A stretch of 50,745 bases of DNA, taken from IMG/VR virus record IMGVR_UViG_3300045988_077113. One strand, written 5' to 3'. How positions within the stretch are numbered: position 1 is the first letter of the stretch; every line of letters begins with the position of its first letter. Positions 1 through 50,745 of the stretch are shown in pieces. The notes under the pieces were generated by a model. It was given only the letters and a program-made list of their open reading frames with translations. It was not told where the DNA came from and did no database searches. The DNA is from a virus. Position numbers and translations under genes: made by a program.

Positions 1-55
1 ACATTCGGGTGTCCGACTGTTTAAGAAAACAAGACGTTGCAATCTATTTGAAAAT
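1..55. repeat. Terminal direct repeat, identical to 50691..50745
   Basis: 55/55 identity read directly. Consistent with the overlap of a circular contig. Confidence 0.95.
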
Positions 56-88
56 ACAGGACTTTTCCGAAGAAAGGAAAAGTGAAAA

Positions 89-1219
89 ATGAAAGAATTA
101 TCCTTCAAAATTCAGGGCGAATTTGTGTGTCACCTGGCCCGTTCCTGGTTCTGGGAAGAAGGCCGCGAATATGAAAAATGCGAAGAACTTCTTCTTTCCT
201 GTCTTATGACGGACGAAATATCCGAAGAAGAAAAGAAGAAAATTGTCGTTGAAATTCTGGAAGGCCGGAAGATCCTTGTCGGCGTGAATGAACTTGAACT
301 TGTAGAGGACGGCGAACGGATCCGGCCGCTGACGGATAAATTCAAAGAGTACCAGAAAAAAGAAATGATCCGAAAAATCGAAGAAGACATCCAGCGGCGG
401 CCGCTGGCTTATCTGGATCCGTATTCTTGCGATAAAAATGTAAATGAATATAAACCGGTTGACAATCTGGTTTTCGATGATGAACGGGACGTTCAGGAAG
501 CCTTCGGGCGTCATTTGACACCATACCAGGAAATCAGATTGTGGGCCTATTCTTCCGAAAATTTATGGTATCATGCCAGCCGACTTCTTCCTGGCTTCTG
601 GGATGAAAAAGAACGAAAGTATCTGGACAACGGCCTTTATTTGATTGAACGGCCTAAACTTGTTTACGAATTGATCGGCGGCCCGGTAACAGATCAGAAC
701 GAAGGAAAACTGTTTGCGCTGTTAAAAAATCACTTGAAATCGCTTGTAGACAATGGGTTCGCCACTGGTGAAAAGGCGAAAGAAATCATACATCGCAATA
801 TGAAGTATGACGCGGCCATGAAAGAAATTAACCAGGAGCGCCAGGAACAGACAGAAGAAAAACCGAATTCCGATCAGCTGAATAGAACCACATCCCCGGA
901 CGATTTCCTTTCCGAATATGGATTGATAGATCCTTCCGGCAATTATTACAGTTGTTCGTTTGCTGGACATCATACGAAAGCACATTATATTTTAAAGGCC
1001 AGGGAAAGAAAGCTTTACGATTTCGACGAAGCCCTGGACAAATTATATTCTGACGGATGGGCGATCATTCGGAACCCAGATCCGGGCGGAAGCGTATTCT
1101 TTGATTACAGAGCCGACAGACGACCAACGAAACGCCAGATCGACACCGCTTTCGACCACATGATAAGATTCAACGAACGCACACTTCCAGGAATTAAAGA
1201 ATATCTTGAACACGAATGA
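89..1219 (+). CDS. Hypothetical protein (376 aa), accessory region
   Basis: Long ORF with SD gaaaggaaaagtgaaaaATG, followed by a hairpin terminator. No family recognised. Confidence 0.6.
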   Translation: MKELSFKIQGEFVCHLARSWFWEEGREYEKCEELLLSCLMTDEISEEEKKKIVVEILEGRKILVGVNELELVEDGERIRPLTDKFKEYQKKEMIRKIEEDIQRRPLAYLDPYSCDKNVNEYKPVDNLVFDDERDVQEAFGRHLTPYQEIRLWAYSSENLWYHASRLLPGFWDEKERKYLDNGLYLIERPKLVYELIGGPVTDQNEGKLFALLKNHLKSLVDNGFATGEKAKEIIHRNMKYDAAMKEINQERQEQTEEKPNSDQLNRTTSPDDFLSEYGLIDPSGNYYSCSFAGHHTKAHYILKARERKLYDFDEALDKLYSDGWAIIRNPDPGGSVFFDYRADRRPTKRQIDTAFDHMIRFNERTLPGIKEYLEHE

Positions 1220-1223
1220 ACCG

Positions 1224-1247
1224 AAGCCGCCAGAAATGGCGGCTTTT
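1224..1247 (+). terminator. Intrinsic terminator
   Basis: AAGCCGCC-agaaat-GGCGGCTT followed by a T run. Confidence 0.7.
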
Positions 1248-1261
1248 CACTTTATAGTGTA
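1247..1261. promoter_or_regulatory. Upstream operator-like site TCACTTTATAGTGTA
   Basis: Near copy of the TACACT-N4-AGTGTA palindrome, about 52 bp upstream of the copy inside promoter 1290..1318. Confidence 0.45.
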
Positions 1262-1289
1262 AAAAGTAAAGAAAATGTATAATAAATAC

Positions 1290-1318
1290 TTGACATATTA
1301 CACTTTATAGTGTATTAT
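1290..1318 (+). promoter_or_regulatory. Sigma70-type promoter with embedded palindromic operator
   Basis: TTGACA, 17-nt spacer, TATTAT. The spacer contains TACACTTTATAGTGTA (1299..1314). Confidence 0.7.
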
Positions 1319-1360
1319 ATAGCCATAACAAAGGAACACACAAGGAAAGGAAATAAGCAC

Positions 1361-2101
1361 ATGGCTAGTATAGAATTTATTCAAAAAAGAGTTGACGGCG
1401 CAAAAACCAAAATCGAAAAACTGAATAAGAAGCTAGAAAGAATTGAAATTGCTAAGGCTTCCAACTATGAAGAAAACAACCCGTATTGTTATAGTGATTA
1501 TGACCTTCGATACACGGTTCGCGATCTTGAAGAAGCGAAGGCAAACCTTCAAAAATACGAAAATCAGCTTGCAAAAGAACAAGAAAAGGCCGGAAGTAGA
1601 AACGTTAAAGCGATCAACGACTTCCTGGACAAATGGTTGCAAAACTGTATTGAATATTTCGATTCGGAATATCAAAAATACCAGGCCGCCCTGGAAGAAT
1701 ATTTTCGAAAAGATCGGGAGTATTGCCAGCGCTTTAACAACAGAAGCAATCAGACACCAGAAGAAAGAAAAGCAGACAGAAAAGAACACGACAAAATGAA
1801 AAGAGATTTCCACGCGGCATGGGCGCACGTTACACAGTTCGATCACGGTTCCCTTCCGTGGCGCGAAACAATGGTGAAAGATCTTACCAAGGAAAGAATT
1901 CGAAAGTATGATGATATTATCGAACGGACAAACGAAATCGTCGGAAAGATAACAGACGCCAGTAAACTTCGAGTTTCTCCGAAAGGAAATCTTGATGGTA
2001 TAGTTATCGGCGAAAAAGGCACAGCAAAAGTCCAGACAATCGGTGCTGGTGGATATAATATTCAGTGTTTCCATTTTCGGACGCTTATCAATCCGATGTA
2101 A
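1361..2101 (+). CDS. Hypothetical coiled-coil-rich protein (246 aa)
   Basis: ATG at 1361 preceded by caaggaaaggaaataagcac. The track ORF starts earlier at a non-ATG codon. Lies downstream of promoter 1290..1318. Confidence 0.6.
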   Translation: MASIEFIQKRVDGAKTKIEKLNKKLERIEIAKASNYEENNPYCYSDYDLRYTVRDLEEAKANLQKYENQLAKEQEKAGSRNVKAINDFLDKWLQNCIEYFDSEYQKYQAALEEYFRKDREYCQRFNNRSNQTPEERKADRKEHDKMKRDFHAAWAHVTQFDHGSLPWRETMVKDLTKERIRKYDDIIERTNEIVGKITDASKLRVSPKGNLDGIVIGEKGTAKVQTIGAGGYNIQCFHFRTLINPM

Positions 2102-2132
2102 AGAAAGAGCCGCCCGAAGGCGGCTTTCTTTC
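2101..2132. terminator. Bidirectional intrinsic terminator
   Basis: AGCCGCC-cgaa-GGCGGCT flanked by an A-rich 5' side and a T-rich 3' side, between convergent genes. Confidence 0.7.
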
Positions 2133-4138
2133 TAATCTTTCCCATTCGGCCCGTGTTCGCAAGCGATTAACTGTTCGCCGCAGATCGGACACCGTTCAAT
2201 TCCACATTTCCAATGGTGCCAGCGGCCGGCCTGGGCGGAACATTCAGGACACACAGCACCGGCGACGCCGTGGAACTTGTCGCCTGGATCCCCGACCTTG
2301 ATCCGGCGGTATGGCTTACCGGCGAAATCGAAGGTTCTTGTCCGACATCCGCACGTCGAACCGATACGGCCGCCGCACTTCTGACAGACCGGAAGATCCG
2401 CCGGGGTTGAATATGTGAATTCATGGACAAGACCGTTCACGAACCGGATTGACTGGACGCGGCCTTCCAGAATTTCGATCCGGTCGATTACCTGATCGAC
2501 AAAATCCTTCAGGATTTCGTTGTCCAGGTCAAGGGCCATCTGGATATAATCGACGTGTTTCTTCGAAACGATCCTTTGAGCGACCAGGAACGCCGACGCC
2601 TTCCTGATGAATTCCAGGTCGGCCAGATCGTCCTTGTCGCCCGTGGCCTGGCTGGCTTCGATCTGTTTTTCATATCCGGCGATCTTATTCACAAGATCCC
2701 TTTTCTTCTTTGCGAATTCTTCTTTCGTCATGGAATCGGGATCGTAAAGATAAAGATCCGTCAACCGGTCGATCGCGGTCTTACACTTATCAAGTTCGCG
2801 TTTCAGAATGGAAAGCTGTTCGGCCGCCGTGTAATCGTCGTCACTGCCTGAAAGGTCGATGTCCGGCAGATACGCACCTTTTCCGACTTCCTGGAAGGCC
2901 AGGGCGTCGAACGTCCGGCGAAGGCTTTCTTTGCTGACCTTCATATTTTCGAATTCTGGCCCCTTCAAAAGTTCCTTTTCCAACTGTTCCAGGGTTTTAA
3001 TGTTCTTAAAATTCTTCTGGATCCGCGCCAGGTTCGCCACATAGTTAAAGATAAACGGACCGATGTAACTTTCGTTTACCGTCTTCGAGTTGTCGCAGTC
3101 CATCATTCGCGACCGCTGTGCGCAACGGTACATTGACGGCCGCCAGCCGTTCGCCCTGGCTCTATCCTTCGACGCGATCATATTCGCGCCGCACTTGCCG
3201 CACACCAGCCGGCCGGAAAAGGTGTGAACGTACTTCCTGGCCCGAAGGTCGGACGTGTCACGGCTGGTTCCGTTTTCATCCATTATCGCGTTGCAACAGT
3301 CGAACTGCTCCTTCGCGATAATGGCCGGGTGATTATTTTCCCGGACGATCCATTCGCTTTCCGGCTTCAATGGGCCGCGGCCGGACTCACGCAAATTATA
3401 CCGATACGTCCCGATATAAAACGGATTTCGGATAATATCACGGATCAGCTTCGAAGTCCACTGGCCGCCACGCTTCGACGCGATCTGATTGTGGTTCAGA
3501 TACCGGGCGATCTTCGTTGTGGAACGAACCCGTTCGTATTCGTCGAAAATAAACTGGACGATCTTCGTTTCTTCTGGATCCGGTTCCGGGAATTTGATTT
3601 CCGGGTTCCAGCGATAGCCGACCGGCATACGCGCACCATTCCACAAGCCCTGTTCCGCACGATCCAGCATGATTCCGGTTACACGTTCGGAAGTCATGTT
3701 CCGTTCAAGTTCGGCGAAAATCAGAATGATTTTCAGCATAGCTTCGCCGATGGCGGTCGAAGTGTCGAACTGTTCGTTCATCGAAATAAATGTGACCTTG
3801 TGGTCTTTTAATTCCTGGTACATCGCCGCGAAGTCCAGAAGATTTCGGGATACACGATCCACCTTCCAGACGATCAGGTGGGAGAATTCCCCGTCCCTGA
3901 CACGCGACATCATTTCTTGAAAATGCGGCCGATCGGTATTCTTCGCCGAATAGCCATCGTCTTCAAAAATCACAAAATCTTCAATTCCTAAAAATTTACA
4001 GTATTCCTTTAACTTTTTACGCTGAAAAGGAAGACTGTCTTTATCAACCTGATACCTTGTCGAGACGCGGACGTATAGGGCCGCTTTCTTTTTCGACCAG
4101 AATTTCAGAATCTTTTTCTTATTCCTGACATAAGCCAT
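2132..4138 (-). CDS. Large serine recombinase (phage integrase type) with extra Cys-rich C-terminal domain
   Basis: N-terminal resolvase motifs ALYVRVSTRYQ and VDRVSRN. Recombinase and zinc-ribbon region (CGKCG), coiled coil, then a roughly 90-aa tail with several CxxC pairs. Confidence 0.9.
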   Translation of the reverse strand: MAYVRNKKKILKFWSKKKAALYVRVSTRYQVDKDSLPFQRKKLKEYCKFLGIEDFVIFEDDGYSAKNTDRPHFQEMMSRVRDGEFSHLIVWKVDRVSRNLLDFAAMYQELKDHKVTFISMNEQFDTSTAIGEAMLKIILIFAELERNMTSERVTGIMLDRAEQGLWNGARMPVGYRWNPEIKFPEPDPEETKIVQFIFDEYERVRSTTKIARYLNHNQIASKRGGQWTSKLIRDIIRNPFYIGTYRYNLRESGRGPLKPESEWIVRENNHPAIIAKEQFDCCNAIMDENGTSRDTSDLRARKYVHTFSGRLVCGKCGANMIASKDRARANGWRPSMYRCAQRSRMMDCDNSKTVNESYIGPFIFNYVANLARIQKNFKNIKTLEQLEKELLKGPEFENMKVSKESLRRTFDALAFQEVGKGAYLPDIDLSGSDDDYTAAEQLSILKRELDKCKTAIDRLTDLYLYDPDSMTKEEFAKKKRDLVNKIAGYEKQIEASQATGDKDDLADLEFIRKASAFLVAQRIVSKKHVDYIQMALDLDNEILKDFVDQVIDRIEILEGRVQSIRFVNGLVHEFTYSTPADLPVCQKCGGRIGSTCGCRTRTFDFAGKPYRRIKVGDPGDKFHGVAGAVCPECSAQAGRWHHWKCGIERCPICGEQLIACEHGPNGKD

Positions 4139-4191
4139 GAAAAGCCCCTTTCCCCAGGAACCGAAAAAAGGGGTATAAAAAAGAAAGCCGA

Positions 4192-4220
4192 TTGCATTTC
4201 CTGGCCTTCTCTGCTATAAT
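4192..4220 (+). promoter_or_regulatory. Near-consensus promoter (TTGCAT-17-TATAAT)
   Basis: Read directly. It faces away from both flanking minus-strand genes. Confidence 0.55.
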
Positions 4221-4226
4221 ATAGGG

Positions 4227-4318
4227 TGCTTATTTCCAATATCAGAAGACCTTTTTCGGTTGCCTGGTATTAAAGCCGGTCAGTGATTGCAGTCGTTGAC
4301 CGGCTGTTTTTTATTTTA
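4227..4318 (+). ncRNA. Candidate ~90-nt sRNA, antisense to the integrase 5' leader
   Basis: Promoter at 4192..4220. Hairpin AGCCGGTCA-N14-TGACCGGCT (4274..4305) plus a T run. No ORF. Confidence 0.35.
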
Positions 4319-4326
4319 TTGTAAAA

Positions 4327-4686
4327 CTACTGAATCAGCCCTTTAATTAAGGCCAACTTGTAAATGTGCTTACAAGGTAAGTGATCGGCTTTGAACGTGC
4401 TACACTGGCACATTCCCAGGCCACACCAGACGTCTTCCTGGTCGTCCGGCGCCTTCATCCTGGCGAAACACTTCTTTTCACTTTCAAAGTGAACGGAAAT
4501 GTCTTCTTCTTTTGCCTGGCGAAGTTTTTCTTTTTGGCCCGGCCGCTGGTGGACTTCATCGGCCCACCGGTGAAACGGCGCTTCGTCGCGTTCTTTTCTC
4601 TTTTGCCATTTCAAGTATATATGGATCTTCCAGGCCCACACGGCCAGGAAGGCGATCACACCGCCGACGGCGATCTTTACGATCAT
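4327..4686 (-). CDS. Membrane-anchored SWIM zinc-finger protein
   Basis: N-terminal TM helix (IAVGGVIAFLAVWAW). C-terminal CQC-x10-CKH matches the SWIM pattern CxCxnCxH. SD ggaaggggtgactgaATG. Confidence 0.6.
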   Translation of the reverse strand: MIVKIAVGGVIAFLAVWAWKIHIYLKWQKRKERDEAPFHRWADEVHQRPGQKEKLRQAKEEDISVHFESEKKCFARMKAPDDQEDVWCGLGMCQCSTFKADHLPCKHIYKLALIKGLIQ

Positions 4687-4780
4687 TCAGTCACCCCTTC
4701 CATAACTTACCGCTATACCTTCGTTTCCGTTAAACTTATAATGACTTAGCCCGGCCTTTTCAGGAAAAGGGGTGGTGCTA

Positions 4781-4909
4781 ATGAAGAAAATTAAATACAT
4801 AGAGTACAAGAGTCGTCGCGTCTACGCGATATATTACGCAAGTTGTCAAGCAATGTATTATAATTTAAGGTTCAACGGAAGGACGAAGATATACTTGTTG
4901 ATCTGGTAG
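4781..4909 (+). CDS. Possible small Tyr/Lys/Arg-rich protein (42 aa)
   Basis: Strong SD aaaaggggtggtgctaATG. It is short and sits between minus-strand genes. Confidence 0.25.
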   Translation: MKKIKYIEYKSRRVYAIYYASCQAMYYNLRFNGRTKIYLLIW

Positions 4910-4940
4910 CTTTTTAAGTAAAGGCCGGGTGGTTTTACAC

Positions 4941-5393
4941 CTAGCCCGTTTCTTTGTTCCGTTCTGGTTCGACCGGCGGAAATTCCTTTTCCAAGTCTTC
5001 CGGTGTCTTCGGCACATCGCCGAACAAGTCTTCGTCCATTACTCCGGTTTCTACCACATTATAAAAGAAATCTCTTACCGTCTGGCGCTGTTCGGCGTCT
5101 AATTTCAAATACTGGTAAACCAGATTATAACTGAAATCATCAAGCCCGAATTCCTTTTTTAATTGTTCCATTGTAGAAGAAGGCGTTTCAATAAACATTT
5201 TCCCTTCCCCAGTCCGAAGCCATTCTTCCGATACACTGAATGTATTACATATATCAAGTATCGTTCTATCAGAAGGATTTCTTTTACCTACTTCGATTAA
5301 AGAAATAGAATTCCTTTTCAGATTAAGCATTTCGGCAAAATCCGCTTGACTCAATCCTTTAGCTTCACGAACTTCTTTGATTCGTGCGTTCAC
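4941..5393 (-). CDS. XRE-family HTH repressor (CI-like)
   Basis: N-terminal HTH (GLSQADFAEMLNLKRNSISLIEVGKRNP). GTG start with SD aaaggaagtgataaaGTG. Adjacent to the operator/promoter cluster. Confidence 0.85.
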   Translation of the reverse strand: MNARIKEVREAKGLSQADFAEMLNLKRNSISLIEVGKRNPSDRTILDICNTFSVSEEWLRTGEGKMFIETPSSTMEQLKKEFGLDDFSYNLVYQYLKLDAEQRQTVRDFFYNVVETGVMDEDLFGDVPKTPEDLEKEFPPVEPERNKETG

Positions 5394-5416
5394 TTTATCA
5401 CTTCCTTTCTGACATC

Positions 5417-5445
5417 AATATAATACATAAATGCTTACTTGTCAA
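5417..5445 (-). promoter_or_regulatory. Repressor-gene promoter (TTGACA-17-TATATT on minus strand)
   Basis: The -35 element lies inside operator half-site 5432..5447. Confidence 0.55.
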
Positions 5446-5523
5446 CAAGGAAAGTTTTATTTTTATGCAAAAAGGTGTTGACAAGTAAGCAATATGGTGT
5501 TATTGTATGATTACAAGTTAGCA
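5432..5523. promoter_or_regulatory. Operator cluster of the lysis/lysogeny switch
   Basis: TGCTTACTTGTCAACA (5432..5447) and its exact reverse complement TGTTGACAAGTAAGCA (5476..5491). A third related site ACAAGTTAGCA is at 5513..5523. Confidence 0.65.
5478..5506 (+). promoter_or_regulatory. Rightward early promoter (TTGACA-17-TATTGT, with TGt extended -10)
   Basis: Read directly. Overlaps operator 5476..5491. Confidence 0.55.
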
Positions 5524-5592
5524 ATGACTTGCAAACAAAAAGGCGCCGCCCGGTGACACGGACGACGCGCTGAATGAAGAAGGGTTTTCTGA

Positions 5593-5769
5593 TTACTTGA
5601 ACCCATAGAAATAAGTGCAACCGCACTTTTCGCATGGCTTCAGATAACCGAAGCGGATATCTTCTGAAACTGGTTTTACATTCTGAACGTGTTCGTTGCA
5701 CTTGTCACAGATGTAATCGCCAGGCTTCACTTCAAGAAAACCTTCTTCTTTCGGAATGACGTAAATCAT
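5593..5769 (-). CDS. Small zinc-ribbon protein (58 aa)
   Basis: Internal ATG of track ORF 5593..6282 with SD ggaaagggggcttcgaaATG. Two CxxC pairs (CDKC, CEKC). Confidence 0.5.
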   Translation of the reverse strand: MIYVIPKEEGFLEVKPGDYICDKCNEHVQNVKPVSEDIRFGYLKPCEKCGCTYFYGFK

Positions 5770-5829
5770 TTCGAAGCCCCCTTTCCTATGAACTAGATCG
5801 GGGCCGGGTGGGCTGGCCCTGATAGGTTC

Positions 5830-5858
5830 ATTATAAAGGGGAAGACTTCGAAAATCAA
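5830..5858 (-). promoter_or_regulatory. Leftward promoter (TTGATT-17-TATAAT on minus strand)
   Basis: Read directly. Upstream of the zinc-ribbon gene and convergent with promoter 5478..5506. Confidence 0.5.
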
Positions 5859-5878
5859 TCAGAAAGGGGGCCGTATTT

Positions 5879-6043
5879 ATGGCAAACACCACCACAGACA
5901 AAAACGTCACGATGGTTCGCAAGGAAGACAAGAACTTCATTCGTTCCATGATGTCACTTCCCCAGGATAAGAAAATTCTGATCCAGGGAATTCTGATCGG
6001 CCTGGAACTGCAAGAGAAACAGACCGCAACGGCGGCCAGATAA
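5879..6043 (+). CDS. Small hypothetical protein (54 aa)
   Basis: ATG preceded by cagaaagggggccgtattt. Too short for the ORF track. Confidence 0.4.
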   Translation: MANTTTDKNVTMVRKEDKNFIRSMMSLPQDKKILIQGILIGLELQEKQTATAAR

Positions 6044-6126
6044 GGCCGCCAGCACTTCGACATATAGCCAGGAAGCCGACTGCAATCGGCGGCTGATGTT
6101 GGAAATAAGCGAAAGGAAAATTGAAT

Positions 6127-6999
6127 ATGGATAACTTTAGAATCTATGACACAATGTTCCGGTTCAATAACGAAACCGAACGACCTTCGGGCGGATGGCG
6201 ACGGAACCAAAAATTCGTTCACGACGCGTATTTTTGGAAAATTCTTAATATGCTGAAAGACGAAGGCTTCGACGTACACCACGACGAAAGCGTTTCGAAG
6301 ATAATTCGAAGGAATTACATCAAAGGAAAACGAAGGGACTTAAAATTCAAGGCCCAGCGATTCCCGGCCGGATTCGAAATTGTTTTCTATCAGGACATTG
6401 TCCACGAAAACCCACACGGCGGTTTTTATGATTTTGATAAACGGCGAAAAATGCCGTACCTGATTGGGCTTCAATATGAAAAATATATGAACCTGATCGT
6501 AAAGAAAATAAAAAGCCTTGTGGAAGTTAAAGACAGATCCAGCATAAAGACAAAGACAGCGGAAGAATGGGTAAAAGCGCGGTACGTTGAATCGTGCCAC
6601 TATCCGCAAACCGACATGAATTTTGATCTTCACGCGCTGGACGGGCAAGGCCACGAAGGCCAGTATGGCCTGGATCGCGACGGAAAAGAAATTCACAACG
6701 GCGACATTAAATACTTCCGTTACTGGTACGACGGCCGGGTATATCGCGGCCGGGTATATTACGATCTCAACATGAACTGGATTGTTATTTTAAACAAAAA
6801 GGACACACGCGTCATTTCTTGCTGGGAATTGTTCGATCTTACGCCGGAAGACAATCTTCACCGGATGAAGGATCCGACGCGATCAGAAGGTTATAAAAAG
6901 TATATGGCCCACCTGGAAAAACTGAAAGCCGAAAAGACAAAGGAACTTGTGATTGAGTTAAAACGCCGCGGCTATGCGGTGAAGATAGAAAGGAAATAA
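6127..6999 (+). CDS. Hypothetical early protein
   Basis: Long ORF. ATG at 6127 follows aaaggaaaattgaat. First gene of a tightly packed four-gene set. Confidence 0.6.
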   Translation: MDNFRIYDTMFRFNNETERPSGGWRRNQKFVHDAYFWKILNMLKDEGFDVHHDESVSKIIRRNYIKGKRRDLKFKAQRFPAGFEIVFYQDIVHENPHGGFYDFDKRRKMPYLIGLQYEKYMNLIVKKIKSLVEVKDRSSIKTKTAEEWVKARYVESCHYPQTDMNFDLHALDGQGHEGQYGLDRDGKEIHNGDIKYFRYWYDGRVYRGRVYYDLNMNWIVILNKKDTRVISCWELFDLTPEDNLHRMKDPTRSEGYKKYMAHLEKLKAEKTKELVIELKRRGYAVKIERK

Positions 7000-7003
7000 G
7001 CAA

Positions 7004-7291
7004 ATGACAAGAGAAAAATTCCGGTTCGCCGGACAGACCGTGAAGGTCAGAAACGAGATCCCGAAGTTCGGCGGCGCCGACTTCACAATCGAAGACTACT
7101 GGCAGAATGTGACCGGTGGCCTTTCCTGGATGGATAGCAACGGCAACCCGGCCGCGATGATGTACGCGATCCGTACCGGTTCCCAGGGCTTTGACGTCCC
7201 GATCGACAACGAAGTCGTTTATGGAAAGATCGGTTCACTTGGTTATCTGTTCCATGTGTCCGAACTGATTCTTCCGAAGGAAGGAGAATAA
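7004..7291 (+). CDS. Hypothetical protein (95 aa)
   Basis: ORF with SD. 4-nt gap to the upstream gene. Confidence 0.55.
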   Translation: MTREKFRFAGQTVKVRNEIPKFGGADFTIEDYWQNVTGGLSWMDSNGNPAAMMYAIRTGSQGFDVPIDNEVVYGKIGSLGYLFHVSELILPKEGE

Positions 7292-7295
7292 GCAC

Positions 7296-7535
7296 ATGGC
7301 ACAGGAAAAGGAAATCAAGAATTTTGTTTTCAACTACACCGACGGCACAAGCGAAACCGTCGAAAAAGGTTTCTTTTGCAAGATCAAAGACGAACCAAAC
7401 GGCGAAGCGACATTGAGTTTCGAAATGGTCGGCGTATCTGGAAAAGACCTGACACAAATTGTTCTGGGTTGCGTCGAGTTGGGCGCGCGCCTGGGAATGT
7501 TCGATAAAAAGGAAAGTGAGGAAATAAGCGAATGA
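7296..7535 (+). CDS. Hypothetical protein (79 aa)
   Basis: ORF with SD ggaaggagaataagcacATG. Its stop overlaps the next start. Confidence 0.55.
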   Translation: MAQEKEIKNFVFNYTDGTSETVEKGFFCKIKDEPNGEATLSFEMVGVSGKDLTQIVLGCVELGARLGMFDKKESEEISE

Positions 7536-8503
7536 GTAACACAAAGGAAAGCGTTGTTTTGAAGTATGACGACATGGGGATCCCGTCCATCATGTTAAAG
7601 GTTGAGAACACGGCGAAGACGCCGGAAGAAGCCGACAGAATGTTCTTCGTCCGTGGCGTTGAGTATGACGCCGTATATCTTAGCCGCTTCGTGAATTGCG
7701 TCCAGAACGGCCGCGCGTATTCGTTGCCGCTGATGGATCCGAAGGTATCTATCGACATGGACGACGCGATCGCGGCTTGTAGAAAGAAGGGCGCCGGCTG
7801 GCACTTAATGACCGCCATCGAATGGAACTGGTTAAGAAAGCACACGAACCAGGATGTCCACGGGAACACCTGGAAAGGACACTATTACAATGACGAAACC
7901 GAAGTCGGAATCAAAGTCCCGAACACCTGGCGGACGCTGACCGGATCCGGCCCGGCTTCCTGGTTCCATAACGGGAACAAAGAAACGGGCGTCGCTGATA
8001 TGGTCGGCCTGGTTTGGAAAATGATCGCCGGTATTCGCTTAAAGAATGGCGTCTTCCAGTATATGCCAGACAATGACGCGGCACACCCGGAAGCCGACCT
8101 TTCCGAAAGAAGCCAGGAATTCAAGGAAGTTTACATTGACGATCTTCCGTTCCCGGATCCGGTAAAGATTGGCCCAGGCGAAGACGGCTTGATGATTACA
8201 ACGTCCGGCGAAGTGGAAGGCTGGGACGCGGTAAGACGTCACGACGTGATTGTTGATCTTCCGGCGGACAAGATCCCGGAGATCTTAAAGGATTTAGGGA
8301 TCATCACCGAAGGCATGGACAAAGACGACGCCTGGTTCGCGGCTGACGCAGACCTGGACGAAGCGGTGTGTTACGTCTCTGGCGGTTACAACAACGCTTC
8401 GAACGCTGGCCCTTCCGCGTTGAGCTTGAGCAGCCCGCGTTCGTACGTCTGGTCGAGCATCGGCTTCTTCTCCGCTTGTTTAGGGGAACCTGTTATCCGG
8501 TAA
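7532..8503 (+). CDS. Second (remote) DGR target protein, C-type-lectin/FGE-like fold, paralog of 43147..44208
   Basis: Full-length similarity to the fibre-module target (for example RFVNCVQNGRAYSLPLMDPK vs KFINCIVDGLAYSWPLVDPK, and TGSGPASWFHNG vs TGSGPATWFHDG). The C-terminus contains VR2. Confidence 0.85.
   Translation: MSNTKESVVLKYDDMGIPSIMLKVENTAKTPEEADRMFFVRGVEYDAVYLSRFVNCVQNGRAYSLPLMDPKVSIDMDDAIAACRKKGAGWHLMTAIEWNWLRKHTNQDVHGNTWKGHYYNDETEVGIKVPNTWRTLTGSGPASWFHNGNKETGVADMVGLVWKMIAGIRLKNGVFQYMPDNDAAHPEADLSERSQEFKEVYIDDLPFPDPVKIGPGEDGLMITTSGEVEGWDAVRRHDVIVDLPADKIPEILKDLGIITEGMDKDDAWFAADADLDEAVCYVSGGYNNASNAGPSALSLSSPRSYVWSSIGFFSACLGEPVIR
8375..8478 (+). repeat. DGR variable repeat 2 (VR2)
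   Basis: 104 bp aligned by hand to TR 44737..44840. 11 mismatches, every one at a TR adenine. Confidence 0.9.
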
Positions 8504-8518
8504 CTGAAATCTGTATTC

Positions 8519-8532
8519 CGCGCGATAGCGCG
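8519..8532 (+). promoter_or_regulatory. GC hairpin with GATA loop downstream of VR2
   Basis: CGCGC-GATA-GCGCG begins 41 nt after the last VR2 base. A second hairpin GGCCC-GTAA-GGGCC is at 8539..8552. Confidence 0.6.
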
Positions 8533-8566
8533 TTAATTGGCCCGTAAGGGCCGGAAAGGTGGAACC

Positions 8567-9079
8567 ATGTATAAACCAACGATCAACACATCATACAAAG
8601 GCGTATGCAGATTATACGAAACGTGCGGCCGTTCTGATTACTGTTTACGCGCCGCCGAAGACATTCTTTTTATTCACGGCTTCGATATTAGAAAAACGCC
8701 TGGATATGAAGACCTTACATCCGATCAGAAAGACCTGTTCGCCGCCCATTGCGTAAAGTACATGAACAGCGTCGGAATGAACACAAAGATCACTATGTAC
8801 CCGAAAACGGTTCATTTCGTCCGCGAATATCAGTATTGTTCTTTCCCGGAATGGGACGAAGAAATCCAGAAAAACATTCGCTGGCAGATCGGCCGCGAAT
8901 GGATCATCTTAAAAGCCAACGGCCGGACAAGGAAGTTCAAAAAGTACCTGGACGACGACAGAACCGAAGCCGACATCGACAAGACGGTCACGAAGGAATT
9001 TGAATATCTTCGCGTTGACTGGCGGCAGAATGGAACGAATGTCTGGTTCCACGTTACGGCCCCGGATGAATACTATTAA
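8567..9079 (+). CDS. Hypothetical protein (170 aa)
   Basis: ATG at 8567 preceded by ggaaaggtggaacc. Confidence 0.55.
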   Translation: MYKPTINTSYKGVCRLYETCGRSDYCLRAAEDILFIHGFDIRKTPGYEDLTSDQKDLFAAHCVKYMNSVGMNTKITMYPKTVHFVREYQYCSFPEWDEEIQKNIRWQIGREWIILKANGRTRKFKKYLDDDRTEADIDKTVTKEFEYLRVDWRQNGTNVWFHVTAPDEYY

Positions 9080-9091
9080 GGCGGTGAGAGT

Positions 9092-9265
9092 ATGAAGAAA
9101 ACAAACGAAGGCCAGAACGGCCAGGTTGAGAACTTAAAAAGCATTTTAGAGGGTTTCGGAATCAAGACGTCGAAGGAACTTGACGCCGCACTTTCGGAAA
9201 CCCTGGACGCCCTGACAATCGGCATTATGACAGACCGCGCGATCGGGGCGAGAAATTCAGCATAA
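9092..9265 (+). CDS. Small hypothetical protein (57 aa)
   Basis: SD aaggcggtgagagtATG. Preferred over the antisense track ORF 9076..9270. Confidence 0.45.
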   Translation: MKKTNEGQNGQVENLKSILEGFGIKTSKELDAALSETLDALTIGIMTDRAIGARNSA

Positions 9266-9367
9266 AGCAAAGGCGCAACGTCAAAGATTGGAACCCTGAC
9301 ACGTTGCGCCCGATGTTGGCCGCGTTTTGGACACAGCCTTTAATAATTATAGGGGAAACGTGAAGAA

Positions 9368-9598
9368 ATGTCAATCGTTAGAAATACAAGGGAAGCCCCG
9401 TATTACATAGACGGAATCACAAAAGCAACGGATCCGTTCTGGAAAGTCTATTGTACTTGTGGTTTCACGTTCCTTTCGTGCATTTCAAACGGCAAGTGTC
9501 CGAAATGTGGGCGCGTGGAAGGTAAACGAATGTTAGGCGATAGAACTTTCGAAGAAGTCGTCGCGGAACGCGGACAGCCGCGGCCGCTGGAAGAATAA
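9368..9598 (+). CDS. Small zinc-ribbon protein (76 aa)
   Basis: Contains CTC...CPKCG. SD ggggaaacgtgaagaaATG. Confidence 0.5.
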   Translation: MSIVRNTREAPYYIDGITKATDPFWKVYCTCGFTFLSCISNGKCPKCGRVEGKRMLGDRTFEEVVAERGQPRPLEE

Positions 9599-9685
9599 AT
9601 CAGAATAAATCAGAGTTTATCAGAGTAAATCCGACTTTATCAGAGTTTATCAGAGTTTATCAGAGTTTATCAGAGTAAATCAGAG
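9596..9685 (+). repeat. Nine tandem 10-bp iterons (WWWATCAGAG), tubC-like centromere
   Basis: Exact 10-bp period: TAAATCAGAA, TAAATCAGAG, TTTATCAGAG, TAAATCCGAC, TTTATCAGAG x4, TAAATCAGAG. Immediately upstream of the wHTH + tubulin gene pair. Confidence 0.8.
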
Positions 9686-9703
9686 AAAAAAGGCGGTGAA
9701 ACT

Positions 9704-9961
9704 TTGAACAGACTAGGCTTTATCGTTTTGTCGATCCTTTCCCAGAATGGGGCGACGAACAAATTATCTTCGATGTCGGTTCAGGAGATTTCCGACACGG
9801 AAGAATTCGGTTATAAGCCGAACACAATCTTCAAAAAAATCAAGGAATTCGAAGACGCCGGATATATCGGCCGCGGCTTGAAGGAAGGCCGGGCGGACAC
9901 GTTCTTCATCACGGACACCGGACGGGAATTCCTGGAAGGGGCGAAGCATGAAACGAAGTGA
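9704..9961 (+). CDS. tubR: Small winged-helix DNA-binding protein, TubR-like centromere binder
   Basis: 85 aa with a wHTH pattern (VQEISDTE...NTIFKKIKEFEDAGYIGRG...FFITDTG). TTG start after aaaaaaggcggtgaaact. Position is between the iterons and the tubulin gene. Confidence 0.6.
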   Translation: MNRLGFIVLSILSQNGATNKLSSMSVQEISDTEEFGYKPNTIFKKIKEFEDAGYIGRGLKEGRADTFFITDTGREFLEGAKHETK

Positions 9962-10026
9962 CGCCAGAACAGAAACGACAACCGGACGAAAAACGTCCGA
10001 TAATACCACGAAGGGAGAATCAGAAC

Positions 10027-11061
10027 ATGAAAAATAAAATTGCTTTTGTAGCGGTCGGCCAGGCCGGCGGCAACATTGGACAGCTTTTCGAAGATCGGGG
10101 CTTTAATGTCCTTTACATCAACACGTCCCAGGAAGACCTTGACACCCTGGAACACGCAAAATATAAATACCACATTCCGGGCGGTGAAGGTTGCAATAAG
10201 AACCGCCGGAAGGCGAAACAGCTTGTGATCGACGACTTCGACCGTATCGCGGCAGAGATCGAAACCAAAATCAAGGCAGATCTGACGTTCGTTATCTTCG
10301 CCAGCGGCGGCGGAACCGGTTCAGGAGCCGGCCCGATGTTGATTGACCTTTTAATCGACGAAGGCCGCGCCATCGGAGCGATCACGATTGTTCCGGGGCA
10401 GAATGAAAGCGTGAAGGCGCATATCAATTCTTACGACTGTTTTTCAGAGTTGACAGAAATCGCCGGAACGGCCGCTTGCTTCATCCTGGACAACGACCGC
10501 GCGGAAAAATTGTCAATCAATACTTCCTTCGTGGACGACTTCTGTTCGTTCCTGGAAGTGCCGGAGAAACACAAGAGCGTGAAGGGCAATATCGACAAGG
10601 CCGAAATCATGGAGACACTAAGCGCCCACGGAATGGCCCTTGTGACGTCCAGAAAGGCCCAAAACAGCGCCGAAACGATTAAGGCTATACAAGATAACCC
10701 TTACGCCCCTATCGAGGGCGACAGAGCCGTTAAATACATCACAGCGTCATTGTCGGACGGTGTGACCATGCCGGAACTGGAAAAAGCGATCGGAACCCCG
10801 ATCGACACCTTCCAGACCTTCAATGACGAAGGAACCACAATTTGTTGTATTTCGGGGCTGACTTATCCACAATCACGTCTGGATATTGTGTATAAAAAGG
10901 TGGATGAAAACAAAGAGGTGATCGAAAAGAACCTGACGGCGACCAGAGAAACCCGGATGAAGAAATCAATTAACTTCCTGGACGACCTGGAACCGCCGAA
11001 GAAGGCGGCAGAAGCCCCGAAGCCAAAGTCAAAACGGGACATTATGAGCAAGTATTTATAA
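10027..11061 (+). CDS. tubZ: Tubulin/FtsZ-superfamily GTPase, TubZ-like
   Basis: Tubulin signature GGGTGSG (FASGGGTGSGAGP) and N-terminal VGQAGGNIG phosphate-binding loop. SD gaagggagaatcagaacATG. Confidence 0.8.
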   Translation: MKNKIAFVAVGQAGGNIGQLFEDRGFNVLYINTSQEDLDTLEHAKYKYHIPGGEGCNKNRRKAKQLVIDDFDRIAAEIETKIKADLTFVIFASGGGTGSGAGPMLIDLLIDEGRAIGAITIVPGQNESVKAHINSYDCFSELTEIAGTAACFILDNDRAEKLSINTSFVDDFCSFLEVPEKHKSVKGNIDKAEIMETLSAHGMALVTSRKAQNSAETIKAIQDNPYAPIEGDRAVKYITASLSDGVTMPELEKAIGTPIDTFQTFNDEGTTICCISGLTYPQSRLDIVYKKVDENKEVIEKNLTATRETRMKKSINFLDDLEPPKKAAEAPKPKSKRDIMSKYL

Positions 11062-11074
11062 AGGCGGTGTTTTT

Positions 11075-12148
11075 ATGGCGGAAATTAACTGGATCAAACT
11101 TCGTGTAGATATGTTTGACGACGATAAAATCAAAATCATTCAATCCATGCCGGAAGGTGACGCGATCCTGGTCGTGTGGATCCGTATTCTTGCGCTTGCC
11201 GGTAAATGCAACGCGAAGGGCCTTGTCTTGATCGAAGACGAATTCCCATATTCTGACGAAATGCTGGCGACTATTTTTAATAAGCCGCTGGCAACCGTCC
11301 GTCTGGCCCTTACGACCTTCGAGAAGTTCCACATGATCGAGAGAACCGAAAAAGGGATCTACATAACCAACTTCGAAGCGAACCAGAACAGCGAAGGCAT
11401 GGAGAGAATCAGAGAACAAAACCGGATCAGACAGCAGAGACAGCGCGAAAAGAAACGCGCCCTTCTAGGAATGTCACAGCCAGAAGGAAAGTCAGAACCC
11501 CAGGGAGAACCGGCGGTTTTGCCGAAAGAAGAAGCTGAAATCGTGACCGATGGCGTGACGCGTCACGTTACATCACGCGTGACAAATCGTGAAATCACGG
11601 AACAGAATAAGAATAAGAATATAGATATATATAATATATCTTCTAACGAAGATATAGTCGAAACTTCGGAAAAAAAATCCGAAGTTCCTGACCGCGAACC
11701 GGAAAAACCAAAGAAAACGGATCGGTTATCTTATGACCTGATCGTGGAAGACTTTCGAAATACCTGTCCAGCCCTTCCGGGAATCCGCGGATTGAATGAT
11801 ACCAGGAAAGCGAAGATCCGTTCCCTGGTGAAAGAACTGGACAAACTGAAAATCTTTCCGGGGCTGGAACCTGAAAAGAAATTACACATCATTTTCCAGG
11901 CGGCACAGAACAGCGACTTTCTTTCCGGCAGAAACGGGAAATGGAACGGTTGTTCCTTCGACTGGCTGATAAATAAAACAAACGCCTTGAAGACGCTTGA
12001 AGGCACATATCAAAACAAAGGGGGATCCGCAAATGGAAGAATCAATCCAGGAGACAATGAACAAAATGTTTCCCGACCTGATGGCACGACGAGCGCGGCG
12101 CTTGAACGGTTCCGAAGAAACGCCGGACGATCAGACACCGAAATATAA
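11075..12148 (+). CDS. Phage replisome organizer (DnaD-like N-terminal domain)
   Basis: The N-terminus MAEINWIKLRVDMFDDDKIKIIQSMPEGDAILVVWIRIL is typical of the replisome-organizer family. Confidence 0.75.
   Translation: MAEINWIKLRVDMFDDDKIKIIQSMPEGDAILVVWIRILALAGKCNAKGLVLIEDEFPYSDEMLATIFNKPLATVRLALTTFEKFHMIERTEKGIYITNFEANQNSEGMERIREQNRIRQQRQREKKRALLGMSQPEGKSEPQGEPAVLPKEEAEIVTDGVTRHVTSRVTNREITEQNKNKNIDIYNISSNEDIVETSEKKSEVPDREPEKPKKTDRLSYDLIVEDFRNTCPALPGIRGLNDTRKAKIRSLVKELDKLKIFPGLEPEKKLHIIFQAAQNSDFLSGRNGKWNGCSFDWLINKTNALKTLEGTYQNKGGSANGRINPGDNEQNVSRPDGTTSAALERFRRNAGRSDTEI
11541..11660. promoter_or_regulatory. Candidate replication origin inside the organizer gene
   Basis: CGTGAC direct copies and three palindromes: GTGACGCGTCAC 11555..11566, TCACGCGTGA 11573..11582, CGTGAAATCACG 11588..11599. 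An AT-rich block follows at 11603..11660. Confidence 0.45.
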
Positions 12149-12896
12149 TTGCCCGATTTGCCATGATAGCGGCTGGGAAATGGTGACAGGCCCGGACGGG
12201 TACGAATTTTGTCGCCGGTGCAAATGCGGAATCTTCGAACGCCAGGCAATCGAAAGAAAGCTGTCCTTCGCCACTATCCCGAAGGAATTTGAAGGCCACA
12301 CGGTCGAGAATTTCAAAACCGACTGTTATAGCACGAAGGAGAATCGCGAACTGGCCCAGATGGCGAAGGTTATCGCTTCCCGGTACGTGGAACAGTTCGA
12401 CGAGATCCGGGAAACCGGCAAAGGCTTATATTTTTATTCACAGACAAAGGGATCCGGTAAAACCAGGCTGGCCGTGTCCATTGCAAACGACCTGATCCAG
12501 AAAAAGATCATCGCGGCAAAGTTCGCGACCACAATTCAAATTCTGGATCAGATAAAAGCAACCTGGGGCGGCGAATGGAAGAACGAAGAAACCGAACAGA
12601 AATTGATCCAGGAAATCGTTTCGGTTCCCGTCCTGGTGATCGACGACATCGGCGTCGAAGCCGTGAAACCCTGGATCAATGAGCGTTTTTATAATATCTT
12701 AAACGGACGCATGATTGAAAAGCGCGTGACGATATTTACAAGTAATTGCCGCATGGAAGAATTAAACTTCGACGACAGAATCATAAACCGAATTATCAAA
12801 ATGGCGTTGCCGGTGCAGTTCCCGGACGAGTCAATCAGAACCGCAATCGCCAGGAAGGAGAACGACGACCTTCTGGATCGCCTTCTGGGGGCGTGA
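12033..12896 (+). CDS. DnaC/IstB-like AAA+ helicase loader
   Basis: Walker A TKGSGKTRL, Walker B VLVIDDIG, N-terminal Cys-rich knuckle (CPICHDSGW). ATG at 12033 after aaagggggatccgca. Confidence 0.8.
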   Translation: MEESIQETMNKMFPDLMARRARRLNGSEETPDDQTPKYNCPICHDSGWEMVTGPDGYEFCRRCKCGIFERQAIERKLSFATIPKEFEGHTVENFKTDCYSTKENRELAQMAKVIASRYVEQFDEIRETGKGLYFYSQTKGSGKTRLAVSIANDLIQKKIIAAKFATTIQILDQIKATWGGEWKNEETEQKLIQEIVSVPVLVIDDIGVEAVKPWINERFYNILNGRMIEKRVTIFTSNCRMEELNFDDRIINRIIKMALPVQFPDESIRTAIARKENDDLLDRLLGA

Positions 12897-13222
12897 TTAT
12901 AGCGGTTGACTTCGACGGCGTGTTATCTAGCGCCGGAAAGTGGCCGGAAGTCGGGGAGCCGAACGAAGCCCTGATGAACTGGCTTTCAGATCTTCGGGCT
13001 GGCGGCCACAAGGTTATTTTGTGGACGTGCCGCGTCGGGGAAGCGCTGGAAAGCGCGGTCGCCCAGTGCCGGGAACACGGGCTTGAATTCGACGCCGTGA
13101 ACGATAATATACCAGAAATCATTGAATTGTACGGCGTGAACAGCCGGAAAATAACGGCTGATTACTACATCGACGACAAAGCGGTCGTTGTTAAATTCGA
13201 GAAAGGGACAGAACATGAATGA
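12893..13222 (+). CDS. HAD-superfamily phosphatase-like protein
   Basis: The DFDGV motif sits at the N-terminus. GTG start overlaps the upstream stop (GTGA). Confidence 0.5.
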   Translation: MIIAVDFDGVLSSAGKWPEVGEPNEALMNWLSDLRAGGHKVILWTCRVGEALESAVAQCREHGLEFDAVNDNIPEIIELYGVNSRKITADYYIDDKAVVVKFEKGTEHE

Positions 13223-13907
13223 AACAGATAACAAGATCATTGACAAGATCGAAAAGCTGATCGCCTTATCCAGTTCGGACAATGAGAACGAAGCGAAGGC
13301 CGCCATGTTGAAAGCACAAGAGTTAATGGCGAAGTACGAAATCGAAATGAACCAGATCAACCCGGACAAGGCGAAGGAACGTCCGGTCGTGGCCTACACG
13401 TCACCGTCGTTCCGCGACGACTGGGTGGTCGATCTTGGGTGTCTGATTGCCGGGAATTTCCGGTGTCGGGCGGTTATTTCGTCAAGACGCGGATCCGGCG
13501 GCGCGTTCCGGCTTAAATTCTTCGGGTTCGATGAAGACGCACAGATCAGCATTAACATTTTCAATTATGCCGTGAAAGTGATCCGCCGGAGAATGGCGAC
13601 ACTTCGGGTGATTTATGCGGAAGCCGGCCGGGAGTTTGGCCGGAACGAAAAAATGAACTACGTCGAAGGCTTTAACGCCGGACTTCACCAGAATTTCGAA
13701 GACCAGAAGAAACAAAGCGAAACCTTCGCCCTGGCTTGCCTGGTTCCGGCAGAAGTGAACGCGTTTGTCGATGAAATTCCGGGAATGGAAGAATACCAGA
13801 ACCGGGAATTTGAAAGAAGCCGCGAACACGATCTTCTTCGCCAGTATGGCTATATCGACGGAAAGAATTTTCAGAACGCCGGGGACAAGGAACGCCTGGC
13901 AGAATAG
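13215..13907 (+). CDS. DUF2786-like phage protein
   Basis: N-terminus IIDKIEKLIALSSSDNENEAKAAMLKAQELMAKY matches my recollection of the DUF2786 pattern. Confidence 0.6.
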   Translation: MNETDNKIIDKIEKLIALSSSDNENEAKAAMLKAQELMAKYEIEMNQINPDKAKERPVVAYTSPSFRDDWVVDLGCLIAGNFRCRAVISSRRGSGGAFRLKFFGFDEDAQISINIFNYAVKVIRRRMATLRVIYAEAGREFGRNEKMNYVEGFNAGLHQNFEDQKKQSETFALACLVPAEVNAFVDEIPGMEEYQNREFERSREHDLLRQYGYIDGKNFQNAGDKERLAE

Positions 13908-13925
13908 AAACGGGAAGGTGGTTGA

Positions 13926-14090
13926 ATGAATTTTGTGGAATGTAAAGAAAAGTATTTTATCATTGTGGAAGGCGAGGAAAGAGCGATTATCCGGGGGACA
14001 GAAAAAGACGCCGAAAGAAAGCGAAAAAAACTTGCAAAGTACAGCAAGGGAAAGAAAATTTTTATCTTCAAAGCCGTTGAAAGAAACTAA
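13926..14090 (+). CDS. Small basic protein (54 aa)
   Basis: SD gaaggtggttgaATG. It is in a different frame from track ORF 13933..14550. Confidence 0.4.
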   Translation: MNFVECKEKYFIIVEGEERAIIRGTEKDAERKRKKLAKYSKGKKIFIFKAVERN

Positions 14091-14550
14091 CCCGGAAGCG
14101 GAGATCTACGAAGCTATTAACCGGATTGAATTTCAGTTCGGCAAGGAAACCCACACGGTCGGCGAAGCGAACCTGTTATTCGCCTACGAAGTCGGCCTTG
14201 ACCTGTTCACGGTCTACGTGATAGCCCTTTCGGAGCATTACGGCGCGATCGTGTTCTATTTGCCGGAAGACCTGACAAGGGAAATCGCGCGGCACTTGCC
14301 GCCGGATGAAACATTCCAACGCTACATAGCGAATCTGATCGAACGCCAGGCTGGCCTTCGAAACATTAACACAGTTTTGAAGGGCTTCGGCATGGGTTGC
14401 GAAGCGGCCGCGGAAGCATTGCTTGAATTATCCGCCGCGGTCGGAAAGGTCATGGACAAACCGATCGACTATCGGGAAATGCCGAATAATTGGCTGAAAA
14501 TGCACCACAAACCAATGAGACGAAAAGGAAAGGGGAGAAAAAGCAAATGA
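14077..14550 (+). CDS. Hypothetical protein, start uncertain (TTG 14077 proposed)
   Basis: C-terminal two-thirds of track ORF 13933..14550. The N-terminal part of that ORF overlaps a better small ORF. Confidence 0.35.
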   Translation: MKETNPEAEIYEAINRIEFQFGKETHTVGEANLLFAYEVGLDLFTVYVIALSEHYGAIVFYLPEDLTREIARHLPPDETFQRYIANLIERQAGLRNINTVLKGFGMGCEAAAEALLELSAAVGKVMDKPIDYREMPNNWLKMHHKPMRRKGKGRKSK

Positions 14551-14978
14551 ACAAATGGCTGGGATCTGGCAGACTTACGGACAATCCGGTTCTGAAATAT
14601 GACAGCGATCGCGCCGTATTTGCCACATTTACGATTATGTGTGTCCGGGACGGTAAAATCCCGGACGGCGGCCAGGCGGTCGATTTTATCGACTGCAAGT
14701 GTACCGGACATAACGCGGAATTCGCGAAAAACTTTTTAAGAAAAGACAAGAAGGTCGAGATTGTCGGCCGTCTGGAATCCGGGCATTATACGGAGCCTGG
14801 TGGAAGAAAAATCTATACAAAGACCGTCCGCGTCTATGAAATTAACTTCGCCGAAACGAAGGCAGAGGAAGAAGCACGAAGACAGACCAAGGAAAACGAA
14901 CAGGTTCCACCGCCGGCGCCGGAAAATAGTTCGTTTATGGACATCCCGGAAGGGGACGGGGAATTCCCGTTCCGTTAA
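14547..14978 (+). CDS. ssb: Single-stranded DNA-binding protein
   Basis: OB-fold N-terminus MNKWLGSGRLTDNPVLKY and acidic C-terminal tip DIPEGDGEFPF. Confidence 0.85.
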   Translation: MNKWLGSGRLTDNPVLKYDSDRAVFATFTIMCVRDGKIPDGGQAVDFIDCKCTGHNAEFAKNFLRKDKKVEIVGRLESGHYTEPGGRKIYTKTVRVYEINFAETKAEEEARRQTKENEQVPPPAPENSSFMDIPEGDGEFPFR

Positions 14979-15172
14979 TGGACGACTTAAAATACAACGG
15001 TTCCGGTTATCGTGACGTTACGGCGGAACGCGCGATCCGAAAGACCGATAAACAGCCGCAGGAAGTAACCGATCTTGTGGAGATATTCAAGAAAATTGCA
15101 GAATTACAAGGCTATGAGATCCACGGCCGGATCGGCTTCAAGAATAAGCACACCGGCATAATTTATAAATAG
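14978..15172 (+). CDS. Small hypothetical protein (64 aa)
   Basis: ORF abutting the ssb stop. Confidence 0.5.
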   Translation: MDDLKYNGSGYRDVTAERAIRKTDKQPQEVTDLVEIFKKIAELQGYEIHGRIGFKNKHTGIIYK

Positions 15173-15188
15173 CCAGGAAGGAAAAAGA

Positions 15189-16241
15189 ATGATGGTAAAA
15201 ACAATTTGCACTTGCGACCGGTGCGGAAAGACGTTCGATGAAGTAAATTCAAAGACAATCAAAATCGTTCCGGCTAGAGCGGAGAGAAAAAAGAAAAGTC
15301 AGGAATCGAAGAAAAACGGCCTGTTTTGCGGTCTTTTCGACTTTATCAACAGATACACGGTAAAAGATTTTGCCCGGAGTGTATCGAAGAAATTAAGGGC
15401 TTTATCCAGAAAGGAGCGATCGAGAGTGAAAACAGTCCTGATAAGCATTAAGGAAAAATGGTGGAAGAAAATTTTTTCCGGGGAAAAGGAATTGGAAATC
15501 CGCAAGAACAGACCGAAGGGGATTGAATATCCCTTCCGGGTTGTCTGCTATGTGACCGGACGCGGAATCATGGGCGCGTTTACTTGCGACTATATCAAGA
15601 AAACCAACGATTACAAGGAACTTTCGGAATGTTCCGGCCTGGAACCTGGCGAATTATTCGAATACGCAAACGGGGCCAACGGAAAAACCGATACTTGTCT
15701 TTATGGCTGGCACGTCCAGGAAGGAACGCCGGTTGAATTCGACCAGGCGTTCAAGATTGACACGGCCGGAGTTACCAGACCGCCGCAAAGCTGGTGTTAT
15801 ATCCAGGAATACACAGCGAACCTGGTCGCGTATAGCTTCGATGGCGAGACTTACGGAGCCACCTATAACAACACGAAAGAAGCCTTGAAGGACGCGATCG
15901 CGGAATTTGAGGAATTCAAGAAATATCCACCGAAAAGAGGGATTCCGAATAAGATCTTCGTCGGCCAGTGTGAATTTTATCGTCCGTCGCTTTCAAATTC
16001 TGGTTACGACGTGATCGAAGCGGTTCAGTGCCAGGCCCAGGACGAGGGCGGCGAGTGGGCCGATGATTACCTGGACGACGCCACAAGGGAACAGATCGAA
16101 GAACTGGAAAGCGGCCTTGAAGCTGTCTTCCAGGAATGGATCCAGAAATATAATTTTTACCCGAATTTTTACACGATCCCGGCCGCGGATGTTTACACTT
16201 ACGACGGCAAACAGCTTATCCAGGAAGGGGACGCGAAATGA
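15189..16241 (+). CDS. ASCH-domain-like protein with N-terminal zinc knuckle
   Basis: The segment VLISIKEKWWKKIFSGEKELEIRKNRP resembles an ASCH/PUA-like fold. CTCDRCG lies at the N-terminus. Confidence 0.5.
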   Translation: MMVKTICTCDRCGKTFDEVNSKTIKIVPARAERKKKSQESKKNGLFCGLFDFINRYTVKDFARSVSKKLRALSRKERSRVKTVLISIKEKWWKKIFSGEKELEIRKNRPKGIEYPFRVVCYVTGRGIMGAFTCDYIKKTNDYKELSECSGLEPGELFEYANGANGKTDTCLYGWHVQEGTPVEFDQAFKIDTAGVTRPPQSWCYIQEYTANLVAYSFDGETYGATYNNTKEALKDAIAEFEEFKKYPPKRGIPNKIFVGQCEFYRPSLSNSGYDVIEAVQCQAQDEGGEWADDYLDDATREQIEELESGLEAVFQEWIQKYNFYPNFYTIPAADVYTYDGKQLIQEGDAK

Positions 16242-16414
16242 AAGCCCTGGTTATAATGGCCGCCGCCGTGGTATTCCTGGCGTTTATCTTCGCACTGGCC
16301 GCGGCCGCGTCGTGCAAAAGCGACGATGAAAAGAAGGACGAAGATCGGGAACAGGAAGAATGGATCTTGAAGACCAGAAAGGAAAAGAAATGGAAAATCA
16401 ACAGGAAAGAATAA
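16238..16414 (+). CDS. Small membrane protein (58 aa)
   Basis: ATGA start/stop overlap. Hydrophobic N-terminus ALVIMAAAVVFLAFIFALAAAA followed by a charged tail. Confidence 0.4.
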   Translation: MKALVIMAAAVVFLAFIFALAAAASCKSDDEKKDEDREQEEWILKTRKEKKWKINRKE

Positions 16415-16611
16415 ATAAATTTATGTCCCTTATGACCGAAGCCAGCCAGGCGACCGGGATCACCTACGCGGTGGAACAGGGACAGGCGCTTGTCGTTTTT
16501 GACCTGGTAAAGAATGAACCGGTTGAACTGGAAATCGTTGTCGGAACCGAAGCAGTCCGCGAGAATGGACAGACATCGTTTACAACCTTCGACCGGTCGA
16601 ATGTCGAGTAA
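16390..16611 (+). CDS. Hypothetical protein (73 aa)
   Basis: ATG at 16390 after agaaaggaaaagaa. Confidence 0.45.
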   Translation: MENQQERINKFMSLMTEASQATGITYAVEQGQALVVFDLVKNEPVELEIVVGTEAVRENGQTSFTTFDRSNVE

Positions 16612-17548
16612 AAAGAAAATCGGTCTGATTGATGTTGACGGACATAATTTCCCGAATATCCCATTGATGAAAATATCGGCATACCACAAGGCACGCGGCG
16701 ACGATGTTTCGTGGTATCAGCCGTTATTTTCGGGACACATGGATCGGGTGTATATGTCAAAAGTATTCAGCTTTACACCGGATTATGAATATTATATCGA
16801 CACCGACGAAGTAATAAAAGGCGGATCCGGTTATTGTATTTCTTTAAAGGACGGAAAAGAAGAATTCGACAAAACGAAGGACATTCCGCTTCCACCGGAA
16901 ATAGAACATATTTATCCAGATTATGGCCTTTACGGAATAACCGACACGGCTTACGGATTTCTTACAAGAGGATGTCCGCGCGGTTGTGACTTTTGCCATG
17001 TGGCCGTGAAAGAAGGAAAATGTTCGGTCAAGGTTGCCGATCTATCCGAATTCTGGCATGGACAGAAAAATATAATGCTATGCGATCCGAATATTTTAGC
17101 TTGTCGGGATTGGAAAGAATTATTGCAACAGCTAATAGACAGCAAAGCAAGGATAAATATAAATCAGGGCCTAGATATTCGATTGATGACCGAAGAAAAG
17201 GCGGAAATGATCGGAAAACTTCGCGTCGAAAGCGTTCATTTTGCCTGGGATAAATACCAGGACAAAGAAGCAATCCTTCCGAAGTTCCAGCAGTTCAAGG
17301 AAATAACCGGATGGGGAGCCAGGAAAACAAGTGTGTATGTCCTGACGAATTTTGATACTACCTTCGAACAAGATCTTGAAAGAATTTATACACTTCGCGA
17401 TCTGGGTTACGATCCTTACGTGATGATTTACGACAAGGAACACACGAAAGGGAGTGATCCGGTTCGGCTTCTTCAAAGGTATGTGAATAATAGACGGATA
17501 TTCCGAACAATCAGCCGATTTGAAGACTATGATCCGAAAAAAGGATAA
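16601..17548 (+). CDS. Radical SAM domain protein
   Basis: CPRGCDFC matches the CxxxCxxC cluster motif. ATG at 16601 overlaps the upstream stop. Confidence 0.75.
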   Translation: MSSKKKIGLIDVDGHNFPNIPLMKISAYHKARGDDVSWYQPLFSGHMDRVYMSKVFSFTPDYEYYIDTDEVIKGGSGYCISLKDGKEEFDKTKDIPLPPEIEHIYPDYGLYGITDTAYGFLTRGCPRGCDFCHVAVKEGKCSVKVADLSEFWHGQKNIMLCDPNILACRDWKELLQQLIDSKARININQGLDIRLMTEEKAEMIGKLRVESVHFAWDKYQDKEAILPKFQQFKEITGWGARKTSVYVLTNFDTTFEQDLERIYTLRDLGYDPYVMIYDKEHTKGSDPVRLLQRYVNNRRIFRTISRFEDYDPKKG

Positions 17549-17695
17549 TTAAGGAGTGGAAAACAAAGAAAAGAAACCAAAAAACGAAACGGAACCTTCG
17601 GGGATCCTGGATGATTACGAATGTGACGGTCAAATGTCAATTTATGACTTCCCCGAATGGCTTCCTGATAGCATAAACACGAAAGGAAAGAATGA

Positions 17696-18132
17696 ATGAA
17701 CACAAATGCTATGTTTTCCAGCAAAACGGACGCATGGGCCACGCCGAAGGCGTTCTTTGCTGAACTTGACAAGGAATTTCATTTCGACCTGGATCCGTGT
17801 GCTGATGAATTCAATCATAAGTGCGAAAAATATTATACCATCGCCGACAATGGCCTTTTGAAAGAATGGGGGGGGGGCATAGGGTATTTTGCAATCCCCC
17901 GTATGGCCGGGAAATAGGAAAATGGGTGGAAAAAGCCTTTCGCACGAATGAGGATCACGGAAACCTTGTCGTTATGTTATTACCAGCGCGAACCGATACA
18001 AAATGGTTCCACGATTACATATACCACAAAGCGGAAATTCGCTTCATACGTGGTCGCCTGAAATTCGGCGATAGTAAAAATAGCGCCCCTTTTCCGTCAA
18101 TGGTCGTCGTTTACGGCCAGAAAGGAAACTAG
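17696..18132 (+). pseudogene. Phage-type DNA N6-adenine methyltransferase (Dam family) split by a frameshift in a G10 tract
   Basis: Track ORFs 17696..17917 and 17821..18132 together give FSSKTDAWATPKAFFAELDKEFHFDLDPCA...VFCNPPYGREIGKW...LLPARTDTKWFH. The frames join if the G run is 8 or 11 nt. Confidence 0.8.
17868..17877 (+). repeat. Homopolymeric G10 tract
   Basis: Counted directly from the sequence. Confidence 0.9.
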
Positions 18133-18135
18133 AGC

Positions 18136-18411
18136 ATGGGAAAGAAAAATAAACGCCCGGAATATGTCATAATTTGCCGGGAATTCAATCGGGCCGCGGC
18201 CAGGATTGATATAACAGTCATAGACAAAGGCGTCACCGATCACCTGATGGACAGCCTTATAAAACTTCATTTACGCGATCCACACAAGCGTTATTTTCTG
18301 ACCTTGAAAAAGGATTTTCAGATTTACGGCGCGGTTTGGAAGAAGCAGATCGAAACGATGGACATTAAGAACAATAAAAGAATTGTTGAACTGGGGGTTG
18401 ACCTGGAATGA
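18136..18411 (+). CDS. Hypothetical protein (91 aa)
   Basis: ORF with SD. Tightly packed with its neighbours. Confidence 0.5.
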   Translation: MGKKNKRPEYVIICREFNRAAARIDITVIDKGVTDHLMDSLIKLHLRDPHKRYFLTLKKDFQIYGAVWKKQIETMDIKNNKRIVELGVDLE

Positions 18412-18965
18412 TCCACGAAAAGCAGATAATAATATTTTTTATATGTGTTATCGCCGGCGCGGTGGCGTCGGCGGCCACACACGCGATCAAAGGCCGGATC
18501 AGCCAAAAGGAGTATATGAAAATGCAAAGAAAAAGGGCGTTTCGGCAATTTTTAGAATACGAAAAAAGAAAGGCAGTACATGAAGCAATGAAAAAATGTG
18601 AAATGGGCGGATACGTGCCGCCGGTAGAACCAGACAGACTTGTGATGTTACCACCGTGGCCGGCCGGAATGTTGCGGCCTTGCCTAATTGATCCAAAAGA
18701 CAACCCGACGAAGGCGTGGTTCCATCGTTGGACTGAGCGAAGCGAAATTATTCCGCCTAGTCCTATGATTGGCGGACATTCTGGCGGCGTGTTAAAATAT
18801 GCGCTTGCGCTTGTGGAATTTGAGGACGGCCACGTCCGCGAAGTTGCCCCGGAACGGGTAAAATTTACAGATACGGAAATTCGGGATTGCTATTTTCCTG
18901 GAAAAATGAGAAAGCGAGGGAAAGAACATGGCGAGGAAGAAAAAGAACCAGGAAAACGCGAATGA
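18408..18965 (+). CDS. Hypothetical membrane-anchored protein (185 aa)
   Basis: N-terminal TM helix IIIFFICVIAGAVASAA. ATGA overlap with the upstream gene. Confidence 0.5.
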   Translation: MIHEKQIIIFFICVIAGAVASAATHAIKGRISQKEYMKMQRKRAFRQFLEYEKRKAVHEAMKKCEMGGYVPPVEPDRLVMLPPWPAGMLRPCLIDPKDNPTKAWFHRWTERSEIIPPSPMIGGHSGGVLKYALALVEFEDGHVREVAPERVKFTDTEIRDCYFPGKMRKRGKEHGEEEKEPGKRE

Positions 18966-19164
18966 AACCGAAGATTTCAAGCCGACACCGCTAAACGATA
19001 ACGATCCAGAACTTGAAACGGCTTATTTGAATTCTTATTCGGTGGAAACGAAGGATATTCCAAAAGACGCGAAGCTGATCGGAGTTATCGAAGCCCTGGC
19101 CTTCCCGGTGGAGATCTACCAGGACGCCGACGGGAATTATATTTCATGTGTACAAGAAAGGTGA
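18928..19164 (+). CDS. Hypothetical protein (78 aa)
   Basis: SD gagggaaagaacATG. Confidence 0.45.
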   Translation: MARKKKNQENANETEDFKPTPLNDNDPELETAYLNSYSVETKDIPKDAKLIGVIEALAFPVEIYQDADGNYISCVQER

Positions 19165-19168
19165 GGAA

Positions 19169-19387
19169 ATGAGCAAAGAAGAAGCGGTTCAATTACTGAC
19201 CGCGGCCGGATATAAAGCGAAAGTCGAAAATTCGGTCGTGATTGCCAGGGTTGAGAATTTCACAAAGAAAGAATTTGAAAAAGTCCGAAAAATCCTGAAA
19301 GACGCCGGTTATAATAGCAGTTTCGGGATCAAGGAATCGAAAAGGGAAGAAAAGAATGTCCAGGACGAAGAATCCGCAGAAACTTAA
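19169..19387 (+). CDS. Hypothetical protein (72 aa)
   Basis: ATG at 19169 after aaaggtgaggaa. Confidence 0.5.
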   Translation: MSKEEAVQLLTAAGYKAKVENSVVIARVENFTKKEFEKVRKILKDAGYNSSFGIKESKREEKNVQDEESAET

Positions 19388-19541
19388 AGCCGGCGACACG
19401 ATAAAATGTCGGGACGCGGACGACGCGATCAGGATGTCCGAAGAACTTCTGAAAGCTGGGATCTATACCGATTTTCTTTATTACAAAGACGGAAAACGGG
19501 GCTTGTGGCTGGAAGTGGTGAAAGATTATGAAAACGGTTGA
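19356..19541 (+). CDS. Hypothetical protein (61 aa)
   Basis: ORF with SD gggaagaaaagaATG. Confidence 0.45.
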   Translation: MSRTKNPQKLKAGDTIKCRDADDAIRMSEELLKAGIYTDFLYYKDGKRGLWLEVVKDYENG

Positions 19542-19656
19542 TTTGACAAAAAGATTGTTGTAAAATAAAAGGACGGAACGCCGTTTCCGACTTCTCCGCC
19601 CACAAAACCTTTAATAATCATAGCACGAAGCGGCCGTGATTGCAAGGGGAAGTCTA

Positions 19657-20106
19657 ATGGCGAAACCGTCTAATAACAACGAAAGGAACCTTTTTAGAGA
19701 CATTGACCTTCAAATTATGTTGTGTAATGAGCGAATCAAAAATCACAGAAGGTCGATTGACAAGATCAAAAAAATGTGTGGGTGGAATGGCCCTTCTGGC
19801 GTTGGTGGAATTGACTATTCGAAAGAGTCTTCGCCTAGCACTCACATTTCTTTTCTGGAAGGGCTGGAACTGATCCAGCGCGACGAAGCGAACATCCGAA
19901 CACTGACAGAGGAACGGAAGGAACTTCGCCGGAGCAAAAAGCGCGTGCAAAAGATTTATTCGAGCCTGACCGGCTACGAAGAAAAAATCTATTACAACCG
20001 CGTGATTTTGAAAGAGACACAGCAAAGAACCGCCGAAAAAATCGGTCTGTCCGTCCGCCAGGAACAGCGGATCGAAGGGGACATGAAAGACCGCGGCTTG
20101 ATCTGA
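19657..20106 (+). CDS. Putative late-gene transcriptional regulator (sigma region-4-like / RinA-ArpU-like HTH)
   Basis: C-terminal HTH TQQRTAEKIGLSVRQEQRIEGDM. It is the last early gene before the packaging genes. Confidence 0.5.
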   Translation: MAKPSNNNERNLFRDIDLQIMLCNERIKNHRRSIDKIKKMCGWNGPSGVGGIDYSKESSPSTHISFLEGLELIQRDEANIRTLTEERKELRRSKKRVQKIYSSLTGYEEKIYYNRVILKETQQRTAEKIGLSVRQEQRIEGDMKDRGLI

Positions 20107-20211
20107 AAATGAAAATTTTTTGAAACGAAAATTTTTCAAAAATTTGAACCGGTTTTTGAAAGACCGAAAGTTCGAAAAACCCAGTAAATACACGGGGAAG
20201 TGTAAAAATAC

Positions 20212-20276
20212 AATGTCGTATTTCATGTCGTGTTTTATGTCGTAAAAATGTCGTAAAAGATGTCGTGGAAATGTCG
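20212..20276 (+). repeat. Six direct ATGTCGT heptamers at 11-12-bp spacing
   Basis: Copies start at 20212, 20224, 20236, 20247, 20259 and 20270. Confidence 0.85.
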
Positions 20277-20285
20277 TGTTCCCGT

Positions 20286-20294
20286 GTGCTATAA
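20286..20294 (+). promoter_or_regulatory. Extended -10 element TGcTATAAT without a good -35
   Basis: Read directly. The heptamer array occupies the -35 and upstream region. Confidence 0.5.
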
Positions 20295-20333
20295 TGTGTA
20301 TGTTGATAAGTGGATCAATAAGACCTTCGAAAA

Positions 20334-20359
20334 GGCGTCGCAGAAATGCGGCGCTTTTT
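20334..20359 (+). terminator. Promoter-proximal intrinsic terminator
   Basis: GCGTCGC-agaaat-GCGGCGC (one G-U pair) followed by TTTTTT, about 40 nt after the -10. Confidence 0.6.
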
Positions 20360-20390
20360 TCATGCCTGAAAAAGAAAGGGGGCGTAAACG

Positions 20391-20951
20391 ATGAACACGG
20401 TCGAACCGATCCGGGACATGGATCTTGTTATGGATCTGGCCGACTATCTGAAATCGAACAACGAAAGAGATTACGTCCTTTTTATGTTCGGAATTTATAC
20501 GGGCCTTCGAATTTCTGACATCCTAAAATTTCGCGTGCGCGATGTAAAGGGGAAAGACGCGGCTTATATTCGAGAGAAGAAAACCGGGAAGGAAAAGCGT
20601 TTCCCGATAAATTCAGAGTTACGGCCAGTTATCGACGAATATATTTCCGGGAAGCGTGACTTTGAATATCTGTTCCGTTCCCCGAACTATCAGAACAAAG
20701 CAATCACACGCCAGCAAGCCTATAACATATTATCGGCGGCCGGCCGGAAGTTTGGCCTGGACAGCATAGGAACGCACACATTACGAAAGACGTTCGGCTA
20801 TCATATGTACCAGCAGACACACGACGCCGTGACACTGAAAGAGATCTTCAACCATGCAGACATAAGCGTCACACTTCGGTACATCGGGATCAACCAGGAC
20901 AACAAAGACAAACTGATTAAGGGCCTGACCTTCAAGCATGGCCGCAAATAA
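20391..20951 (+). CDS. Small tyrosine recombinase (186 aa)
   Basis: Catalytic signature GLRISD, HTLRKTFGYHMY and HADISVTLRYIG (R, HxxR, H, Y). Confidence 0.85.
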   Translation: MNTVEPIRDMDLVMDLADYLKSNNERDYVLFMFGIYTGLRISDILKFRVRDVKGKDAAYIREKKTGKEKRFPINSELRPVIDEYISGKRDFEYLFRSPNYQNKAITRQQAYNILSAAGRKFGLDSIGTHTLRKTFGYHMYQQTHDAVTLKEIFNHADISVTLRYIGINQDNKDKLIKGLTFKHGRK

Positions 20952-21309
20952 AAGAACACCCAGACACGCCTTGAAGACGCGCGAAGAATGGGAAGTTCTT
21001 TTTCTTTTTGCCCTGTACTTGACACAACGGGCGCGTGACAAGTGACGGTGTAGCCTTTTGTTCGCACTATAATGAAAGCGGACGTCCACCGACCATTTGA
21101 CACAATAGTAAGATATGACAAGAGAGGGGAGCGACCGACGGAGCGACCGGACATGACGGTTTTTTGAAAAAAATTCCCGAAAAAATTTTAGGTTCTTCCG
21201 CCGGACAAAATTTTGTTGCGGGTCTACGAGGCCCAAAATCTTCCCAGATACAGAAAAAAAATAACGAAAGTTGCCGTTTCCGTTTCGGGCGGCAGAAAGG
21301 GGGCCAGGT

Positions 21310-21870
21310 ATGGCAAAACAGGAAACAGAATCGGCGAAAGTCACGGATATAGACAGCCTGACCGTATCAGCGGCCGTCCTGGGGAACATTTTCGGAGTCA
21401 CCGACCGAAGGATCCGCCAGATGGCAGAAGAAGGAATCATCGTCCGGGCGGCGAAGGGACGTTATAACCTGGTCGATTCCTTGAAGAACTATATTCTTTC
21501 GCTGAAACTGGCCGTTGACAGCAACGACGGCGACAATCCAGACGGCGAACTGAACTTCGAAGAAGAAAAAGCCCTTCACGAAAGAGTCAAGCGTCATATT
21601 TCAGAAATGAAATTGCAGACCATGAAGGGAGAACTTCACAAGGCGGACGACGTTCGCCATGTTATGACCGATATGTTATCGTCCTTCAAAACAAGAATGA
21701 TGAACATTCCGGCCAAAGTTGCCCCAGTCCTGGAAGACCGCGACGCCGGTTATATCAAGGAACGCCTGACGTCGGAAGTCACGGAAGCGCTGAACGAATT
21801 AAAAGACTACAATCCGGCTGATTTTTATAGTGACGAATACGTGGAAGGTGAAGACGATGAACAAATCTGA
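21310..21870 (+). CDS. Terminase small subunit (Nu1-like HTH)
   Basis: HTH VSAAVLGNIFGVTDRRIRQMAEEGII. Located directly upstream of, and overlapping, the gpA-like large subunit. Confidence 0.7.
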   Translation: MAKQETESAKVTDIDSLTVSAAVLGNIFGVTDRRIRQMAEEGIIVRAAKGRYNLVDSLKNYILSLKLAVDSNDGDNPDGELNFEEEKALHERVKRHISEMKLQTMKGELHKADDVRHVMTDMLSSFKTRMMNIPAKVAPVLEDRDAGYIKERLTSEVTEALNELKDYNPADFYSDEYVEGEDDEQI

Positions 21871-23710
21871 CCTTCAAATCGACTTTAAAACGGTGAAACT
21901 GTTCCGCGAGATCGCCCAGATTGTGGCGCCGCCCCCGATCCTGACAGTTAGCCAGTGGGCCGACCGGTACAGAAAACTTTCGGCAGAGTCCGCCGCGGAA
22001 CCCGGACAGTGGAACACAGACCGCGCCCCATATCAGCGCGAAATTCTGGACGCGGTAAACGATCCGGCGTGTGAAGAAGTGGTTATCATGTCTTCGGCCC
22101 AGGTCGGAAAAACGGAATTGATTTTGAACACGATCGGCTATTATGTTGACTACGATCCGGCGCCGATCCTGGTTGTCCAGCCTACCCTTGACATGGCGCA
22201 AGCCTTTTCGAAGGACAGACTGGCCCCGATGATCCGCGACACGCCGGCATTAACGGACAAAGTAAAGGATTCAAAATCCAGGGATTCCGGGAACACAATT
22301 CTTCACAAGAAATTTCCGGGCGGTCATATTACAATGGCCGGCGCGAATTCTCCGGCGTCCCTGGCGTCCCGTCCGATCCGAATTGTCCTGATGGATGAGA
22401 CGGACAGATACCCAGCCAGCGCTGGCGGCGAAGGAAATCCGATCAAATTAGCGGAAAAACGAACAAATACCTTCTGGAACCGAAAGAAAATCAAGGTTTC
22501 AACGCCTACAATCAAGGGCGAAAGCCAGATTGAAAAGGAATTTCTTTCCGGTTCACAGGAAGAATGGTGTGTTCCTTGCCCGTGTTGCGGCCGGTTCCAG
22601 CCTTACGAATGGGGGCGGATTCATTTTTCCGACGCGACAATGGAATGTTCGTTTTGCGGTGAACACATTTCCGAAATGGACTGGAAACAGCAGACCGGAA
22701 AATATATCGCGAAATTCCCGGATCGCCGCCGGAAAAGGTCGTTCCACTTAAACGAATTAGCGTCGCCCTGGAAACACTGGGAAGAAATTATCCGGGATTT
22801 CCAGGAAGCTAACAAGGAATTGAAGGAAAACGGCGACATAAACAAAATGAAGACCTTTATCAATACCAGTCTGGGCGAAACCTGGGAAGAACGCGGCAAG
22901 AGTGCCGACGACGATTCCCTTCTTTCACGCCGGGAACGCTACGAAGCAGAAATCCCGGACGGCGTTCTTCTTCTGACGGCCGGCGTCGATGTCCAGGACG
23001 ACCGTTTCGAAGTGGAGATCACCGGATGGGGCCGCGGCTATGAGTCGTGGGGGATCCGGTATGAAAAGATCTTCGGCGACCTGGAAAAAGACGAAACCTG
23101 GGATCGCCTGGAAGAATACCTTGACCGGGAATTATATTTCGCAAGCGGAACATCCCTTCTTCTGGCGTGTACTTGTATTGATACCGGCGGCCATTTCACA
23201 ACACAGTGTTATAAATGGCTGAAAAAGATGGAACGCAAGGGCAAGCGCATTTATGGAATTAAAGGAATGGGCGGCCCTGGAATACCACTGATCCACAAGG
23301 TATCGACAAACAACCAGTATAAAGTGAAGGTCTTTATCCTGGGCGTTGACAGTGGAAAAGAAATCCTTATGACGAGATTAAACACGGTTGACGAAGGGCC
23401 GGGGTATTGCCATTTTCCGATTAACGCTGAACGTGGTTACAATGAAACCTATATCAAGGGTATCAATAGCGAACAGCGTGTCGTTCACATTAAGGACGGC
23501 CGTCCAGTCATTAAGTGGGTGAAGAAATCGGGAACCCGAAACGAACCGCTAGATCTTCGCAACTATTCCACCGCGGCCGCGGAAATTCTTCGTCCGAACT
23601 GGGACGTTCTGGAAGGAAAAATCAAGGCCGGTATAAACTACATGAAAAAACAGCCGAAAAAGAAGGCTACCAAAAAAACAGGCGTCGCAAGCCGCGGCGT
23701 CCAGTTGTAA
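21857..23710 (+). CDS. Terminase large subunit (lambda gpA family)
   Basis: TVSQWADRYRKLSAESAAEPGQWNTDRAPYQREILDA and Walker A SSAQVGKTE. Confidence 0.9.
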   Translation: MNKSDLQIDFKTVKLFREIAQIVAPPPILTVSQWADRYRKLSAESAAEPGQWNTDRAPYQREILDAVNDPACEEVVIMSSAQVGKTELILNTIGYYVDYDPAPILVVQPTLDMAQAFSKDRLAPMIRDTPALTDKVKDSKSRDSGNTILHKKFPGGHITMAGANSPASLASRPIRIVLMDETDRYPASAGGEGNPIKLAEKRTNTFWNRKKIKVSTPTIKGESQIEKEFLSGSQEEWCVPCPCCGRFQPYEWGRIHFSDATMECSFCGEHISEMDWKQQTGKYIAKFPDRRRKRSFHLNELASPWKHWEEIIRDFQEANKELKENGDINKMKTFINTSLGETWEERGKSADDDSLLSRRERYEAEIPDGVLLLTAGVDVQDDRFEVEITGWGRGYESWGIRYEKIFGDLEKDETWDRLEEYLDRELYFASGTSLLLACTCIDTGGHFTTQCYKWLKKMERKGKRIYGIKGMGGPGIPLIHKVSTNNQYKVKVFILGVDSGKEILMTRLNTVDEGPGYCHFPINAERGYNETYIKGINSEQRVVHIKDGRPVIKWVKKSGTRNEPLDLRNYSTAAAEILRPNWDVLEGKIKAGINYMKKQPKKKATKKTGVASRGVQL

Positions 23711-23724
23711 GGGGGGTTGATAAG

Positions 23725-23964
23725 ATGGCGTTAAGTAGAGTGAAACAGGAACGCCTGGAAAGACTGAAAAAGCGCTTAAATCTGTACTATGAAGCAGAAG
23801 AAGCCGTTTTATTAAACCAGGAATACGTGATCGGAACAAAAAGCCTGAAACGTGCGGACTTATCCACGATCCGGGCAACGATCAAAGACATAGAAAAACA
23901 GGTTGAACAGTTGGAAGCCGGCGGAAGGAATTTCGCCGGTCGTTTTATTCCACGGGATATTTGA
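23725..23964 (+). CDS. Head-tail joining protein (gpW-like)
   Basis: 79 aa, located between terminase and portal as in lambda. Confidence 0.6.
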   Translation: MALSRVKQERLERLKKRLNLYYEAEEAVLLNQEYVIGTKSLKRADLSTIRATIKDIEKQVEQLEAGGRNFAGRFIPRDI

Positions 23965-23980
23965 GAAAGGCGGTGCAAAA

Positions 23981-25597
23981 TTGAATATTTTCGACAAAGC
24001 GGTCGAGATTGTCAACCCGTCCGCGGCACTCCGCCGGACACAAGACCGGTTCAAATTGCAAATGATCCGTTCCTTTCAAAATTCCGGGTATGACGAGTCG
24101 GGCGCTTCCAGAAATAAAAATTCTATGCGTGGATGGCTGGCAAACAGCAAGACACCACAGGAAGACATCGACAAGAACCTTCCAACCTTGCGGCAGAGAT
24201 CCCGAAGCCTTTATATGTCCGCGCCACTGGCGGTGTCGGCCATTAAGACAAACCGAACAAACATCGTCGGCCAGGGCTTACAGTTAAAAAGCACGATCGA
24301 CGGCGACTATCTGGGAATGAGCCGCCAGGAAAAAGAGCGCTGGCAGAAGGACGCGGAACGCGAATTCGCCTTGTGGGCGGACTCAAAGTTTTGTGATTCT
24401 ACCAGGGTAAACAATTTTTACGAGATCCAACAGGTCGCGTGTATGTCCTGGCTGATGAATGGCGACGCTTGCGTCCTTTTAGAGTACGACAAGCCCTATA
24501 AATTTTACCCGTATGGCCTACGAATTCACCTGATCGAAGCAGATCGCATAAGCACGCCACACCAGACCGGAAACAGCGTGTATTTGTACGCCACGGATCC
24601 AAACACCCACAACCGGATTTATAACGGCGTGGAAGTGGACGATTCCGGGAAAATCGTCGCCTATCACATTTGTAGCACCTACCCGAACAGCACACTTCGG
24701 GCGGAAAAGAAATGGACAAGGGTAAAAGCCTTCGGAGATAAGACCGGATCCCCGAACGTGCTTATGATTTACGAGACGGAACGCGCGGAACAGTACCGCG
24801 GCGTCCCGTATCTGGCGCCGGTTATCGAAGCGTTGAAGCAGTTGACGCGGTACAGTGAAGCCGAAATGATGGCGGCCGTTATCAATGGTTTTTTTACCGT
24901 CTTTATTACATCGGAGAACGGGACGTCGGACATCGGGTTCGGCGGCGTTGTGGATGACGAAGACAGTGTTTCCAGTGATCCGACAAGCTATGAACTAGGC
25001 CCTGGCATGGTGAACGTCTTAAATCCGGGCGAAAAGGTCGAGATTGCGGACGCGAAACGACCGTCAACGAATTTCGACGCCTTCGTGACGGCCCTTGCGA
25101 AGTATGTCGGGGCCGCGCTTGAAATTCCGGTCGAACTTCTGACGAAATCCTTTACTTCCAGCTATTCCGCTTCCAGGGCGGCACTTCTGGAAGCCTGGAA
25201 GGCGTTTCGAATGAAAAGAACCTGGTTAGCGGCTGATTTATGCCAGCCGATTTATGAAATATTCCTGACGGAAGCAATCGCAACCGGACGCCTGAAAGCG
25301 CCCGGTTTTTTCCTGGATCCGATGATTAAAAAAGCCTATTGCGGCGCACAGTGGAACGGGCCTAGCCAGGGAATGATTGATCCAGTGAAGGAAGTCGCGG
25401 CGGCAGAAAAACGAATCAATGTCGGACTTTCAACCAGGCAGAAGGAAACCGTCGAACTGACCGGCGGCGACTTTGAAGCAAATATCGCGCAACTTGCAAG
25501 GGAAGGCGAAATGATGAAGGAAGCCGGCCTTGTATCAGTTCAGAGCGCGGAAACAATCACAGAAAAGGAGAAAAAGGAAGATGGAGAAGAAGACTAA
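23981..25597 (+). CDS. Portal protein (lambda gpB family)
   Basis: Size and position fit. TTG start after gagaaaggcggtgcaaaa. N-terminus NIFDKAVEIVNPSAALRR. Confidence 0.8.
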   Translation: MNIFDKAVEIVNPSAALRRTQDRFKLQMIRSFQNSGYDESGASRNKNSMRGWLANSKTPQEDIDKNLPTLRQRSRSLYMSAPLAVSAIKTNRTNIVGQGLQLKSTIDGDYLGMSRQEKERWQKDAEREFALWADSKFCDSTRVNNFYEIQQVACMSWLMNGDACVLLEYDKPYKFYPYGLRIHLIEADRISTPHQTGNSVYLYATDPNTHNRIYNGVEVDDSGKIVAYHICSTYPNSTLRAEKKWTRVKAFGDKTGSPNVLMIYETERAEQYRGVPYLAPVIEALKQLTRYSEAEMMAAVINGFFTVFITSENGTSDIGFGGVVDDEDSVSSDPTSYELGPGMVNVLNPGEKVEIADAKRPSTNFDAFVTALAKYVGAALEIPVELLTKSFTSSYSASRAALLEAWKAFRMKRTWLAADLCQPIYEIFLTEAIATGRLKAPGFFLDPMIKKAYCGAQWNGPSQGMIDPVKEVAAAEKRINVGLSTRQKETVELTGGDFEANIAQLAREGEMMKEAGLVSVQSAETITEKEKKEDGEED

Positions 25598-26807
25598 ACC
25601 GGCCCGGTTTACGAACGCCGTTCCGGCCACAGCTTCCCAGGCGAACAACAAATTCTGGAATTTCGTTGATTCCGGCGGCGACAGTGCGGAATTACAGTTA
25701 TTCGGGACAATTTCGTCCGAAGAAGATTGGTGGAGTGACGATTGCGTCACATACCGGAATTTCATCAATGAATTAAAGGCCCTGGGCGACAAGAAGAACA
25801 TTAACGTCCTGATCCAGTCGGGCGGCGGCGATGTATTCGCGGCAAATGCCATTTATACCGCCCTGATTCAGAACAAAGCGACAATCACGGCGACCGTGAT
25901 CGGTCTTTGCGCCAGCGCGGCGACAATTATCCTTCAGGCCGCCAGCACACGCCGGATCGCAAAGAACGGCGTCCTGATGGCCCACAATCCCAGCGTAACA
26001 CTTTATGGATCTTATACATCCGCGCAGTTGGCAAAGCTGGCAGAAGTTACGGACAAAGTAAAAGAAAGCATTATGTCCGTATATCGCGACCGCCTGGGAA
26101 AGACGGACGATGAAATCAAAGAATTGATGAACAATGAAAGCTGGTACGTCGGCCAGGAAGCGATCGACAATGGTTTTTGTGATGAACTGATCGAAGACAG
26201 TTTTCAGAATTCCTACACGGACAAGAATGTCCTGACAGCGAACGGGATCGGATATAATTTCAAGAATTTTGTAAATACATTCGCGCCCGATGAAGTTCGG
26301 AAGAAGGTTCAGAATCTTTCTAAAACGCCGCAGAAAGAAACCGGAACTTTTTCAAATACACCAACAACACAGAAAGGAAATAGTGAAATGGGAATGACAC
26401 CAGCAACGGCGGCGCCGGCTATCCAGGACGCCGCACAGTTAAGAACCGCTTATCCCGATTTTGTAAATCAGATCGTGGAAGAAGCAATCAAGGCAGAACG
26501 TGACAGACTCAAAGACATTGATTCTATCGCGAACGGTATTCCGAACGACGTTTTGATGAAAGCGAAGTACGAAGAACCACTTTCCGCCGCAGATCTGGCC
26601 CTTGCACAGTTACGCGCAAACAACCAGGCCGGACAGAAAACATTAAACAACCTTACCGACGACCTGGCAAACTCCGGCGCTGGAAGCGTTGGAACCGTTC
26701 CGAATGTTGGAAACGACGGCGGAAGCCAGCAGAAGGCCGAACAGAGAGAAGCCAAAGTCGGCGGTTTAGTCAACGCCTTAAAGGGCGACAAGAGAAGGGG
26801 GAAATAA
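25581..26807 (+). CDS. ClpP/S49-type prohead protease fused to scaffold region
   Basis: INVLIQSGGGDVFAANAIYTALI...GLCASAATIILQA resembles the ClpP family. The C-terminal half is low complexity and helical. Confidence 0.8.
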   Translation: MEKKTKPARFTNAVPATASQANNKFWNFVDSGGDSAELQLFGTISSEEDWWSDDCVTYRNFINELKALGDKKNINVLIQSGGGDVFAANAIYTALIQNKATITATVIGLCASAATIILQAASTRRIAKNGVLMAHNPSVTLYGSYTSAQLAKLAEVTDKVKESIMSVYRDRLGKTDDEIKELMNNESWYVGQEAIDNGFCDELIEDSFQNSYTDKNVLTANGIGYNFKNFVNTFAPDEVRKKVQNLSKTPQKETGTFSNTPTTQKGNSEMGMTPATAAPAIQDAAQLRTAYPDFVNQIVEEAIKAERDRLKDIDSIANGIPNDVLMKAKYEEPLSAADLALAQLRANNQAGQKTLNNLTDDLANSGAGSVGTVPNVGNDGGSQQKAEQREAKVGGLVNALKGDKRRGK

Positions 26808-26808
26808 T

Positions 26809-27198
26809 ATGCAGTTATTCAACAAAAACGAAGGCACATTCACACCGGACGCGCTGATCGTTTCCCCTGATTTCCCGATCCTGACAGGGGGAATCGGCCT
26901 GAAACGCGGCCAGGGAGTATTGAAACGCGGAACCGTGATCGTGAAGGGAACTGACAAGAACGGCTATATCGCCGGAACAACGGTTTCTTCCGTGACAATG
27001 AAGGAGTTCGGTATTCTTACCGACGACGTGGACACCGGATCCGCCGCCGAAGGCGACAATATTCCGGTAGTATGCTATATTACCGGCCATTTCAACCGCG
27101 GCGCCGTTGCGGTTAAGGCTGGCGCAACTATCGACACTTACGAGGACGAGTTGAAAGGAATCGGGATCCACCTTGCAAACGTCCAGAAATACGAATAA
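26809..27198 (+). CDS. Head decoration protein (gpD-like)
   Basis: 129 aa, immediately upstream of the gpE-like capsid gene. Confidence 0.6.
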   Translation: MQLFNKNEGTFTPDALIVSPDFPILTGGIGLKRGQGVLKRGTVIVKGTDKNGYIAGTTVSSVTMKEFGILTDDVDTGSAAEGDNIPVVCYITGHFNRGAVAVKAGATIDTYEDELKGIGIHLANVQKYE

Positions 27199-27213
27199 GG
27201 GGGTAAGAAGACA

Positions 27214-28245
27214 ATGCCTGATTATACAACCCGTGAAATGATGGACGCGATCGACCAGACGCCGCCCGTCCGCACATTTTTACAGAAGACCTTTTTCCCT
27301 GGCGAGGAAACCCATGTCACAGAAAAGGTAGAATTTGACGTGAGAAAAGGAAAACGCGTCATGGCGCCGCTGGTAAGCCCTAGAGTCGGCGGAAAAGTAA
27401 TCACACGCCAGGGCTTCCACACAAACAGCTTCACTACACCAAAAATCGCGCCGGAAAGACCGCTGACCGTCGATGATGTTTCTAAACGCGCGATCGGTGA
27501 GAATGTTTACAGCCAGAGAACACCGGAAGAACGCGAGGACGAACTTCTTTCTAAGGACATGACAGACCTGGAAGAAGCAATCGCAAGAAGAAAAGAGTGG
27601 ATGTGCCGCCAGATCCTCTATGAAGGAAAAATTGACGTGGTGGACGAGGAAGAAGGCGTTGACGTTCAGGTCGATTTCGGCTTTTCGAACATTACTGTCC
27701 TGGGAGCCGATCAGGACTGGGCGCTTGCGACCGTCAATCCACTTCCTACCCTTCGCCAGATCAGAAAGAAAATCATCAAGGCGACCGGAAAAGCCCCGGA
27801 CATTGCGATCTTTTCTTCCGACGTGATCGAGAAGTTCACAACGAACCCGTTCGTCGAAAAAGCTATGAATATGCTGAACATGAAGAACATCGTGATTGAA
27901 CCGCGTGTCGTGGATCCGGCCCTTACTTTTTACGGCCGTATCGCGGAACTTGACCTTGATATTTACACCTACGACGAGTGGTTCTTAAATGACGAGGGTG
28001 AAGACGAAGCGATGATCCCGGACGGAACCGTCCTGATGGGCCATTCCGACGGCGAAGGCCAGATCGAGTATGGAGCAGTTACCCAGATGGAAGACAAGAA
28101 GTTCCAGACTTACGAAGGACGCCTTGTTCCGAAGCAGTACGCCGACGAGAAAAACGAGGTTAAAATGCTTCGCCTGACTTCCAGGCCGCTTCCGCGTCCG
28201 TTTGATGTGGAGTCCTGGGCGGTTATCTATGTAAACAGATCTTAA
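27214..28245 (+). CDS. Major capsid protein (lambda gpE family)
   Basis: The N-terminus TREMMDAIDQTPPVRTFLQKTFFPGEETHVTEKVEFDVRKGKRVMAPLVSP is characteristic of the gpE family. Confidence 0.85.
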   Translation: MPDYTTREMMDAIDQTPPVRTFLQKTFFPGEETHVTEKVEFDVRKGKRVMAPLVSPRVGGKVITRQGFHTNSFTTPKIAPERPLTVDDVSKRAIGENVYSQRTPEEREDELLSKDMTDLEEAIARRKEWMCRQILYEGKIDVVDEEEGVDVQVDFGFSNITVLGADQDWALATVNPLPTLRQIRKKIIKATGKAPDIAIFSSDVIEKFTTNPFVEKAMNMLNMKNIVIEPRVVDPALTFYGRIAELDLDIYTYDEWFLNDEGEDEAMIPDGTVLMGHSDGEGQIEYGAVTQMEDKKFQTYEGRLVPKQYADEKNEVKMLRLTSRPLPRPFDVESWAVIYVNRS

Positions 28246-28263
28246 TGAAGGGAGTGTCAACAG

Positions 28264-28662
28264 ATGGCATACAGAACAAAAGTTGAAGTTCGGACAAATG
28301 GCAAGGTTTACGCGCCCGGATCCATTCTTCCGACCGATATGTCAAAAATCGACCTGGATTTTCTGAAAAAAAGAAAATTCATCGAGTTAGTGGAGATCGA
28401 CGAGCGCGTGGCCGCCGCCGATGAAATCGAGGAAGACGACGAGGACGGGGCCGACGGCGATATGTTCGACGAACTGGCCCTTGGCGGCTATAAAAGCGCC
28501 GATGAAGTAAGAAAGATTCGCACAAAGAAGGAACTTTACGCTTACGCGCTTTCAATCGGCCTTGACCTGGGCGACGATTACGAGGAAAGAAAAGTGGGCG
28601 ATCTGGCCGATGAAGTAATCAATTTCCAGGAAGAAAAAGAAGCCGAAGCGGCCGCGGAGTAA
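28264..28662 (+). CDS. Hypothetical acidic head-associated protein
   Basis: ORF in the head module. No family recognised. Confidence 0.5.
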   Translation: MAYRTKVEVRTNGKVYAPGSILPTDMSKIDLDFLKKRKFIELVEIDERVAAADEIEEDDEDGADGDMFDELALGGYKSADEVRKIRTKKELYAYALSIGLDLGDDYEERKVGDLADEVINFQEEKEAEAAAE

Positions 28663-28673
28663 GGGCCGGAGCC

Positions 28674-29000
28674 ATGAAGTCGTTTAAGGAACAGCTTGAA
28701 AAAGACCTTGACAGTGTTTTCTTCAACATGAACGAATTCGCAGAAACCCACATGATCGACGGAAAAGAAGTCCCCATTGTCCTGGATAATGACCGCATTA
28801 TCGAGTTGAGCATGGGAAAAACCGTCGAGACACGCGGAATCTTCACGGACGACATTCTGTTCTTCGTGCAGAAAAAAGACCTGGATTATGAGCCGGTCGC
28901 CGGCCAGCACATGGAATTTGACGGCGAAATGTACCCGATTTCCGATGTGAAGGAAGACTTCGGCGGCTACACCATTATTTTAACGGGGAACCAGGATTGA
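28674..29000 (+). CDS. Putative head-tail connector protein
   Basis: Position only. Confidence 0.4.
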   Translation: MKSFKEQLEKDLDSVFFNMNEFAETHMIDGKEVPIVLDNDRIIELSMGKTVETRGIFTDDILFFVQKKDLDYEPVAGQHMEFDGEMYPISDVKEDFGGYTIILTGNQD

Positions 29001-29584
29001 TCGTCCAGAAAATCGAAGTCACGGGAATTGAGGACGTCGAAAAGCGTCTGGGAAATCTGAAATCGAAGGCGCCGCTGGTCGTTGCCAGGGCGATCAACCG
29101 CGCGACTACCAACGCCAAAAAGAACATGGCGAAGGAAACTTCGGGGAAGTATTTCGTTTCCAGTGGCGACGTGAAGAAAACAATCACAGTCACAAAAGCG
29201 ACAAAATCCAGCCTAAAAGCCGCGGTTATTTCGAACGGAACCGGGATCGCCCTTTCAAAGTTCAAGGTAAGTCCCGGAACACCCGTCCGGTATCGCGGAA
29301 AAAACAGATCCCCAAAGGTCTACAAGGCCGGAGTTGAGAAAGCCGGCGGCGTGAAGCCATTAGACGGCGATCCGAAGTCGTTTATCGCGATTATGAAATC
29401 CGGCCACAAGGGCGTTTTTACACGTACCAGCGGCCGAAGCCTTCCGATCAAGCAGTTATATGGCCCGTCTGTTCCGCAGATGATAAAAAATGAAAAAATT
29501 ATGAAGGCTATTAACGACGACGCGAACGAAACGCTTCAAAAGCGGATTGACGCGGAGATCGCGAACCTGTTACGGAAGGGGTAA
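28997..29584 (+). CDS. Putative head-tail/tail completion protein
   Basis: Position only. TTG start overlaps the upstream stop. Confidence 0.4.
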   Translation: MIVQKIEVTGIEDVEKRLGNLKSKAPLVVARAINRATTNAKKNMAKETSGKYFVSSGDVKKTITVTKATKSSLKAAVISNGTGIALSKFKVSPGTPVRYRGKNRSPKVYKAGVEKAGGVKPLDGDPKSFIAIMKSGHKGVFTRTSGRSLPIKQLYGPSVPQMIKNEKIMKAINDDANETLQKRIDAEIANLLRKG

Positions 29585-29587
29585 GAA

Positions 29588-30055
29588 ATGCAGACAGACA
29601 TTTTTTTACAGAAAGCCCTTGTCGATGAAGTGAAGGACGTTCTGAAAGGCTACACCACATTGAACAACGGGGAACCCGTGAAATTCAATGTATATCCGCA
29701 GAATTTACCGGCGAAGAAAGGAAAAAATGACGACGATCATTTTCCTTATGTCCTGGTGTGCCTTGACGAAGAAGTGATCCAGGAAGAAGAAAGCGACAAT
29801 ATTTGTTCGATTTACTTCCTGGTCGGCCTGAACGACAAAAACGAGAACCGGCAAGGCCATTTTGACGTTGCAAATGTTCTGAACCTGATTTCAGAACGAT
29901 TTTTGAAGAAGCGGCTGATTGCAGACCGTTTCAGAATTCAATTCCCGGTTTCAAAAAAGTTCCAGGAAGACGACACCTGGCCGAAATTCTTCGGCGGCAT
30001 GACGACTTTGTGGACGGTAAACAAACCGATGATAGAGGAGACAGACTATGACTAA
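29588..30055 (+). CDS. Putative tail completion protein
   Basis: Position only. Confidence 0.4.
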   Translation: MQTDIFLQKALVDEVKDVLKGYTTLNNGEPVKFNVYPQNLPAKKGKNDDDHFPYVLVCLDEEVIQEEESDNICSIYFLVGLNDKNENRQGHFDVANVLNLISERFLKKRLIADRFRIQFPVSKKFQEDDTWPKFFGGMTTLWTVNKPMIEETDYD

Positions 30056-30311
30056 TAAAAAAGTTATGTATATGGGGCCTACTTTGCGCGGCGTGGCAAG
30101 AAGCGGATCCGTTTTCGAAAACGGACTTCCGGCGAACCTGTCTAAACTGGCAGAAAAAAAGCCCATCATTAAAAACCTGATCGTTCCGCTGGCTGAAACA
30201 GTGGAAACAAAGAAAGCAATCGACACGGAAGGAACGGCCGAAGCCGTGGCATACGACAAGATCGAAGCCCTTTCCAGAAGTGAGATTGAAAATATCCTGA
30301 AAGGAGAGTAA
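30048..30311 (+). CDS. Hypothetical protein (87 aa)
   Basis: ORF immediately upstream of the sheath gene. Confidence 0.45.
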   Translation: MTNKKVMYMGPTLRGVARSGSVFENGLPANLSKLAEKKPIIKNLIVPLAETVETKKAIDTEGTAEAVAYDKIEALSRSEIENILKGE

Positions 30312-30316
30312 AAGCA

Positions 30317-31789
30317 ATGTCTAATTACAAACATGGTATTAGAACCGGCCGTCAGGCGACCGCGATTTCAACTCCGGTTACTTCTGACGGCTGTATTCAG
30401 TGTGTAGTCGGAACCGCGCCGGTCAACCTGGCCGCCGATCCTTACGACACAGTGAACAAACCGTTCGCGTGTCTGAAAAAAGAAGACGCAGTAACTGCCC
30501 TGGGCTATTGTAGCGACTTCGCAAATTACACACTTTGTCAGAGCGTTTACGCGACATTCAACATTTTTGCGGTTGCGCCGCTGATCCTGATTAACGTCCT
30601 GGATCCAAAGAAGCACGTCAAGGCGTCTGTTTCTAAGACCTACACGGTCGAGGGTGGAAAGATTGTGATTGATGAAGAAGGAATCCTTCTGGATCAGTTA
30701 AAGATCGCGAACGAAGACGGAACAACGACCTACAAGGTCGATGAAGATTATGTCGCTTCCTTCACTTCTGACGGAACCGTGACCGTTTCCATCGTGAAGA
30801 CCGGAGCGGCAAAATCTGAAAAGAGTCTGAAAGCGTCCTTCGTTCAGTTGGATCCTTCCGCGGTAACTTACGAAGACGTGATCGGTTCCATTGACGTGTC
30901 CACGAAGAAGAAAACTGGCCTGGAACTGGTAAACATGGTTTACCCGAAATATGGCTATGTTCCTTCTTTGCTTCTGGCCCCTGGCTGGTCGCACGTTCCG
31001 GCCGTGGCCCTGGCCCTGGACGCGAAGGCGTCTTCTGTTTCCAGCCTTTTCACCGGAAAAGTGGTGATGGACGTCGATTCCGCAGAGGGAAAGGCGGATT
31101 CCATCGACAAGGTGAAGGAATTTAAGGACAACAACGCCATTTCCAGCCGCGGCGAAATCGTTATGTGGCCGATGGTAAAGGTCGGCGACTATAAACTGTA
31201 CTATTCCGCCATGATGGCCGCGAATTTGCAGTATTTAGCCGCAAACAACAACGGCGTTCCGTCCCGTTCCCCGTCCAACAAGGACGCGAAGATCACCGGC
31301 TTATGCCTGGCGGACGGTTCCGAAGTCCTTCCTGATATGGACGAAGCAAACGATTATTGTAACGCTTGCGGAGTCGTTACCGCTATCAATATGAACGGCT
31401 GGAAGAACTGGGGCAATAATACCGCGGTTTATCCGTCTTCCACGGATCCGATCGACCGCTGGATCAACATTGTAACAATTTTTGACTACATCGAAAACAA
31501 TTTCAAACTTACATTTTTCGAGAATGTGGACGACCTGACGAATTACCGCCTGATCGACGAGGTTGTTTCCGGCTTCAATATGCAGTTGAACGGTTTACAG
31601 GGATCCGACGACATCGCCGGCGGCGAAATCACTTTCAACCACGACGAAAACCCGATTGCAAATATCCTGAACGGTTCTATTAAGTTCCACACGAAGATCG
31701 GCGGATATACGCCGGCCGAAGATATTTACAACGTCTTCGAATTTGATCCTACCATCACACAGAGCGCACTTGAAGGGGGTGGCGAATAA
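30317..31789 (+). CDS. Tail sheath protein
   Basis: 490 aa directly upstream of the tube gene. The N-terminus HGIRTGRQATAISTPV is typical of sheath proteins. Confidence 0.8.
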   Translation: MSNYKHGIRTGRQATAISTPVTSDGCIQCVVGTAPVNLAADPYDTVNKPFACLKKEDAVTALGYCSDFANYTLCQSVYATFNIFAVAPLILINVLDPKKHVKASVSKTYTVEGGKIVIDEEGILLDQLKIANEDGTTTYKVDEDYVASFTSDGTVTVSIVKTGAAKSEKSLKASFVQLDPSAVTYEDVIGSIDVSTKKKTGLELVNMVYPKYGYVPSLLLAPGWSHVPAVALALDAKASSVSSLFTGKVVMDVDSAEGKADSIDKVKEFKDNNAISSRGEIVMWPMVKVGDYKLYYSAMMAANLQYLAANNNGVPSRSPSNKDAKITGLCLADGSEVLPDMDEANDYCNACGVVTAINMNGWKNWGNNTAVYPSSTDPIDRWINIVTIFDYIENNFKLTFFENVDDLTNYRLIDEVVSGFNMQLNGLQGSDDIAGGEITFNHDENPIANILNGSIKFHTKIGGYTPAEDIYNVFEFDPTITQSALEGGGE

Positions 31790-32304
31790 TGGGCTATAAG
31801 ATTCCGACAGTCTTAAACAACTTCAACAGCTACGGAGCCGGCCACAAGTACGTCGGGGTTTCCAACGAAGTAACACTTCCGAACTTCGAGTATATGACAG
31901 AAACTATCGACGGGGCCGGAATTGCCGGCGAAATCGAAGAAGCAATCGAAGGCGCTTTCGGTTCCTTAGAAACGGAAACAACCTTCGGCAATATCAGCCG
32001 TGAATACTTCGATTTCATTACCCAGACCGGACAGATCACTTACCGTGGATCTATGCAGGTATTAAATACCGCAACCCAGACAAACGATTTTGAAAGTATT
32101 GTCGTAACGACGAAGGGAAAAGTCAAGGCGTTTGACCTGGGATCTTTGAAGAAGGGCGGCAAGGGCGAACCGAAAGTCACCCGTGAAGTTACTTACTGCA
32201 AGATCACAATCGCCGGAAGTACCGTCCTGGAACTTGATAAATACAACATGATCTGGAAGCTGAACGGCGTTGACCGTTTACAGAAAGTAAGAAGCCAGAT
32301 CTAG
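31789..32304 (+). CDS. Tail tube protein (P2 FII-like)
   Basis: NFNSYGAGHKYVGVSNEVTLPNFEYMTETIDGAGIAGEIE matches the FII-family pattern. Confidence 0.75.
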   Translation: MGYKIPTVLNNFNSYGAGHKYVGVSNEVTLPNFEYMTETIDGAGIAGEIEEAIEGAFGSLETETTFGNISREYFDFITQTGQITYRGSMQVLNTATQTNDFESIVVTTKGKVKAFDLGSLKKGGKGEPKVTREVTYCKITIAGSTVLELDKYNMIWKLNGVDRLQKVRSQI

Positions 32305-32323
32305 GAAAGAGAGGAAATAAGCA

Positions 32324-32728
32324 ATGACAGAGAACAAAGAGCAGAAAAGAGAAGACATGATCGGCGGCGATGAAATCGCAGTCGTTCCGGCAAACGAGGA
32401 AATCGCCGACACCCTTCTTCCGAAGAAGGAAGAAGAAGACGAGTTGATCGTCAAATTCAGAAAGCCCTACAAATTCGAGGACGACACGTTCACAGAATTA
32501 GATCTTCACGGGCTGGAAGATCTGACCGGACGTACATTGACGGCCATCGAAAAGGCTTTCAACAAGACCGGTGTATCTAGCTTCGTACCTGAAAGCACAA
32601 CCACATACGCGAAGATCGTCGCTACAAAAGTGACCGGACTTCCGGCGGAGTTTTTCGAAGATCTTCCGGCCGCAGAGATCCAGAAGATTAAAAACGCCGT
32701 TGTGGGTTTTTTATACAAAGACGAGTAA
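32324..32728 (+). CDS. Tail assembly chaperone (P2 gpE-like)
   Basis: Located between the tube and tape-measure genes. Slippery heptamer near the 3' end. Confidence 0.7.
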   Translation: MTENKEQKREDMIGGDEIAVVPANEEIADTLLPKKEEEDELIVKFRKPYKFEDDTFTELDLHGLEDLTGRTLTAIEKAFNKTGVSSFVPESTTTYAKIVATKVTGLPAEFFEDLPAAEIQKIKNAVVGFLYKDE

Positions 32729-32892
32729 GGCACGATTCCGGGGCCGACATTCAAAAAACGGCCGTCCATCTTGCGATGGCAACAAACACCGGAATAGATT
32801 TTTTCACAGATCTTCCGCTTGACGAGTATATCGACATAGCAAAGGAAGTGAGCGAAATTGGCAAAGAAAACAAGCTACGAACTGGCGCTTGA
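32324..32892 (+). CDS. Predicted -1 frameshift extension of the chaperone (E+E'-like)
   Basis: T TTT TTA at 32707..32713. The -1 frame stays open for 59 sense codons (32713..32889) to TGA at 32890..32892, overlapping the tape-measure start. Confidence 0.55.
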
Positions 32893-35800
32893 AATCGGTG
32901 GAAAAATCCAAAGTTCACTCACGAAATCGGTTAGTGGAGTTAATAACAAATTAGATTCAATCGGAAAAGCCGCAAAAACGGCCGCGAAGATAGCAACAGC
33001 CGCCTTCGCGGCCGTAAAAATTGGCGATTTTGTCAAAGACGCGGTGGACACATATTCGGAATTTAACCAGGCAATGGCCGAAACGGCCGGTATTGCCGGA
33101 GCGACCGAAGATGAATATAAACAGCTTCAAGCGGCGGCCCAGGAGATGGGAAAACGCACGACTAAGACAGCCACGGAAGCCGCCCAGGCATTAGGTTATA
33201 TGAGTTTGGCCGGCTGGAACGTGAATGATTCTATTTCGGCGCTGGAACCGGTTCTCCGCTTGTCGGAAGCTACTTCGATGGATCTAGCCACCTGTTCGGA
33301 CTTGGTAACTGACTCAATGAGTGCGTTGGGCCTGGGCGTTGACGATCTGACAAATTACTTGAACGTCGCTGTCCAGGCGAATAACAAATCGAACACAACC
33401 GCGCAAGCCTTAATGGAAGCGATGATCGGTTGTGGTGGCGCCGCAAAATCGGCCGGTATGGACTACAAGCAGACCGCCGCGGCCCTGGGTATCCTTGCGA
33501 ACAATGGTATCAAGGGAGCGGAAGCCGGAACGGCTTTGAACTCTATGCTGGTTCGAATGACAACGAAAGACGTCGCGCAGAAAGCATTTAAGGAACTGGG
33601 CGTTTCTATTTACGATAGTTCCGGCGCAATGCGGAATATGCAAGATATTCTTGTGGAATTAAACGGCGCGATGTCTGGATTGTCCCAGGAACAGAAAAAC
33701 AACTACATGGCGGCAATCGCCGGCACGAACTATTATACCCAGTTCGGCTATTTGTTGGAAGGCGTCGCAGAAGGCGCAGACGGGGCCGCGTCCACCTGGA
33801 CACAGCTAACGGAAGCCTTCGATAATTCCGACGGCGCCCTGGACGCAATGGCCAACACCATGACGGACACGTTACCGGGCGCAATAGCGATTTTTGGTTC
33901 GGCGGTCGATGACGCTAAAATTCGATTGTGCGAGGTATTTGCGCCACTTGCAAAGGACGCAATCAAAGGGGTTGCTGATGTGATCCCGTCGATTACTGAC
34001 CGCGCGGTCGGCGTTGCACAGTCATTTTATAACACAGTCGTTCCGGCGGCGGAGAATTTCGCGAAGAAAGCAATCGCGGCCTTTAACCAGGCGAAGCCAG
34101 CTTTTGACGAAATTCGCACGAAAGCCACGGACGCATTTATTTTTTTACGTGATACGGGAATCACGGCCTTCGAGAATATCAAGGCGAAAATTGAAGAAAA
34201 CAAGCCAGCGATCGACAAAGTGATCGCGGTCGCCCTGGATCTGAAAGACAAATTGTTCCAGGCATGGGAGATAGTGAAACCGGCCATTTCCCAAATTGCA
34301 ACGGTCGCAATCCCGGCCGTTATCGGGGCCATGATGAAAGTTATCGGGGCCGCGGCGACAGTTTATCAGAAATTAGATGAATGGGGACTTCTTATCCCGA
34401 TTATTACCGGAATCGCCGGAGCAGTTGCGGCGGTGAAGATGGTTGAATTCGCAAAGGACACTATGAACACGGTAAAAGCCGTCAAGGCCCTTGTGGTAGT
34501 GTTTGGCGCGGAAAAGAAAGCTATGATCGTGAACCTTGCGTTGAAAGCAAAGGACAGGCTGGAAACGGCCTATCTCTACGCATTATACGCAAAGGACGCA
34601 GTTGTTAAGGGAATCAGCACAGCGGCCACATGGGCGCAGACGGCGGCCTTGACAGCCTGGAACGCGATTTGTGCGGTCGGAACGGCCGTTACTTCGGCGC
34701 TGGGCGTGGCTTTCGCATTTCTAACAAGTCCGATTGGACTTGTATGTGTGGCAATCGCGGCGGTTATTGCGATCGGCGTGTTGCTATATAAAAACTGGGA
34801 CACCGTGAAAGAAAAGGCGTCACAGTTGGGCGACTGGATCGTCGGCGCATTTAACAACCTGAAAGAAAAGGCTTCGGCCGCAATTCAGGAATTCGCAGAC
34901 AAATTCCCGGTTGCTTTTGCGTTCCTTTCGTCTGTATTCGAAAGTTGGAAACAGACGATCACAAATATCTTTTCGGGCGTGAAACAGGTCTTCCAGGGCG
35001 TCGTTCAGTTTATTAGCGGCGTCTTCACGGGTGACTGGTCGAAGGCCCTTGACGGACTGAAAAATATCTTTTCAGGTGCATTTCGCGCCCTGTCTTCGCT
35101 GGCGCTGGCGCCCCTGAACGCGCTGAAAGGCGTCGTCGTGGGTGCTTTTAACGCGATCGACACAGCGACAGGCGGAAAGTTATCTGTAATCAAAAACAAG
35201 GTTTCAGACGCGTTTTCGTCCATCAAAAAAACAGCCGGATCCATCATGCAAGCGGCGAAAGATACGATTTCTGAAAAGCTATCGAATATCAAGTCCGCGT
35301 ATGAGGAACACGGCGGCGGAATTAAGGGAATCGCCGCGGCGGCAATCGAGGGCGTAAAAGGCTACTACACGGCCGGATATACCTTCATAGATAAATTAAC
35401 GGGCGGAAAATTGACCGCGATCAAGGAGAAATTCTCCAAAATCTGGTCGCAGATTTCCGAAAAGGTAAGTGAAGCCTGGACGACGATAAAAAATATCGTG
35501 AAAGTCGGGGTTATGCTGATCGGCGAAATCATTTCGGCCGCTTTTCAGATTATCACGCTTCCGTTCCAGTTTATCTGGCAGAACTGCAAGGACACGATCC
35601 TTTCAGCCTGGGAGTTTATCAAATCAACCGTTTCGGACGGAATTCAGAAGGTCAAAGACACGATTTCGTCTTTCCTTTCTCCGATCGTAAACGCGGTTTC
35701 GGGCGCCTGGTCGTCCGTAAAATCAGCCACAAGTTCGGCCTGGTCGGCGGTGAAATCCGCGACAAGTTCAGCCTGGACGGCGGCGACCGGTTATATTTCC

Positions 35801-36991
35801 GAAAAAATTAACGGCGCGAAACAGGTTGTTTCGTCCGTGACTTCAACGATCAAATCAACCGCTTCGGCGGCCTGGTCGTCCGTAAAATCAGCCACAAGTT
35901 CGGCTTGGTCGGCGGTATCGTCGGCAACAAACACAGCCTGGACGGCGGCAAGCGGCTATATTTCGAACAAAATTAACGCCGCGAAAGCGACCGTTTCTTC
36001 GGTTGCTTCATCCATTCGATCAACCGCTTCGGCGGCCTGGTCGGCGGTATCATCCGCGACAAATTCAGCCTGGACAACGGCGACGGGTTATATCTCAAAC
36101 AAGATTAACGCCGCGAAAGCGACAGTTTCTTTGGTTACTTCGTCCATCCGGTCAACCGCTTCGGCGGCCTGGTCGGCGGTGTCGTCTGCTACAAGTTCAG
36201 CGTTTGAAAATGTCCGGGCAACTATGAGCAACAAAATAAACACAGCGAAGGCGAATGTGTCGTCGGCATTATCGGGAATCCGTTCGGCCTTTTCTTCCGG
36301 CTTATCCGCCGCGAAGAACACGGTCACAAGTATTTTCGGGAATATCGTGTCGGCGATCAGTGGAAAGATGGAATCGGCGAAAAACGCCGTATCAAACGCG
36401 ATCGGCGCATTAAAAAGCAAATTCAACTTTTCCTGGAGCCTTCCAAAGCTGAAACTTCCGCACGTTTCTATTTCGGGCGGTTTTTCAATCAATCCGCCTT
36501 CTGTTCCCCATTTCGGGATCAGTTGGTATAAAAACGGTGGTATTTTAGACAAACCGACCATCTTCGGGGCAAGTGGAAACAACCTTTTGGGCGGCGGAGA
36601 AGCCGGCAAAGAAGCGGTTCTTCCGCTGACTGAATTGTGGTCGAATATGAAATCCATCGTCGCCGGAGTCGTCCAGGGCAACCAAAACGACGGCGCGGCT
36701 TCTATTTTCGACAGAATGAAACAGCTTGTCGGAATCCAGAGCAACGGCCAGCCGGCGGAATCAGTCACGAAACAGCTTTACAACAACGTGACAACCAGCA
36801 ACACAACCAACAAAACGAAGGAAGATAATTCTTCAACGGATAGTTCGAAATTTGTCTATTCGCCTTCGGTTGTGATCCAGGGCAACGCAAGCAAGGAAGA
36901 CGTGAACGAAGCCCTTGAAATGTCACAGCAGAAGTTTAATGAAATGATGGACAGATGGAAGAAGGGGAAGGAAAGGACTTCATTCGCATAA
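32858..36991 (+). CDS. Tail tape measure protein (1377 aa)
   Basis: Size, position, Ala-rich helical composition and internal repeats. TTG start after aaaggaagtgagcgaaa. Confidence 0.9.
35705..36300 (+). repeat. In-frame tandem repeats within the tape measure gene
   Basis: GCCTGG anchors at 35705, 35870, 36035 and 36167 give units of 165, 165 and 132 bp. An 11-aa AWSxVxSATxS sub-repeat is nested within them. Confidence 0.85.
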
Positions 36992-37006
36992 AGAAGGGGC
37001 CATGAT

Positions 37007-37216
37007 ATGGACGAAAAAAGATACTACACAACCGTTTCTGGCGATATGTGGGACTCTATCGCCTACGCTTTTTATGGCGACGTGAAATACATCGGCTTAC
37101 TGATGGACAGCAACCCCCAACTTCTGGACATTTCCGTGTTTTCCGATGGCACTCCGGTTTATATCCCGGAGTTGCCGGAAGAAAGCGACGAAGACCTTCC
37201 AGAATGGAGAGTGTAA
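37007..37216 (+). CDS. LysM-like tail protein X (P2 gpX-like)
   Basis: YYTTVSGDMWDSIAYAFYGD...PVYIPEL. Confidence 0.7.
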   Translation: MDEKRYYTTVSGDMWDSIAYAFYGDVKYIGLLMDSNPQLLDISVFSDGTPVYIPELPEESDEDLPEWRV

Positions 37217-37219
37217 GCC

Positions 37220-38485
37220 ATGCAAGCGCGACAGTCTTATGTTTCCGTGAAATACAACGGAAAGGACATCACAAAGAAAATAACCGATTATACAGAAGGC
37301 TTCGAGTATGTGGACAACGCGAGCGGTACGGCCGACACTGTTTCCTTGAAATTAAACAACCGAAGCGGCGTCTGGTGGGGCGGCTGGATCCCTATTCAGG
37401 GCGACTATGTGGAAGCTACCATCAAGACAACAAACTGGAACAAAGAAGGCGACAACCGAAGCCTGAATTGTGGTTATTTCCTGATTGACGACCTGGGATA
37501 TTCCGGGCCGCCGCAAATTGCCACGATCGGGGGCATAGCGACACCGATCAACACGGATTTCAACGTCACGAAGAAATCGAAGACCTGGAAGAAAACATCA
37601 GTCAAAGGAATTCTTTCGAGCATTGCCGCAACGGCAAAGATCGGCTTGTATTTCTCCGGCCAGGACTATTCGATCGACGAAATGGAGCAATCCGACCAGA
37701 CGGACGTTGAATTCGCTTTCAGTCTTTGCGCGTCTTACAACCTGGCTATGAAATTATATAACCGGAAAATGGTTGTATTCGATCAGACGGACTACGAAAA
37801 GAAGGCGGCCAGTCTTTCACTTGACCGGTCAAAATGTTCTTCCTGGTCGGCCACTAAGAGTATGACGCGGCTATATGACGGCGTTCAGATCTGCTATACA
37901 GATTCTAAGAAAAATAAGACGCTGAAATATAAATTTATGATGAGGAACGGATCAAGGATCCTGAAACTGAATGAAACCGCGGAAAGCCTTCAAGACGCGG
38001 AAATCAAGGCGAAGGCGAAACTGTTAGAGCATAACAGAAAATGCCAGTCTATTAACGTGAAAACAAGGGGCGATGTGAAGTATATCGCTTGTAAAAATAT
38101 AAAAATGTCCGGCTTCGGCAAGCTGGACGGGAAATATTACATTGACACCGTGACACACACAAAGGACGCCAGCGGCGGTTATACCGTAAGCCTTGATATG
38201 CACCTATGCGTGATTGTAAACGGCGTCACAGTTGCGACCGTGGAGTCCGGGAACACTACAAAGAAAGCCGCCAGCAGTTCCACGAAGGCGAAGACCTACA
38301 CTATTGTAAGCGGCGATACCTTGTGGAGAATTTCAACAAAATTCCTGGGATCCGGTGCTAAGTATATGCAGATTTATAACACAAATAAATCGACTATTGA
38401 GTCGGCCGCGAAATCACACGGAAAATCATCGTCAAGCAACGGTCACTGGATCTGGCCGGGAACAGTCCTGACGATTCCAGGATAA
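37220..38485 (+). CDS. Tail/baseplate hub protein (P2 gpD-like) with C-terminal LysM
   Basis: Position after the tape measure and gpX. C-terminal YTIVSGDTLWRISTKFLG...WPGTVLTIPG. Confidence 0.65.
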   Translation: MQARQSYVSVKYNGKDITKKITDYTEGFEYVDNASGTADTVSLKLNNRSGVWWGGWIPIQGDYVEATIKTTNWNKEGDNRSLNCGYFLIDDLGYSGPPQIATIGGIATPINTDFNVTKKSKTWKKTSVKGILSSIAATAKIGLYFSGQDYSIDEMEQSDQTDVEFAFSLCASYNLAMKLYNRKMVVFDQTDYEKKAASLSLDRSKCSSWSATKSMTRLYDGVQICYTDSKKNKTLKYKFMMRNGSRILKLNETAESLQDAEIKAKAKLLEHNRKCQSINVKTRGDVKYIACKNIKMSGFGKLDGKYYIDTVTHTKDASGGYTVSLDMHLCVIVNGVTVATVESGNTTKKAASSSTKAKTYTIVSGDTLWRISTKFLGSGAKYMQIYNTNKSTIESAAKSHGKSSSSNGHWIWPGTVLTIPG

Positions 38486-38498
38486 AGAAAGGGGACGC

Positions 38499-38990
38499 AT
38501 GAGCGATATTATAAGAGTTGGCTATATTTCGGCGATTAACTACACGGACGGGACGGCACAGGTCGTCTATAAAGACCGTGACAATGCCGTTTCGCCTTAT
38601 ATGCCGTTTTTCTCAAATGAATTTGATCCGCCACCGGTTGAAACCCTTGTATATGTGGTACACCTGGAAAACGGCGGAACGCGCGGCGTGATTCTTCCAC
38701 CGCCGTATGCAGAAGGAAACCGGCCGCCGGAAGGCGTCGCCGGGATCTGGCGAAAAGATTTCGGGGACGGAAGCTATATCCGATACGACAAGAAGGCGAA
38801 ACGCCTTGATGTGGTATCGGATAGCGTGAACGTCGAAGGATTGAATGTTTCCGGGAATCTGACGGTCGGCGGCAATGCAACCGTAACTGGCAAGATCAGC
38901 GCCGGGAGCATTTCAGCAAAATCAATCAGCACGACCGGAAACGTCCATGTGGGCGGCAACCTGACCGTTTCCGGCAGTTATCCGACATAG
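38499..38990 (+). CDS. Baseplate spike protein (gpV-like)
   Basis: OB-like N-terminus and C-terminal beta-helix repeats GNLTVGGNATVTG...GNVHVGGNLTVSG. Confidence 0.65.
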   Translation: MSDIIRVGYISAINYTDGTAQVVYKDRDNAVSPYMPFFSNEFDPPPVETLVYVVHLENGGTRGVILPPPYAEGNRPPEGVAGIWRKDFGDGSYIRYDKKAKRLDVVSDSVNVEGLNVSGNLTVGGNATVTGKISAGSISAKSISTTGNVHVGGNLTVSGSYPT

Positions 38991-39007
38991 GAAGGACGGT
39001 GGTGTAA

Positions 39008-39397
39008 ATGATCGGATATTTCGGGGACATTATCTTCGAAACCAGCGACAAGAAAATCTGCAATTTCAATGATTTCAAACAGGCCGCTTCCGCGAACTAT
39101 TCCGAACACAGCCGTTACCGGAAGAAATCGGAACGGGAATTCATCGGCCCGAACAACGAAGGCGTGTCGTTCACAATGAAGATCCGCGCCGGTCACGGTG
39201 TACGGCCCCGTATTATGAAGGACAAACTGATAAAGTATTGTGAAAGTGGAAAAGTTTGTCCGCTAGTAATTGGCGGCCACAAGATCGGCGGCGGAAAGTG
39301 GACGGTTGATTCCATCGACGCAAACTTTAAGGAAGTGTGGAACCGCGGCGAACTTGTTTCTGTCGAAATCGCCGTAACGGCCACGGAATACTATTAA
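39008..39397 (+). CDS. Tail protein (P2 gpU-like)
   Basis: Size and pattern resemble gpU (FIGPNNEGVSFTMKI...CPLVIGGHKIGGGKWTVDSI). Confidence 0.5.
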   Translation: MIGYFGDIIFETSDKKICNFNDFKQAASANYSEHSRYRKKSEREFIGPNNEGVSFTMKIRAGHGVRPRIMKDKLIKYCESGKVCPLVIGGHKIGGGKWTVDSIDANFKEVWNRGELVSVEIAVTATEYY

Positions 39398-39410
39398 GGG
39401 GGCGCGAACG

Positions 39411-39719
39411 ATGATTGAAATTGACGGCGTACAAATTGTAATGAATAGCGAAGTGGAACTTTCCCTTCGTCAAGAAATCATGGAAAAGGTGTCTTTTATT
39501 TTATCCGTTTTGAAAGGCACTATTCCGATGAACCGGGAAGTTGGGATTGATCCTGATGTTATATCGGCGCCGGCCTACCAGGCCCAGAACCTTTATACCA
39601 TTTCAGCGATCGAAGTTGTCGAAGAATTCGAAGACCGCGTTTCGGTCGATGAAGTCCGGTTTGAAGCAAATGGAAACGGAAATTTAATTCCGAAGGTGGT
39701 GCTTGTATATAATGGCTGA
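39411..39719 (+). CDS. Baseplate wedge protein (gpW/gp25-like)
   Basis: 102 aa, upstream of the gpJ-like gene. Contains GTIPMNREVGIDPD. Confidence 0.65.
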   Translation: MIEIDGVQIVMNSEVELSLRQEIMEKVSFILSVLKGTIPMNREVGIDPDVISAPAYQAQNLYTISAIEVVEEFEDRVSVDEVRFEANGNGNLIPKVVLVYNG

Positions 39720-40869
39720 TGAAATCCAGAAATTATATGATCTTCCCGACGTATCGTTTATAGACGATATTACATTCGACCAGATCTTGAATGAAAATAT
39801 TACAAACTGGCAAAATGAATATGAACAGGAAACCGGGAAGAAAAAGATCCTTCGCCCAGGCGATAAAGAATACATTCAGTTAAAGATTGAAGCCGGCCAG
39901 TGGTTCCAGATGTATAAACAGCTTGACTTTGCGGCAAAACAGAACCTTTTGAAGTATTCAACCGGCGATTTTCTGAAACATTTAGGATCCATGAAAAAGA
40001 CCTTTATCAACGAACCGAAGGCGGCAGTCACAACGGTTCGTTTTATTTTGTCCGAAATCCGCCGTGAAGTGGTTTATATCCCGGCCGGAACCAGAGTCAC
40101 CGCCGGGGACGGAATTTATTTCGCAACCGACGACTTCGCAGAGGTCACGGCCGGCGCGGATCATATCGACGTCGATTGTACGTGTGAAACGGTCGGAACG
40201 GTCGGAAATGATTATATTGTCGGCCAGATTGAAACCCTGGTCGATCCGGTTCCTTATGTGGCCGAAGTTACAAATATAACGAAGTCGGAAGGCGGAGCCG
40301 GAGAAGAAACAGAAGAAAACTTCCGTGAACGAATTTTCCTGGCGCCGTCGTCCTATTCCACAGCCGGCCCGTCTGACGCTTACGAATACTGGGTGAAACA
40401 GTACAATTCGGCGGCGATCGAGGATGTGAAGATCTACGAGCCGGAAGACGCGGTTGTTGACATCCGAATTCTTCTGAACGGCGGAGAATTGCCAACACAG
40501 ACATTTTGCAACGGCTGTCTGGCATATTTGAAAAACAACCCGATTATTCCGCTTACAGACAAAGACCAGATCGCACCGCCTGACGTCGTTAAATATGATA
40601 TTAAGGCGACCTATTATATTGGCCGAAGTGACATTAACAATCTGGCGGCCATTAAGAGCGCGATCGAAGCCGCAAAAGATACTTATATCGAGTGGCAAAA
40701 AACAAAGATCGGCCGGGATATTAACCCGGACACCCTGACAGAATTTGTCAGAGCCGCCGGCGGAAAGCGCGTCGTTATCGAATCCCCGGCGTTCCAGGTC
40801 GTCCCGGAAACATCCGTCGCCCAGGAAAGAACGATCGAATTCGTTTACGGGGGCGTTGAAAATGATTAG
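39712..40869 (+). CDS. Baseplate J-like protein
   Basis: Size and position fit. ATG at 39712. Confidence 0.7.
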   Translation: MADEIQKLYDLPDVSFIDDITFDQILNENITNWQNEYEQETGKKKILRPGDKEYIQLKIEAGQWFQMYKQLDFAAKQNLLKYSTGDFLKHLGSMKKTFINEPKAAVTTVRFILSEIRREVVYIPAGTRVTAGDGIYFATDDFAEVTAGADHIDVDCTCETVGTVGNDYIVGQIETLVDPVPYVAEVTNITKSEGGAGEETEENFRERIFLAPSSYSTAGPSDAYEYWVKQYNSAAIEDVKIYEPEDAVVDIRILLNGGELPTQTFCNGCLAYLKNNPIIPLTDKDQIAPPDVVKYDIKATYYIGRSDINNLAAIKSAIEAAKDTYIEWQKTKIGRDINPDTLTEFVRAAGGKRVVIESPAFQVVPETSVAQERTIEFVYGGVEND

Positions 40870-41767
40870 CCTTCACGATTACCGGACAGAAGACGCGCTT
40901 CCGGCAGAAATGAAGACACCTGAACGCCTAGCTTCGTGCCGGGTGTTTGATATTCAGAAAAAGAAATTCATGGAACGGTTGCGCCGGGTGTATATCTGGG
41001 CGGATCTGGACAAGGTCGAAGACGACAAGCTGGACTTCCTGGCAGTTGAAAGCCGTGTTCTGTTTTATAACACGTCGCTTTCGCCGGAAATCAAAAGAAG
41101 TCTGATCCGAAATTCGATTTACTGGTACATGAAGCTAGGAACCAGCCAGGCCATGACAGAAATGATCGACACCGTGTTCGGCGACAATAACACGTCGGTC
41201 GAAGAATGGTACACATACGCCGGAGCGCCTTTCCATTTCCGAATTGCAGTCGGAACGGAAGTGACGCAGACTTCCATAAAAGAATTTCTGAATTATTTGA
41301 ATAAAGTTAAAAATGCGCGTTCCCGTTTCGATTACATGGCTTTTCAGAACGGGATCACGCTTAAATTTTTCGATAAATCAGAGTACCAGACGTTTTTCTA
41401 TACCTTTTGCGGTGATTTCGAGTGTGGCACATATCCGGCGGCCGCGGTTGGATTTATCCCGACCGAAGTTCAGCTTTCACTTGAAGCAGAGGGAGAAGAA
41501 GCGTTCGCAGAGTACACGCCAGCCGGAACCACGCCGGACATTTCAACCGGCTTGCATTTATCCGAAGTTACAGTCGATCTTGAAGGTGCCACCGACGGAC
41601 AGACAATCGTTTATCCGACGGACAGCGGCCAGGAAACCGGTTCTTATCCAGATCCGGCGACCGGTCTTGTGCTGGCGGAAAGCGGCGTTTCCGTCGCGCC
41701 TGAAAGTGAAGGACTTAACTTATATTATGACAGCACCGCGGAGAAATACGCCGCGGACGAAGAATGA
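40862..41767 (+). CDS. Tail protein I-like (P2 gpI)
   Basis: ATG at 40862 overlaps the gpJ stop. Contains WADLDKVEDDKLDFLAVESRVLFYN. Confidence 0.6.
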   Translation: MISLHDYRTEDALPAEMKTPERLASCRVFDIQKKKFMERLRRVYIWADLDKVEDDKLDFLAVESRVLFYNTSLSPEIKRSLIRNSIYWYMKLGTSQAMTEMIDTVFGDNNTSVEEWYTYAGAPFHFRIAVGTEVTQTSIKEFLNYLNKVKNARSRFDYMAFQNGITLKFFDKSEYQTFFYTFCGDFECGTYPAAAVGFIPTEVQLSLEAEGEEAFAEYTPAGTTPDISTGLHLSEVTVDLEGATDGQTIVYPTDSGQETGSYPDPATGLVLAESGVSVAPESEGLNLYYDSTAEKYAADEE

Positions 41768-41784
41768 AAGGAGATCGAAACAGC

Positions 41785-42117
41785 ATGACAGAAGGAAATT
41801 ATATTCCTTTAACGGACGAAGCAATCGACGACGTGAAGGAATATCTGAAAAAGGTTGTCGCTTACGCGGAATACCGTTCCGGGAATACCTGGACAAAAAT
41901 TCCGATCGACCATGTGGAAACTTTATCCGATGGCCGGATCGCGATCTATGTTATGTTCGATCATAACGCCCCGGATTCTATTACAGGAATTCGCTTCTAT
42001 CATCGCGGCGGCTTCTTATGGGCCGGCGGTAACGAAAGCCTGAACAAAGAGGAATTCGACGAAGGCGTCATGTATCGTTATACGATCAAAATTGTACAGT
42101 CTTCGGGGAATGAGTAG
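41785..42117 (+). CDS. Hypothetical fibre-module protein
   Basis: SD gaaaggagatcgaaacagcATG. Confidence 0.5.
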   Translation: MTEGNYIPLTDEAIDDVKEYLKKVVAYAEYRSGNTWTKIPIDHVETLSDGRIAIYVMFDHNAPDSITGIRFYHRGGFLWAGGNESLNKEEFDEGVMYRYTIKIVQSSGNE

Positions 42118-42133
42118 AAAGGAGCGATAAAAG

Positions 42134-42625
42134 ATGTATATTCCGGTTTTTTGGAAAGACCGAATTGTCCAGTACCCTAGACGGGTTTCCGTCGTGGATC
42201 TGGGAAACGGTGTGAAAGAATGGACGCCGGCCCCTGGTGAGATCCACCAGAAAGGCACACAGCAGAGCGCGACCAACTTCGGAAACGAAGACATGGGAAT
42301 CCTGGAAGGAAACCTGATCGCGGCCACGAACGCCATTCACCTTCGACTTATCCAGGAATCAGTTGACGATCTTCGCGGCCAGGTATTAACGGCGACACTC
42401 ACAAATTCGCTGAAATATCCGGCGACCAATTCCGCGAAGACGATCACCCTTCCGAAGATTGTCAATAAGACCGATTACAAGGTCGATATTGAGGTCGCGG
42501 AAGCGGACGGCCCGGTCGAGTATGCAGAAGTATTCGACAAGGCCCTGAACGCCTTTAAAGTGCGTTACTATGGTAGCGCCAAAAATGTAACCTTAAAACT
42601 TCATGTGATCGGGGGACTGTACTAA
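42134..42625 (+). CDS. Putative tail fibre component
   Basis: Position in the fibre module. Contains GTQQSATNFGNEDMGILEGNL. Confidence 0.45.
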   Translation: MYIPVFWKDRIVQYPRRVSVVDLGNGVKEWTPAPGEIHQKGTQQSATNFGNEDMGILEGNLIAATNAIHLRLIQESVDDLRGQVLTATLTNSLKYPATNSAKTITLPKIVNKTDYKVDIEVAEADGPVEYAEVFDKALNAFKVRYYGSAKNVTLKLHVIGGLY

Positions 42626-42798
42626 TGCCAGCAAATGTAATTATTAAATCAGACGAAAGACGCGCCCAGGAATCCGCGATGTTACGCGCCTTCGGTGGCG
42701 GCCACGAAGGCAATTCAGCCGCCCAGAATCGCGAATACGCGGAAGAAATCAACGCGCGAATGAATGATGTAAAAAGAGAGGTGGGAATGAGACGATGA
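42625..42798 (+). CDS. Small hypothetical protein (57 aa)
   Basis: Fills the gap between neighbours. ATGA overlap with the next gene. Confidence 0.4.
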   Translation: MPANVIIKSDERRAQESAMLRAFGGGHEGNSAAQNREYAEEINARMNDVKREVGMRR

Positions 42799-43154
42799 AA
42801 ATTATCGAAGCAAACGAAGGCCAGAAGATTTCCTATTCCACAACGAAAACCTGGCTGAACGTCGGCGATCAGATCATGCTGAATCTGAAAAAATACGAAG
42901 CCGACAACGACGTCCATATCGACATTACTTCGGATATGGCCGGCAACCTGGAAACCGGTGTCGGTCTTCTTTATGTGGCACAGGTGGACATTCCGGCCAG
43001 AGCCTACACAGAAGAAGAAATCCCGAACCCGGACTATTCCGAAGAAACAGAAAACAGCCAGAAAACAATTATCAAGCGCGATCCGGTTCCGTTCTCTATG
43101 GACAACGTGACCTTGACACTGTTCGCGCTGAAAGAAGGTGTAATCTATGAATAA
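42795..43154 (+). CDS. Hypothetical fibre-module protein (119 aa)
   Basis: ORF overlapping the start of the DGR target gene. Confidence 0.5.
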   Translation: MKIIEANEGQKISYSTTKTWLNVGDQIMLNLKKYEADNDVHIDITSDMAGNLETGVGLLYVAQVDIPARAYTEEEIPNPDYSEETENSQKTIIKRDPVPFSMDNVTLTLFALKEGVIYE

Positions 43155-44208
43155 TTACCAGTTTGACAGCCTGAAATTCGCCACGGAAGGATTGACTGGC
43201 GGCGGTTGTACCATTATTTCGGACGTCAAGGGCCTTCCGTCCTTTATGATCCCGTTTAATAAGCGCACAAACGCCCAGTTATTCGACGGCGGAAGCGAAA
43301 AGACACATTCGGCCTTTGTGGTTGACGATGTGGAATACAAGCGCTTCTTTTTTAGCAAATTTATTAACTGTATTGTGGACGGCCTGGCCTATTCCTGGCC
43401 GCTGGTGGATCCGAAAGCGTCCATCAATTACGACGCGTCACACGCGGCTTGTAATGCGAAGGGAACGGGCTGGCATTTAGCGTCAATCCCGGAACGTGCG
43501 GTCATTAACCATTTGATTTATAAATCCGGCTTTATTCCGCGCGGTAACACCCAGTACGGAAAACACCACACATACACTTACGAGGTGGGCGAGACAACCG
43601 CAACCGAAGGCGACGGATCAGGCGGAACAAGAACAACCAGAACCGCGACCGGATCCGGCCCGGCGACCTGGTTCCATGACGGAACGCGAAACGGTATCGC
43701 TGATTACGTGGGTGACGTCTGGAAATGGATGTCCGGCCTTAGAGTTTATAAAGGCGAAATCCAGATCTTCGTCGGCAACCTGGCCGCGAAGCAGGTTTCA
43801 CACCTTGCCGCGTCCACATATTGGAAGGCTATTCTTCCGAATGGTAGCCTGGTAGAACCTGGAACGCCTGGAACATTGAAATATACAAAGGATTTCAAGA
43901 TCGCAACTGATACCGGCGCGGCCGGCAGTACCTACACACCAAGTTTCGGAAATCTTGTGGCCGGAACCGGCGTGACAACGATCCCGGAGATCTTGAAGGA
44001 ATTATTCCTTGCACCGGTAAGCGGCGTCACACATACCGGCGGTTTTTGGATCAACAACGAAGACGAGCGCTTGCCGGTTGTCTCTGGCGGTTACAACTGC
44101 ACTTCGAACGCTGGCCCTTCCGCGTTGTACTTGCTCGGCCCGCGTTCGAACGTCTGGACGGACCTCGGCTTCTTCTCCGCTTTTATGGAGTTGGAATCTG
44201 CAATCTGA
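43147..44208 (+). CDS. DGR target protein 1 (Mtd-like receptor-binding candidate, C-type-lectin/FGE-like fold)
   Basis: Last gene of the fibre module. The C-terminal 40 codons are VR1. Paralog of 7532..8503. Confidence 0.9.
   Translation: MNNYQFDSLKFATEGLTGGGCTIISDVKGLPSFMIPFNKRTNAQLFDGGSEKTHSAFVVDDVEYKRFFFSKFINCIVDGLAYSWPLVDPKASINYDASHAACNAKGTGWHLASIPERAVINHLIYKSGFIPRGNTQYGKHHTYTYEVGETTATEGDGSGGTRTTRTATGSGPATWFHDGTRNGIADYVGDVWKWMSGLRVYKGEIQIFVGNLAAKQVSHLAASTYWKAILPNGSLVEPGTPGTLKYTKDFKIATDTGAAGSTYTPSFGNLVAGTGVTTIPEILKELFLAPVSGVTHTGGFWINNEDERLPVVSGGYNCTSNAGPSALYLLGPRSNVWTDLGFFSAFMELESAI
44063..44183 (+). repeat. DGR variable repeat 1 (VR1)
   Basis: 121 bp aligned by hand to TR 44720..44840. 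17 mismatches, all at TR adenines. Confidence 0.9.
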
Positions 44209-44224
44209 TAGCCGTGTTCTGTTT

Positions 44225-44244
44225 GGGGCTACGATAGTAGCCCC
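44225..44244 (+). promoter_or_regulatory. GC hairpin with GATA loop downstream of VR1
   Basis: GGGGCTAC-GATA-GTAGCCCC begins 42 nt after the last VR1 base and is followed by a T-rich run. Confidence 0.65.
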
Positions 44245-44277
44245 TATATTTTTGAAACACAAGAAAGGATTGCAACA

Positions 44278-44697
44278 ATGGGAAATATGCGAAGATACGG
44301 GGCGCCCGGAAATCCCGAAACCGACGAAGGACGGGAACAACGAAGCGGTCTGATAATTCTTCAAAGGTCAAAAGACCTTATGAAATATCTGTACACTTCC
44401 TTTGTGAAATATCCCAGAAGTGAAAAGCTGGGGTTTGTAGCAGACTATAAAAAGTGTCTGTTCCAATTCCTGATTCTTATAATCACGGCGCAAAAGAAGT
44501 ATTTCAAAAAGACGACACTTCAAGACGCGGACGTTCAGCTTGAATTATTGCGAATGTTCAATGATTTGTCGTATGACATGAAATTTGTAGACGAAAAGCG
44601 TTACATACTGGTTTCAGAAAAGTTATGTGAAATCGGGCGGCTACTCGGCGGCTGGATCCGATCACAAAAGGAAACCAGCACAACCGCCGGAAAATAA
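44278..44697 (+). CDS. avd: DGR accessory variability determinant (Avd, four-helix-bundle family)
   Basis: 139 aa, basic, helical. C-terminus EKLCEIGRLLGGWIRSQK. Position between the target gene and TR. Confidence 0.8.
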   Translation: MGNMRRYGAPGNPETDEGREQRSGLIILQRSKDLMKYLYTSFVKYPRSEKLGFVADYKKCLFQFLILIITAQKKYFKKTTLQDADVQLELLRMFNDLSYDMKFVDEKRYILVSEKLCEIGRLLGGWIRSQKETSTTAGK

Positions 44698-44719
44698 TTT
44701 CCGGTAGAGGGAACAGGTC

Positions 44720-44840
44720 AAAAACGCTTGCCGATTGTCTCTGGCAGTTACAACAACACTTCGAACGCTGGCCCTTCCGCGTTGAACTTGAACAACCCAC
44801 GTTCGAACGTCAGGACGAACATCGGCTTCTTCTCCGCTTA
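44720..44840 (+). repeat. DGR template repeat (TR)
   Basis: Non-coding copy of VR1/VR2. It carries A at every position where the VRs differ. Begins 23 nt after the avd stop. Confidence 0.9.
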
Positions 44841-45051
44841 TCCTTTTAGCCAGACGGGAAAGTTTACGGACTTTTCACAGTGCAAGAAAGGGAAAAGGGA
44901 TCTGTTTCAGTTCCGGCCATAGCGCCGGAGAAATTAAATTTGCTGATAATGCGGTTAGTACCTGGCGAAAGCCAGTGAAGGGCGTAACGATCAGTGCCGC
45001 GCCCACGCCGAAAGCAAGGGCGCACAATTCCAACGAAAGGAATTAACCACA

Positions 45052-46179
45052 ATGAAGACTTTCGACATTACGCACGAAGAAATCATCGACCCGTCGAACC
45101 TACTTGAAGCGGATCGCAACGCTTCCCAGGGCAAGCACAACCGCGACGAAAACTTGAAATTCTCCGCGCATAGGGAAGAAGAAATCATTGATCTCACGAA
45201 TCGACTAACATACTACCCGAAAGACGGGATCCCAGGGAATCCGCTTGAATCGTCCTATCGTGTCGGTAAGTACCGCATGAAACAGATTTATGAGCCGAAG
45301 CCCCGAATTATCATGGCTTTACAGTACCGGGATCGTGTCGTTCAATGGGCGTATTACCAGAAACTAAACCCTTTATTCGACCGGCAGTATATAACGCATA
45401 GTTACGGTTGCCGGAAGGGTAAGGGAACCGTCAAGGCAAGAAAACAGTTACAGATCTGGCTTCGGAAGGTCAACCGGAGTCCGAAACACTGGTACGTCTT
45501 AAAACTTGACATTGCAAAATACTTTTACCGCGTCGATCACGAAATCCTTATGAAGATCTTGAAAAAGCACATCAAGGACGAACTGATTCTTCGCGACCTG
45601 GATAAACTGATAAATTGCGAACATACCGCCTTCGGCCTTCCTTCCGGCGTCCAGCCGGAGTTGTGCAAGCAAGAAGACTGGTTATACAATCGCGGTATGC
45701 CGATCGGAAACCTGACAAGTCAAATGTTCGCGAACATTTACTTGAACGAATTGGATCAGTTTTGTAAACACGTTCTTCATATCGAAAAATATATTCGGTT
45801 TGTAGACGACGTGATCGCACTTTTTGACAGTAAGGAAAAGGCGTTCGCGGCAAGGGATGAAATCGAAAGATTTCTGAATGAGGAATTGCACCTTGAATTA
45901 AATAACAAGACATCAATCCGGCCGGCTTATCTTCCGGTAACATTTGTCGGCGCCCTTATTACGCCGCTGACAATCCGTGTTCGAAAATCGACACGACAAA
46001 GAATGTATCGCCGGATCCGGTTCATTCAGAAAATGTTTGAAATGGGCCGGCTTACATGGGAGAAAGTCAACAACACCATGCAAAGTTATTTCGGTCTGAT
46101 AAGCCACTTCACGGCCGGAAACCTTCTCCGAAAGATTATTGACGAATTTTCTTTCCGGGTTCCAGATAACAATTCATAG
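45052..46179 (+). CDS. DGR reverse transcriptase
   Basis: RT motifs PRIIMAL, SYGCRKGKG, LDIAKYF, the DGR-typical MPIGNLTSQMFANIYL, and catalytic YIRFVDDV. Confidence 0.9.
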   Translation: MKTFDITHEEIIDPSNLLEADRNASQGKHNRDENLKFSAHREEEIIDLTNRLTYYPKDGIPGNPLESSYRVGKYRMKQIYEPKPRIIMALQYRDRVVQWAYYQKLNPLFDRQYITHSYGCRKGKGTVKARKQLQIWLRKVNRSPKHWYVLKLDIAKYFYRVDHEILMKILKKHIKDELILRDLDKLINCEHTAFGLPSGVQPELCKQEDWLYNRGMPIGNLTSQMFANIYLNELDQFCKHVLHIEKYIRFVDDVIALFDSKEKAFAARDEIERFLNEELHLELNNKTSIRPAYLPVTFVGALITPLTIRVRKSTRQRMYRRIRFIQKMFEMGRLTWEKVNNTMQSYFGLISHFTAGNLLRKIIDEFSFRVPDNNS

Positions 46180-46234
46180 CCTGGCATTTTACCAGGTTAT
46201 TTTTGTCTAATAATCAGGAAAGGGGGTTCACGGT

Positions 46235-46498
46235 ATGGAAGCAGAATTTGAAAGAGAAGTTCTTGATCGACTTATCAAGATTGAAGGAAAACTTGACGGT
46301 TACAATAACGCAAAAGTCAAGACCTATGAGAACGAAAAAGAAATTCTTCGAATCAAAAGCGATCTTGAAGACGTCCAGAAGACCGTCACAGATCTTACTG
46401 AATCGAATAAATGGCTTTTCCGAACTGTCGTGGCGGCTATTATCGTCGCGGCCATCGGACTTTTAACAACCATTGTTCGAACCGGCGTCGGATTATAA
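46235..46498 (+). CDS. xhlA: XhlA-family lysis-associated membrane protein
   Basis: Coiled-coil N-terminus and a single C-terminal TM (VVAAIIVAAIGLLTTIV). Located upstream of holin and endolysin. Confidence 0.65.
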   Translation: MEAEFEREVLDRLIKIEGKLDGYNNAKVKTYENEKEILRIKSDLEDVQKTVTDLTESNKWLFRTVVAAIIVAAIGLLTTIVRTGVGL

Positions 46499-46536
46499 CT
46501 GAAAACTATTTTTACACCAGAAGGGAGAAAAACAAC

Positions 46537-46860
46537 ATGAACATTGAATTTATCATCGAAAACGCTTCAAAAATTATCCTGATTGTGGCCGCAATCTGTA
46601 CATTGATTTCGGTTATCACAGAGTTTACAAAGGGGATCGGCTTCCTGGACAAGATTCCGACAAAGTTCCAGGTTCTTATTCTGTCTCTTGTAATTTGCGT
46701 GATCGGCTTCTTTGCTTACCTGTCTTACGCGTCAATCGCGTTCGTATGGTATTACCTGGTAGCTGTCATTTTCGCGGCGTTCATCGTGGCGATCGTGTGT
46801 TGCAAGGGCTGGGACTATTTGTTCGAGATCTGGGCCAGATTTTACAGAAAGAAGGACTAA
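46537..46860 (+). CDS. Holin
   Basis: 107 aa with three hydrophobic segments and a charged C-terminus. Immediately upstream of the endolysin. Confidence 0.7.
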   Translation: MNIEFIIENASKIILIVAAICTLISVITEFTKGIGFLDKIPTKFQVLILSLVICVIGFFAYLSYASIAFVWYYLVAVIFAAFIVAIVCCKGWDYLFEIWARFYRKKD

Positions 46861-46863
46861 TCA

Positions 46864-48651
46864 ATGTCGGAAAAAGATTTTGTTACCAAAATCGCGCCGT
46901 ATGCCATAAAAGACGCGGAAGCAAGCGGAATACTTGCTTCCGTAACAATGGCACAGGCAATTTTAGAAAGCGGTTACGGCTCTACTGACCTGGCCGTGAA
47001 CGCGAACAACCTTTTCGGGATGAAGTGTTCTTTAAGTGGGAACACCTGGAAAAGCGTCTGGGACGGTACTTCGAAATATACGAAGACCACAAAGGAACAG
47101 AAGAAGAACGGCGAAGAATATTCCGTCGTTGCCGATTTCCGCGCATACCCGGACATTCAGGCCAGTATAAACGATCATTCGCTTTACTTGCTGGGCGCCA
47201 TGAAAGGAGCCGCAAAGCGGTATGAAGGACTTTCGGGCGAAACAGATTACAGAAAGGCGATCCAGATCATCAAAAACGGCGGCTACGCCACTGACGTAAC
47301 ATACGTTGAAAAGATCTGTTCCATCATTGAACGATGGGAACTTCACAAGTACGATGTAAAGGAGAGTGAAGACAAAATGAGTATTGAAATCAAAGAAAAT
47401 CTTTTAACAAACAGCCCTTGTTATAAGGACGGCCGCAGAATTACACCGGGCGGCGGTATGCTTCACAGTATCGGTTGTCCACAGCCAGATCCGAAGGTTA
47501 TCGCGAATAATTTTTCCGTTTCAACGGGCGCGTGTGTCCATGCGGTCGTCGGAAAAGCCGCGGTCGTTTTACAGCTTTTACCGTGGAACTTCCGCGCCTG
47601 GCATTGCGGATCCGGTTCGAACGGAAGCGGAAACAATTCACTTATCAGCATTGAAATGACAGAACCGGCGACTATTAAGTACACGGGCGGTTCTTCCTGG
47701 ATTGAAACAGGCGACGGAAGCAACACGAAGGCCCATGTCCTGGCAACCTACGCGAACGCTGTCCAGTTCTTCGCGTACATCTGCAAGAAATACGGCTTCA
47801 ATCCTGAAAACAGCAATGTTTTAATGAGCCACCGCGAAGGCCACGCGAAGGGAATCGCTTCGAATCACGGCGATCCCGAACATATCTGGAACAAATACGG
47901 TCTGACAATGGATCAGTTCCGAAAGGATGTTAAAAAGGCAATGTCCGGCCAGACCGTCACAACCGTTCCTTCCGCGCCAGTAGACAACACCAGCGACGAC
48001 AAGAGCAACCAGAAGATTAACGCCCTGAACGGAACTGTTACGGTCATTTACAAGGGCGCTGACGGCCTGAATATCCGAAAGGCGCCTAGCTACACAGCCG
48101 CCGTCGATCAGATCGTACACGAAGGCGTGTTCACGGTTGTTGGAATTTCCGCCGATGAAAAGTGGTACAAGCTGAAAAGCGGCCTGTTCATTACCGTGAT
48201 CCCGGATTATGTTTCCTTCAAGGCCACCCAGGAACAGAAGGAAAGCACAGCCGGAACCGGCTATTTCCGTGTTCGTAAGTCCTGGGACAAGGCCGACACC
48301 CAGATCGGCGCCTTCAAGCAGAAGGAAAACGCGATCGAACTTTGTAAACAGAATAGCGGTTACAAAGTCTTCGACAATTCAGGAAAAGAAATTTATCCTT
48401 GCGTTGCCGCCGCGAATGAATCCTTCGTGTTCCGCGTGAAGATTCCTGATTTACGGATCAGAAAAGGCCCTGGCACAACTTACGACTACCACAAGAAAAA
48501 CGGCCAGGCGGTACACACTGGCGTCGGATCCTTTACCATCGTAAAGACGAAGGAAGGCCCAGGCGCGAAGTTGTGGGGCTTGTTAAAGTCCTACGCGACG
48601 AACGAAGACGGCTGGATCGCCCTTGACGATGAATACGGTTCACGGGTGTAA
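46864..48651 (+). CDS. Multidomain endolysin: GH73 glucosaminidase + Amidase_2 + SH3b/SPOR-like wall-binding repeats
   Basis: AQAILESGYGSTDLAVNANNLFGMK (glucosaminidase) and AWHCGSGSNGSGNNSLISIEMTEP...SHREGH (amidase). C-terminal SH3-like repeats. Confidence 0.85.
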   Translation: MSEKDFVTKIAPYAIKDAEASGILASVTMAQAILESGYGSTDLAVNANNLFGMKCSLSGNTWKSVWDGTSKYTKTTKEQKKNGEEYSVVADFRAYPDIQASINDHSLYLLGAMKGAAKRYEGLSGETDYRKAIQIIKNGGYATDVTYVEKICSIIERWELHKYDVKESEDKMSIEIKENLLTNSPCYKDGRRITPGGGMLHSIGCPQPDPKVIANNFSVSTGACVHAVVGKAAVVLQLLPWNFRAWHCGSGSNGSGNNSLISIEMTEPATIKYTGGSSWIETGDGSNTKAHVLATYANAVQFFAYICKKYGFNPENSNVLMSHREGHAKGIASNHGDPEHIWNKYGLTMDQFRKDVKKAMSGQTVTTVPSAPVDNTSDDKSNQKINALNGTVTVIYKGADGLNIRKAPSYTAAVDQIVHEGVFTVVGISADEKWYKLKSGLFITVIPDYVSFKATQEQKESTAGTGYFRVRKSWDKADTQIGAFKQKENAIELCKQNSGYKVFDNSGKEIYPCVAAANESFVFRVKIPDLRIRKGPGTTYDYHKKNGQAVHTGVGSFTIVKTKEGPGAKLWGLLKSYATNEDGWIALDDEYGSRV

Positions 48652-48683
48652 TACACTTTAGAATTTTGAATTTATAACAAATA

Positions 48684-48726
48684 TTTACAACTTACACTTT
48701 ACAGTTTATAAAATGTATGATACAAT
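48684..48726 (+). promoter_or_regulatory. Tandem promoters; the first shares the operator-in-spacer architecture
   Basis: TTTACA-17-TATAAA (48684..48712), with TACACTTTACAGTTTA spanning the spacer and the first two bases of the -10. TTTACA-17-TACAAT follows at 48698..48726. Confidence 0.55.
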
Positions 48727-48898
48727 GGGCGCAAGGGAAGGGGGTATAAGGGGGAAACAAAATCCCCGGCCGATTCCCAGGCAGAACAGGCGGCGCGGAA
48801 ATGCCCGTCTGAACGCGCCAGCCGCCCAGATTTGCGTTTTAATGCCGTAAGTGGACAAATACACAATAAGCCCCGGAAAATCCATTTCCGGGGCTTTT
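48719..48898 (+). ncRNA. Candidate structured ncRNA (~170-180 nt)
   Basis: Promoter(s) upstream. GC-rich internal hairpins (GGGG-N9-CCCC; GGCGGCGCG-N16-CGCGCCaGCCGCC). Strong terminator. No SD-led ORF. Confidence 0.4.
48870..48898 (+). terminator. Intrinsic terminator
   Basis: GCCCCGGAAA-atcca-TTTCCGGGGC followed by TTTT. Confidence 0.75.
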
Positions 48899-48916
48899 AT
48901 GCGTTTATGGGATATA

Positions 48917-48966
48917 TTCTGATATTCTCTGACAAACTCTGATTTATTCTGATTTACTCTGATCCT
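48917..48966 (-). repeat. Second cluster of five 10-bp iterons, inverted relative to 9596..9685
   Basis: CTGAT/CTGAC at 48919, 48929, 48939, 48949 and 48959. Reverse complements include exact TAAATCAGAG and TAAATCAGAA units. Confidence 0.75.
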
Positions 48967-49174
48967 TCTTTTTCAGGGTGGCGTCGTTCACAATTTCGAT
49001 GAATTGTGATTCCGGAATTCCGGTCGCCTTCGAAAATAAATCAATATACCGGCAATAATCGGCGTGACAGCGTTTGAAGTCTTCCTTGTCATCCGAAAAG
49101 ATCGCCTTTTCCATTTTCTCATACGCGCCCACCGTCTTTTCGACGGCGGCTTCAAATGCTTCTTTCCATTCCAT
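48944..49174 (-). CDS. Hypothetical protein (76 aa)
   Basis: ORF downstream of 49218..49670 on the minus strand. Its 3' end overlaps the iteron cluster. Confidence 0.5.
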   Translation of the reverse strand: MEWKEAFEAAVEKTVGAYEKMEKAIFSDDKEDFKRCHADYCRYIDLFSKATGIPESQFIEIVNDATLKKKDQSKSE

Positions 49175-49217
49175 GATTCTTCCTTTCCAGGCGGCCGGCC
49201 TGGCCGCCCTGTTCTTA

Positions 49218-49670
49218 TTATGCTAATATTTCCGAAGCTACTTGTCTATAATGTTTCTGAATTGCGGTTGACGTCTTCACGGCCTGGCTGTCTTCGCCAT
49301 AGTCCCAGGCTTCGCGCTGGATCTGATCGGTGAGATCTTCGGCCATCTGGTCAAAGTGTGCGGCAACTTCTGAACGGTCAATTTCGGTTCTGATTTCGAT
49401 TGTTGCGTGTTCCTTGTTCCAGGTTCGCGCTTCGGCGGCTTTGAACCGGTCGCTGATGAAAATTCCGATCGGCCAGAAACAAAGGTTGTGCTTCGCCTGG
49501 CTGATTTTGCCGCGCTTTGAAATCTTGCGAAGGCTATGATCGGAGCCGCACCAGTCAGGATCCCCGGCGGAGTGTTCTACGAAGTAAAGTCCATTATCAT
49601 TCTTGAAGAAGGCGTCCTTGATTTCCACGACCATTCCTGTTTTGATTTCCATTCCGTTTTTATCTAACAT
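49218..49670 (-). CDS. Hypothetical protein (150 aa)
   Basis: ORF with SD aagaaaagaggtaatcaaaATG. Downstream of promoter 49704..49732. Confidence 0.6.
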   Translation of the reverse strand: MLDKNGMEIKTGMVVEIKDAFFKNDNGLYFVEHSAGDPDWCGSDHSLRKISKRGKISQAKHNLCFWPIGIFISDRFKAAEARTWNKEHATIEIRTEIDRSEVAAHFDQMAEDLTDQIQREAWDYGEDSQAVKTSTAIQKHYRQVASEILA

Positions 49671-49703
49671 TTTGATTACCTCTTTTCTTTATCTTATGTT
49701 TAT

Positions 49704-49732
49704 ATTATACACTATAAAGTGTAATATGTCAA
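49704..49732 (-). promoter_or_regulatory. Consensus promoter TTGACA-17-TATAAT with embedded operator
   Basis: On the minus strand the -35-to-operator stretch CTTGACATATTACACTTTATAGTGTAT is identical to promoter 1290..1318. Operator at 49708..49723. Confidence 0.7.
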
Positions 49733-49796
49733 GAATAAATGTAAAGAAAATGATTAAAAACAGAAAGAAATATTTTCTATAATACACGGAAAAGTG

Positions 49797-49823
49797 TAAA
49801 AGAAAAGGGCCTTCCGGCCCTTT
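49797..49823 (-). terminator. Intrinsic terminator
   Basis: GGGCC-ggaa-GGCCC followed by TTTTCTTTT on the minus strand. Confidence 0.65.
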
Positions 49824-50070
49824 ATAATTCGGTGACATATTCCATTCCGTCGAAGCTGACGAAGCCGCCGGCGTCCAGGATGGATTGAAGCGCCTTCTTT
49901 CCGCCACACGGAATATAAGGAACCAGGATCCCGAACTGGTCGCGGTCGTTACTGAAAGCGATCCAGCCCTTACCGGCTTCATAGAGCGCCCAGCCGGTCA
50001 CGACTCTAGCAATCTTGTTTGTTCCGAATTTTGTATTTTTAAGTCTTTTGATTTCCATATCTACCACCAT
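49822..50070 (-). CDS. Hypothetical protein (82 aa)
   Basis: ORF with SD gaaaggttaaaATG. Downstream of promoter 50116..50144. Confidence 0.55.
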   Translation of the reverse strand: MVVDMEIKRLKNTKFGTNKIARVVTGWALYEAGKGWIAFSNDRDQFGILVPYIPCGGKKALQSILDAGGFVSFDGMEYVTEL

Positions 50071-50115
50071 TTTAACCTTTCTACTGGATGTTTATTTCCT
50101 TTGCTTTATGATATT

Positions 50116-50144
50116 ATAATACACTATAAAGTGTAAAATGTCAA
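50116..50144 (-). promoter_or_regulatory. Promoter TTGACA-17-TATTAT with embedded operator
   Basis: Operator TACACTTTATAGTGTA (minus-strand reading) at 50120..50135. Confidence 0.7.
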
Positions 50145-50191
50145 GTATAAATGTAAAGAAAACGATTAAAAAAGAAAGAAATATTTTCAAC

Positions 50192-50220
50192 TTGACATTA
50201 TAGAGTGTATAAAGTAAAAT
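50192..50220 (+). promoter_or_regulatory. Promoter TTGACA-17-TAAAAT, divergent from 50116..50144
   Basis: The spacer carries TATAGAGTGTATA, which resembles an operator half-site. Confidence 0.6.
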
Positions 50221-50249
50221 GATACACACAACAGAAAGGGGTTGATCGA

Positions 50250-50468
50250 ATGGATATGAACACGGCGGAAAAGATCCGCTTCCTGGCTGGCCGTCGAAAT
50301 ATGACAATGGGCGACCTGGCGGAAGGAACAAACCAGACGCGACAGAATTTTTCTAACAAAATGACGCGGTGCAATTTCAAGGAATCAGAACTTGCGGAGA
50401 TCGCCGGCGTCCTGGGTTGCGAACTGAAAATTGTATTTGTAGACAAACAAACAGGCGATGAAATTTAA
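50250..50468 (+). CDS. Small XRE-family HTH regulator (72 aa)
   Basis: HTH NMTMGDLAEGTNQTRQNFSNKMTR. SD agaaaggggttgatcgaATG. Confidence 0.7.
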   Translation: MDMNTAEKIRFLAGRRNMTMGDLAEGTNQTRQNFSNKMTRCNFKESELAEIAGVLGCELKIVFVDKQTGDEI

Positions 50469-50498
50469 CGAAAATGTAAGACATGAAAGGAAAAGTTT

Positions 50499-50714
50499 AT
50501 GTATAATAAAATAGATTTGCGCGAAGTTCCGGCTGAAAGGCTGAAAGAAATTAGTCTGGATCTGGTAGACATTGACGTCAAGGCGCCAGAATTCGAACCG
50601 AACAGACAGTTCTATTTCATGGCGAAAGCCAGGGACTACGTGAAGCGGAAGTCCGCTGAATTAGGACGTCCCATGACCTTTTTTACTCAAACATTCGGGT
50701 GTCCGACTGTTTAA
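50499..50714 (+). CDS. 71-aa ORF resembling the N-terminal extension and first motif of a MiaB-type methylthiotransferase (gene fragment)
   Basis: It ends ELGRPMTFFTQTFGCPTV*. TFGC is where the MTTase domain (xTxGCQMN) starts. This rests on recollection, not a search. Confidence 0.4.
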   Translation: MYNKIDLREVPAERLKEISLDLVDIDVKAPEFEPNRQFYFMAKARDYVKRKSAELGRPMTFFTQTFGCPTV

Positions 50715-50715
50715 G
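50686..50715. promoter_or_regulatory. Candidate attP core: near-perfect 30-bp palindrome
   Basis: CTCAAACATTCGG-GTGT-CCGACTGTTTAAG with 11/13 arm matches. Weaker T-rich symmetry extends to about 50673..50727. Confidence 0.35.
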
Positions 50716-50745
50716 AAAACAAGACGTTGCAATCTATTTGAAAAT
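50691..50745. repeat. Terminal direct repeat, identical to 1..55
   Basis: Exact identity read directly. Confidence 0.95.

Follow-up and report, generated by a model that had tools for sequence, protein, structure and literature searches.

Comparisons among related genomes indicate that VR2, a variable repeat located far from the only DGR cassette of the phage described here, is almost certainly an active second target of that DGR. The DNA analyzed, IMG/VR virus record IMGVR_UViG_3300045988_077113, is referred to as the window throughout its length of 50,745 nucleotides. It comes from a temperate Blautia/Lachnospiraceae phage that carries one DGR, made up of Avd, a template repeat (TR, from about position 44725) and a reverse transcriptase (RT), and this DGR diversifies two paralogous targets, T1 in the tail module and T2 in an early-type position. 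The elements concerned are listed here.

43147..44208, + strand: T1, the tail-type target, 353 aa, downstream of baseplate genes; carries VR1 at 44068..44183
44278..44697, + strand: Avd accessory protein, adjoining the TR (PF22296 bAvd, E = 3.8e-21, above the curated cut-off)
44725..44840, + strand: TR; the portion serving VR2 is 44737..44840
45052..46179, + strand: DGR RT (RVT_1, E = 1.1e-21) with the motifs IGNLTSQ and FVDD
7532..8503, + strand: T2, the early-type DGR target gene, 323 aa, a single-domain TaqVP-like C-type-lectin (FGE-subtype) variable protein
8375..8478, + strand: VR2, codons 282-316 of the 323 in T2

The sequence [I/L/V]GxxxSQ is a mark of DGR RTs, and the window RT shares 41 to 43% identity with the annotated DGR RTs of the phages Saumur and Lagaffe. 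VR2 sits at the 3' end of its target ORF, within the C-type-lectin fold. When TR 44737..44840 was compared without gaps along the whole window, ≥60% identity was reached only at the TR itself, position 8375 (93/104) and position 44080 (91/104), with no third VR; Rfam and tRNA scans of the window gave no match to an RNA gene. Bases 1..55 at one terminus are identical to bases 50691..50745 at the other, which implies a circular assembly with a unit of 50,690 bp. The distance of about 36 kb between TR and VR2 given by an earlier, sequence-only reading of this DNA therefore holds on the linear map of the integrated prophage, but on the circle the two lie 14.2 kb apart across the junction.

VR2 differs from TR 44737..44840 at 11 positions (8384, 8396, 8424, 8430, 8433, 8437, 8444, 8450, 8453, 8457, and 8478). 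All 11 are TR adenines changed to G or T, exactly as that reading had described; it had also named a precise alignment beforehand as a possible refutation, and the alignment contains no non-adenine difference. The 104-nt TR holds 24 adenines, 23 of them at codon positions 1 or 2, and the probability that 11 of 11 mismatches would fall on adenines by chance is 1.1e-8. Position 8478 is a G in all 15 VR2 orthologues examined and is a fixed boundary base rather than a diversified site. VR1 had been credited with differences at 17 adenines, but this count was wrong: there are 13 over the 104 nt, or 14 when position 44077 in the longer 5' homology is included, and in relatives VR1 differs from the TR at 10 to 14 adenines.

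The variation that identifies VR2 as a live target was seen between samples and genomes, not within one population: among seven VR2 orthologues from close relatives, 23 of 24 TR-A columns are variable, compared with 2 of 80 non-A columns (Fisher 1e-19). In a second clade, the corresponding figures are 22 of 25 and 0 of 79. Thirteen VR2 orthologues have 9 to 17 TR mismatches each, with a total of two non-A differences, and relatives that are ~97% identical to the window outside the VR show 14 to 17 VR2 differences from it, 61 of 62 being located at TR-A sites. The TR is identical at 104 of 104 positions in three related contigs, although their VR1 and VR2 sequences differ. In a diverged clade, represented by contig L005, the TR has seven non-A differences from the window TR, and both VR1 and VR2 of L005 match the contig's own TR save at nine adenines each. 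Within the VR, pN is 0.15 to 0.24 and pS is 0 to 0.04; T2 protein entropy is maximal at the AAC/AGG codons of the VR, and VR peptides were distinct in 16 of 16 sampled members of the T2 90%-identity protein cluster (4,787 members). Outside the VR, pN/pS is 0.07 to 0.19 between close relatives and 0.35 between two clades, indicative of purifying selection.

These data bear out the proposal of VR2 as a live target of this one DGR, since it lacks non-A differences, is hypervariable between samples, and tracks its own TR, and they support ongoing one-way transfer from TR to VR2 at the between-genome level. It is very improbable that VR2 is a fossil or passive bystander, that is, a once-homed duplicate or a silent recombination stock for T1. 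Such a reading could draw on nothing beyond the paralogy itself and a hairpin stem that is shorter after VR2 than after VR1, and it has to contend with a repeat that differs in every relative, with changes confined to TR-A sites, and that in the diverged clade follows its own TR at non-adenine positions. Moreover, the T2 ORF is intact at all loci, with a pN/pS of ~0.1 to 0.2 outside the VR, and the early-type group predates the split of the Saumur, Lagaffe and window lineages. The concerted evolution and the hypervariability led us to reject a fossil target.

As had been proposed, T2 is a full-length paralogue of the tail-module target, with 36% identity to T1 (E = 5e-49, residues 13-317 versus 26-347). 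It matches phrog_2889 (E = 3.9e-61) and TaqVP (PDB 5VF4), the variable protein of a Thermus aquaticus prophage DGR, both by profile hmmsearch (E = 5.9e-50, profile positions 11-305 of 318) and by Foldseek (E = 4e-22, TM [TMq] 0.75). TaqVP is a monomeric single-domain protein (PMC6328139) and a full-length homologue of T2, with an FGE-subtype C-type-lectin fold and a C-terminal VR. The two share ~26% identity. The Thermus DGR has TaqVP as its sole target, next to the cassette; T2 is also shorter, with TaqVP having longer loops and ~14 extra N-terminal residues in the profile alignment.

Several candidate cis elements were found at and beyond the 3' end of VR2.

8460..8477 (VR2), 44165..44182 (VR1) and 44822..44839 (TR), + strand: adenine-free 3' segment TCGGCTTCTTCTCCGCTT, identical in the three copies; homology stops directly after it
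8519..8532, + strand: GC-rich hairpin CGCGC-GATA-GCGCG, 41 nt past VR2, a putative DGR target-recognition hairpin/cruciform
8539..8552, + strand: second hairpin, GGCCC-GTAA-GGGCC, immediately before the RBS of the next gene
44225..44244, + strand: VR1 hairpin GGGGCTAC-GATA-GTAGCCCC, 42 nt past VR1; the loop is GGTA in L005

By analogy with the BPP-1 model (PMC3240598), the adenine-free segment may represent IMH-like homology at which cDNA integration would start. The GATA loop after VR2 agrees with the published DGR hairpin consensus of a GC-rich stem and a GRNA loop (PMC3240598), but the stem of 5 to 6 bp and the distance of 41 nt from the VR compare with a published range of 7- to 10-bp stems at 4 to 34 nt. 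The stem covaries, being CCGCGC/GCGCGG in the related contigs L017 and L018 and CCACGC/GCGTGG in a 69% clade. In the latter clade, the stem of the second hairpin is likewise retained by compensatory change (GGCCG...CGGCC), with a variable loop. We also considered whether the hairpins after VR2 act as terminators and discarded the idea, as they lack a downstream T-run and the following gene has its RBS immediately after them.

Much of this anatomy resembles the BPP-1 DGR (Mtd, Avd, TR, and Brt). Common to both are an RT with an IGxxxSQ-type motif, Avd, a TR with AAC codons, and a C-type-lectin gene whose 3' end carries a VR with adenine-only differences; the candidate cis elements also correspond in kind, with an A-free 3' homology segment and, beyond the VR, a GC hairpin whose loop is of the GRNA type. 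Unlike BPP-1, which has one cassette-adjacent target, the window phage has two, one of them 14 kb (circle) or 36 kb (prophage) away, and its hairpins lie 41 to 42 nt from the VR, with a stem of only 5 to 6 bp after VR2. In addition, Mtd is a three-domain obligate trimer, whereas T1 and T2 are single-domain, TaqVP-like proteins.

The surroundings of T2 are as follows.

4941..5393, - strand: HTH repressor (phrog_8/4/3 repressor families), divergent from the T2 operon
6127..6999, + strand: upstream gene, 290 aa, phrog_7674; an optional neighbour, absent in L006 and L010
7004..7291, + strand: small gene, 95 aa, phrog_18626; an optional neighbour, absent in L002, L005, L008, L009, L011, L012, and L014
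7296..7535, + strand: small gene, 79 aa, with a stop codon that runs into the start of T2 (ATGA)
8567..9079, + strand: downstream gene, 170 aa, conserved after T2 in the TubZ-phage lineage
9599..9689, + strand: array of 10-bp iterons, ATCAGAGTTT, ~8 copies, a putative tubC centromere before tubR
9704..9961 and 9958..11061: tubR and tubZ, with TubZ Pfam matches

The location assigned to T2 by the sequence-only reading was confirmed: the gene and the HTH repressor are on divergent strands, and a TubR/TubZ partition cassette with 10-bp iterons lies downstream of the gene. Between repressor and tubRZ, it is placed outside the tail/baseplate module and has no paralogues of the tail-module neighbours beside it. 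Divergent promoter-like sites are present at 5395-5506, and none was found directly upstream of 7296/7532. The reading had also grouped 6127..8503 as a tightly coupled four-gene set, and the spacing is indeed tight (6999/7004, 7291/7296, and the ATGA overlap at 7532..7535). This does not make it a conserved or functional module, because some close relatives lack 6127..6999, some lack 7004..7291, and in Saumur and Lagaffe the T2 orthologue has none of the three upstream genes beside it. Homologues of 6127..6999 (at 47%) are located upstream of T2 in L017 and L018, and the 7296..7535 gene is always present in two close clades and absent in L017/L018, Saumur and Lagaffe. We also considered a duplicated tail-fibre cassette and rejected it, as the three upstream genes are not paralogues of tail-module genes.

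Searches with the neighbours yielded few annotations. No match was found in Pfam, NCBIfam or PADLOC for 6121..6999, 7004..7291, 7296..7535 and 8537/8567..9079, in NCBIfam or PADLOC for 5879..6043 and 9368..9598, or in PHROGs for 7296..7535, 8537..9079 and 9368..9598; the PHROGs for 6121..6999 and 7004..7291 are "unknown function" families only. Homologue searches for 6121..6999 and 8567..9079 returned hypothetical proteins only, including all 63 homologues of the latter, and a PF26211 label carried by a few longer homologues was not reproduced by hmmscan. The AF2 model of the 6121..6999 protein (pLDDT 90.9) has a best PDB match at E = 0.05 and a sole significant viral match to one unnamed protein, and its recognizable part is confined to a small Tudor/SH3-like barrel. 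Defence and anti-defence families in PADLOC, Pfam and NCBIfam did not match T2 or its neighbours, with PADLOC giving 0 matches for T2 and nine neighbouring proteins. No match to 6000..9200 was obtained by megablast among 50,697 phage records.

At the protein level, T2 can be assigned by sequence to an old early-type orthologue group that is distinct from the tail-type group of T1. By score, the early copy of Saumur and the T2 family of the window match each other better than they match tail copies, and tail copies likewise match one another better than early ones. Relatives from Lacrimispora, Anaerocolumna and ENA contigs have the gene in the same early position, as do Saumur and Lagaffe, whose T2 orthologues are WAK79604.1 and YP_009797231.1, respectively; their tail-type copies are WAK79546.1 and YP_009797217.1. 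Early-type copies lack the N-terminal extension and the inserts common to tail-type copies, and their neighbours are methyltransferases, PAPS reductase, exonuclease or replication genes. Homologues of the window genes g42134 (42134..42625) and g42795 (42795..43154) precede tail-type copies only, in three phages.

In Clostridium phage Saumur (ON453901, a prophage of Enterocloster clostridioformis YL32), a tail-type target that groups with T1 is found beside Avd and RT, and an early-type target that groups with T2 is located at 44213..45193, between a PAPS-reductase-like gene and a replication initiator. Fifteen of 16 mismatches in its VR2 are at A, and an 8-bp hairpin with a GAGA loop follows. 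Saumur differs in having ParA/ParB in place of TubZ and no homologues of the neighbours of T2 in the window; a paper on this phage makes no mention of its DGR. The Faecalibacterium phage Lagaffe (Lagaffe_CP; NC_047911; PMC5883640, PMC11792537) likewise has homologues of g40745, g42134 and g42795 followed by target, Avd and RT, and a second paralogous target, gp40, in the early region, with integrase/DNA-binding genes on one side and recombination/replication genes on the other. All 11 mismatches in its VR2 are at A. Here, a 115-aa C-terminal extension of gp40 makes the VR internal, unlike in T2, the integrase is of the IS30 type, TubZ is absent, and the early-target neighbours are unrelated to those in the window. 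In 2024, two VRs were reported for Lagaffe_CP, each of which varies among cognate genomes, and the authors read the target pair as a doubled host-range device (PMC11792537). In Quimbyvirus, a Bacteroides phage described by Benler et al. in 2021, one phage DGR also serves two C-type-lectin targets, one by the tail genes and a distal one among defence/counter-defence genes that was judged to be non-structural (PMC8008677). That phage is unrelated and infects another host phylum, its RT is encoded in three frames, its distal target is on the opposite strand, and its targets are not described as full-length paralogues. Lastly, gut phages nd4/nd12 with tentaclins use a single TR for two VRs in two C-type-lectin proteins (PMC10743442), but both targets lie inside the cassette, their topologies are unrelated, and one of the VRs occupies the 5' end of its gene. 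Two-target phage DGRs, including one with a non-structural target, have thus already been published, and the layout described here is not a first.

The mechanism follows standard DGR biology: TR RNA is reverse transcribed by RT-Avd with errors at adenines, and the cDNA replaces VR1 beside the cassette and, in trans, VR2 (8375..8478) at the 3' end of 7532..8503. Going by the anatomy, VR2 would be targeted via the adenine-free segment at 8460..8477 and the GATA-loop GC hairpin at 8519..8532, the same elements as for VR1 and at the same spacing. As for its role, T2 is encoded in a rightward operon opposite the repressor, and the adaptor genes invariably found ahead of the tail-type copy are missing there. 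The protein would most likely be produced early, remain soluble and outside the virion, and serve phage-host conflict within the infected or induced cell, for example by binding a variable host or competitor component. Expression with the early genes is fairly probable, judging from position and strand. For a non-structural role, the case is evenly balanced, and the proposal as a whole, although it is the best explanation we can offer, could as readily prove wrong as right. We lean towards it on account of the early-type form without the tail-type extension and inserts, the lack of g42134/g42795 homologues, the non-tail neighbours, and the Quimbyvirus precedent. The sequence-only reading had called a non-structural binder an unusual use of a phage DGR; it is not unprecedented, as Quimbyvirus was reported with one in 2021 (PMC8008677).

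A second tail-tip receptor-binding role is possible but less likely than that of a non-virion binder. T2 would then be built into the baseplate or the tip of the fibre, either by itself or competing with T1 for the same docking site, and each virion could have two independently diversified specificities. T2 is homologous to T1 over its full length and keeps the whole fold and the same TR, so that it could attach to virions and recognize surface ligands of the same class; there is a weak match to phrog_5302, "tail protein" (E = 1e-4), and Lagaffe_CP has been interpreted in this way (PMC11792537). Furthermore, all experimentally characterized phage DGR targets, such as Mtd of BPP-1, are receptor-binding/virion proteins (PMC3240598, PMC8144416). 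It is more difficult to reconcile with this role that the gene stays in the early region in at least three diverged phage lineages and is never in the tail module, that opposite-strand genes and the lysogeny module separate it from the late operon, and that the early-type group is without both the extension and inserts conserved in tail-type copies and the two small upstream genes that accompany those copies everywhere. It is also conceivable, but unlikely, that the prophage expresses T2 for lysogenic conversion or superinfection exclusion, as a diversified sensor of incoming phage or competitor components that protects the lysogen. The gene adjoins the immunity region, the Quimbyvirus target lies within a defence island, and DGR-diversified C-type-lectin domains are putative sensors in cellular conflict systems (PMC10907252, PMC10053308). 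Against this, the strand divergent from the repressor is the position of a repressed lytic operon, with no promoter-like site directly upstream of 7296/7532; T2 lacks an effector domain, no neighbour has a PADLOC match, and T2 does not keep its neighbours from one lineage to the next.

Extending the non-virion binder proposal, we tentatively suggest that the early-type TaqVP-like proteins of temperate myophages from gut Clostridia may be an old and conserved class of binders, expressed early, diversified by the DGR and absent from the virion. Each would be a continually re-randomized "intracellular antibody" against a fast-evolving host defence or competitor protein, apart from the tail-tip target diversified from the same template. 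The proposed class comprises T2, Saumur WAK79604.1, Lagaffe gp40 and >900 relatives.

Large DGR surveys look only beside the RT and therefore miss remote targets (PMC8144416). The two near-identical 104-bp repeats, together with the hypervariable sites, also cause such phage genomes to break or be mis-joined in assemblies. The role of T2 can now be tested because phages with the same architecture are available in culture: Saumur (E. clostridioformis YL32, OMM12 consortium), Lagaffe (F. prausnitzii A2-165 and B. hansenii), and the prophage of Blautia glucerasea MSK.18.94. We found neither virion proteomics nor transcriptomics for Saumur or Lagaffe in the literature, and no proteomic or genetic data for these two or for the window phage.

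In summary, in a widespread group of gut Clostridia prophages, a remote DGR target appears to be as active as the tail target and forms its own conserved orthologue group sited among early genes. If T2 is not in the virion, phage DGRs would serve more than host-range switching, as has been suggested once before, for Quimbyvirus.

An ungapped scan of the whole window with the part of the template repeat (TR) used by VR2 matched only the TR itself, VR2 at 8375 (93/104), and VR1 at 44080 (91/104), the two variable repeats being carried by the early-type target gene T2 and the tail-type target gene T1, respectively.

7532..8503, plus strand, T2 (323 aa), with VR2 at 8375..8478
8519..8532, GC hairpin with a GATA loop, 41 nt after VR2
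43147..44208, T1, with VR1 at 44068..44183
44225..44244, GC hairpin with a GATA loop, 42 nt after VR1
44278..44697, Avd (PF22296), on one flank of the TR
44737..44840, part of the TR used by VR2
45052..46179, RT (RVT_1, motifs IGNLTSQ and FVDD), on the other flank of the TR

All 11 mismatches between VR2 and the TR are A-to-G or A-to-T changes at TR adenines, with no difference at a non-adenine base, as the sequence-only reading had it; with 24 adenines in these 104 nt of the TR, the probability of this by chance is 1.1e-8. Nearly all of these adenines (23 of 24) occupy codon position 1 or 2, mostly in AAC codons. For VR1, that reading claimed 17 adenine differences from the TR; the same span has 13, and counting the longer 5' homology of VR1 brings this to 14. 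At position 8478, all VR2 orthologs carry G, which marks it as a fixed boundary base. T2 is indeed a full-length paralog of T1 (36% identity; E = 5e-49).

Comparison of T2 orthologs from 12 IMG/VR loci and 4 genome loci (Blautia glucerasea MSK.18.94, Lachnospiraceae AM48-27BH, Firmicutes CAG:194, and an uncultured Clostridium) indicates that VR2, judged between samples, is a live DGR target. Four viral contigs match the window at ~97% identity when the VR is left aside, yet they differ from it at 14 to 17 sites within VR2, with 61 of 62 differences at TR-A sites. Three related contigs, including one with a VR2 locus, have an identical TR (104/104), and their VR1 copies show 10 to 14 adenine differences. 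Among seven close VR2 orthologs, 23 of 24 TR-A columns are variable, compared with 2 of 80 others (Fisher, 1e-19); the corresponding counts in a second clade, whose T2 is 69% identical, are 22 of 25 and 0 of 79. The strongest argument for a live VR2 is the concerted evolution of TR, VR1, and VR2 in this second clade: its TR has seven non-adenine differences from the window TR, exactly these are present in its VR1 and VR2, and each repeat departs from its own TR at 9 adenines only. Outside the VR, T2 is under purifying selection between close relatives (pN/pS, 0.07 to 0.19); inside it, pN is 0.15 to 0.24 and pS is 0 to 0.04. Protein entropy in 115 homologs peaks exactly at the residues of the TR AAC and AGG codons, and VR peptides were distinct in 16 of 16 sequences sampled from the T2 90%-identity cluster (4787 members). 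Neither observation named beforehand as speaking against a live VR2, non-adenine differences or a monomorphic repeat, was made at the between-sample level. The reading of VR2 as a fossil is effectively ruled out. The diversification mechanism, ordinary DGR mutagenic retrohoming that reaches a second site in trans, is well supported.

VR2, VR1, and the TR have in common an adenine-free 3' segment, TCGGCTTCTTCTCCGCTT, directly after which homology stops. The VR2 hairpin persists in relatives down to 58% protein identity, and its stem covaries (CGCGC/GCGCG, CCGCGC/GCGCGG, and CCACGC/GCGTGG) around a loop that is always GATA; the stem of a second hairpin (8539..8552) is preserved via compensatory change. 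The target hairpin of BPP-1 and other phage DGRs has a GC-rich stem and a 4-nt GRNA loop, which GATA fits, but the VR2 stem is shorter and its spacing longer than the published range (PMC3240598). Intrinsic termination was rejected as a role for the hairpins after VR2 since no T-run follows them.

The window is a circular assembly of the 50,690-bp phage genome. Positions 1..55 are identical to 50691..50745, possibly as a k-mer overlap, and the related contig L002, which runs through the junction (lysin, g89, integrase), confirms that it is continuous. In circular form, TR and VR2 are therefore 14.2 kb apart across the junction. The ~36 kb of the sequence-only reading applies to the integrated prophage, as homology of the Blautia glucerasea chromosome begins at about window position 50658, giving an integrated map in window order. 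Two cargo genes between the attachment site and the integrase (89..1219 and 1310..2101) vary among relatives: 1310..2101 is absent from L002 and L013, and both are absent from L016, where homology begins directly after the integrase.

The early region is arranged as follows.

2132..4138, minus strand, serine recombinase
4941..5393, minus strand, HTH repressor
54-aa ORF, plus strand, preceding 6127..6999
6127..6999, 7004..7291, and 7296..7535, plus strand, genes leading to T2
8567..9079, 9092..9265, and 9368..9598, genes after T2
9599..9689, 10-bp iteron array (ATCAGAGTTT, ~8 copies), probably the tubC centromere, followed by tubR/tubZ and the replisome organizer

Both close clades retain this arrangement, but 6127..6999 and 7004..7291 are each missing from some relatives, and the proposed four-gene set (6127..8503) is not a conserved module. 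In more distant relatives (Lacrimispora indolis and Anaerocolumna xylanovorans prophages and two 51-kb ENA contigs), a recombinase and a repressor come first, followed in turn by variable small genes or methyltransferases, a 6127..6999 homolog (47% identical), the T2 ortholog (58%), an 8567 homolog, and tubRZ. Family, homolog, and structure searches, Pfam, NCBIfam, PADLOC, and PHROGs among them, gave no recognizable function for the T2 neighbors.

The 57-aa ORF at 9092..9265 (MKKTNEGQNGQVENLK...) is under the default ORF cutoff; ORFs of 55 to 57 aa, matched by position and size alone, are called after the 8567 homolog in L017, L018, L033, and L034. It is therefore likely to be a genuine small gene. 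A perfect consensus promoter-like site (9374..9346, minus strand; TTGACA, 17 nt, TATAAT) aims back into 9092..9265, 8567..9079, and T2; it could yield an antisense transcript or may be a chance match. The repressor is 93 to 96% identical in L002 and L012 but 36% identical in L013 and L016, otherwise the closest genomic relatives; the immunity module is thus mosaic, making these heteroimmune variants of one phage. In a 51-kb relative (L033 2956..5549), the gene call for the T2 ortholog gives 442 aa and includes, as a fusion, a C5 DNA methylase fragment (PF00145); two more methylase fragments precede it, reflecting either a broken upstream methylase gene or a gene-calling artifact. A second, shorter, inverted iteron array follows the lysis genes (48911..48963). 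In L005/L026 (IMG/VR contig 3300045988_008683; ~3555..3611 of L005), the DGR/lysis end is joined to an inverted early region exactly at the iteron arrays; either the lysogeny/early segment (~11 kb) has truly inverted or the contig is chimeric. Elsewhere, long tandem repeats (35698..36254; periods of 132 to 165, ~2.3 to 2.7 copies, 80 to 84% matches) lie within the 1377-aa tape-measure gene (32858..36991), and short ones at 20213..20277 (ATGTCGTATTTC and ATGTCGTAAAA, ~3 copies each), which may bind a regulator, occupy the gap that precedes ORF 20391..20951 on the upstream side of the terminase genes.

The T2-homolog profile matches TaqVP (PDB 5VF4) over nearly its whole length (E = 5.9e-50), and the T2 AF2 model (pTM 0.83, with low confidence in the variable loop only) agrees with the same structure (Foldseek E = 4e-22; TM 0.75). 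This variable protein of the Thermus aquaticus DGR is monomeric and consists of a single C-type-lectin domain of the FGE type, without the fiber-attachment domains of Mtd (PMC6328139). Read by eye, the T2 sequence has no evident signal peptide and no evident membrane segment.

A tblastn search against annotated phages found the target pair in two published phages, Clostridium phage Saumur and Faecalibacterium phage Lagaffe. In Saumur, the tail-type target lies beside Avd and RT, as in the window, and the early-type copy is flanked by a PAPS-reductase-like gene and the replication initiator; adenines account for 15 of the 16 mismatches in its VR2, after which comes an 8-bp hairpin whose loop is GAGA. 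In Lagaffe, gp26 adjoins the baseplate, and gp40 lies between integrase/DNA-binding genes and exonuclease, Gam, and ERF genes, with 11 of 11 VR2 mismatches at adenines. Lagaffe gp40 (L021 31798..33060) has a 115-aa acidic/helical C-terminal extension past the VR, which is thus internal (codons 269 to 303 of 420) instead of lying at the 3' end, as VRs usually do. By bit score, early copies cluster together and tail copies cluster together, which makes the duplication older than the three lineages. All three phages keep the tail cluster (homologs of 40745, 42134, and 42795, then T1, Avd, and RT), with a 41764 homolog in Saumur only; the neighbors of the early copy are not conserved across them. 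An N-terminal extension of ~13 residues and several inserts are common to the tail-type proteins and absent from the early-type ones.

Two-target phage DGRs have been published for tentaclin phages (PMC10743442) and for Lagaffe_CP, Lelie, and CP11 (PMC11792537), and a distal, presumably nonstructural target amid defense genes was described for Quimbyvirus in 2021 (PMC8008677); the present layout is therefore not the first of its kind. Large surveys are known to overlook remote targets (PMC8144416). A literature search of limited scope found no statement of the early-region target as its own conserved ortholog group (Blautia/Lacrimispora/Anaerocolumna TubZ-phages, Saumur, and Lagaffe) or of a covarying, putative homing hairpin proper to it.

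As to function, a second receptor-binding protein is a serious rival reading, to which we give a tentative but substantial share of belief: T2 has the same fold and template as T1, and characterized phage DGR targets are all virion proteins. An exclusion factor expressed in the lysogen is less likely. We favor, with roughly even confidence, a nonvirion, early-made soluble binder, a function that we infer from the conserved early position across lineages, the separate ortholog group, the missing N-terminal extension and adaptor genes, and neighbors typical of early accessory and counterdefense loci.

Follow-up and report, generated by a model that had tools for sequence, protein, structure and literature searches.

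What use is a tubulin motor to a small temperate phage that has no need for plasmid inheritance? The question is posed by the window, by which we mean the whole 50,745-nucleotide stretch of viral DNA analysed here (IMG/VR record IMGVR_UViG_3300045988_077113), in which an earlier note had recognised a cassette of the tubC-tubR-tubZ, or type III, kind within an integrase-encoding phage. Protein domains, structures and synteny all agree with that recognition. To our knowledge, work on type III DNA segregation has so far been confined to virulence plasmids of Bacillus and to one plasmid prophage, c-st, and the TubZRC systems that have been characterised experimentally all serve the inheritance of a plasmid or plasmid prophage. 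The phage described here is a 50.7-kb temperate, lambda-like-headed phage of human-gut Blautia/Lachnospiraceae. Its cassette, as judged from sequence comparison, is a genuine type III (TubZ/TubR/tubC) system of the Clostridium phage c-st lineage.

The motor gene, tubZ (10027..11061, plus strand, ATG start), encodes a 344-aa GTPase of the tubulin/FtsZ superfamily that falls in the c-st TubZ clade. The two motifs by which the earlier note had identified a tubulin are both present, GQAGGN at residues 11-16 and GGGTGSG, a G-box that is invariant in relatives, at residues 94-100, and the protein matches Pfam Tubulin (PF00091, E 5.7e-15, a match that passes the gathering score) as well as TubZ_C_3 (PF22340, E 2.6e-13, with 50.2 bits, the cut-off being 27). 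The best sequence matches in the PDB are to c-st TubZ (4XCQ/3V3T, E ~1e-36 to 5e-36), followed by CetZ (1.7e-10) and FtsZ (about 1e-8 or weaker). Foldseek searches with the AF2 model (pLDDT 82.7) likewise return c-st 3V3T/4XCQ as the best matches (TM 0.77/0.87), with 6e-25 for TubZ against 5e-18 for the cellular FtsZ/CetZ/PhuZ comparison. Compared by HMM and by structure, as had been proposed, the protein is thus closest to c-st TubZ in both sequence and fold, with FtsZ and PhuZ far behind, and it does not cluster with cellular FtsZ, the grouping of which the earlier note had warned: its score against the FtsZ equivalog TIGR00065 is 29.7 bits, short of the cut-off of 295.2. Residues T97 and E193 align with T100 and the catalytic E200 of c-st TubZ, the two residues mutated in an earlier study (PMC5322520). 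Among relatives, E193 does not vary in either TubZ alignment (A1 or A3), nor does T97 in A1; in A3, T97 is at least 90% conserved. The C-terminal tail is modelled as disordered over residues 308-333 (pLDDT < 50) and then as a short terminal helix; it is basic and ends in ...KSKRDIMSKYL, both tail and tip are conserved in relatives, and an ...SKY(M/L) tip is common to c-st TubZ.

Directly upstream lies tubR (9704..9961, plus strand, TTG start), which encodes an 85-aa winged-helix protein, the putative centromere-binding partner. The earlier note had reported a winged helix at this position, and its identity as TubR is backed by sequence matches to c-st TubR (6TEY, which carries the CST190 sequence; E 5e-6) and pBtoxis TubR (4ASO, E 0.02), and by an AF2 model (pLDDT 84.8, topology H-H-H-E-E-H) for which pBM400 TubR (4ASN) is the best Foldseek match, at a TM of 0.81.

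The third component, a tubC-like array that we call array A (9596..9685, plus strand), consists of iterons with the core (A/G)TCAGA(G/A). Nine phased copies of WWWATCAGAG had been described; nine units do stand in perfect 10-bp register, and seven of them are exact (at 9606, 9616, 9636, 9646, 9656, 9666 and 9676), while unit 1 (TAAATCAGAA) and unit 4 (TAAATCCGAC) are degenerate. Across the whole window this 10-mer occurs nine times against 0.72 expected by chance, and clusters of at least three phased RTCAGAR units, of which the window holds exactly two, appeared in none of 200 dinucleotide-Markov simulations. Array A takes over at the stop codon of the ORF before it and leaves a gap of 18 nt to tubR. 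Its position upstream of tubR and its orientation are kept in relatives, and the number of iterons varies from 8 to 12 across phages with identical TubR. The upstream ORF (9368..9598, plus strand, directly 5' of the array) encodes a small, 76-aa zinc-ribbon protein, which matches no Pfam, PHROG or NCBIfam family. Of 80 genome loci, 34 have a homologue of it directly 5' of tubC, and some zinc-ribbon ORF occupies the position upstream of tubC in 58 of 141.

This arrangement is widespread. Conservation of the cassette extends to at least 176 species-representative genomes, most of them from Lachnospiraceae, and to 85 IMG/VR contigs; one protein of the phage was found in 1,604 blocks of a public assembly collection. 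The order iterons-tubR-tubZ is kept across about 150 loci. Among species-representative genome loci, tubR lies directly 5' of tubZ in 73 of 80, and upstream arrays are phased at multiples of 10 bp in 62 of 79. As TubR diverges, the iteron core shifts with it, from ATCAGAG to ATCCAAG, ATACGAG, TAAGAG, TGAAA and TAAAAC. A longer order, namely zinc-ribbon ORF, array, tubR, tubZ, replisome organiser and helicase loader, is also conserved in relatives. Among deposited phages, no near-identical DNA was found, and TubZ homologues were recovered only from c-st, D-1873 and phage G, at about 30% identity. Our literature search found no paper linking TubZ to Lachnospiraceae or Blautia prophages.

The genes around the cassette place it within the lytic-lysogenic control of the phage. 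A cI-like HTH repressor (4941-5393, minus strand; Pfam HTH_3, 1e-15) is accompanied by divergent promoter-like sites at 5445-5417 (minus) and at 5395-5424 and 5478-5506 (plus), which together form a lysogeny switch (4941..5506). The plus-strand sites head a rightward early operon that includes tubRZ. A sigma-70 consensus scan of the plus strand from 5506 to 12500, which a weak promoter (e.g. inside the AT-rich array) or a non-canonical one could escape, found neither promoter nor terminator, and so none specific to tubRZ. Immediately 3' of tubZ follow the replisome organiser (11075-12148, plus strand; PF09681, 2e-45) and a DnaC/IstB-like helicase loader (11997-12896, plus strand; PF01695/PF00308). 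The tubRZ genes appear to belong to a cI-controlled rightward early operon, directly before the replication genes. As for TubY, a phmmer search with the c-st protein (CST188) against all 718 window ORFs of at least 40 aa gave a best E of 0.09, and none of the 29 window ORFs scanned with Pfam carries a MerR domain. The zinc-ribbon protein upstream of array A was weighed as a substitute for TubY; it is a common yet non-universal neighbour of tubC and has no family match.

The mode of lysogeny can be read from the att sites. The large serine recombinase of the earlier note is borne out as a 668-aa integrase (2132-4138, minus strand) with the three expected domains, Resolvase (PF00239), Recombinase (PF07508) and Zn_ribbon_recom (PF13408); its nearest NCBIfam models are XisF and CcrB, and it co-occurs with the cassette in relatives. 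The candidate attP of the same note can now be given together with attL and attR. The insertion target is a gene for a MiaB-family methylthiotransferase, and the attP region (50499..50745, plus strand) contains an ORF (50499-50714) that serves as a phage-borne substitute N-terminus for this host gene, with the crossover on or close to the ..TFGC.. codons (around 50695-50710, which corresponds to 5-20). Hybrid genes mark the prophage ends, attL in loci L001 and L003 and attR in L502-L507. Near-identical prophages carry host genes on their flanks, and relatives occur within complete chromosomes of Anaerocolumna and within a contig from a Blautia glucerasea isolate. Low-copy extrachromosomal residence is not what these copies display: near-identical and related copies are integrated prophages, and the phage lysogenises by chromosomal integration. 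Contigs with a circular junction, namely the window and L505, come from metagenomes. The two ends of the window share a 55-bp terminal repeat, in which 50691-50745 duplicates 1-55. The idea that the window is a prophage excised together with att repeats was rejected in favour of a probable circular assembly, because a 55-bp identity is the k-mer overlap typical of an assembler. Serine integrases make no 55-bp duplications.

Near one end of the prophage lies a second array, absent from the earlier note, which carries the same motif as array A in inverted orientation. This array B (48907..48963, minus strand) has five good units (48917-48963) and one degenerate unit, and has the stop of ORF 48944-49174 on one side and a bidirectional terminator on the other. 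It forms part of a minus-strand unit (48868..49732) with its own promoter (49732-49704, minus, a 12/12 consensus match), two ORFs (49218-49670, 150 aa, and 48944-49174, 76 aa, both minus) that match no families, and the terminator (48896-48868, minus, with a 12 bp stem). The place and orientation of array B are kept in about 12 related contigs, including a prophage of Anaerocolumna xylanovorans, and the array is missing from several other TubZ phages. A phased array 3' of a homologue of the 150-aa protein was found in 8 of 80 cases, all of the TubZ-phage lineage, and a scan for 20-bp ATCCAA-type arrays returned one array per contig. Array B is lineage-specific and stands outside the core system, and a second array is no general feature of the cassette. 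Its unit's own consensus promoter, of a kind typical of lysogeny-expressed genes, may indicate a role beyond lytic growth. Beyond the earlier note, then, the analysis contributes the demonstrated integration, the absence of TubY and of a recognisable promoter and terminator dedicated to the cassette, and array B.

Taken together, the gene context favours a role early in infection and on the free circle over constitutive plasmid maintenance of the c-st kind. With no recognisable promoter or terminator of its own, a place in the early operon, no TubY and an integrated lysogen, the most likely cargo of this type III cassette is the free circular genome present after infection or excision, a proposal to which we assign about an even chance of being right; the evidence suggests that the cassette handles this circle rather than maintaining a plasmid. 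Mechanistically, TubR dimers would cooperatively coat the nine iterons, whose spacing of about one per helical turn would set them on one face of the DNA, and TubR probably coats array B, with its five to six inverted iterons, as well. The coated iterons would form a bent nucleoprotein segrosome. TubZ, with T97 in the nucleotide site and E193 in the catalytic loop, is predicted to assemble with GTP into treadmilling filaments, and its disordered basic tail with the ...SKYL tip would engage the TubR-DNA complex, such that the DNA is dragged by the filament. Replicating phage circles could in this manner be positioned or segregated, and a circle that has not yet integrated may be saved from loss at division. 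The working analogy for this role is AlpAC of prophage CGP3, to which we return below.

An alternative that we consider possible, if doubtful, is a dual lifestyle in which the cassette performs true partition as in c-st, the phage being kept stably as a plasmid prophage at low copy number under some conditions or in some hosts, for instance where attB is absent or excision is reversible, and integration being the alternative state. The nearest characterised homologues do come from a plasmid prophage, metagenomes yielded the circular-junction contigs, and the assembly of the window breaks exactly at attP, as one would predict for a sample in which integrated and circular forms coexist. The replication module adjoins the cassette, array B belongs to an independently promoted unit near a prophage end, and, more speculatively, a 186-aa ORF with a tyrosine-recombinase domain (20391-20951) could resolve dimers. 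However, all inspected relatives in isolates or long contigs are integrated, the consensus scan recognised no autonomous tubRZ promoter, and for replication there is a phage-type gene pair, replisome organiser plus loader, rather than a plasmid Rep. The circular-junction contigs themselves are compatible with replication intermediates as well as with an episomal state. Additionally, no TubY was found, though stable maintenance requires TubY in the systems studied (PMC7762940).

The two arrays invite a more specific elaboration of the free-circle proposal. On the excised circle arrays A and B are 11.3 kb apart, whereas in the integrated state they lie 39 kb apart, near the prophage ends. Conceivably, they constitute a bipartite centromere that brackets the segment with att, integrase, repressor and early genes, and TubZRC would then be, in this lineage, a device specific to the excised circle in place of a plasmid par system; it might, for example, pair or loop the two arrays, or use antiparallel filaments to bi-orient the circle. 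We think this unlikely as it stands; if true, it would provide an integrating phage with a heritable, reversible episomal phase or with an organised replication factory. One contig contains an inverted junction of the array-bounded segment, and the arrays may mediate inversion of the DNA between them.

It is improbable, in our estimation, that the iterons act mainly as repeats of a replication origin or an operator, with tubRZ serving replication or regulation and DNA movement being secondary or absent. Parallels would be RepX of pXO1 and the minireplicon of pBtoxis. The reading draws on the AT-richness of the arrays (70% vs 52% for the window), on the place of array A immediately upstream of the replication genes, and on the transcriptional repression that TubR-tubC complexes also exert in known systems (PMC6009700). 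Yet a separate candidate origin, an AT-rich zone with a palindrome recognised from composition and repeats, occurs inside the replisome-organiser gene (about 11550-11700). Phages of this sort usually keep their origin inside that gene. The iterons, moreover, follow TubR and not the organiser (73 of 80 loci have tubR adjacent, against 40 of 80 for the organiser), and the conserved polymerisation and catalytic residues and tail of TubZ argue for selection on filament function. That TubZ instead targets the host, e.g. by interfering with FtsZ and cell division during infection while TubR is only its transcriptional regulator, is very hard to credit: TubZ belongs to the tubulin/FtsZ superfamily and has detectable similarity to FtsZ N-domains, but it lies far under the FtsZ family threshold (29.7 vs 295 bits), and the strict tubC-tubR-tubZ linkage and the conserved tail of TubR-binding type fit a centromere-coupled motor.

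Tubulin-type machinery emerges as a common and conserved module of chromosomally integrating prophages of the Lachnospiraceae, which are dominant human-gut bacteria. The module lacks TubY, is merged into the early operon beside the replication genes and, in a sub-lineage, is accompanied by a second, inverted array. Cultured lysogens exist, among them Blautia glucerasea MSK.18.94 and Anaerocolumna xylanovorans DSM 12503, and for biochemistry the cassette offers a minimal TubZRC of two proteins and a 90-bp putative centromere.

Among known systems, c-st TubZ-TubR-tubC(-TubY) is the closest relative, being the best match for TubZ in sequence and fold and for TubR in sequence. It is also phage-borne, has the same gene order (iterons, tubR, tubZ) and has the nucleotide-site Thr, the catalytic Glu and the C-terminal tip in common with the cassette described here, though identity is only about 30%. 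The differences are considerable, however, starting with the element itself, a 186-kb plasmid prophage in one case and a 50.7-kb integrating phage in the other. The tubC of c-st is split, spans about 350 bp with two iteron types, and occupies part of a 500-bp gap between genes where a dedicated promoter has been predicted (PMC6009700), whereas the candidate centromere here is a compact 90-bp array of a single 10-bp unit set between two ORFs. TubY lies downstream in c-st and none was found in this phage, which, unlike c-st, has a second, distant and inverted array. The Bacillus plasmid TubZRC systems (pBtoxis, pXO1, pBM400 and pBsph) follow a similar three-part logic, and the TubZ model also matches the folds of Bacillus thuringiensis and Bacillus cereus TubZ; in sequence, however, no Bacillus TubZ appears among the phmmer matches listed, and the C-terminal domain belongs to a different Pfam family. 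The repeats of these plasmid systems are 12 bp long and come in blocks, and the replicons served are large virulence plasmids (PMC6009700).

Other phages also encode tubulin-superfamily GTPases. Gp138 of Bacillus phage G, a 498-kb megaphage, is 29% identical over 87% of the TubZ query. PhuZ of the phiKZ type is used in lytic growth, where it positions the phage nucleus of jumbo phages, and has no TubR-type adaptor or centromere. The resemblance of TubZ to PhuZ is weak and confined to the N-domain (E 3e-4 to 2e-3; the match to PhuZ in PHROG is limited to residues 2-148), and with a genome of 50.7 kb and a TubR adaptor the present system falls outside the PhuZ family. PhuZ, without adaptor or centromere, is a poor analogue, and AlpA/AlpC of the Corynebacterium glutamicum prophage CGP3 is a better one. 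AlpAC belongs to the actin superfamily and is not homologous to the cassette; as here, it combines a cytoskeletal NTPase with an adaptor in an integrated prophage. It is induced early, and its adaptor recognises repeats in front of the operon that encodes it; the system links the excised circular phage DNA to filaments and is needed for this circle to replicate efficiently (PMC4446434).

The 344-aa product of the plus-strand ORF at 10027 (ATG)-11061, which carries the GQAGGN and GGGTGSG motifs, clears the Pfam thresholds for both the tubulin/FtsZ GTPase domain and TubZ_C_3. Its closest solved structures are two of TubZ from c-st, a plasmid prophage of Clostridium botulinum (E 5e-36 and 2e-35); CetZ, FtsZ and PhuZ trail these by at least 25 orders of magnitude, and the NCBI FtsZ equivalog gives 29.7 bits against a cut-off of 295. 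A structure search with the AlphaFold model (pLDDT 82.7, pTM 0.84) again placed c-st TubZ first (TM 0.77/0.87). The TubZ-like GTPase proposed in an earlier note is thus upheld by both sequence and fold, and the protein does not cluster with FtsZ, the outcome that the note had named as telling against its proposal. Global alignment places c-st TubZ T100 and catalytic-loop E200, the residues mutated in PMC5322520, at T97 and E193; E193 is fully conserved among TubZ relatives; T97 is equally constant in one alignment and almost so in a second. Residues 308-333 of the model are disordered and precede a short terminal helix, and both the window and c-st proteins end in SKY(M/L).

A 65-nt spacer separates tubZ from tubR (9704-9961), whose 85-aa product matches PDB 6TEY 'TubR' (E 5e-6), the sequence of c-st CST190 encoded immediately 5' of c-st tubZ, and pBtoxis TubR (E 0.02). 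The TubR model (pLDDT 84.8) adopts a winged-helix fold with TubR of pBM400 as its best structural match (TM 0.81, rmsd 1.8 Å), so that the winged-helix protein said to precede the GTPase finds counterparts in c-st, pBtoxis and pBM400. Within the spacer, at 9981-10001, a GC-rich hairpin (ACCGGACG-AAAAA-CGTCCGAT) with no plus-strand T-run may set the TubR:TubZ expression ratio.

The tubC-like array A (9596-9685) consists of nine 10-bp units, head-to-tail and in perfect register, that start from the stop codon closing a 76-aa ORF (9368-9598) and end 18 nt before the TTG start of tubR. The coordinates first assigned to the iterons, the winged-helix ORF and the GTPase ORF were all correct on re-inspection, as were the phasing and count of the iterons, but the exact WWWATCAGAG motif occurs in seven units only, unit 1 (TAAATCAGAA, final base A) and unit 4 (TAAATCCGAC) deviating. 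Nine 10-mers of this type were observed in the window where chance predicts 0.72, and three or more phased RTCAGAR motifs arose in none of 200 dinucleotide-Markov simulations. Phages with identical TubR carry 8, 9, 10 or 12 units. The upstream ORF is a small zinc-ribbon ORF of a kind found immediately 5' of tubC in many relatives, where two unrelated-looking types (DPFW..CxxCG..CPxCG and CPxCG..VWNL..CGNCG) occur and where the first iterons often encode its last codons (..QSKSE*). Overlapping its start codon on the minus strand (9346-9374) is a perfect sigma-70 consensus, TTGACA-17-TATAAT, directed leftward and antisense to the early operon; the A. xylanovorans relative likewise has TTGACA there, with a -10-like hexamer TAATAT (4/6). 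This site could serve as an antisense promoter, or the match could arise by chance from coding and RBS sequence.

Relatives of the window TubZ number 684 at E <=1e-5 in a 90%-clustered protein collection, with 155 cluster representatives at E <=1e-30 among 1.84 billion; IMG/VR holds 85 TubZ loci and GTDB species-representative genomes at least 176 relatives. The best 80 of the 176 genome loci belong nearly all to Lachnospiraceae and their relatives (Blautia, Anaerocolumna, Hungatella, Acetatifactor, Butyrivibrio), and tubR lies directly 5' of tubZ in 73 of these 80. Upstream phased arrays, counted where at least three exact hexamers stand at spacings that are multiples of 10 bp, were present at 62 of 79 of the best genome loci. 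In the window's clade the iteron core reads ATCAGAG, and variants elsewhere include ATCCAAG/ATCCGAG, ATACGAG, TAAGAG, TGAAA, TAAAAC and a 20-bp compound unit; the core shifts alongside TubR divergence, the pattern that a DNA-binding protein and its target site should show.

The first 55 bases of the window recur as its last 55, indicating that the assembly is a circle of 50,690 bp. It encodes a large serine recombinase (2132-4138, minus strand), a cI-like repressor (4941-5393, minus strand) with divergent promoters and, rightward, a long block of early and replication genes, together with head and packaging genes (lambda-type gpA terminase, portal, capsid E), tail genes, a diversity-generating retroelement and an endolysin. 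The recombinase and candidate attP noticed earlier are thus both present, attP lying at the window ends. Near-identical copies of the phage are integrated in host DNA: at the left junction a host aldehyde dehydrogenase and a 57-aa ORF (MKKK...TTFGC-PTV*) adjoin window position ~1, and at the right junction phage ORF 50499-50714 reads through as ...TFFTQTFGC-QMNARDSEKL... into a 494-aa UPF0004/radical-SAM/TRAM (MiaB-family) gene followed by MutS/MutL or RuvAB (att evidence at window 50499-50745 and 1-55, and in related contigs L001, 493-666, and L502, 3688-5172). These hybrid junctions indicate that the serine recombinase integrates the phage into the methylthiotransferase gene at its TFGC codons and that the phage supplies a replacement N-terminus (60 aa, with its own promoter-like sites), so that the host gene is intact at attR; attL keeps the original N-terminus as the 57-aa stub. 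Relatives are integrated in two complete Anaerocolumna chromosomes and, on a 329-kb contig, in a Blautia glucerasea isolate, and one related contig of 50,180 bp (L505) has a circular junction. The window's assembly break falls exactly at attP, which would fit an assembly graph of coexisting integrated and circular forms.

Several other features of this genome merit mention. Just 5' of the terminase genes, a 186-aa ORF (20391-20951) comprising a tyrosine-recombinase catalytic domain alone (PF00589, 95 bits) is kept in the related contigs L001 and L003 and is a possible dimer resolvase for the circular genome. A 1377-aa ORF (32858-36991), which we presume to be the tape-measure gene, contains large imperfect tandem repeats (35698-36254) whose periods are 132 and 165 bp and which have a 33-bp unit nested within them. 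The retroelement comprises bAvd (44278-44697), a template repeat (~44720-44850), a reverse transcriptase (45052-46179) and two variable repeats whose mismatches to the template sit at template adenines; one ends the tail-region ORF 43147-44208, and the other, remote and ~1.1 kb 5' of tubC, forms the 3' end of an early-operon ORF (7532-8503; FGE-sulfatase/C-type-lectin-like).

From the rightward promoters at ~5.4-5.5 kb to 12.5 kb, a scan found no plus-strand terminator, nor any plus-strand promoter near tubR; intergenic gaps are short, and relatives repeat the order zinc-ribbon ORF, array, tubR, tubZ, replisome organiser, DnaC-like loader. The cassette resembles one segment of a repressor-controlled early operon. 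By homology, TubR would cover the iterons; their spacing, one per helical turn, would set the sites on one DNA face, favouring a bent or ring segrosome such as those seen for c-st and pBtoxis (PMC6009700), and TubZ filaments would then engage the TubR-DNA complex via the TubZ tail. We put at about even the chance that the cassette works on the phage genome in its free circular form, once infection or induction has occurred, a role favoured because the lysogen is integrated, the cassette is early-operon-like, replication genes are adjacent and no protein like TubY, the MerR-like modulator of c-st, was found anywhere in the window; a documented precedent is CGP3, an integrated prophage with the actin-type pair AlpAC (PMC4446434). 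A c-st-like plasmid state alternating with integration would likewise entail a circular form, but the integrated lysogen and the lack of TubY weigh against it, and we consider it possible though doubtful. An origin or operator role for the cassette is improbable: inside the organiser gene, an AT-rich zone (11550-11700, GC 0.31-0.36) holding a palindrome (11563-11592) and AGAATA x3 (11604-11621) is, judged from its sequence, a candidate phage origin more conventional than the arrays. Interference with host division, by a GTPase so much nearer TubZ than FtsZ, is very improbable.

A second, inverted array of the array A motif (array B; 48907-48963, minus strand) has five good 10-bp-phased units and one degenerate. 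It is flanked on one side by a 76-aa ORF, at its stop codon, and on the other by a strong bidirectional terminator shared with the lysis operon end, in a unit that runs from a 12/12 consensus promoter (49732-49704) through a 150-aa ORF (49218-49670), the 76-aa ORF and the array to the terminator. The two arrays are 11.3 kb apart on the circle (across attP) and 39 kb apart in the prophage. Array B keeps its place and orientation in ~12 contigs whose neighbouring protein is just 49-62% identical, accompanies array A in the A. xylanovorans prophage, and is a probable second TubR-binding site. An unbiased survey of neighbouring-protein homologues recovered it in 8 of 80, within this sub-lineage only; it is absent from several other complete TubZ prophages, and phages with 20-bp ATCCAA-type tubC had a single array each, with no second one found. 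The exact 150-aa protein occurs in 1,604 blocks of a public assembly collection (14 with contigs of 0.2-1 Mb), and ~50%-identity homologues are found in many IMG/VR contigs that showed neither a TubZ context nor a phased array; such a spread suggests a mobile 'moron'-like gene. In the related contig L017 (IMGVR_UViG_3300045988_008683, 1-7049), the lysis-side flank of array B is joined, inverted, to the zinc-ribbon ORF and early genes through a hybrid-looking seven-unit array, reflecting either an inversion that arose when the two oppositely oriented arrays recombined or a chimeric assembly, the latter plausible because many short-read contigs (L002, L600-L603) end inside array A.

By all sequence, structural and architectural criteria testable here, the cassette belongs with the TubZRC systems. 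Our literature search found no paper connecting TubZ with Lachnospiraceae prophages; TubZ and TubY without TubR occur on some clostridial chromosomes (PMC7762940, citing earlier work). In contrast to characterised TubZRC systems, the present one has no TubY and, so far as the evidence shows, no extrachromosomal replicon; its centromere is compact, built of single-type 10-bp units without an intergenic promoter region of its own, and in this lineage is joined by a distant, inverted second array. The case is solid, widespread and accessible to experiment, and it takes tubulin-based DNA handling beyond plasmids to ordinary temperate phages that integrate.

Follow-up and report, generated by a model that had tools for sequence, protein, structure and literature searches.

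A two-target diversity-generating retroelement, very probably active, in a temperate phage of human-gut Lachnospiraceae

Region 43147-46179 of the virus record IMGVR_UViG_3300045988_077113 is best explained as a complete, currently active diversity-generating retroelement (DGR) of a temperate phage, with two targets, a joint reading to which we assign a probability of about 0.93. The window, by which we mean the whole stretch of 50,745 nucleotides analysed here, represents a circular phage genome (~50.7 kb), and the phage lysogenises human-gut Lachnospiraceae. All parts of a cassette are present: the target is a C-type-lectin protein resembling TaqVP, and it is accompanied by Avd, TR, a spacer RNA with secondary structure and a reverse transcriptase (RT) of the DGR type. 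Every ORF among them is intact in the ORF listing. The gene order and coordinates given in the initial annotation agree with our results: target gene 1 (43147..44208), avd (44278..44697), TR (~44720..44840) and RT (45052..46179), all on the plus strand. The same annotation had placed the cassette between tail-fibre genes and lysis genes. The lysis genes do follow directly after target 1, but upstream of the cassette lie genes for baseplate and tail together with four small ORFs of unknown function, none of them annotated as a tail fibre. In the assembly collection, more than 3,000 indexed blocks contain the RT protein sequence, which isolates from three or more Lachnospiraceae taxa also carry. 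The cassette is a well-supported case of a known system rather than a new one; earlier publications describe phage DGRs with two targets, second targets of a non-structural kind and conserved RNA elements of DGRs.

Results

Target proteins

The tail/baseplate module ends with the gene of target 1 (353 aa). The AF2 model of the protein (pLDDT 95) has as best Foldseek match the DGR variable protein TaqVP from a Thermus aquaticus prophage (PDB 5VF4; E 3e-39, TM 0.89) and also matches TvpA and Mtd, which bears out the C-type-lectin fold suggested beforehand for the target. At the sequence level, the protein matches TaqVP over its full length with 36% identity (phmmer, E 5e-54), and VR1 and the VR of TaqVP align with each other, both at the C-terminus in the same place. 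Judged by sequence and predicted structure, target 1 is a full-length homologue of TaqVP with a C-type-lectin fold, and homology combined with gene position makes it most likely a receptor-binding protein in which VR1 diversifies receptor binding.

We consider it unlikely that target 1 of an active DGR is instead an adhesin for mucus, host glycans or other cells, or a non-virion protein, although several observations point in that direction. The protein is small, the only family that it matches is phrog_2889 of unknown function (E 2e-93), and no fibre-like N-terminal domain was detected by domain search or in the AF2 model; in addition, a paralogue sits in a non-structural region, and alternative roles have been proposed for phage C-lectin DGR targets (PMC10743442). 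Against this stand the position of the gene, directly before the lysis genes, which is the classical one of receptor-binding proteins (compare Mtd in BPP-1), and the fold, which is that of Mtd and TaqVP.

The gene of the paralogue, target 2 (7532..8503, plus strand, 323 aa), belongs to the rightward early operon, where it has the repressor gene on one side and tubR/tubZ on the other, a genomic context that is kept in relatives at 69% identity. Target 2 shares 35% identity with target 1 (E 2e-51), from which it differs by missing the roughly 13 N-terminal residues, and it likewise matches phrog_2889 (E 4e-61). Its C-terminus is encoded by VR2 (8375..8477, plus strand), which is homologous to TR positions 44737-44839. 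As a tentative proposal, in which our confidence is low, target 2 may be not a virion protein but a diversified binding protein that is produced by the prophage or early during infection and that acts in or on the lysogen. Such a protein could serve in phage-host or phage-phage conflict, or in a recognition process linked to the neighbouring tubR/tubZ maintenance module.

Adenine specificity of the repeats

In an ungapped comparison at offset 657, TR (44720..44840) and VR1 as first delimited (44063..44183, plus strand) differ at 17 positions over 121 nt, and 17/17 fall on a TR adenine (hypergeometric P = 5e-13, given 30 adenines among the 121 nt). The computed alignment reproduces the count obtained by hand, with no mismatch at any other base. 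Restricted to the conservative core 44725-44839, the result is 13/13 (P = 5e-11), and for VR2 against the TR core it is 10/10 (P = 5e-8). The example quoted in the initial annotation, AACAACCCAC in TR versus CTCGGCCCGC in VR1, is correct, as is the identity of the 18-nt 3' block TCGGCTTCTTCTCCGCTT in TR and both VRs; the block is A-free. A repeat search of the window found no VR beyond these two.

The repeat pair itself therefore holds, whereas the exact TR ends require revision. Three of the mismatches (44721, 44722 and 44840) do not vary among the 17 independent VR1 alleles and are therefore flank differences that chance to sit on TR adenines; 44724 is ambiguous, since only A and G occur there and the change is synonymous. 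The functional tract is placed at ~44725-44839, with mutagenised adenines at 44734-44821, and the tract actually replaced in target 1 at ~44068-44182 (codons 307-346). Read in the VR frame, TR contains 8 AAC codons and 7 others whose encoded amino acid changes when an adenine is replaced. The 25 adenines counted in this codon analysis allow ~1e15 DNA variants and ~6e13 protein variants, and no stop codon can arise inside the tract.

Variation between assemblies

To look for A-site hypervariability over VR1, a comparison across samples was used in place of a read pile-up. It covered 16 RT-centred loci in assemblies of three origins (metagenomes, IMG/VR and isolates), whose RT proteins are identical to that of the window in 15 cases and 99% identical to it in one. 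TR is 100% identical in 16/16 loci, while VR1 occurs as 16 distinct sequences among 17 alleles (window plus 16 loci) and VR2 as 11 distinct alleles in 11 assemblies. The expected pattern was found: polymorphic sites in VR1 comprise 25/30 A positions versus 2/92 non-A positions (Fisher P = 7e-19), and those in VR2 comprise 23/24 versus 7/81 (P = 5e-16 for the A-site bias), with six of the latter seven contributed by one divergent locus. Nearly all A sites in the tract are polymorphic, mostly with three or four different bases. In an alignment of 14 sequences (window plus 13 loci) column variability peaks in 44000-44199 and is far lower in the flanks. Both targets show diversification of equal strength.

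A single genome cannot separate past from present activity, and the TR/VR pattern might in principle be that of a fossil DGR whose targets are no longer diversified. We regard this as highly improbable, given that the ORFs are intact, that VR alleles differ among loci with identical or 99% identical RT and an invariant TR, and that polymorphism concentrates on nearly every adenine of the tract. The constant TR and varying VRs thus indicate an active DGR, the differences between assemblies being the joint outcome of diversification and selection over time.

Avd and reverse transcriptase

The accessory variability determinant Avd (139 aa) scores 90.9 bits against NCBIfam NF033474 (DivGenRetAVD), over the equivalog cut-off of 80, which confirms the proposed assignment. 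It also matches PF22296 (bAvd) and phrog_3206, and its best PDB matches are Bbp7/Avd (4dwl) and 8ub7_B.

The RT (375 aa; RVT_1) has as its closest solved relative the BPP-1 bRT (8ub7_A, E 3e-30), compared with 2e-20 for group II RTs. The DGR-typical motif noted earlier is present as IGNLTSQMFANIYL (aa 218-231), which begins with IGNLTSQ (aa 218-224). The catalytic motif C had been described as YxDD; it reads F-V-D-D (aa 250-253, within YIRFVDD). With an [I/L/V]GxxxSQ motif and a catalytic xxDD, the protein appears by its sequence to be a DGR-type RT. Among the fetched relatives in which a repeat pair was detected, RTs from 83% down to 33% identity are accompanied by A-specific VR/TR pairs. By score, the top NCBIfam model is that of group II intron RT/maturases (TIGR04416), and weaker matches to Drt and retron models were obtained; all are far below the cut-offs. 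Membership in the group II intron RT/maturase family was rejected on the score of 116 bits versus a cut-off of 300, without a flanking intron RNA family. In an Rfam search of 43000-46500 only RT-14 was matched, and no group II intron or retron RNA family. Despite those model scores, the notion that these are ordinary paralogous or duplicated repeats, diverged by point mutation or recombination next to an RT of the group II intron, retron or defence class, has a negligible probability in view of the sub-threshold matches, the DGR bRT as closest solved relative, the presence of Avd, the A-only VR1 mismatches and the sole RNA match to RT-14.

Flanks and hairpins of the targets

Each VR is followed by a conserved flank and a hairpin. 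The flank of VR1 (44184..44224, plus strand), within which the stop codon of target 1 lies (44206-44208), carries the motifs G.A.CTG ... C.G...TCTG. The columns that stay unchanged are identical downstream of both VRs and across the two RT clades, in coding and non-coding contexts alike. Next comes the GC-rich hairpin GGGGCTAC-GATA-GTAGCCCC (44225..44244, plus strand), 41 nt after VR1. Its counterpart CGCGC-GATA-GCGCG (8519..8532, plus strand) lies 41 nt after the end of VR2 (8477) and reads CCACGC-GATA-GCGTGG in the L041 homologue. Covariation is seen in the stem, and all relatives keep a G(A/G)(T/G)A loop. Phage DGR hairpins have been described with a GC stem of 7-10 bp, a GRNA loop and a distance of 4-34 bp from VR (PMC3240598). 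The 5-bp stem after VR2 is shorter than this, and both hairpins, at ~40 nt from the VR end, lie outside the published range. The 44225-44244 hairpin is a candidate target-recognition hairpin or cruciform, and it is also terminator-like. An invariant VR 3' end followed by a GC inverted repeat with a GRNA loop corresponds to the target-side cis elements of a DGR, in which the hairpin would have the recognition role.

Structured spacer RNA

The initial annotation had considered the non-coding TR-RT spacer probably part of the DGR RNA, and a structured RNA (44841..44995, plus strand) was indeed identified there by a family match, folding and covariation. Rfam RF02921 (RT-14) matches the spacer over the full 144-nt model with 46.1 bits (E 4e-5), which is 2 bits below the gathering score of 48.1 and thus under threshold. 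Eight relatives exceed that threshold, the close relative L014 with 51.5 bits and seven more distant ones with 48.3-68.6 bits, and their matches start 0-2 nt from the TR end. From 5' to 3' on the plus strand, the elements are helix P1 (44841-44847 with 44887-44893), enclosing a stem-loop with a UACG tetraloop and an 8-9 bp stem (44857-44876), an invariant AAAGG (44894-44898), the 3' strand of a long-range duplex (44899-44908), the P2 hairpin (44912-44929), an A-rich single strand (44930-44942) and the long interrupted stem P3 (44943-44994). Ahead of the RT start codon, RNAfold predicts two more hairpins for the window and near relatives (44999-45023 and 45027-45043), the second enclosing a Shine-Dalgarno-like AAAGGA.

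The consensus secondary structure of RT-14 is kept in the window, P1, P1a, P1b and P2 by pairing and P3 by RNAfold, and unconstrained folds of separate sequences give the same architecture. In a MAFFT alignment, 98% of cells in P1, P1a, P1b and P2 are paired and 9/22 pairs are compensatory; when the distant clade is added, 19/21 spacer helix pairs are compensatory. The linker that RT-14 depicts as single-stranded pairs with a segment outside the motif, GGAACAGGTC (44710..44719, plus strand), directly upstream of TR. An ungapped search found this duplex (44710-44719/44899-44908) in 14/16 relatives. In a formal count, 93.3% of cells are paired and 5 pairs show compensatory changes; the score was reached by 0/500 shuffles, and slid controls scored far lower. 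A DGR RNA is known to have an Avd-binding stem-loop after TR and a duplex between TR-flanking sequences (Handa et al. 2024), and the UACG stem-loop and the TR-flanking duplex are counterparts of these elements in the window, presumably with like functions. We propose, by analogy, that the long-range duplex corresponds to the avd:Sp 'cPRT Stop' duplex of BPP-1.

Discussion

Proposed mechanism

An RNA of roughly 44700-45000, comprising the end of avd, TR and the structured spacer, would be made and bound by RT and Avd, with TR bracketed by the long-range duplex and P1. The roles of these helices in priming, Avd binding and the cDNA stop are modelled on the one solved complex, that of the distant BPP-1 DGR. 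By this analogy, template and primer would pair in P1, an adenosine within the invariant GGGAAAAGG would serve as the priming site, the UACG-capped stem-loop would bind Avd, and the long-range duplex would halt cDNA synthesis. Copying would be faithful except opposite 24-25 TR adenines, most of them in the 8 AAC codons. The cDNA would then replace the homologous tract at either VR1 or VR2, at the C-terminus of target 1 or target 2, each marked downstream by the conserved flank and the GATA-loop hairpin. In this way, the ligand-binding face of the TaqVP-like C-type-lectin fold could take ~1e13-1e14 different forms.

Comparison with known systems

The prototype DGR of BPP-1 (mtd-avd-TR-brt) has the same order of target, avd, TR, spacer and RT, the same adenine-specific transfer from TR to VR, a VR at the C-terminus of a C-type-lectin protein of the tail module, and, after VR, a GC hairpin with a loop of the GRNA type. 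Its spacer shares a UNCG stem-loop, a primer strand, a duplex with the sequence upstream of TR, a short hairpin, an A-rich single strand and a long interrupted stem, in the same order and at nearly the same positions (primer strand Sp47-56 and stop duplex Sp59-70 in BPP-1). The two systems differ in that the window RT aligns to bRT over part of its length only, that the Avd similarity is limited (E 8e-4), and that the spacer is RT-14, whereas BPP-1 is reported with an RT-10 motif. Moreover, in the window TR/VR homology stops at the priming helix, without an extended IMH/IMH* pair, the hairpin is ~40 nt rather than 4 nt from VR, two targets occur instead of one, and the host is a Gram-positive gut anaerobe.

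With the TaqVP system, the window additionally shares AAC-rich TR codons and invariant last residues; TaqVP has 9 variable residues, compared with 8 AAC plus 7 other variable codons here, and the window phage also carries a second, likewise diversified paralogue. The use of one TR for two VRs is shared with the DGRs of Quimbyvirus (a Bacteroides phage) and the tentaclin gut phages. In contrast to these, the window targets are paralogues that share one topology, one ORF without a frameshift encodes the RT, target 2 lies beside a tubR/tubZ partition module in an early operon and not in a defence island, and the host belongs to Lachnospiraceae.

Implications

Our findings leave the current understanding of DGRs unchanged. 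The element is an exceptionally clean natural example, with a different allele of both targets in almost every assembly examined, and because cultured lysogens exist, among them Blautia glucerasea MSK.18.94 and Jutongia huaianensis NSJ-37, it is a tractable system for DGR host-range tuning in Gram-positive gut anaerobes. Of the RT motifs, only RT-10 had been tied to a DGR, and the others were a matter of speculation (Weinberg et al. 2017); the orphan Rfam motif RT-14 can now be assigned a definite function, that of the spacer section in a DGR RNA. The RNA architecture of BPP-1, including the long-range duplex that brackets TR, is extended with covariation support to a distant clade of Bacillota phages. 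The system also allows one to ask what a second target outside the structural module does. If our tentative proposal for target 2 is true, a single DGR would drive the joint evolution of a receptor-binding protein and a non-structural effector, and would do so in a Gram-positive gut prophage that is very common.

Organization of the cassette and of its template and variable repeats

The region is a canonical Avd-type phage diversity-generating retroelement (DGR). The ORFs, gene order and coordinates described in the initial annotation were recovered from the sequence: an ORF for target 1 (43147..44208, 353 aa), the avd ORF (44278..44697, 139 aa), the template repeat (TR, ~44720..44840), a gap of 211 nt and the RT ORF (45052..46179, 375 aa). 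Comparison of the TR with VR1, the variable repeat of target 1, at offset 657 reproduced the 17 mismatches that had been counted by hand over 121 positions; all 17 fall where the TR has an adenine (30 A in 121 nt; hypergeometric P = 5e-13), and a check for non-adenine mismatches over these 121 nt found none. A repeat search of the window returned a further TR copy at 8363-8477, within the 3' end of a second ORF, target 2 (7532..8503, 323 aa). The part of this second variable repeat, VR2, that lies at 8375-8477 is homologous to TR 44737-44839, and its ten core mismatches are likewise all at A (P = 5e-8). A search of both strands for a third VR found none.

The count of 17 stands as a comparison of sequences; three of these mismatches do not represent transferred changes. 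The positions of TR adenines 44720-44723 and 44840 are invariant across VR1 alleles, VR1 constantly having C and G at 44721-2 and T at 44840, and the three mismatches are therefore fixed flank differences. Allele comparison delimits the transferred tract to about 44725-44839, and the adenines that can mutate lie at 44734-44821. Read in the frame of the VR, the TR sequence is KRLPIVSGSYNNTSNAGPSALNLNNPRSNVRTNIGFFSA, with eight AAC codons; codon analysis of the tract showed that no stop can be reached by mutation of any codon, while ~1e15 DNA variants and ~6e13 protein variants are allowed. At the 5' end of the TR, the homology to VR2 is 12-14 nt shorter than that to VR1, so that TR adenine 44734 can diversify VR1 and not VR2; the first variable site in VR2 corresponds to TR 44746.

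Avd and reverse transcriptase

The Avd protein matches the Pfam bAvd family and the NCBIfam equivalog DivGenRetAVD (90.9 bits, cut-off 80), and its sole meaningful relatives of solved structure are Bbp7/Avd of BPP-1, the Bordetella phage with the prototype DGR. The RT has an RVT_1 domain, and its closest solved relative is the BPP-1 DGR RT (8ub7_A, E 3e-30), followed by group II intron RTs (2e-20) and retron-type RTs (1e-15); the NCBIfam group II, Drt and retron models all scored far under their cut-offs. Of the two RT motifs named in the initial annotation, the IGNLTSQ-type motif is present as IGNLTSQMFANIYL (aa 218-231), whereas the catalytic motif is FVDD (aa 250-253, inside YIRFVDD) and not YxDD. 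A simple repeat finder was applied to RT relatives taken from IMG/VR and GTDB genomes. The relatives in which a repeat pair was detected, a Saccharibacteria and a Nanoarchaeota genome among them, have RTs of 83% down to 33% identity; their VR and TR lie immediately upstream of the RT, and the mismatches are restricted to the adenines of the RT-proximal copy. The enzyme is thus placed among DGR-type RTs by relatives that, down to 33% identity, flank adenine-only repeats, a placement made by this association and not by a curated DGR tree.

Diversification across assemblies

In the assembly collection, 3,062 indexed blocks contain the exact RT protein, on contigs mostly of 2-200 kb and in some cases of up to 560 kb, which indicates that the phage is a widespread integrated prophage. 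An RT-centred set of 16 independent loci was assembled from ten ENA metagenome contigs, three IMG/VR contigs and three isolates (Lachnospiraceae bacterium AM48-27BH, Blautia glucerasea and Jutongia huaianensis). In 15 of the 16 loci the RT protein does not differ from that of the window, and in the Blautia glucerasea locus it is 99% identical. All 16 have the same TR (100% identity), whereas nearly every locus has a different VR1. With the window included, 16 of 17 VR1 alleles are distinct. Polymorphism affects 25 of the 30 TR-adenine positions, typically with three or four different bases, and 2 of the 92 other positions (Fisher P = 7e-19), and column variability in an alignment of 14 sequences (the window and 13 loci) forms a sharp peak at 44000-44199. 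For VR2, ten loci around target 2 were retrieved, with the 79-aa gene upstream of the ORF at 8537-9076 as the look-up query, and compared together with the window. All 11 alleles are distinct, with polymorphism at 23 of 24 A sites versus 7 of 81 non-A sites, six of these seven coming from one divergent locus. Read pile-ups had been proposed as a test of hypervariability; the cross-assembly comparison, their population-level equivalent, shows the variation at A sites. We put the probability that the cassette is an active DGR at about 0.93.

The three isolates (L043, L044 and L057, from GTDB) are assigned to different Lachnospiraceae genera and have RTs 99-100% identical to that of the window and identical TRs. 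Such near-identity across genera suggests either that the lysogenic host range is unusually broad or that transfer was recent.

RNA structure of the TR-RT spacer

A search of 43000-46500 against Rfam gave one match only, to RT-14 (RF02921), on the plus strand at 44840-44993 with full model coverage, at 46.1 bits against a gathering score of 48.1 (E 4e-5). Eight loci among the relatives exceed this threshold (48.3-68.6 bits), and in every one of them the match starts 0-2 nt from the independently found end of the TR. RT-14 is one of the motifs RT-1 to RT-19 described near RT genes by Weinberg et al., of which only RT-10 was tied to a DGR, as the BPP-1 TR-brt spacer; these authors speculated that other RT motifs might also serve DGRs.

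Unconstrained RNAfold predictions for 16 spacers from two RT clades always contained an outer helix of 6-7 bp, P1 (44841-44847 with 44887-44893 in the window), whose 5' strand begins 1-2 nt past the end of TR/VR homology. Inside P1 lie a helix of 2 bp and a tetraloop-capped stem-loop of 8-10 bp (44857-44876, UACG loop), the latter matching the 'Avd-binding' stem of BPP-1 with its UNCG tetraloop. The P1 3' strand, at spacer positions ~48-54, compares with the BPP-1 primer strand Sp47-56, and is directly followed by an invariant AAAGG (44894-44898). Next, 44899-44908 (GATCTGTTTC) pairs with 44710-44719 (GGAACAGGTC), the 10 nt right upstream of the TR; an ungapped search found this long-range duplex, with 10-14 bp at spacer positions ~56-74, in 14 of 16 relatives, and it resembles the avd:Sp59-70 'cPRT Stop' duplex of BPP-1. 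Further downstream, RNAfold predicts a short hairpin (44912-44929), then a single-stranded stretch rich in A (44930-44942) and finally a long stem (44943-44994) that is capped by GAAA and interrupted by two interior loops. Their order is that of the stem-loop with A-minor adenosines, the 'Thumb Ring' and the 'bRT-binding' stem of BPP-1. The BPP-1 elements are those of the cryo-EM RT-Avd-RNA complex of Handa et al. (bioRxiv 10.1101/2023.10.23.563531).

Pairing and compensatory changes were counted formally for the spacer helices and for the long-range duplex. Ten near relatives, aligned with MAFFT, have 98.1% of cells in the spacer helices paired and compensatory changes in 9 of 22 pairs; none of 500 shuffles reached the observed values, and slid controls gave at most 65% pairing. 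RNAalifold on a MAFFT alignment of both RT clades, in which the distant clade is misaligned, returned only a 5-pair local hairpin, and this alignment was replaced by a structure-aware one built with our own covariance model. With the model made from the near relatives, the distant clade is matched where expected (E 0.001-0.08), and the combined alignment, which is model-fitted and so leans towards the structure, has compensatory changes in 19 of 21 pairs and 93.6% of cells paired. For the long-range duplex, a plain MAFFT alignment of 15 sequences gave 93.3% of cells paired and five compensatory pairs, with a covariation score of 0.389 versus 0.238 in shuffles (0 of 500 reached 0.389) and at most 0.152 in slid controls. 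A local GGA...UCC hairpin was considered as an alternative to this duplex; since the nucleotides in the loop of that hairpin covary with the sequence preceding the TR, the alternative was discarded. The fold of 44700-45060 as a whole is marginally more stable than shuffled sequences (z = -1.8), and thermodynamics alone would not have revealed the structure.

The TR is the exact stretch enclosed by the two conserved helices, P1 and the long-range duplex. If these act as priming and stop elements, as in BPP-1, their position would explain the limits of TR/VR homology. Such RNA elements were predicted by Handa et al. in 207 of 278 Avd-type DGRs, Bacillota included, so the RNA architecture of the window is expected and not new. 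A separate hairpin, ATTCC-AACGAAA-GGAAT (45027-45043), encloses a Shine-Dalgarno-like AAAGGA 9 nt ahead of the RT start codon; it is kept in near relatives and may couple RT translation to RNA folding.

Target-side hairpins and flanking sequences

A GC-rich hairpin with a GATA loop begins past each VR at a distance of 41 nt from its last TR-homologous base: GGGGCTAC-GATA-GTAGCCCC at 44225-44244 after VR1 (ending at 44183), which is also terminator-like, and CGCGC-GATA-GCGCG at 8519-8532 after VR2 (ending at 8477). An equidistant hairpin is present in all relatives of both clades, with varying stems (GGGCCGC, CTCTCCCAC, AGAGGCTAC, CCACGC and others), a G(A/G)(T/G)A loop and an invariant closing C-G pair. 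Phage DGR targets were reported to have a GC stem of 7-10 bp with a 5'-GRNA loop, the structure and not the stem sequence being needed (PMC3240598). The hairpins of the window fit this rule apart from two details, a short stem after VR2 and a spacing beyond the reported 4-34 bp. Between VR and hairpin (44184-44224 and 8478-8518), the columns G.A.CTG and C.G...TCTG are invariant in 14 of 14 sequences, covering both VRs and both RT clades. This stretch is coding after VR1 and lies past the stop codon after VR2 and in the distant clade, and the two motifs may be an additional DNA-level signal for target recognition.

Target proteins

A Pfam search with target 1 gave no match. An AlphaFold2 model built on 37 homologues (mean pLDDT 95) has as its top PDB match TaqVP (5vf4; E 3e-39, TM 0.89, 36% identity), the DGR variable protein of a Thermus aquaticus prophage, followed by TvpA and Mtd, a predicted fold in line with the one anticipated in the initial annotation; from sequence alone, TaqVP is matched over the full length at E 5e-54. 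An ungapped alignment places VR1 (aa 307-346) on the region holding the TaqVP VR (aa 341-381), a VR that in the crystal structure forms the solvent-exposed binding site. Target 2 is a paralogue of target 1 (35% identity, E 2e-51), and both belong to phrog_2889.

Genomic context of the two targets

The two ends of the window share an identical 55 nt (1-55, 50691-50745), which indicates a circularly closed assembly of ~50.69 kb; the same phage is also integrated in bacterial contigs of 200-560 kb. Upstream of the cassette are genes for a baseplate wedge protein and a P2 gpI-like baseplate protein and four small unknown ORFs, and downstream are XhlA/holin and a glucosaminidase-amidase endolysin, which makes target 1 the last gene of the tail module. 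We infer that target 1 is rather probably the receptor-binding protein. Upstream of the tail genes, at 35711-36260, a unit of 132-165 nt is repeated in tandem three to four times; the copies have diverged to 75-80% identity and presumably represent a repeated protein domain.

Target 2 sits in the rightward early operon. Past a serine recombinase (2132-4138) and an HTH repressor (4941-5393), both on the minus strand, come plus-strand genes of unknown function, target 2, a tubR-like regulator (9704-9961, 85 aa) and a TubZ-type tubulin (9958-11061, PF00091 and TubZ_C_3). Eight tandem 10-bp iterons resembling AGAGTTTATC (9582-9694) precede the regulator and TubZ, and the three together resemble a tubC/tubR/tubZ partition module, which this phage has in addition to its serine integrase. 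A partial, inverted copy of the iteron array lies at 48904-48963. The surroundings of target 2 are kept in relatives with a target 2 of only 69% identity, and Pfam, NCBIfam and PHROGs searches returned no function for its neighbours; the 180-aa ORF at 8537-9076 probably starts at the ATG at 8567. In one relative (L071; IMGVR_UViG_3300045988_008683, 1461-7388; RT 73% identical), the avd-TR-RT block is inverted, takes the place of tubR/tubZ and lies only ~3 kb downstream of the target 2 homologue, so the position of the cassette relative to the early-region target is not fixed. An element of ~31-43 nt recurs around the genome junction in at least four copies and both orientations (1286-1328, 48684-48714, 49694-49736, 50106-50148); the element has a palindrome, ACACTTTATAGTGT, and a box similar to TTGACA, and its copies resemble a set of promoter/operator sites.

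Relation to known systems

Comparison of the 3-kb cassette with 50,697 GenBank phage records gave two short, weak RT matches only, and thus no described close relative in that collection. Phage DGRs with two targets have been described (PMC10743442), as has the division between a structural module and a non-structural region, in Quimbyvirus (PMC8008677). A 2026 preprint (PMC12934698) reports prophages of gut Bacillota whose DGR lies between the structural and lysis modules; its 'Hodor-associated' prophages (39.5-47.2 kb) differ from the phage of the window in size and target architectures. The initial observation is confirmed and its DGR interpretation supported, and three results are possibly useful: the link of RT-14 to DGR RNA, the covariation-supported duplex bracketing the TR, and the conserved early-region paralogue, target 2.
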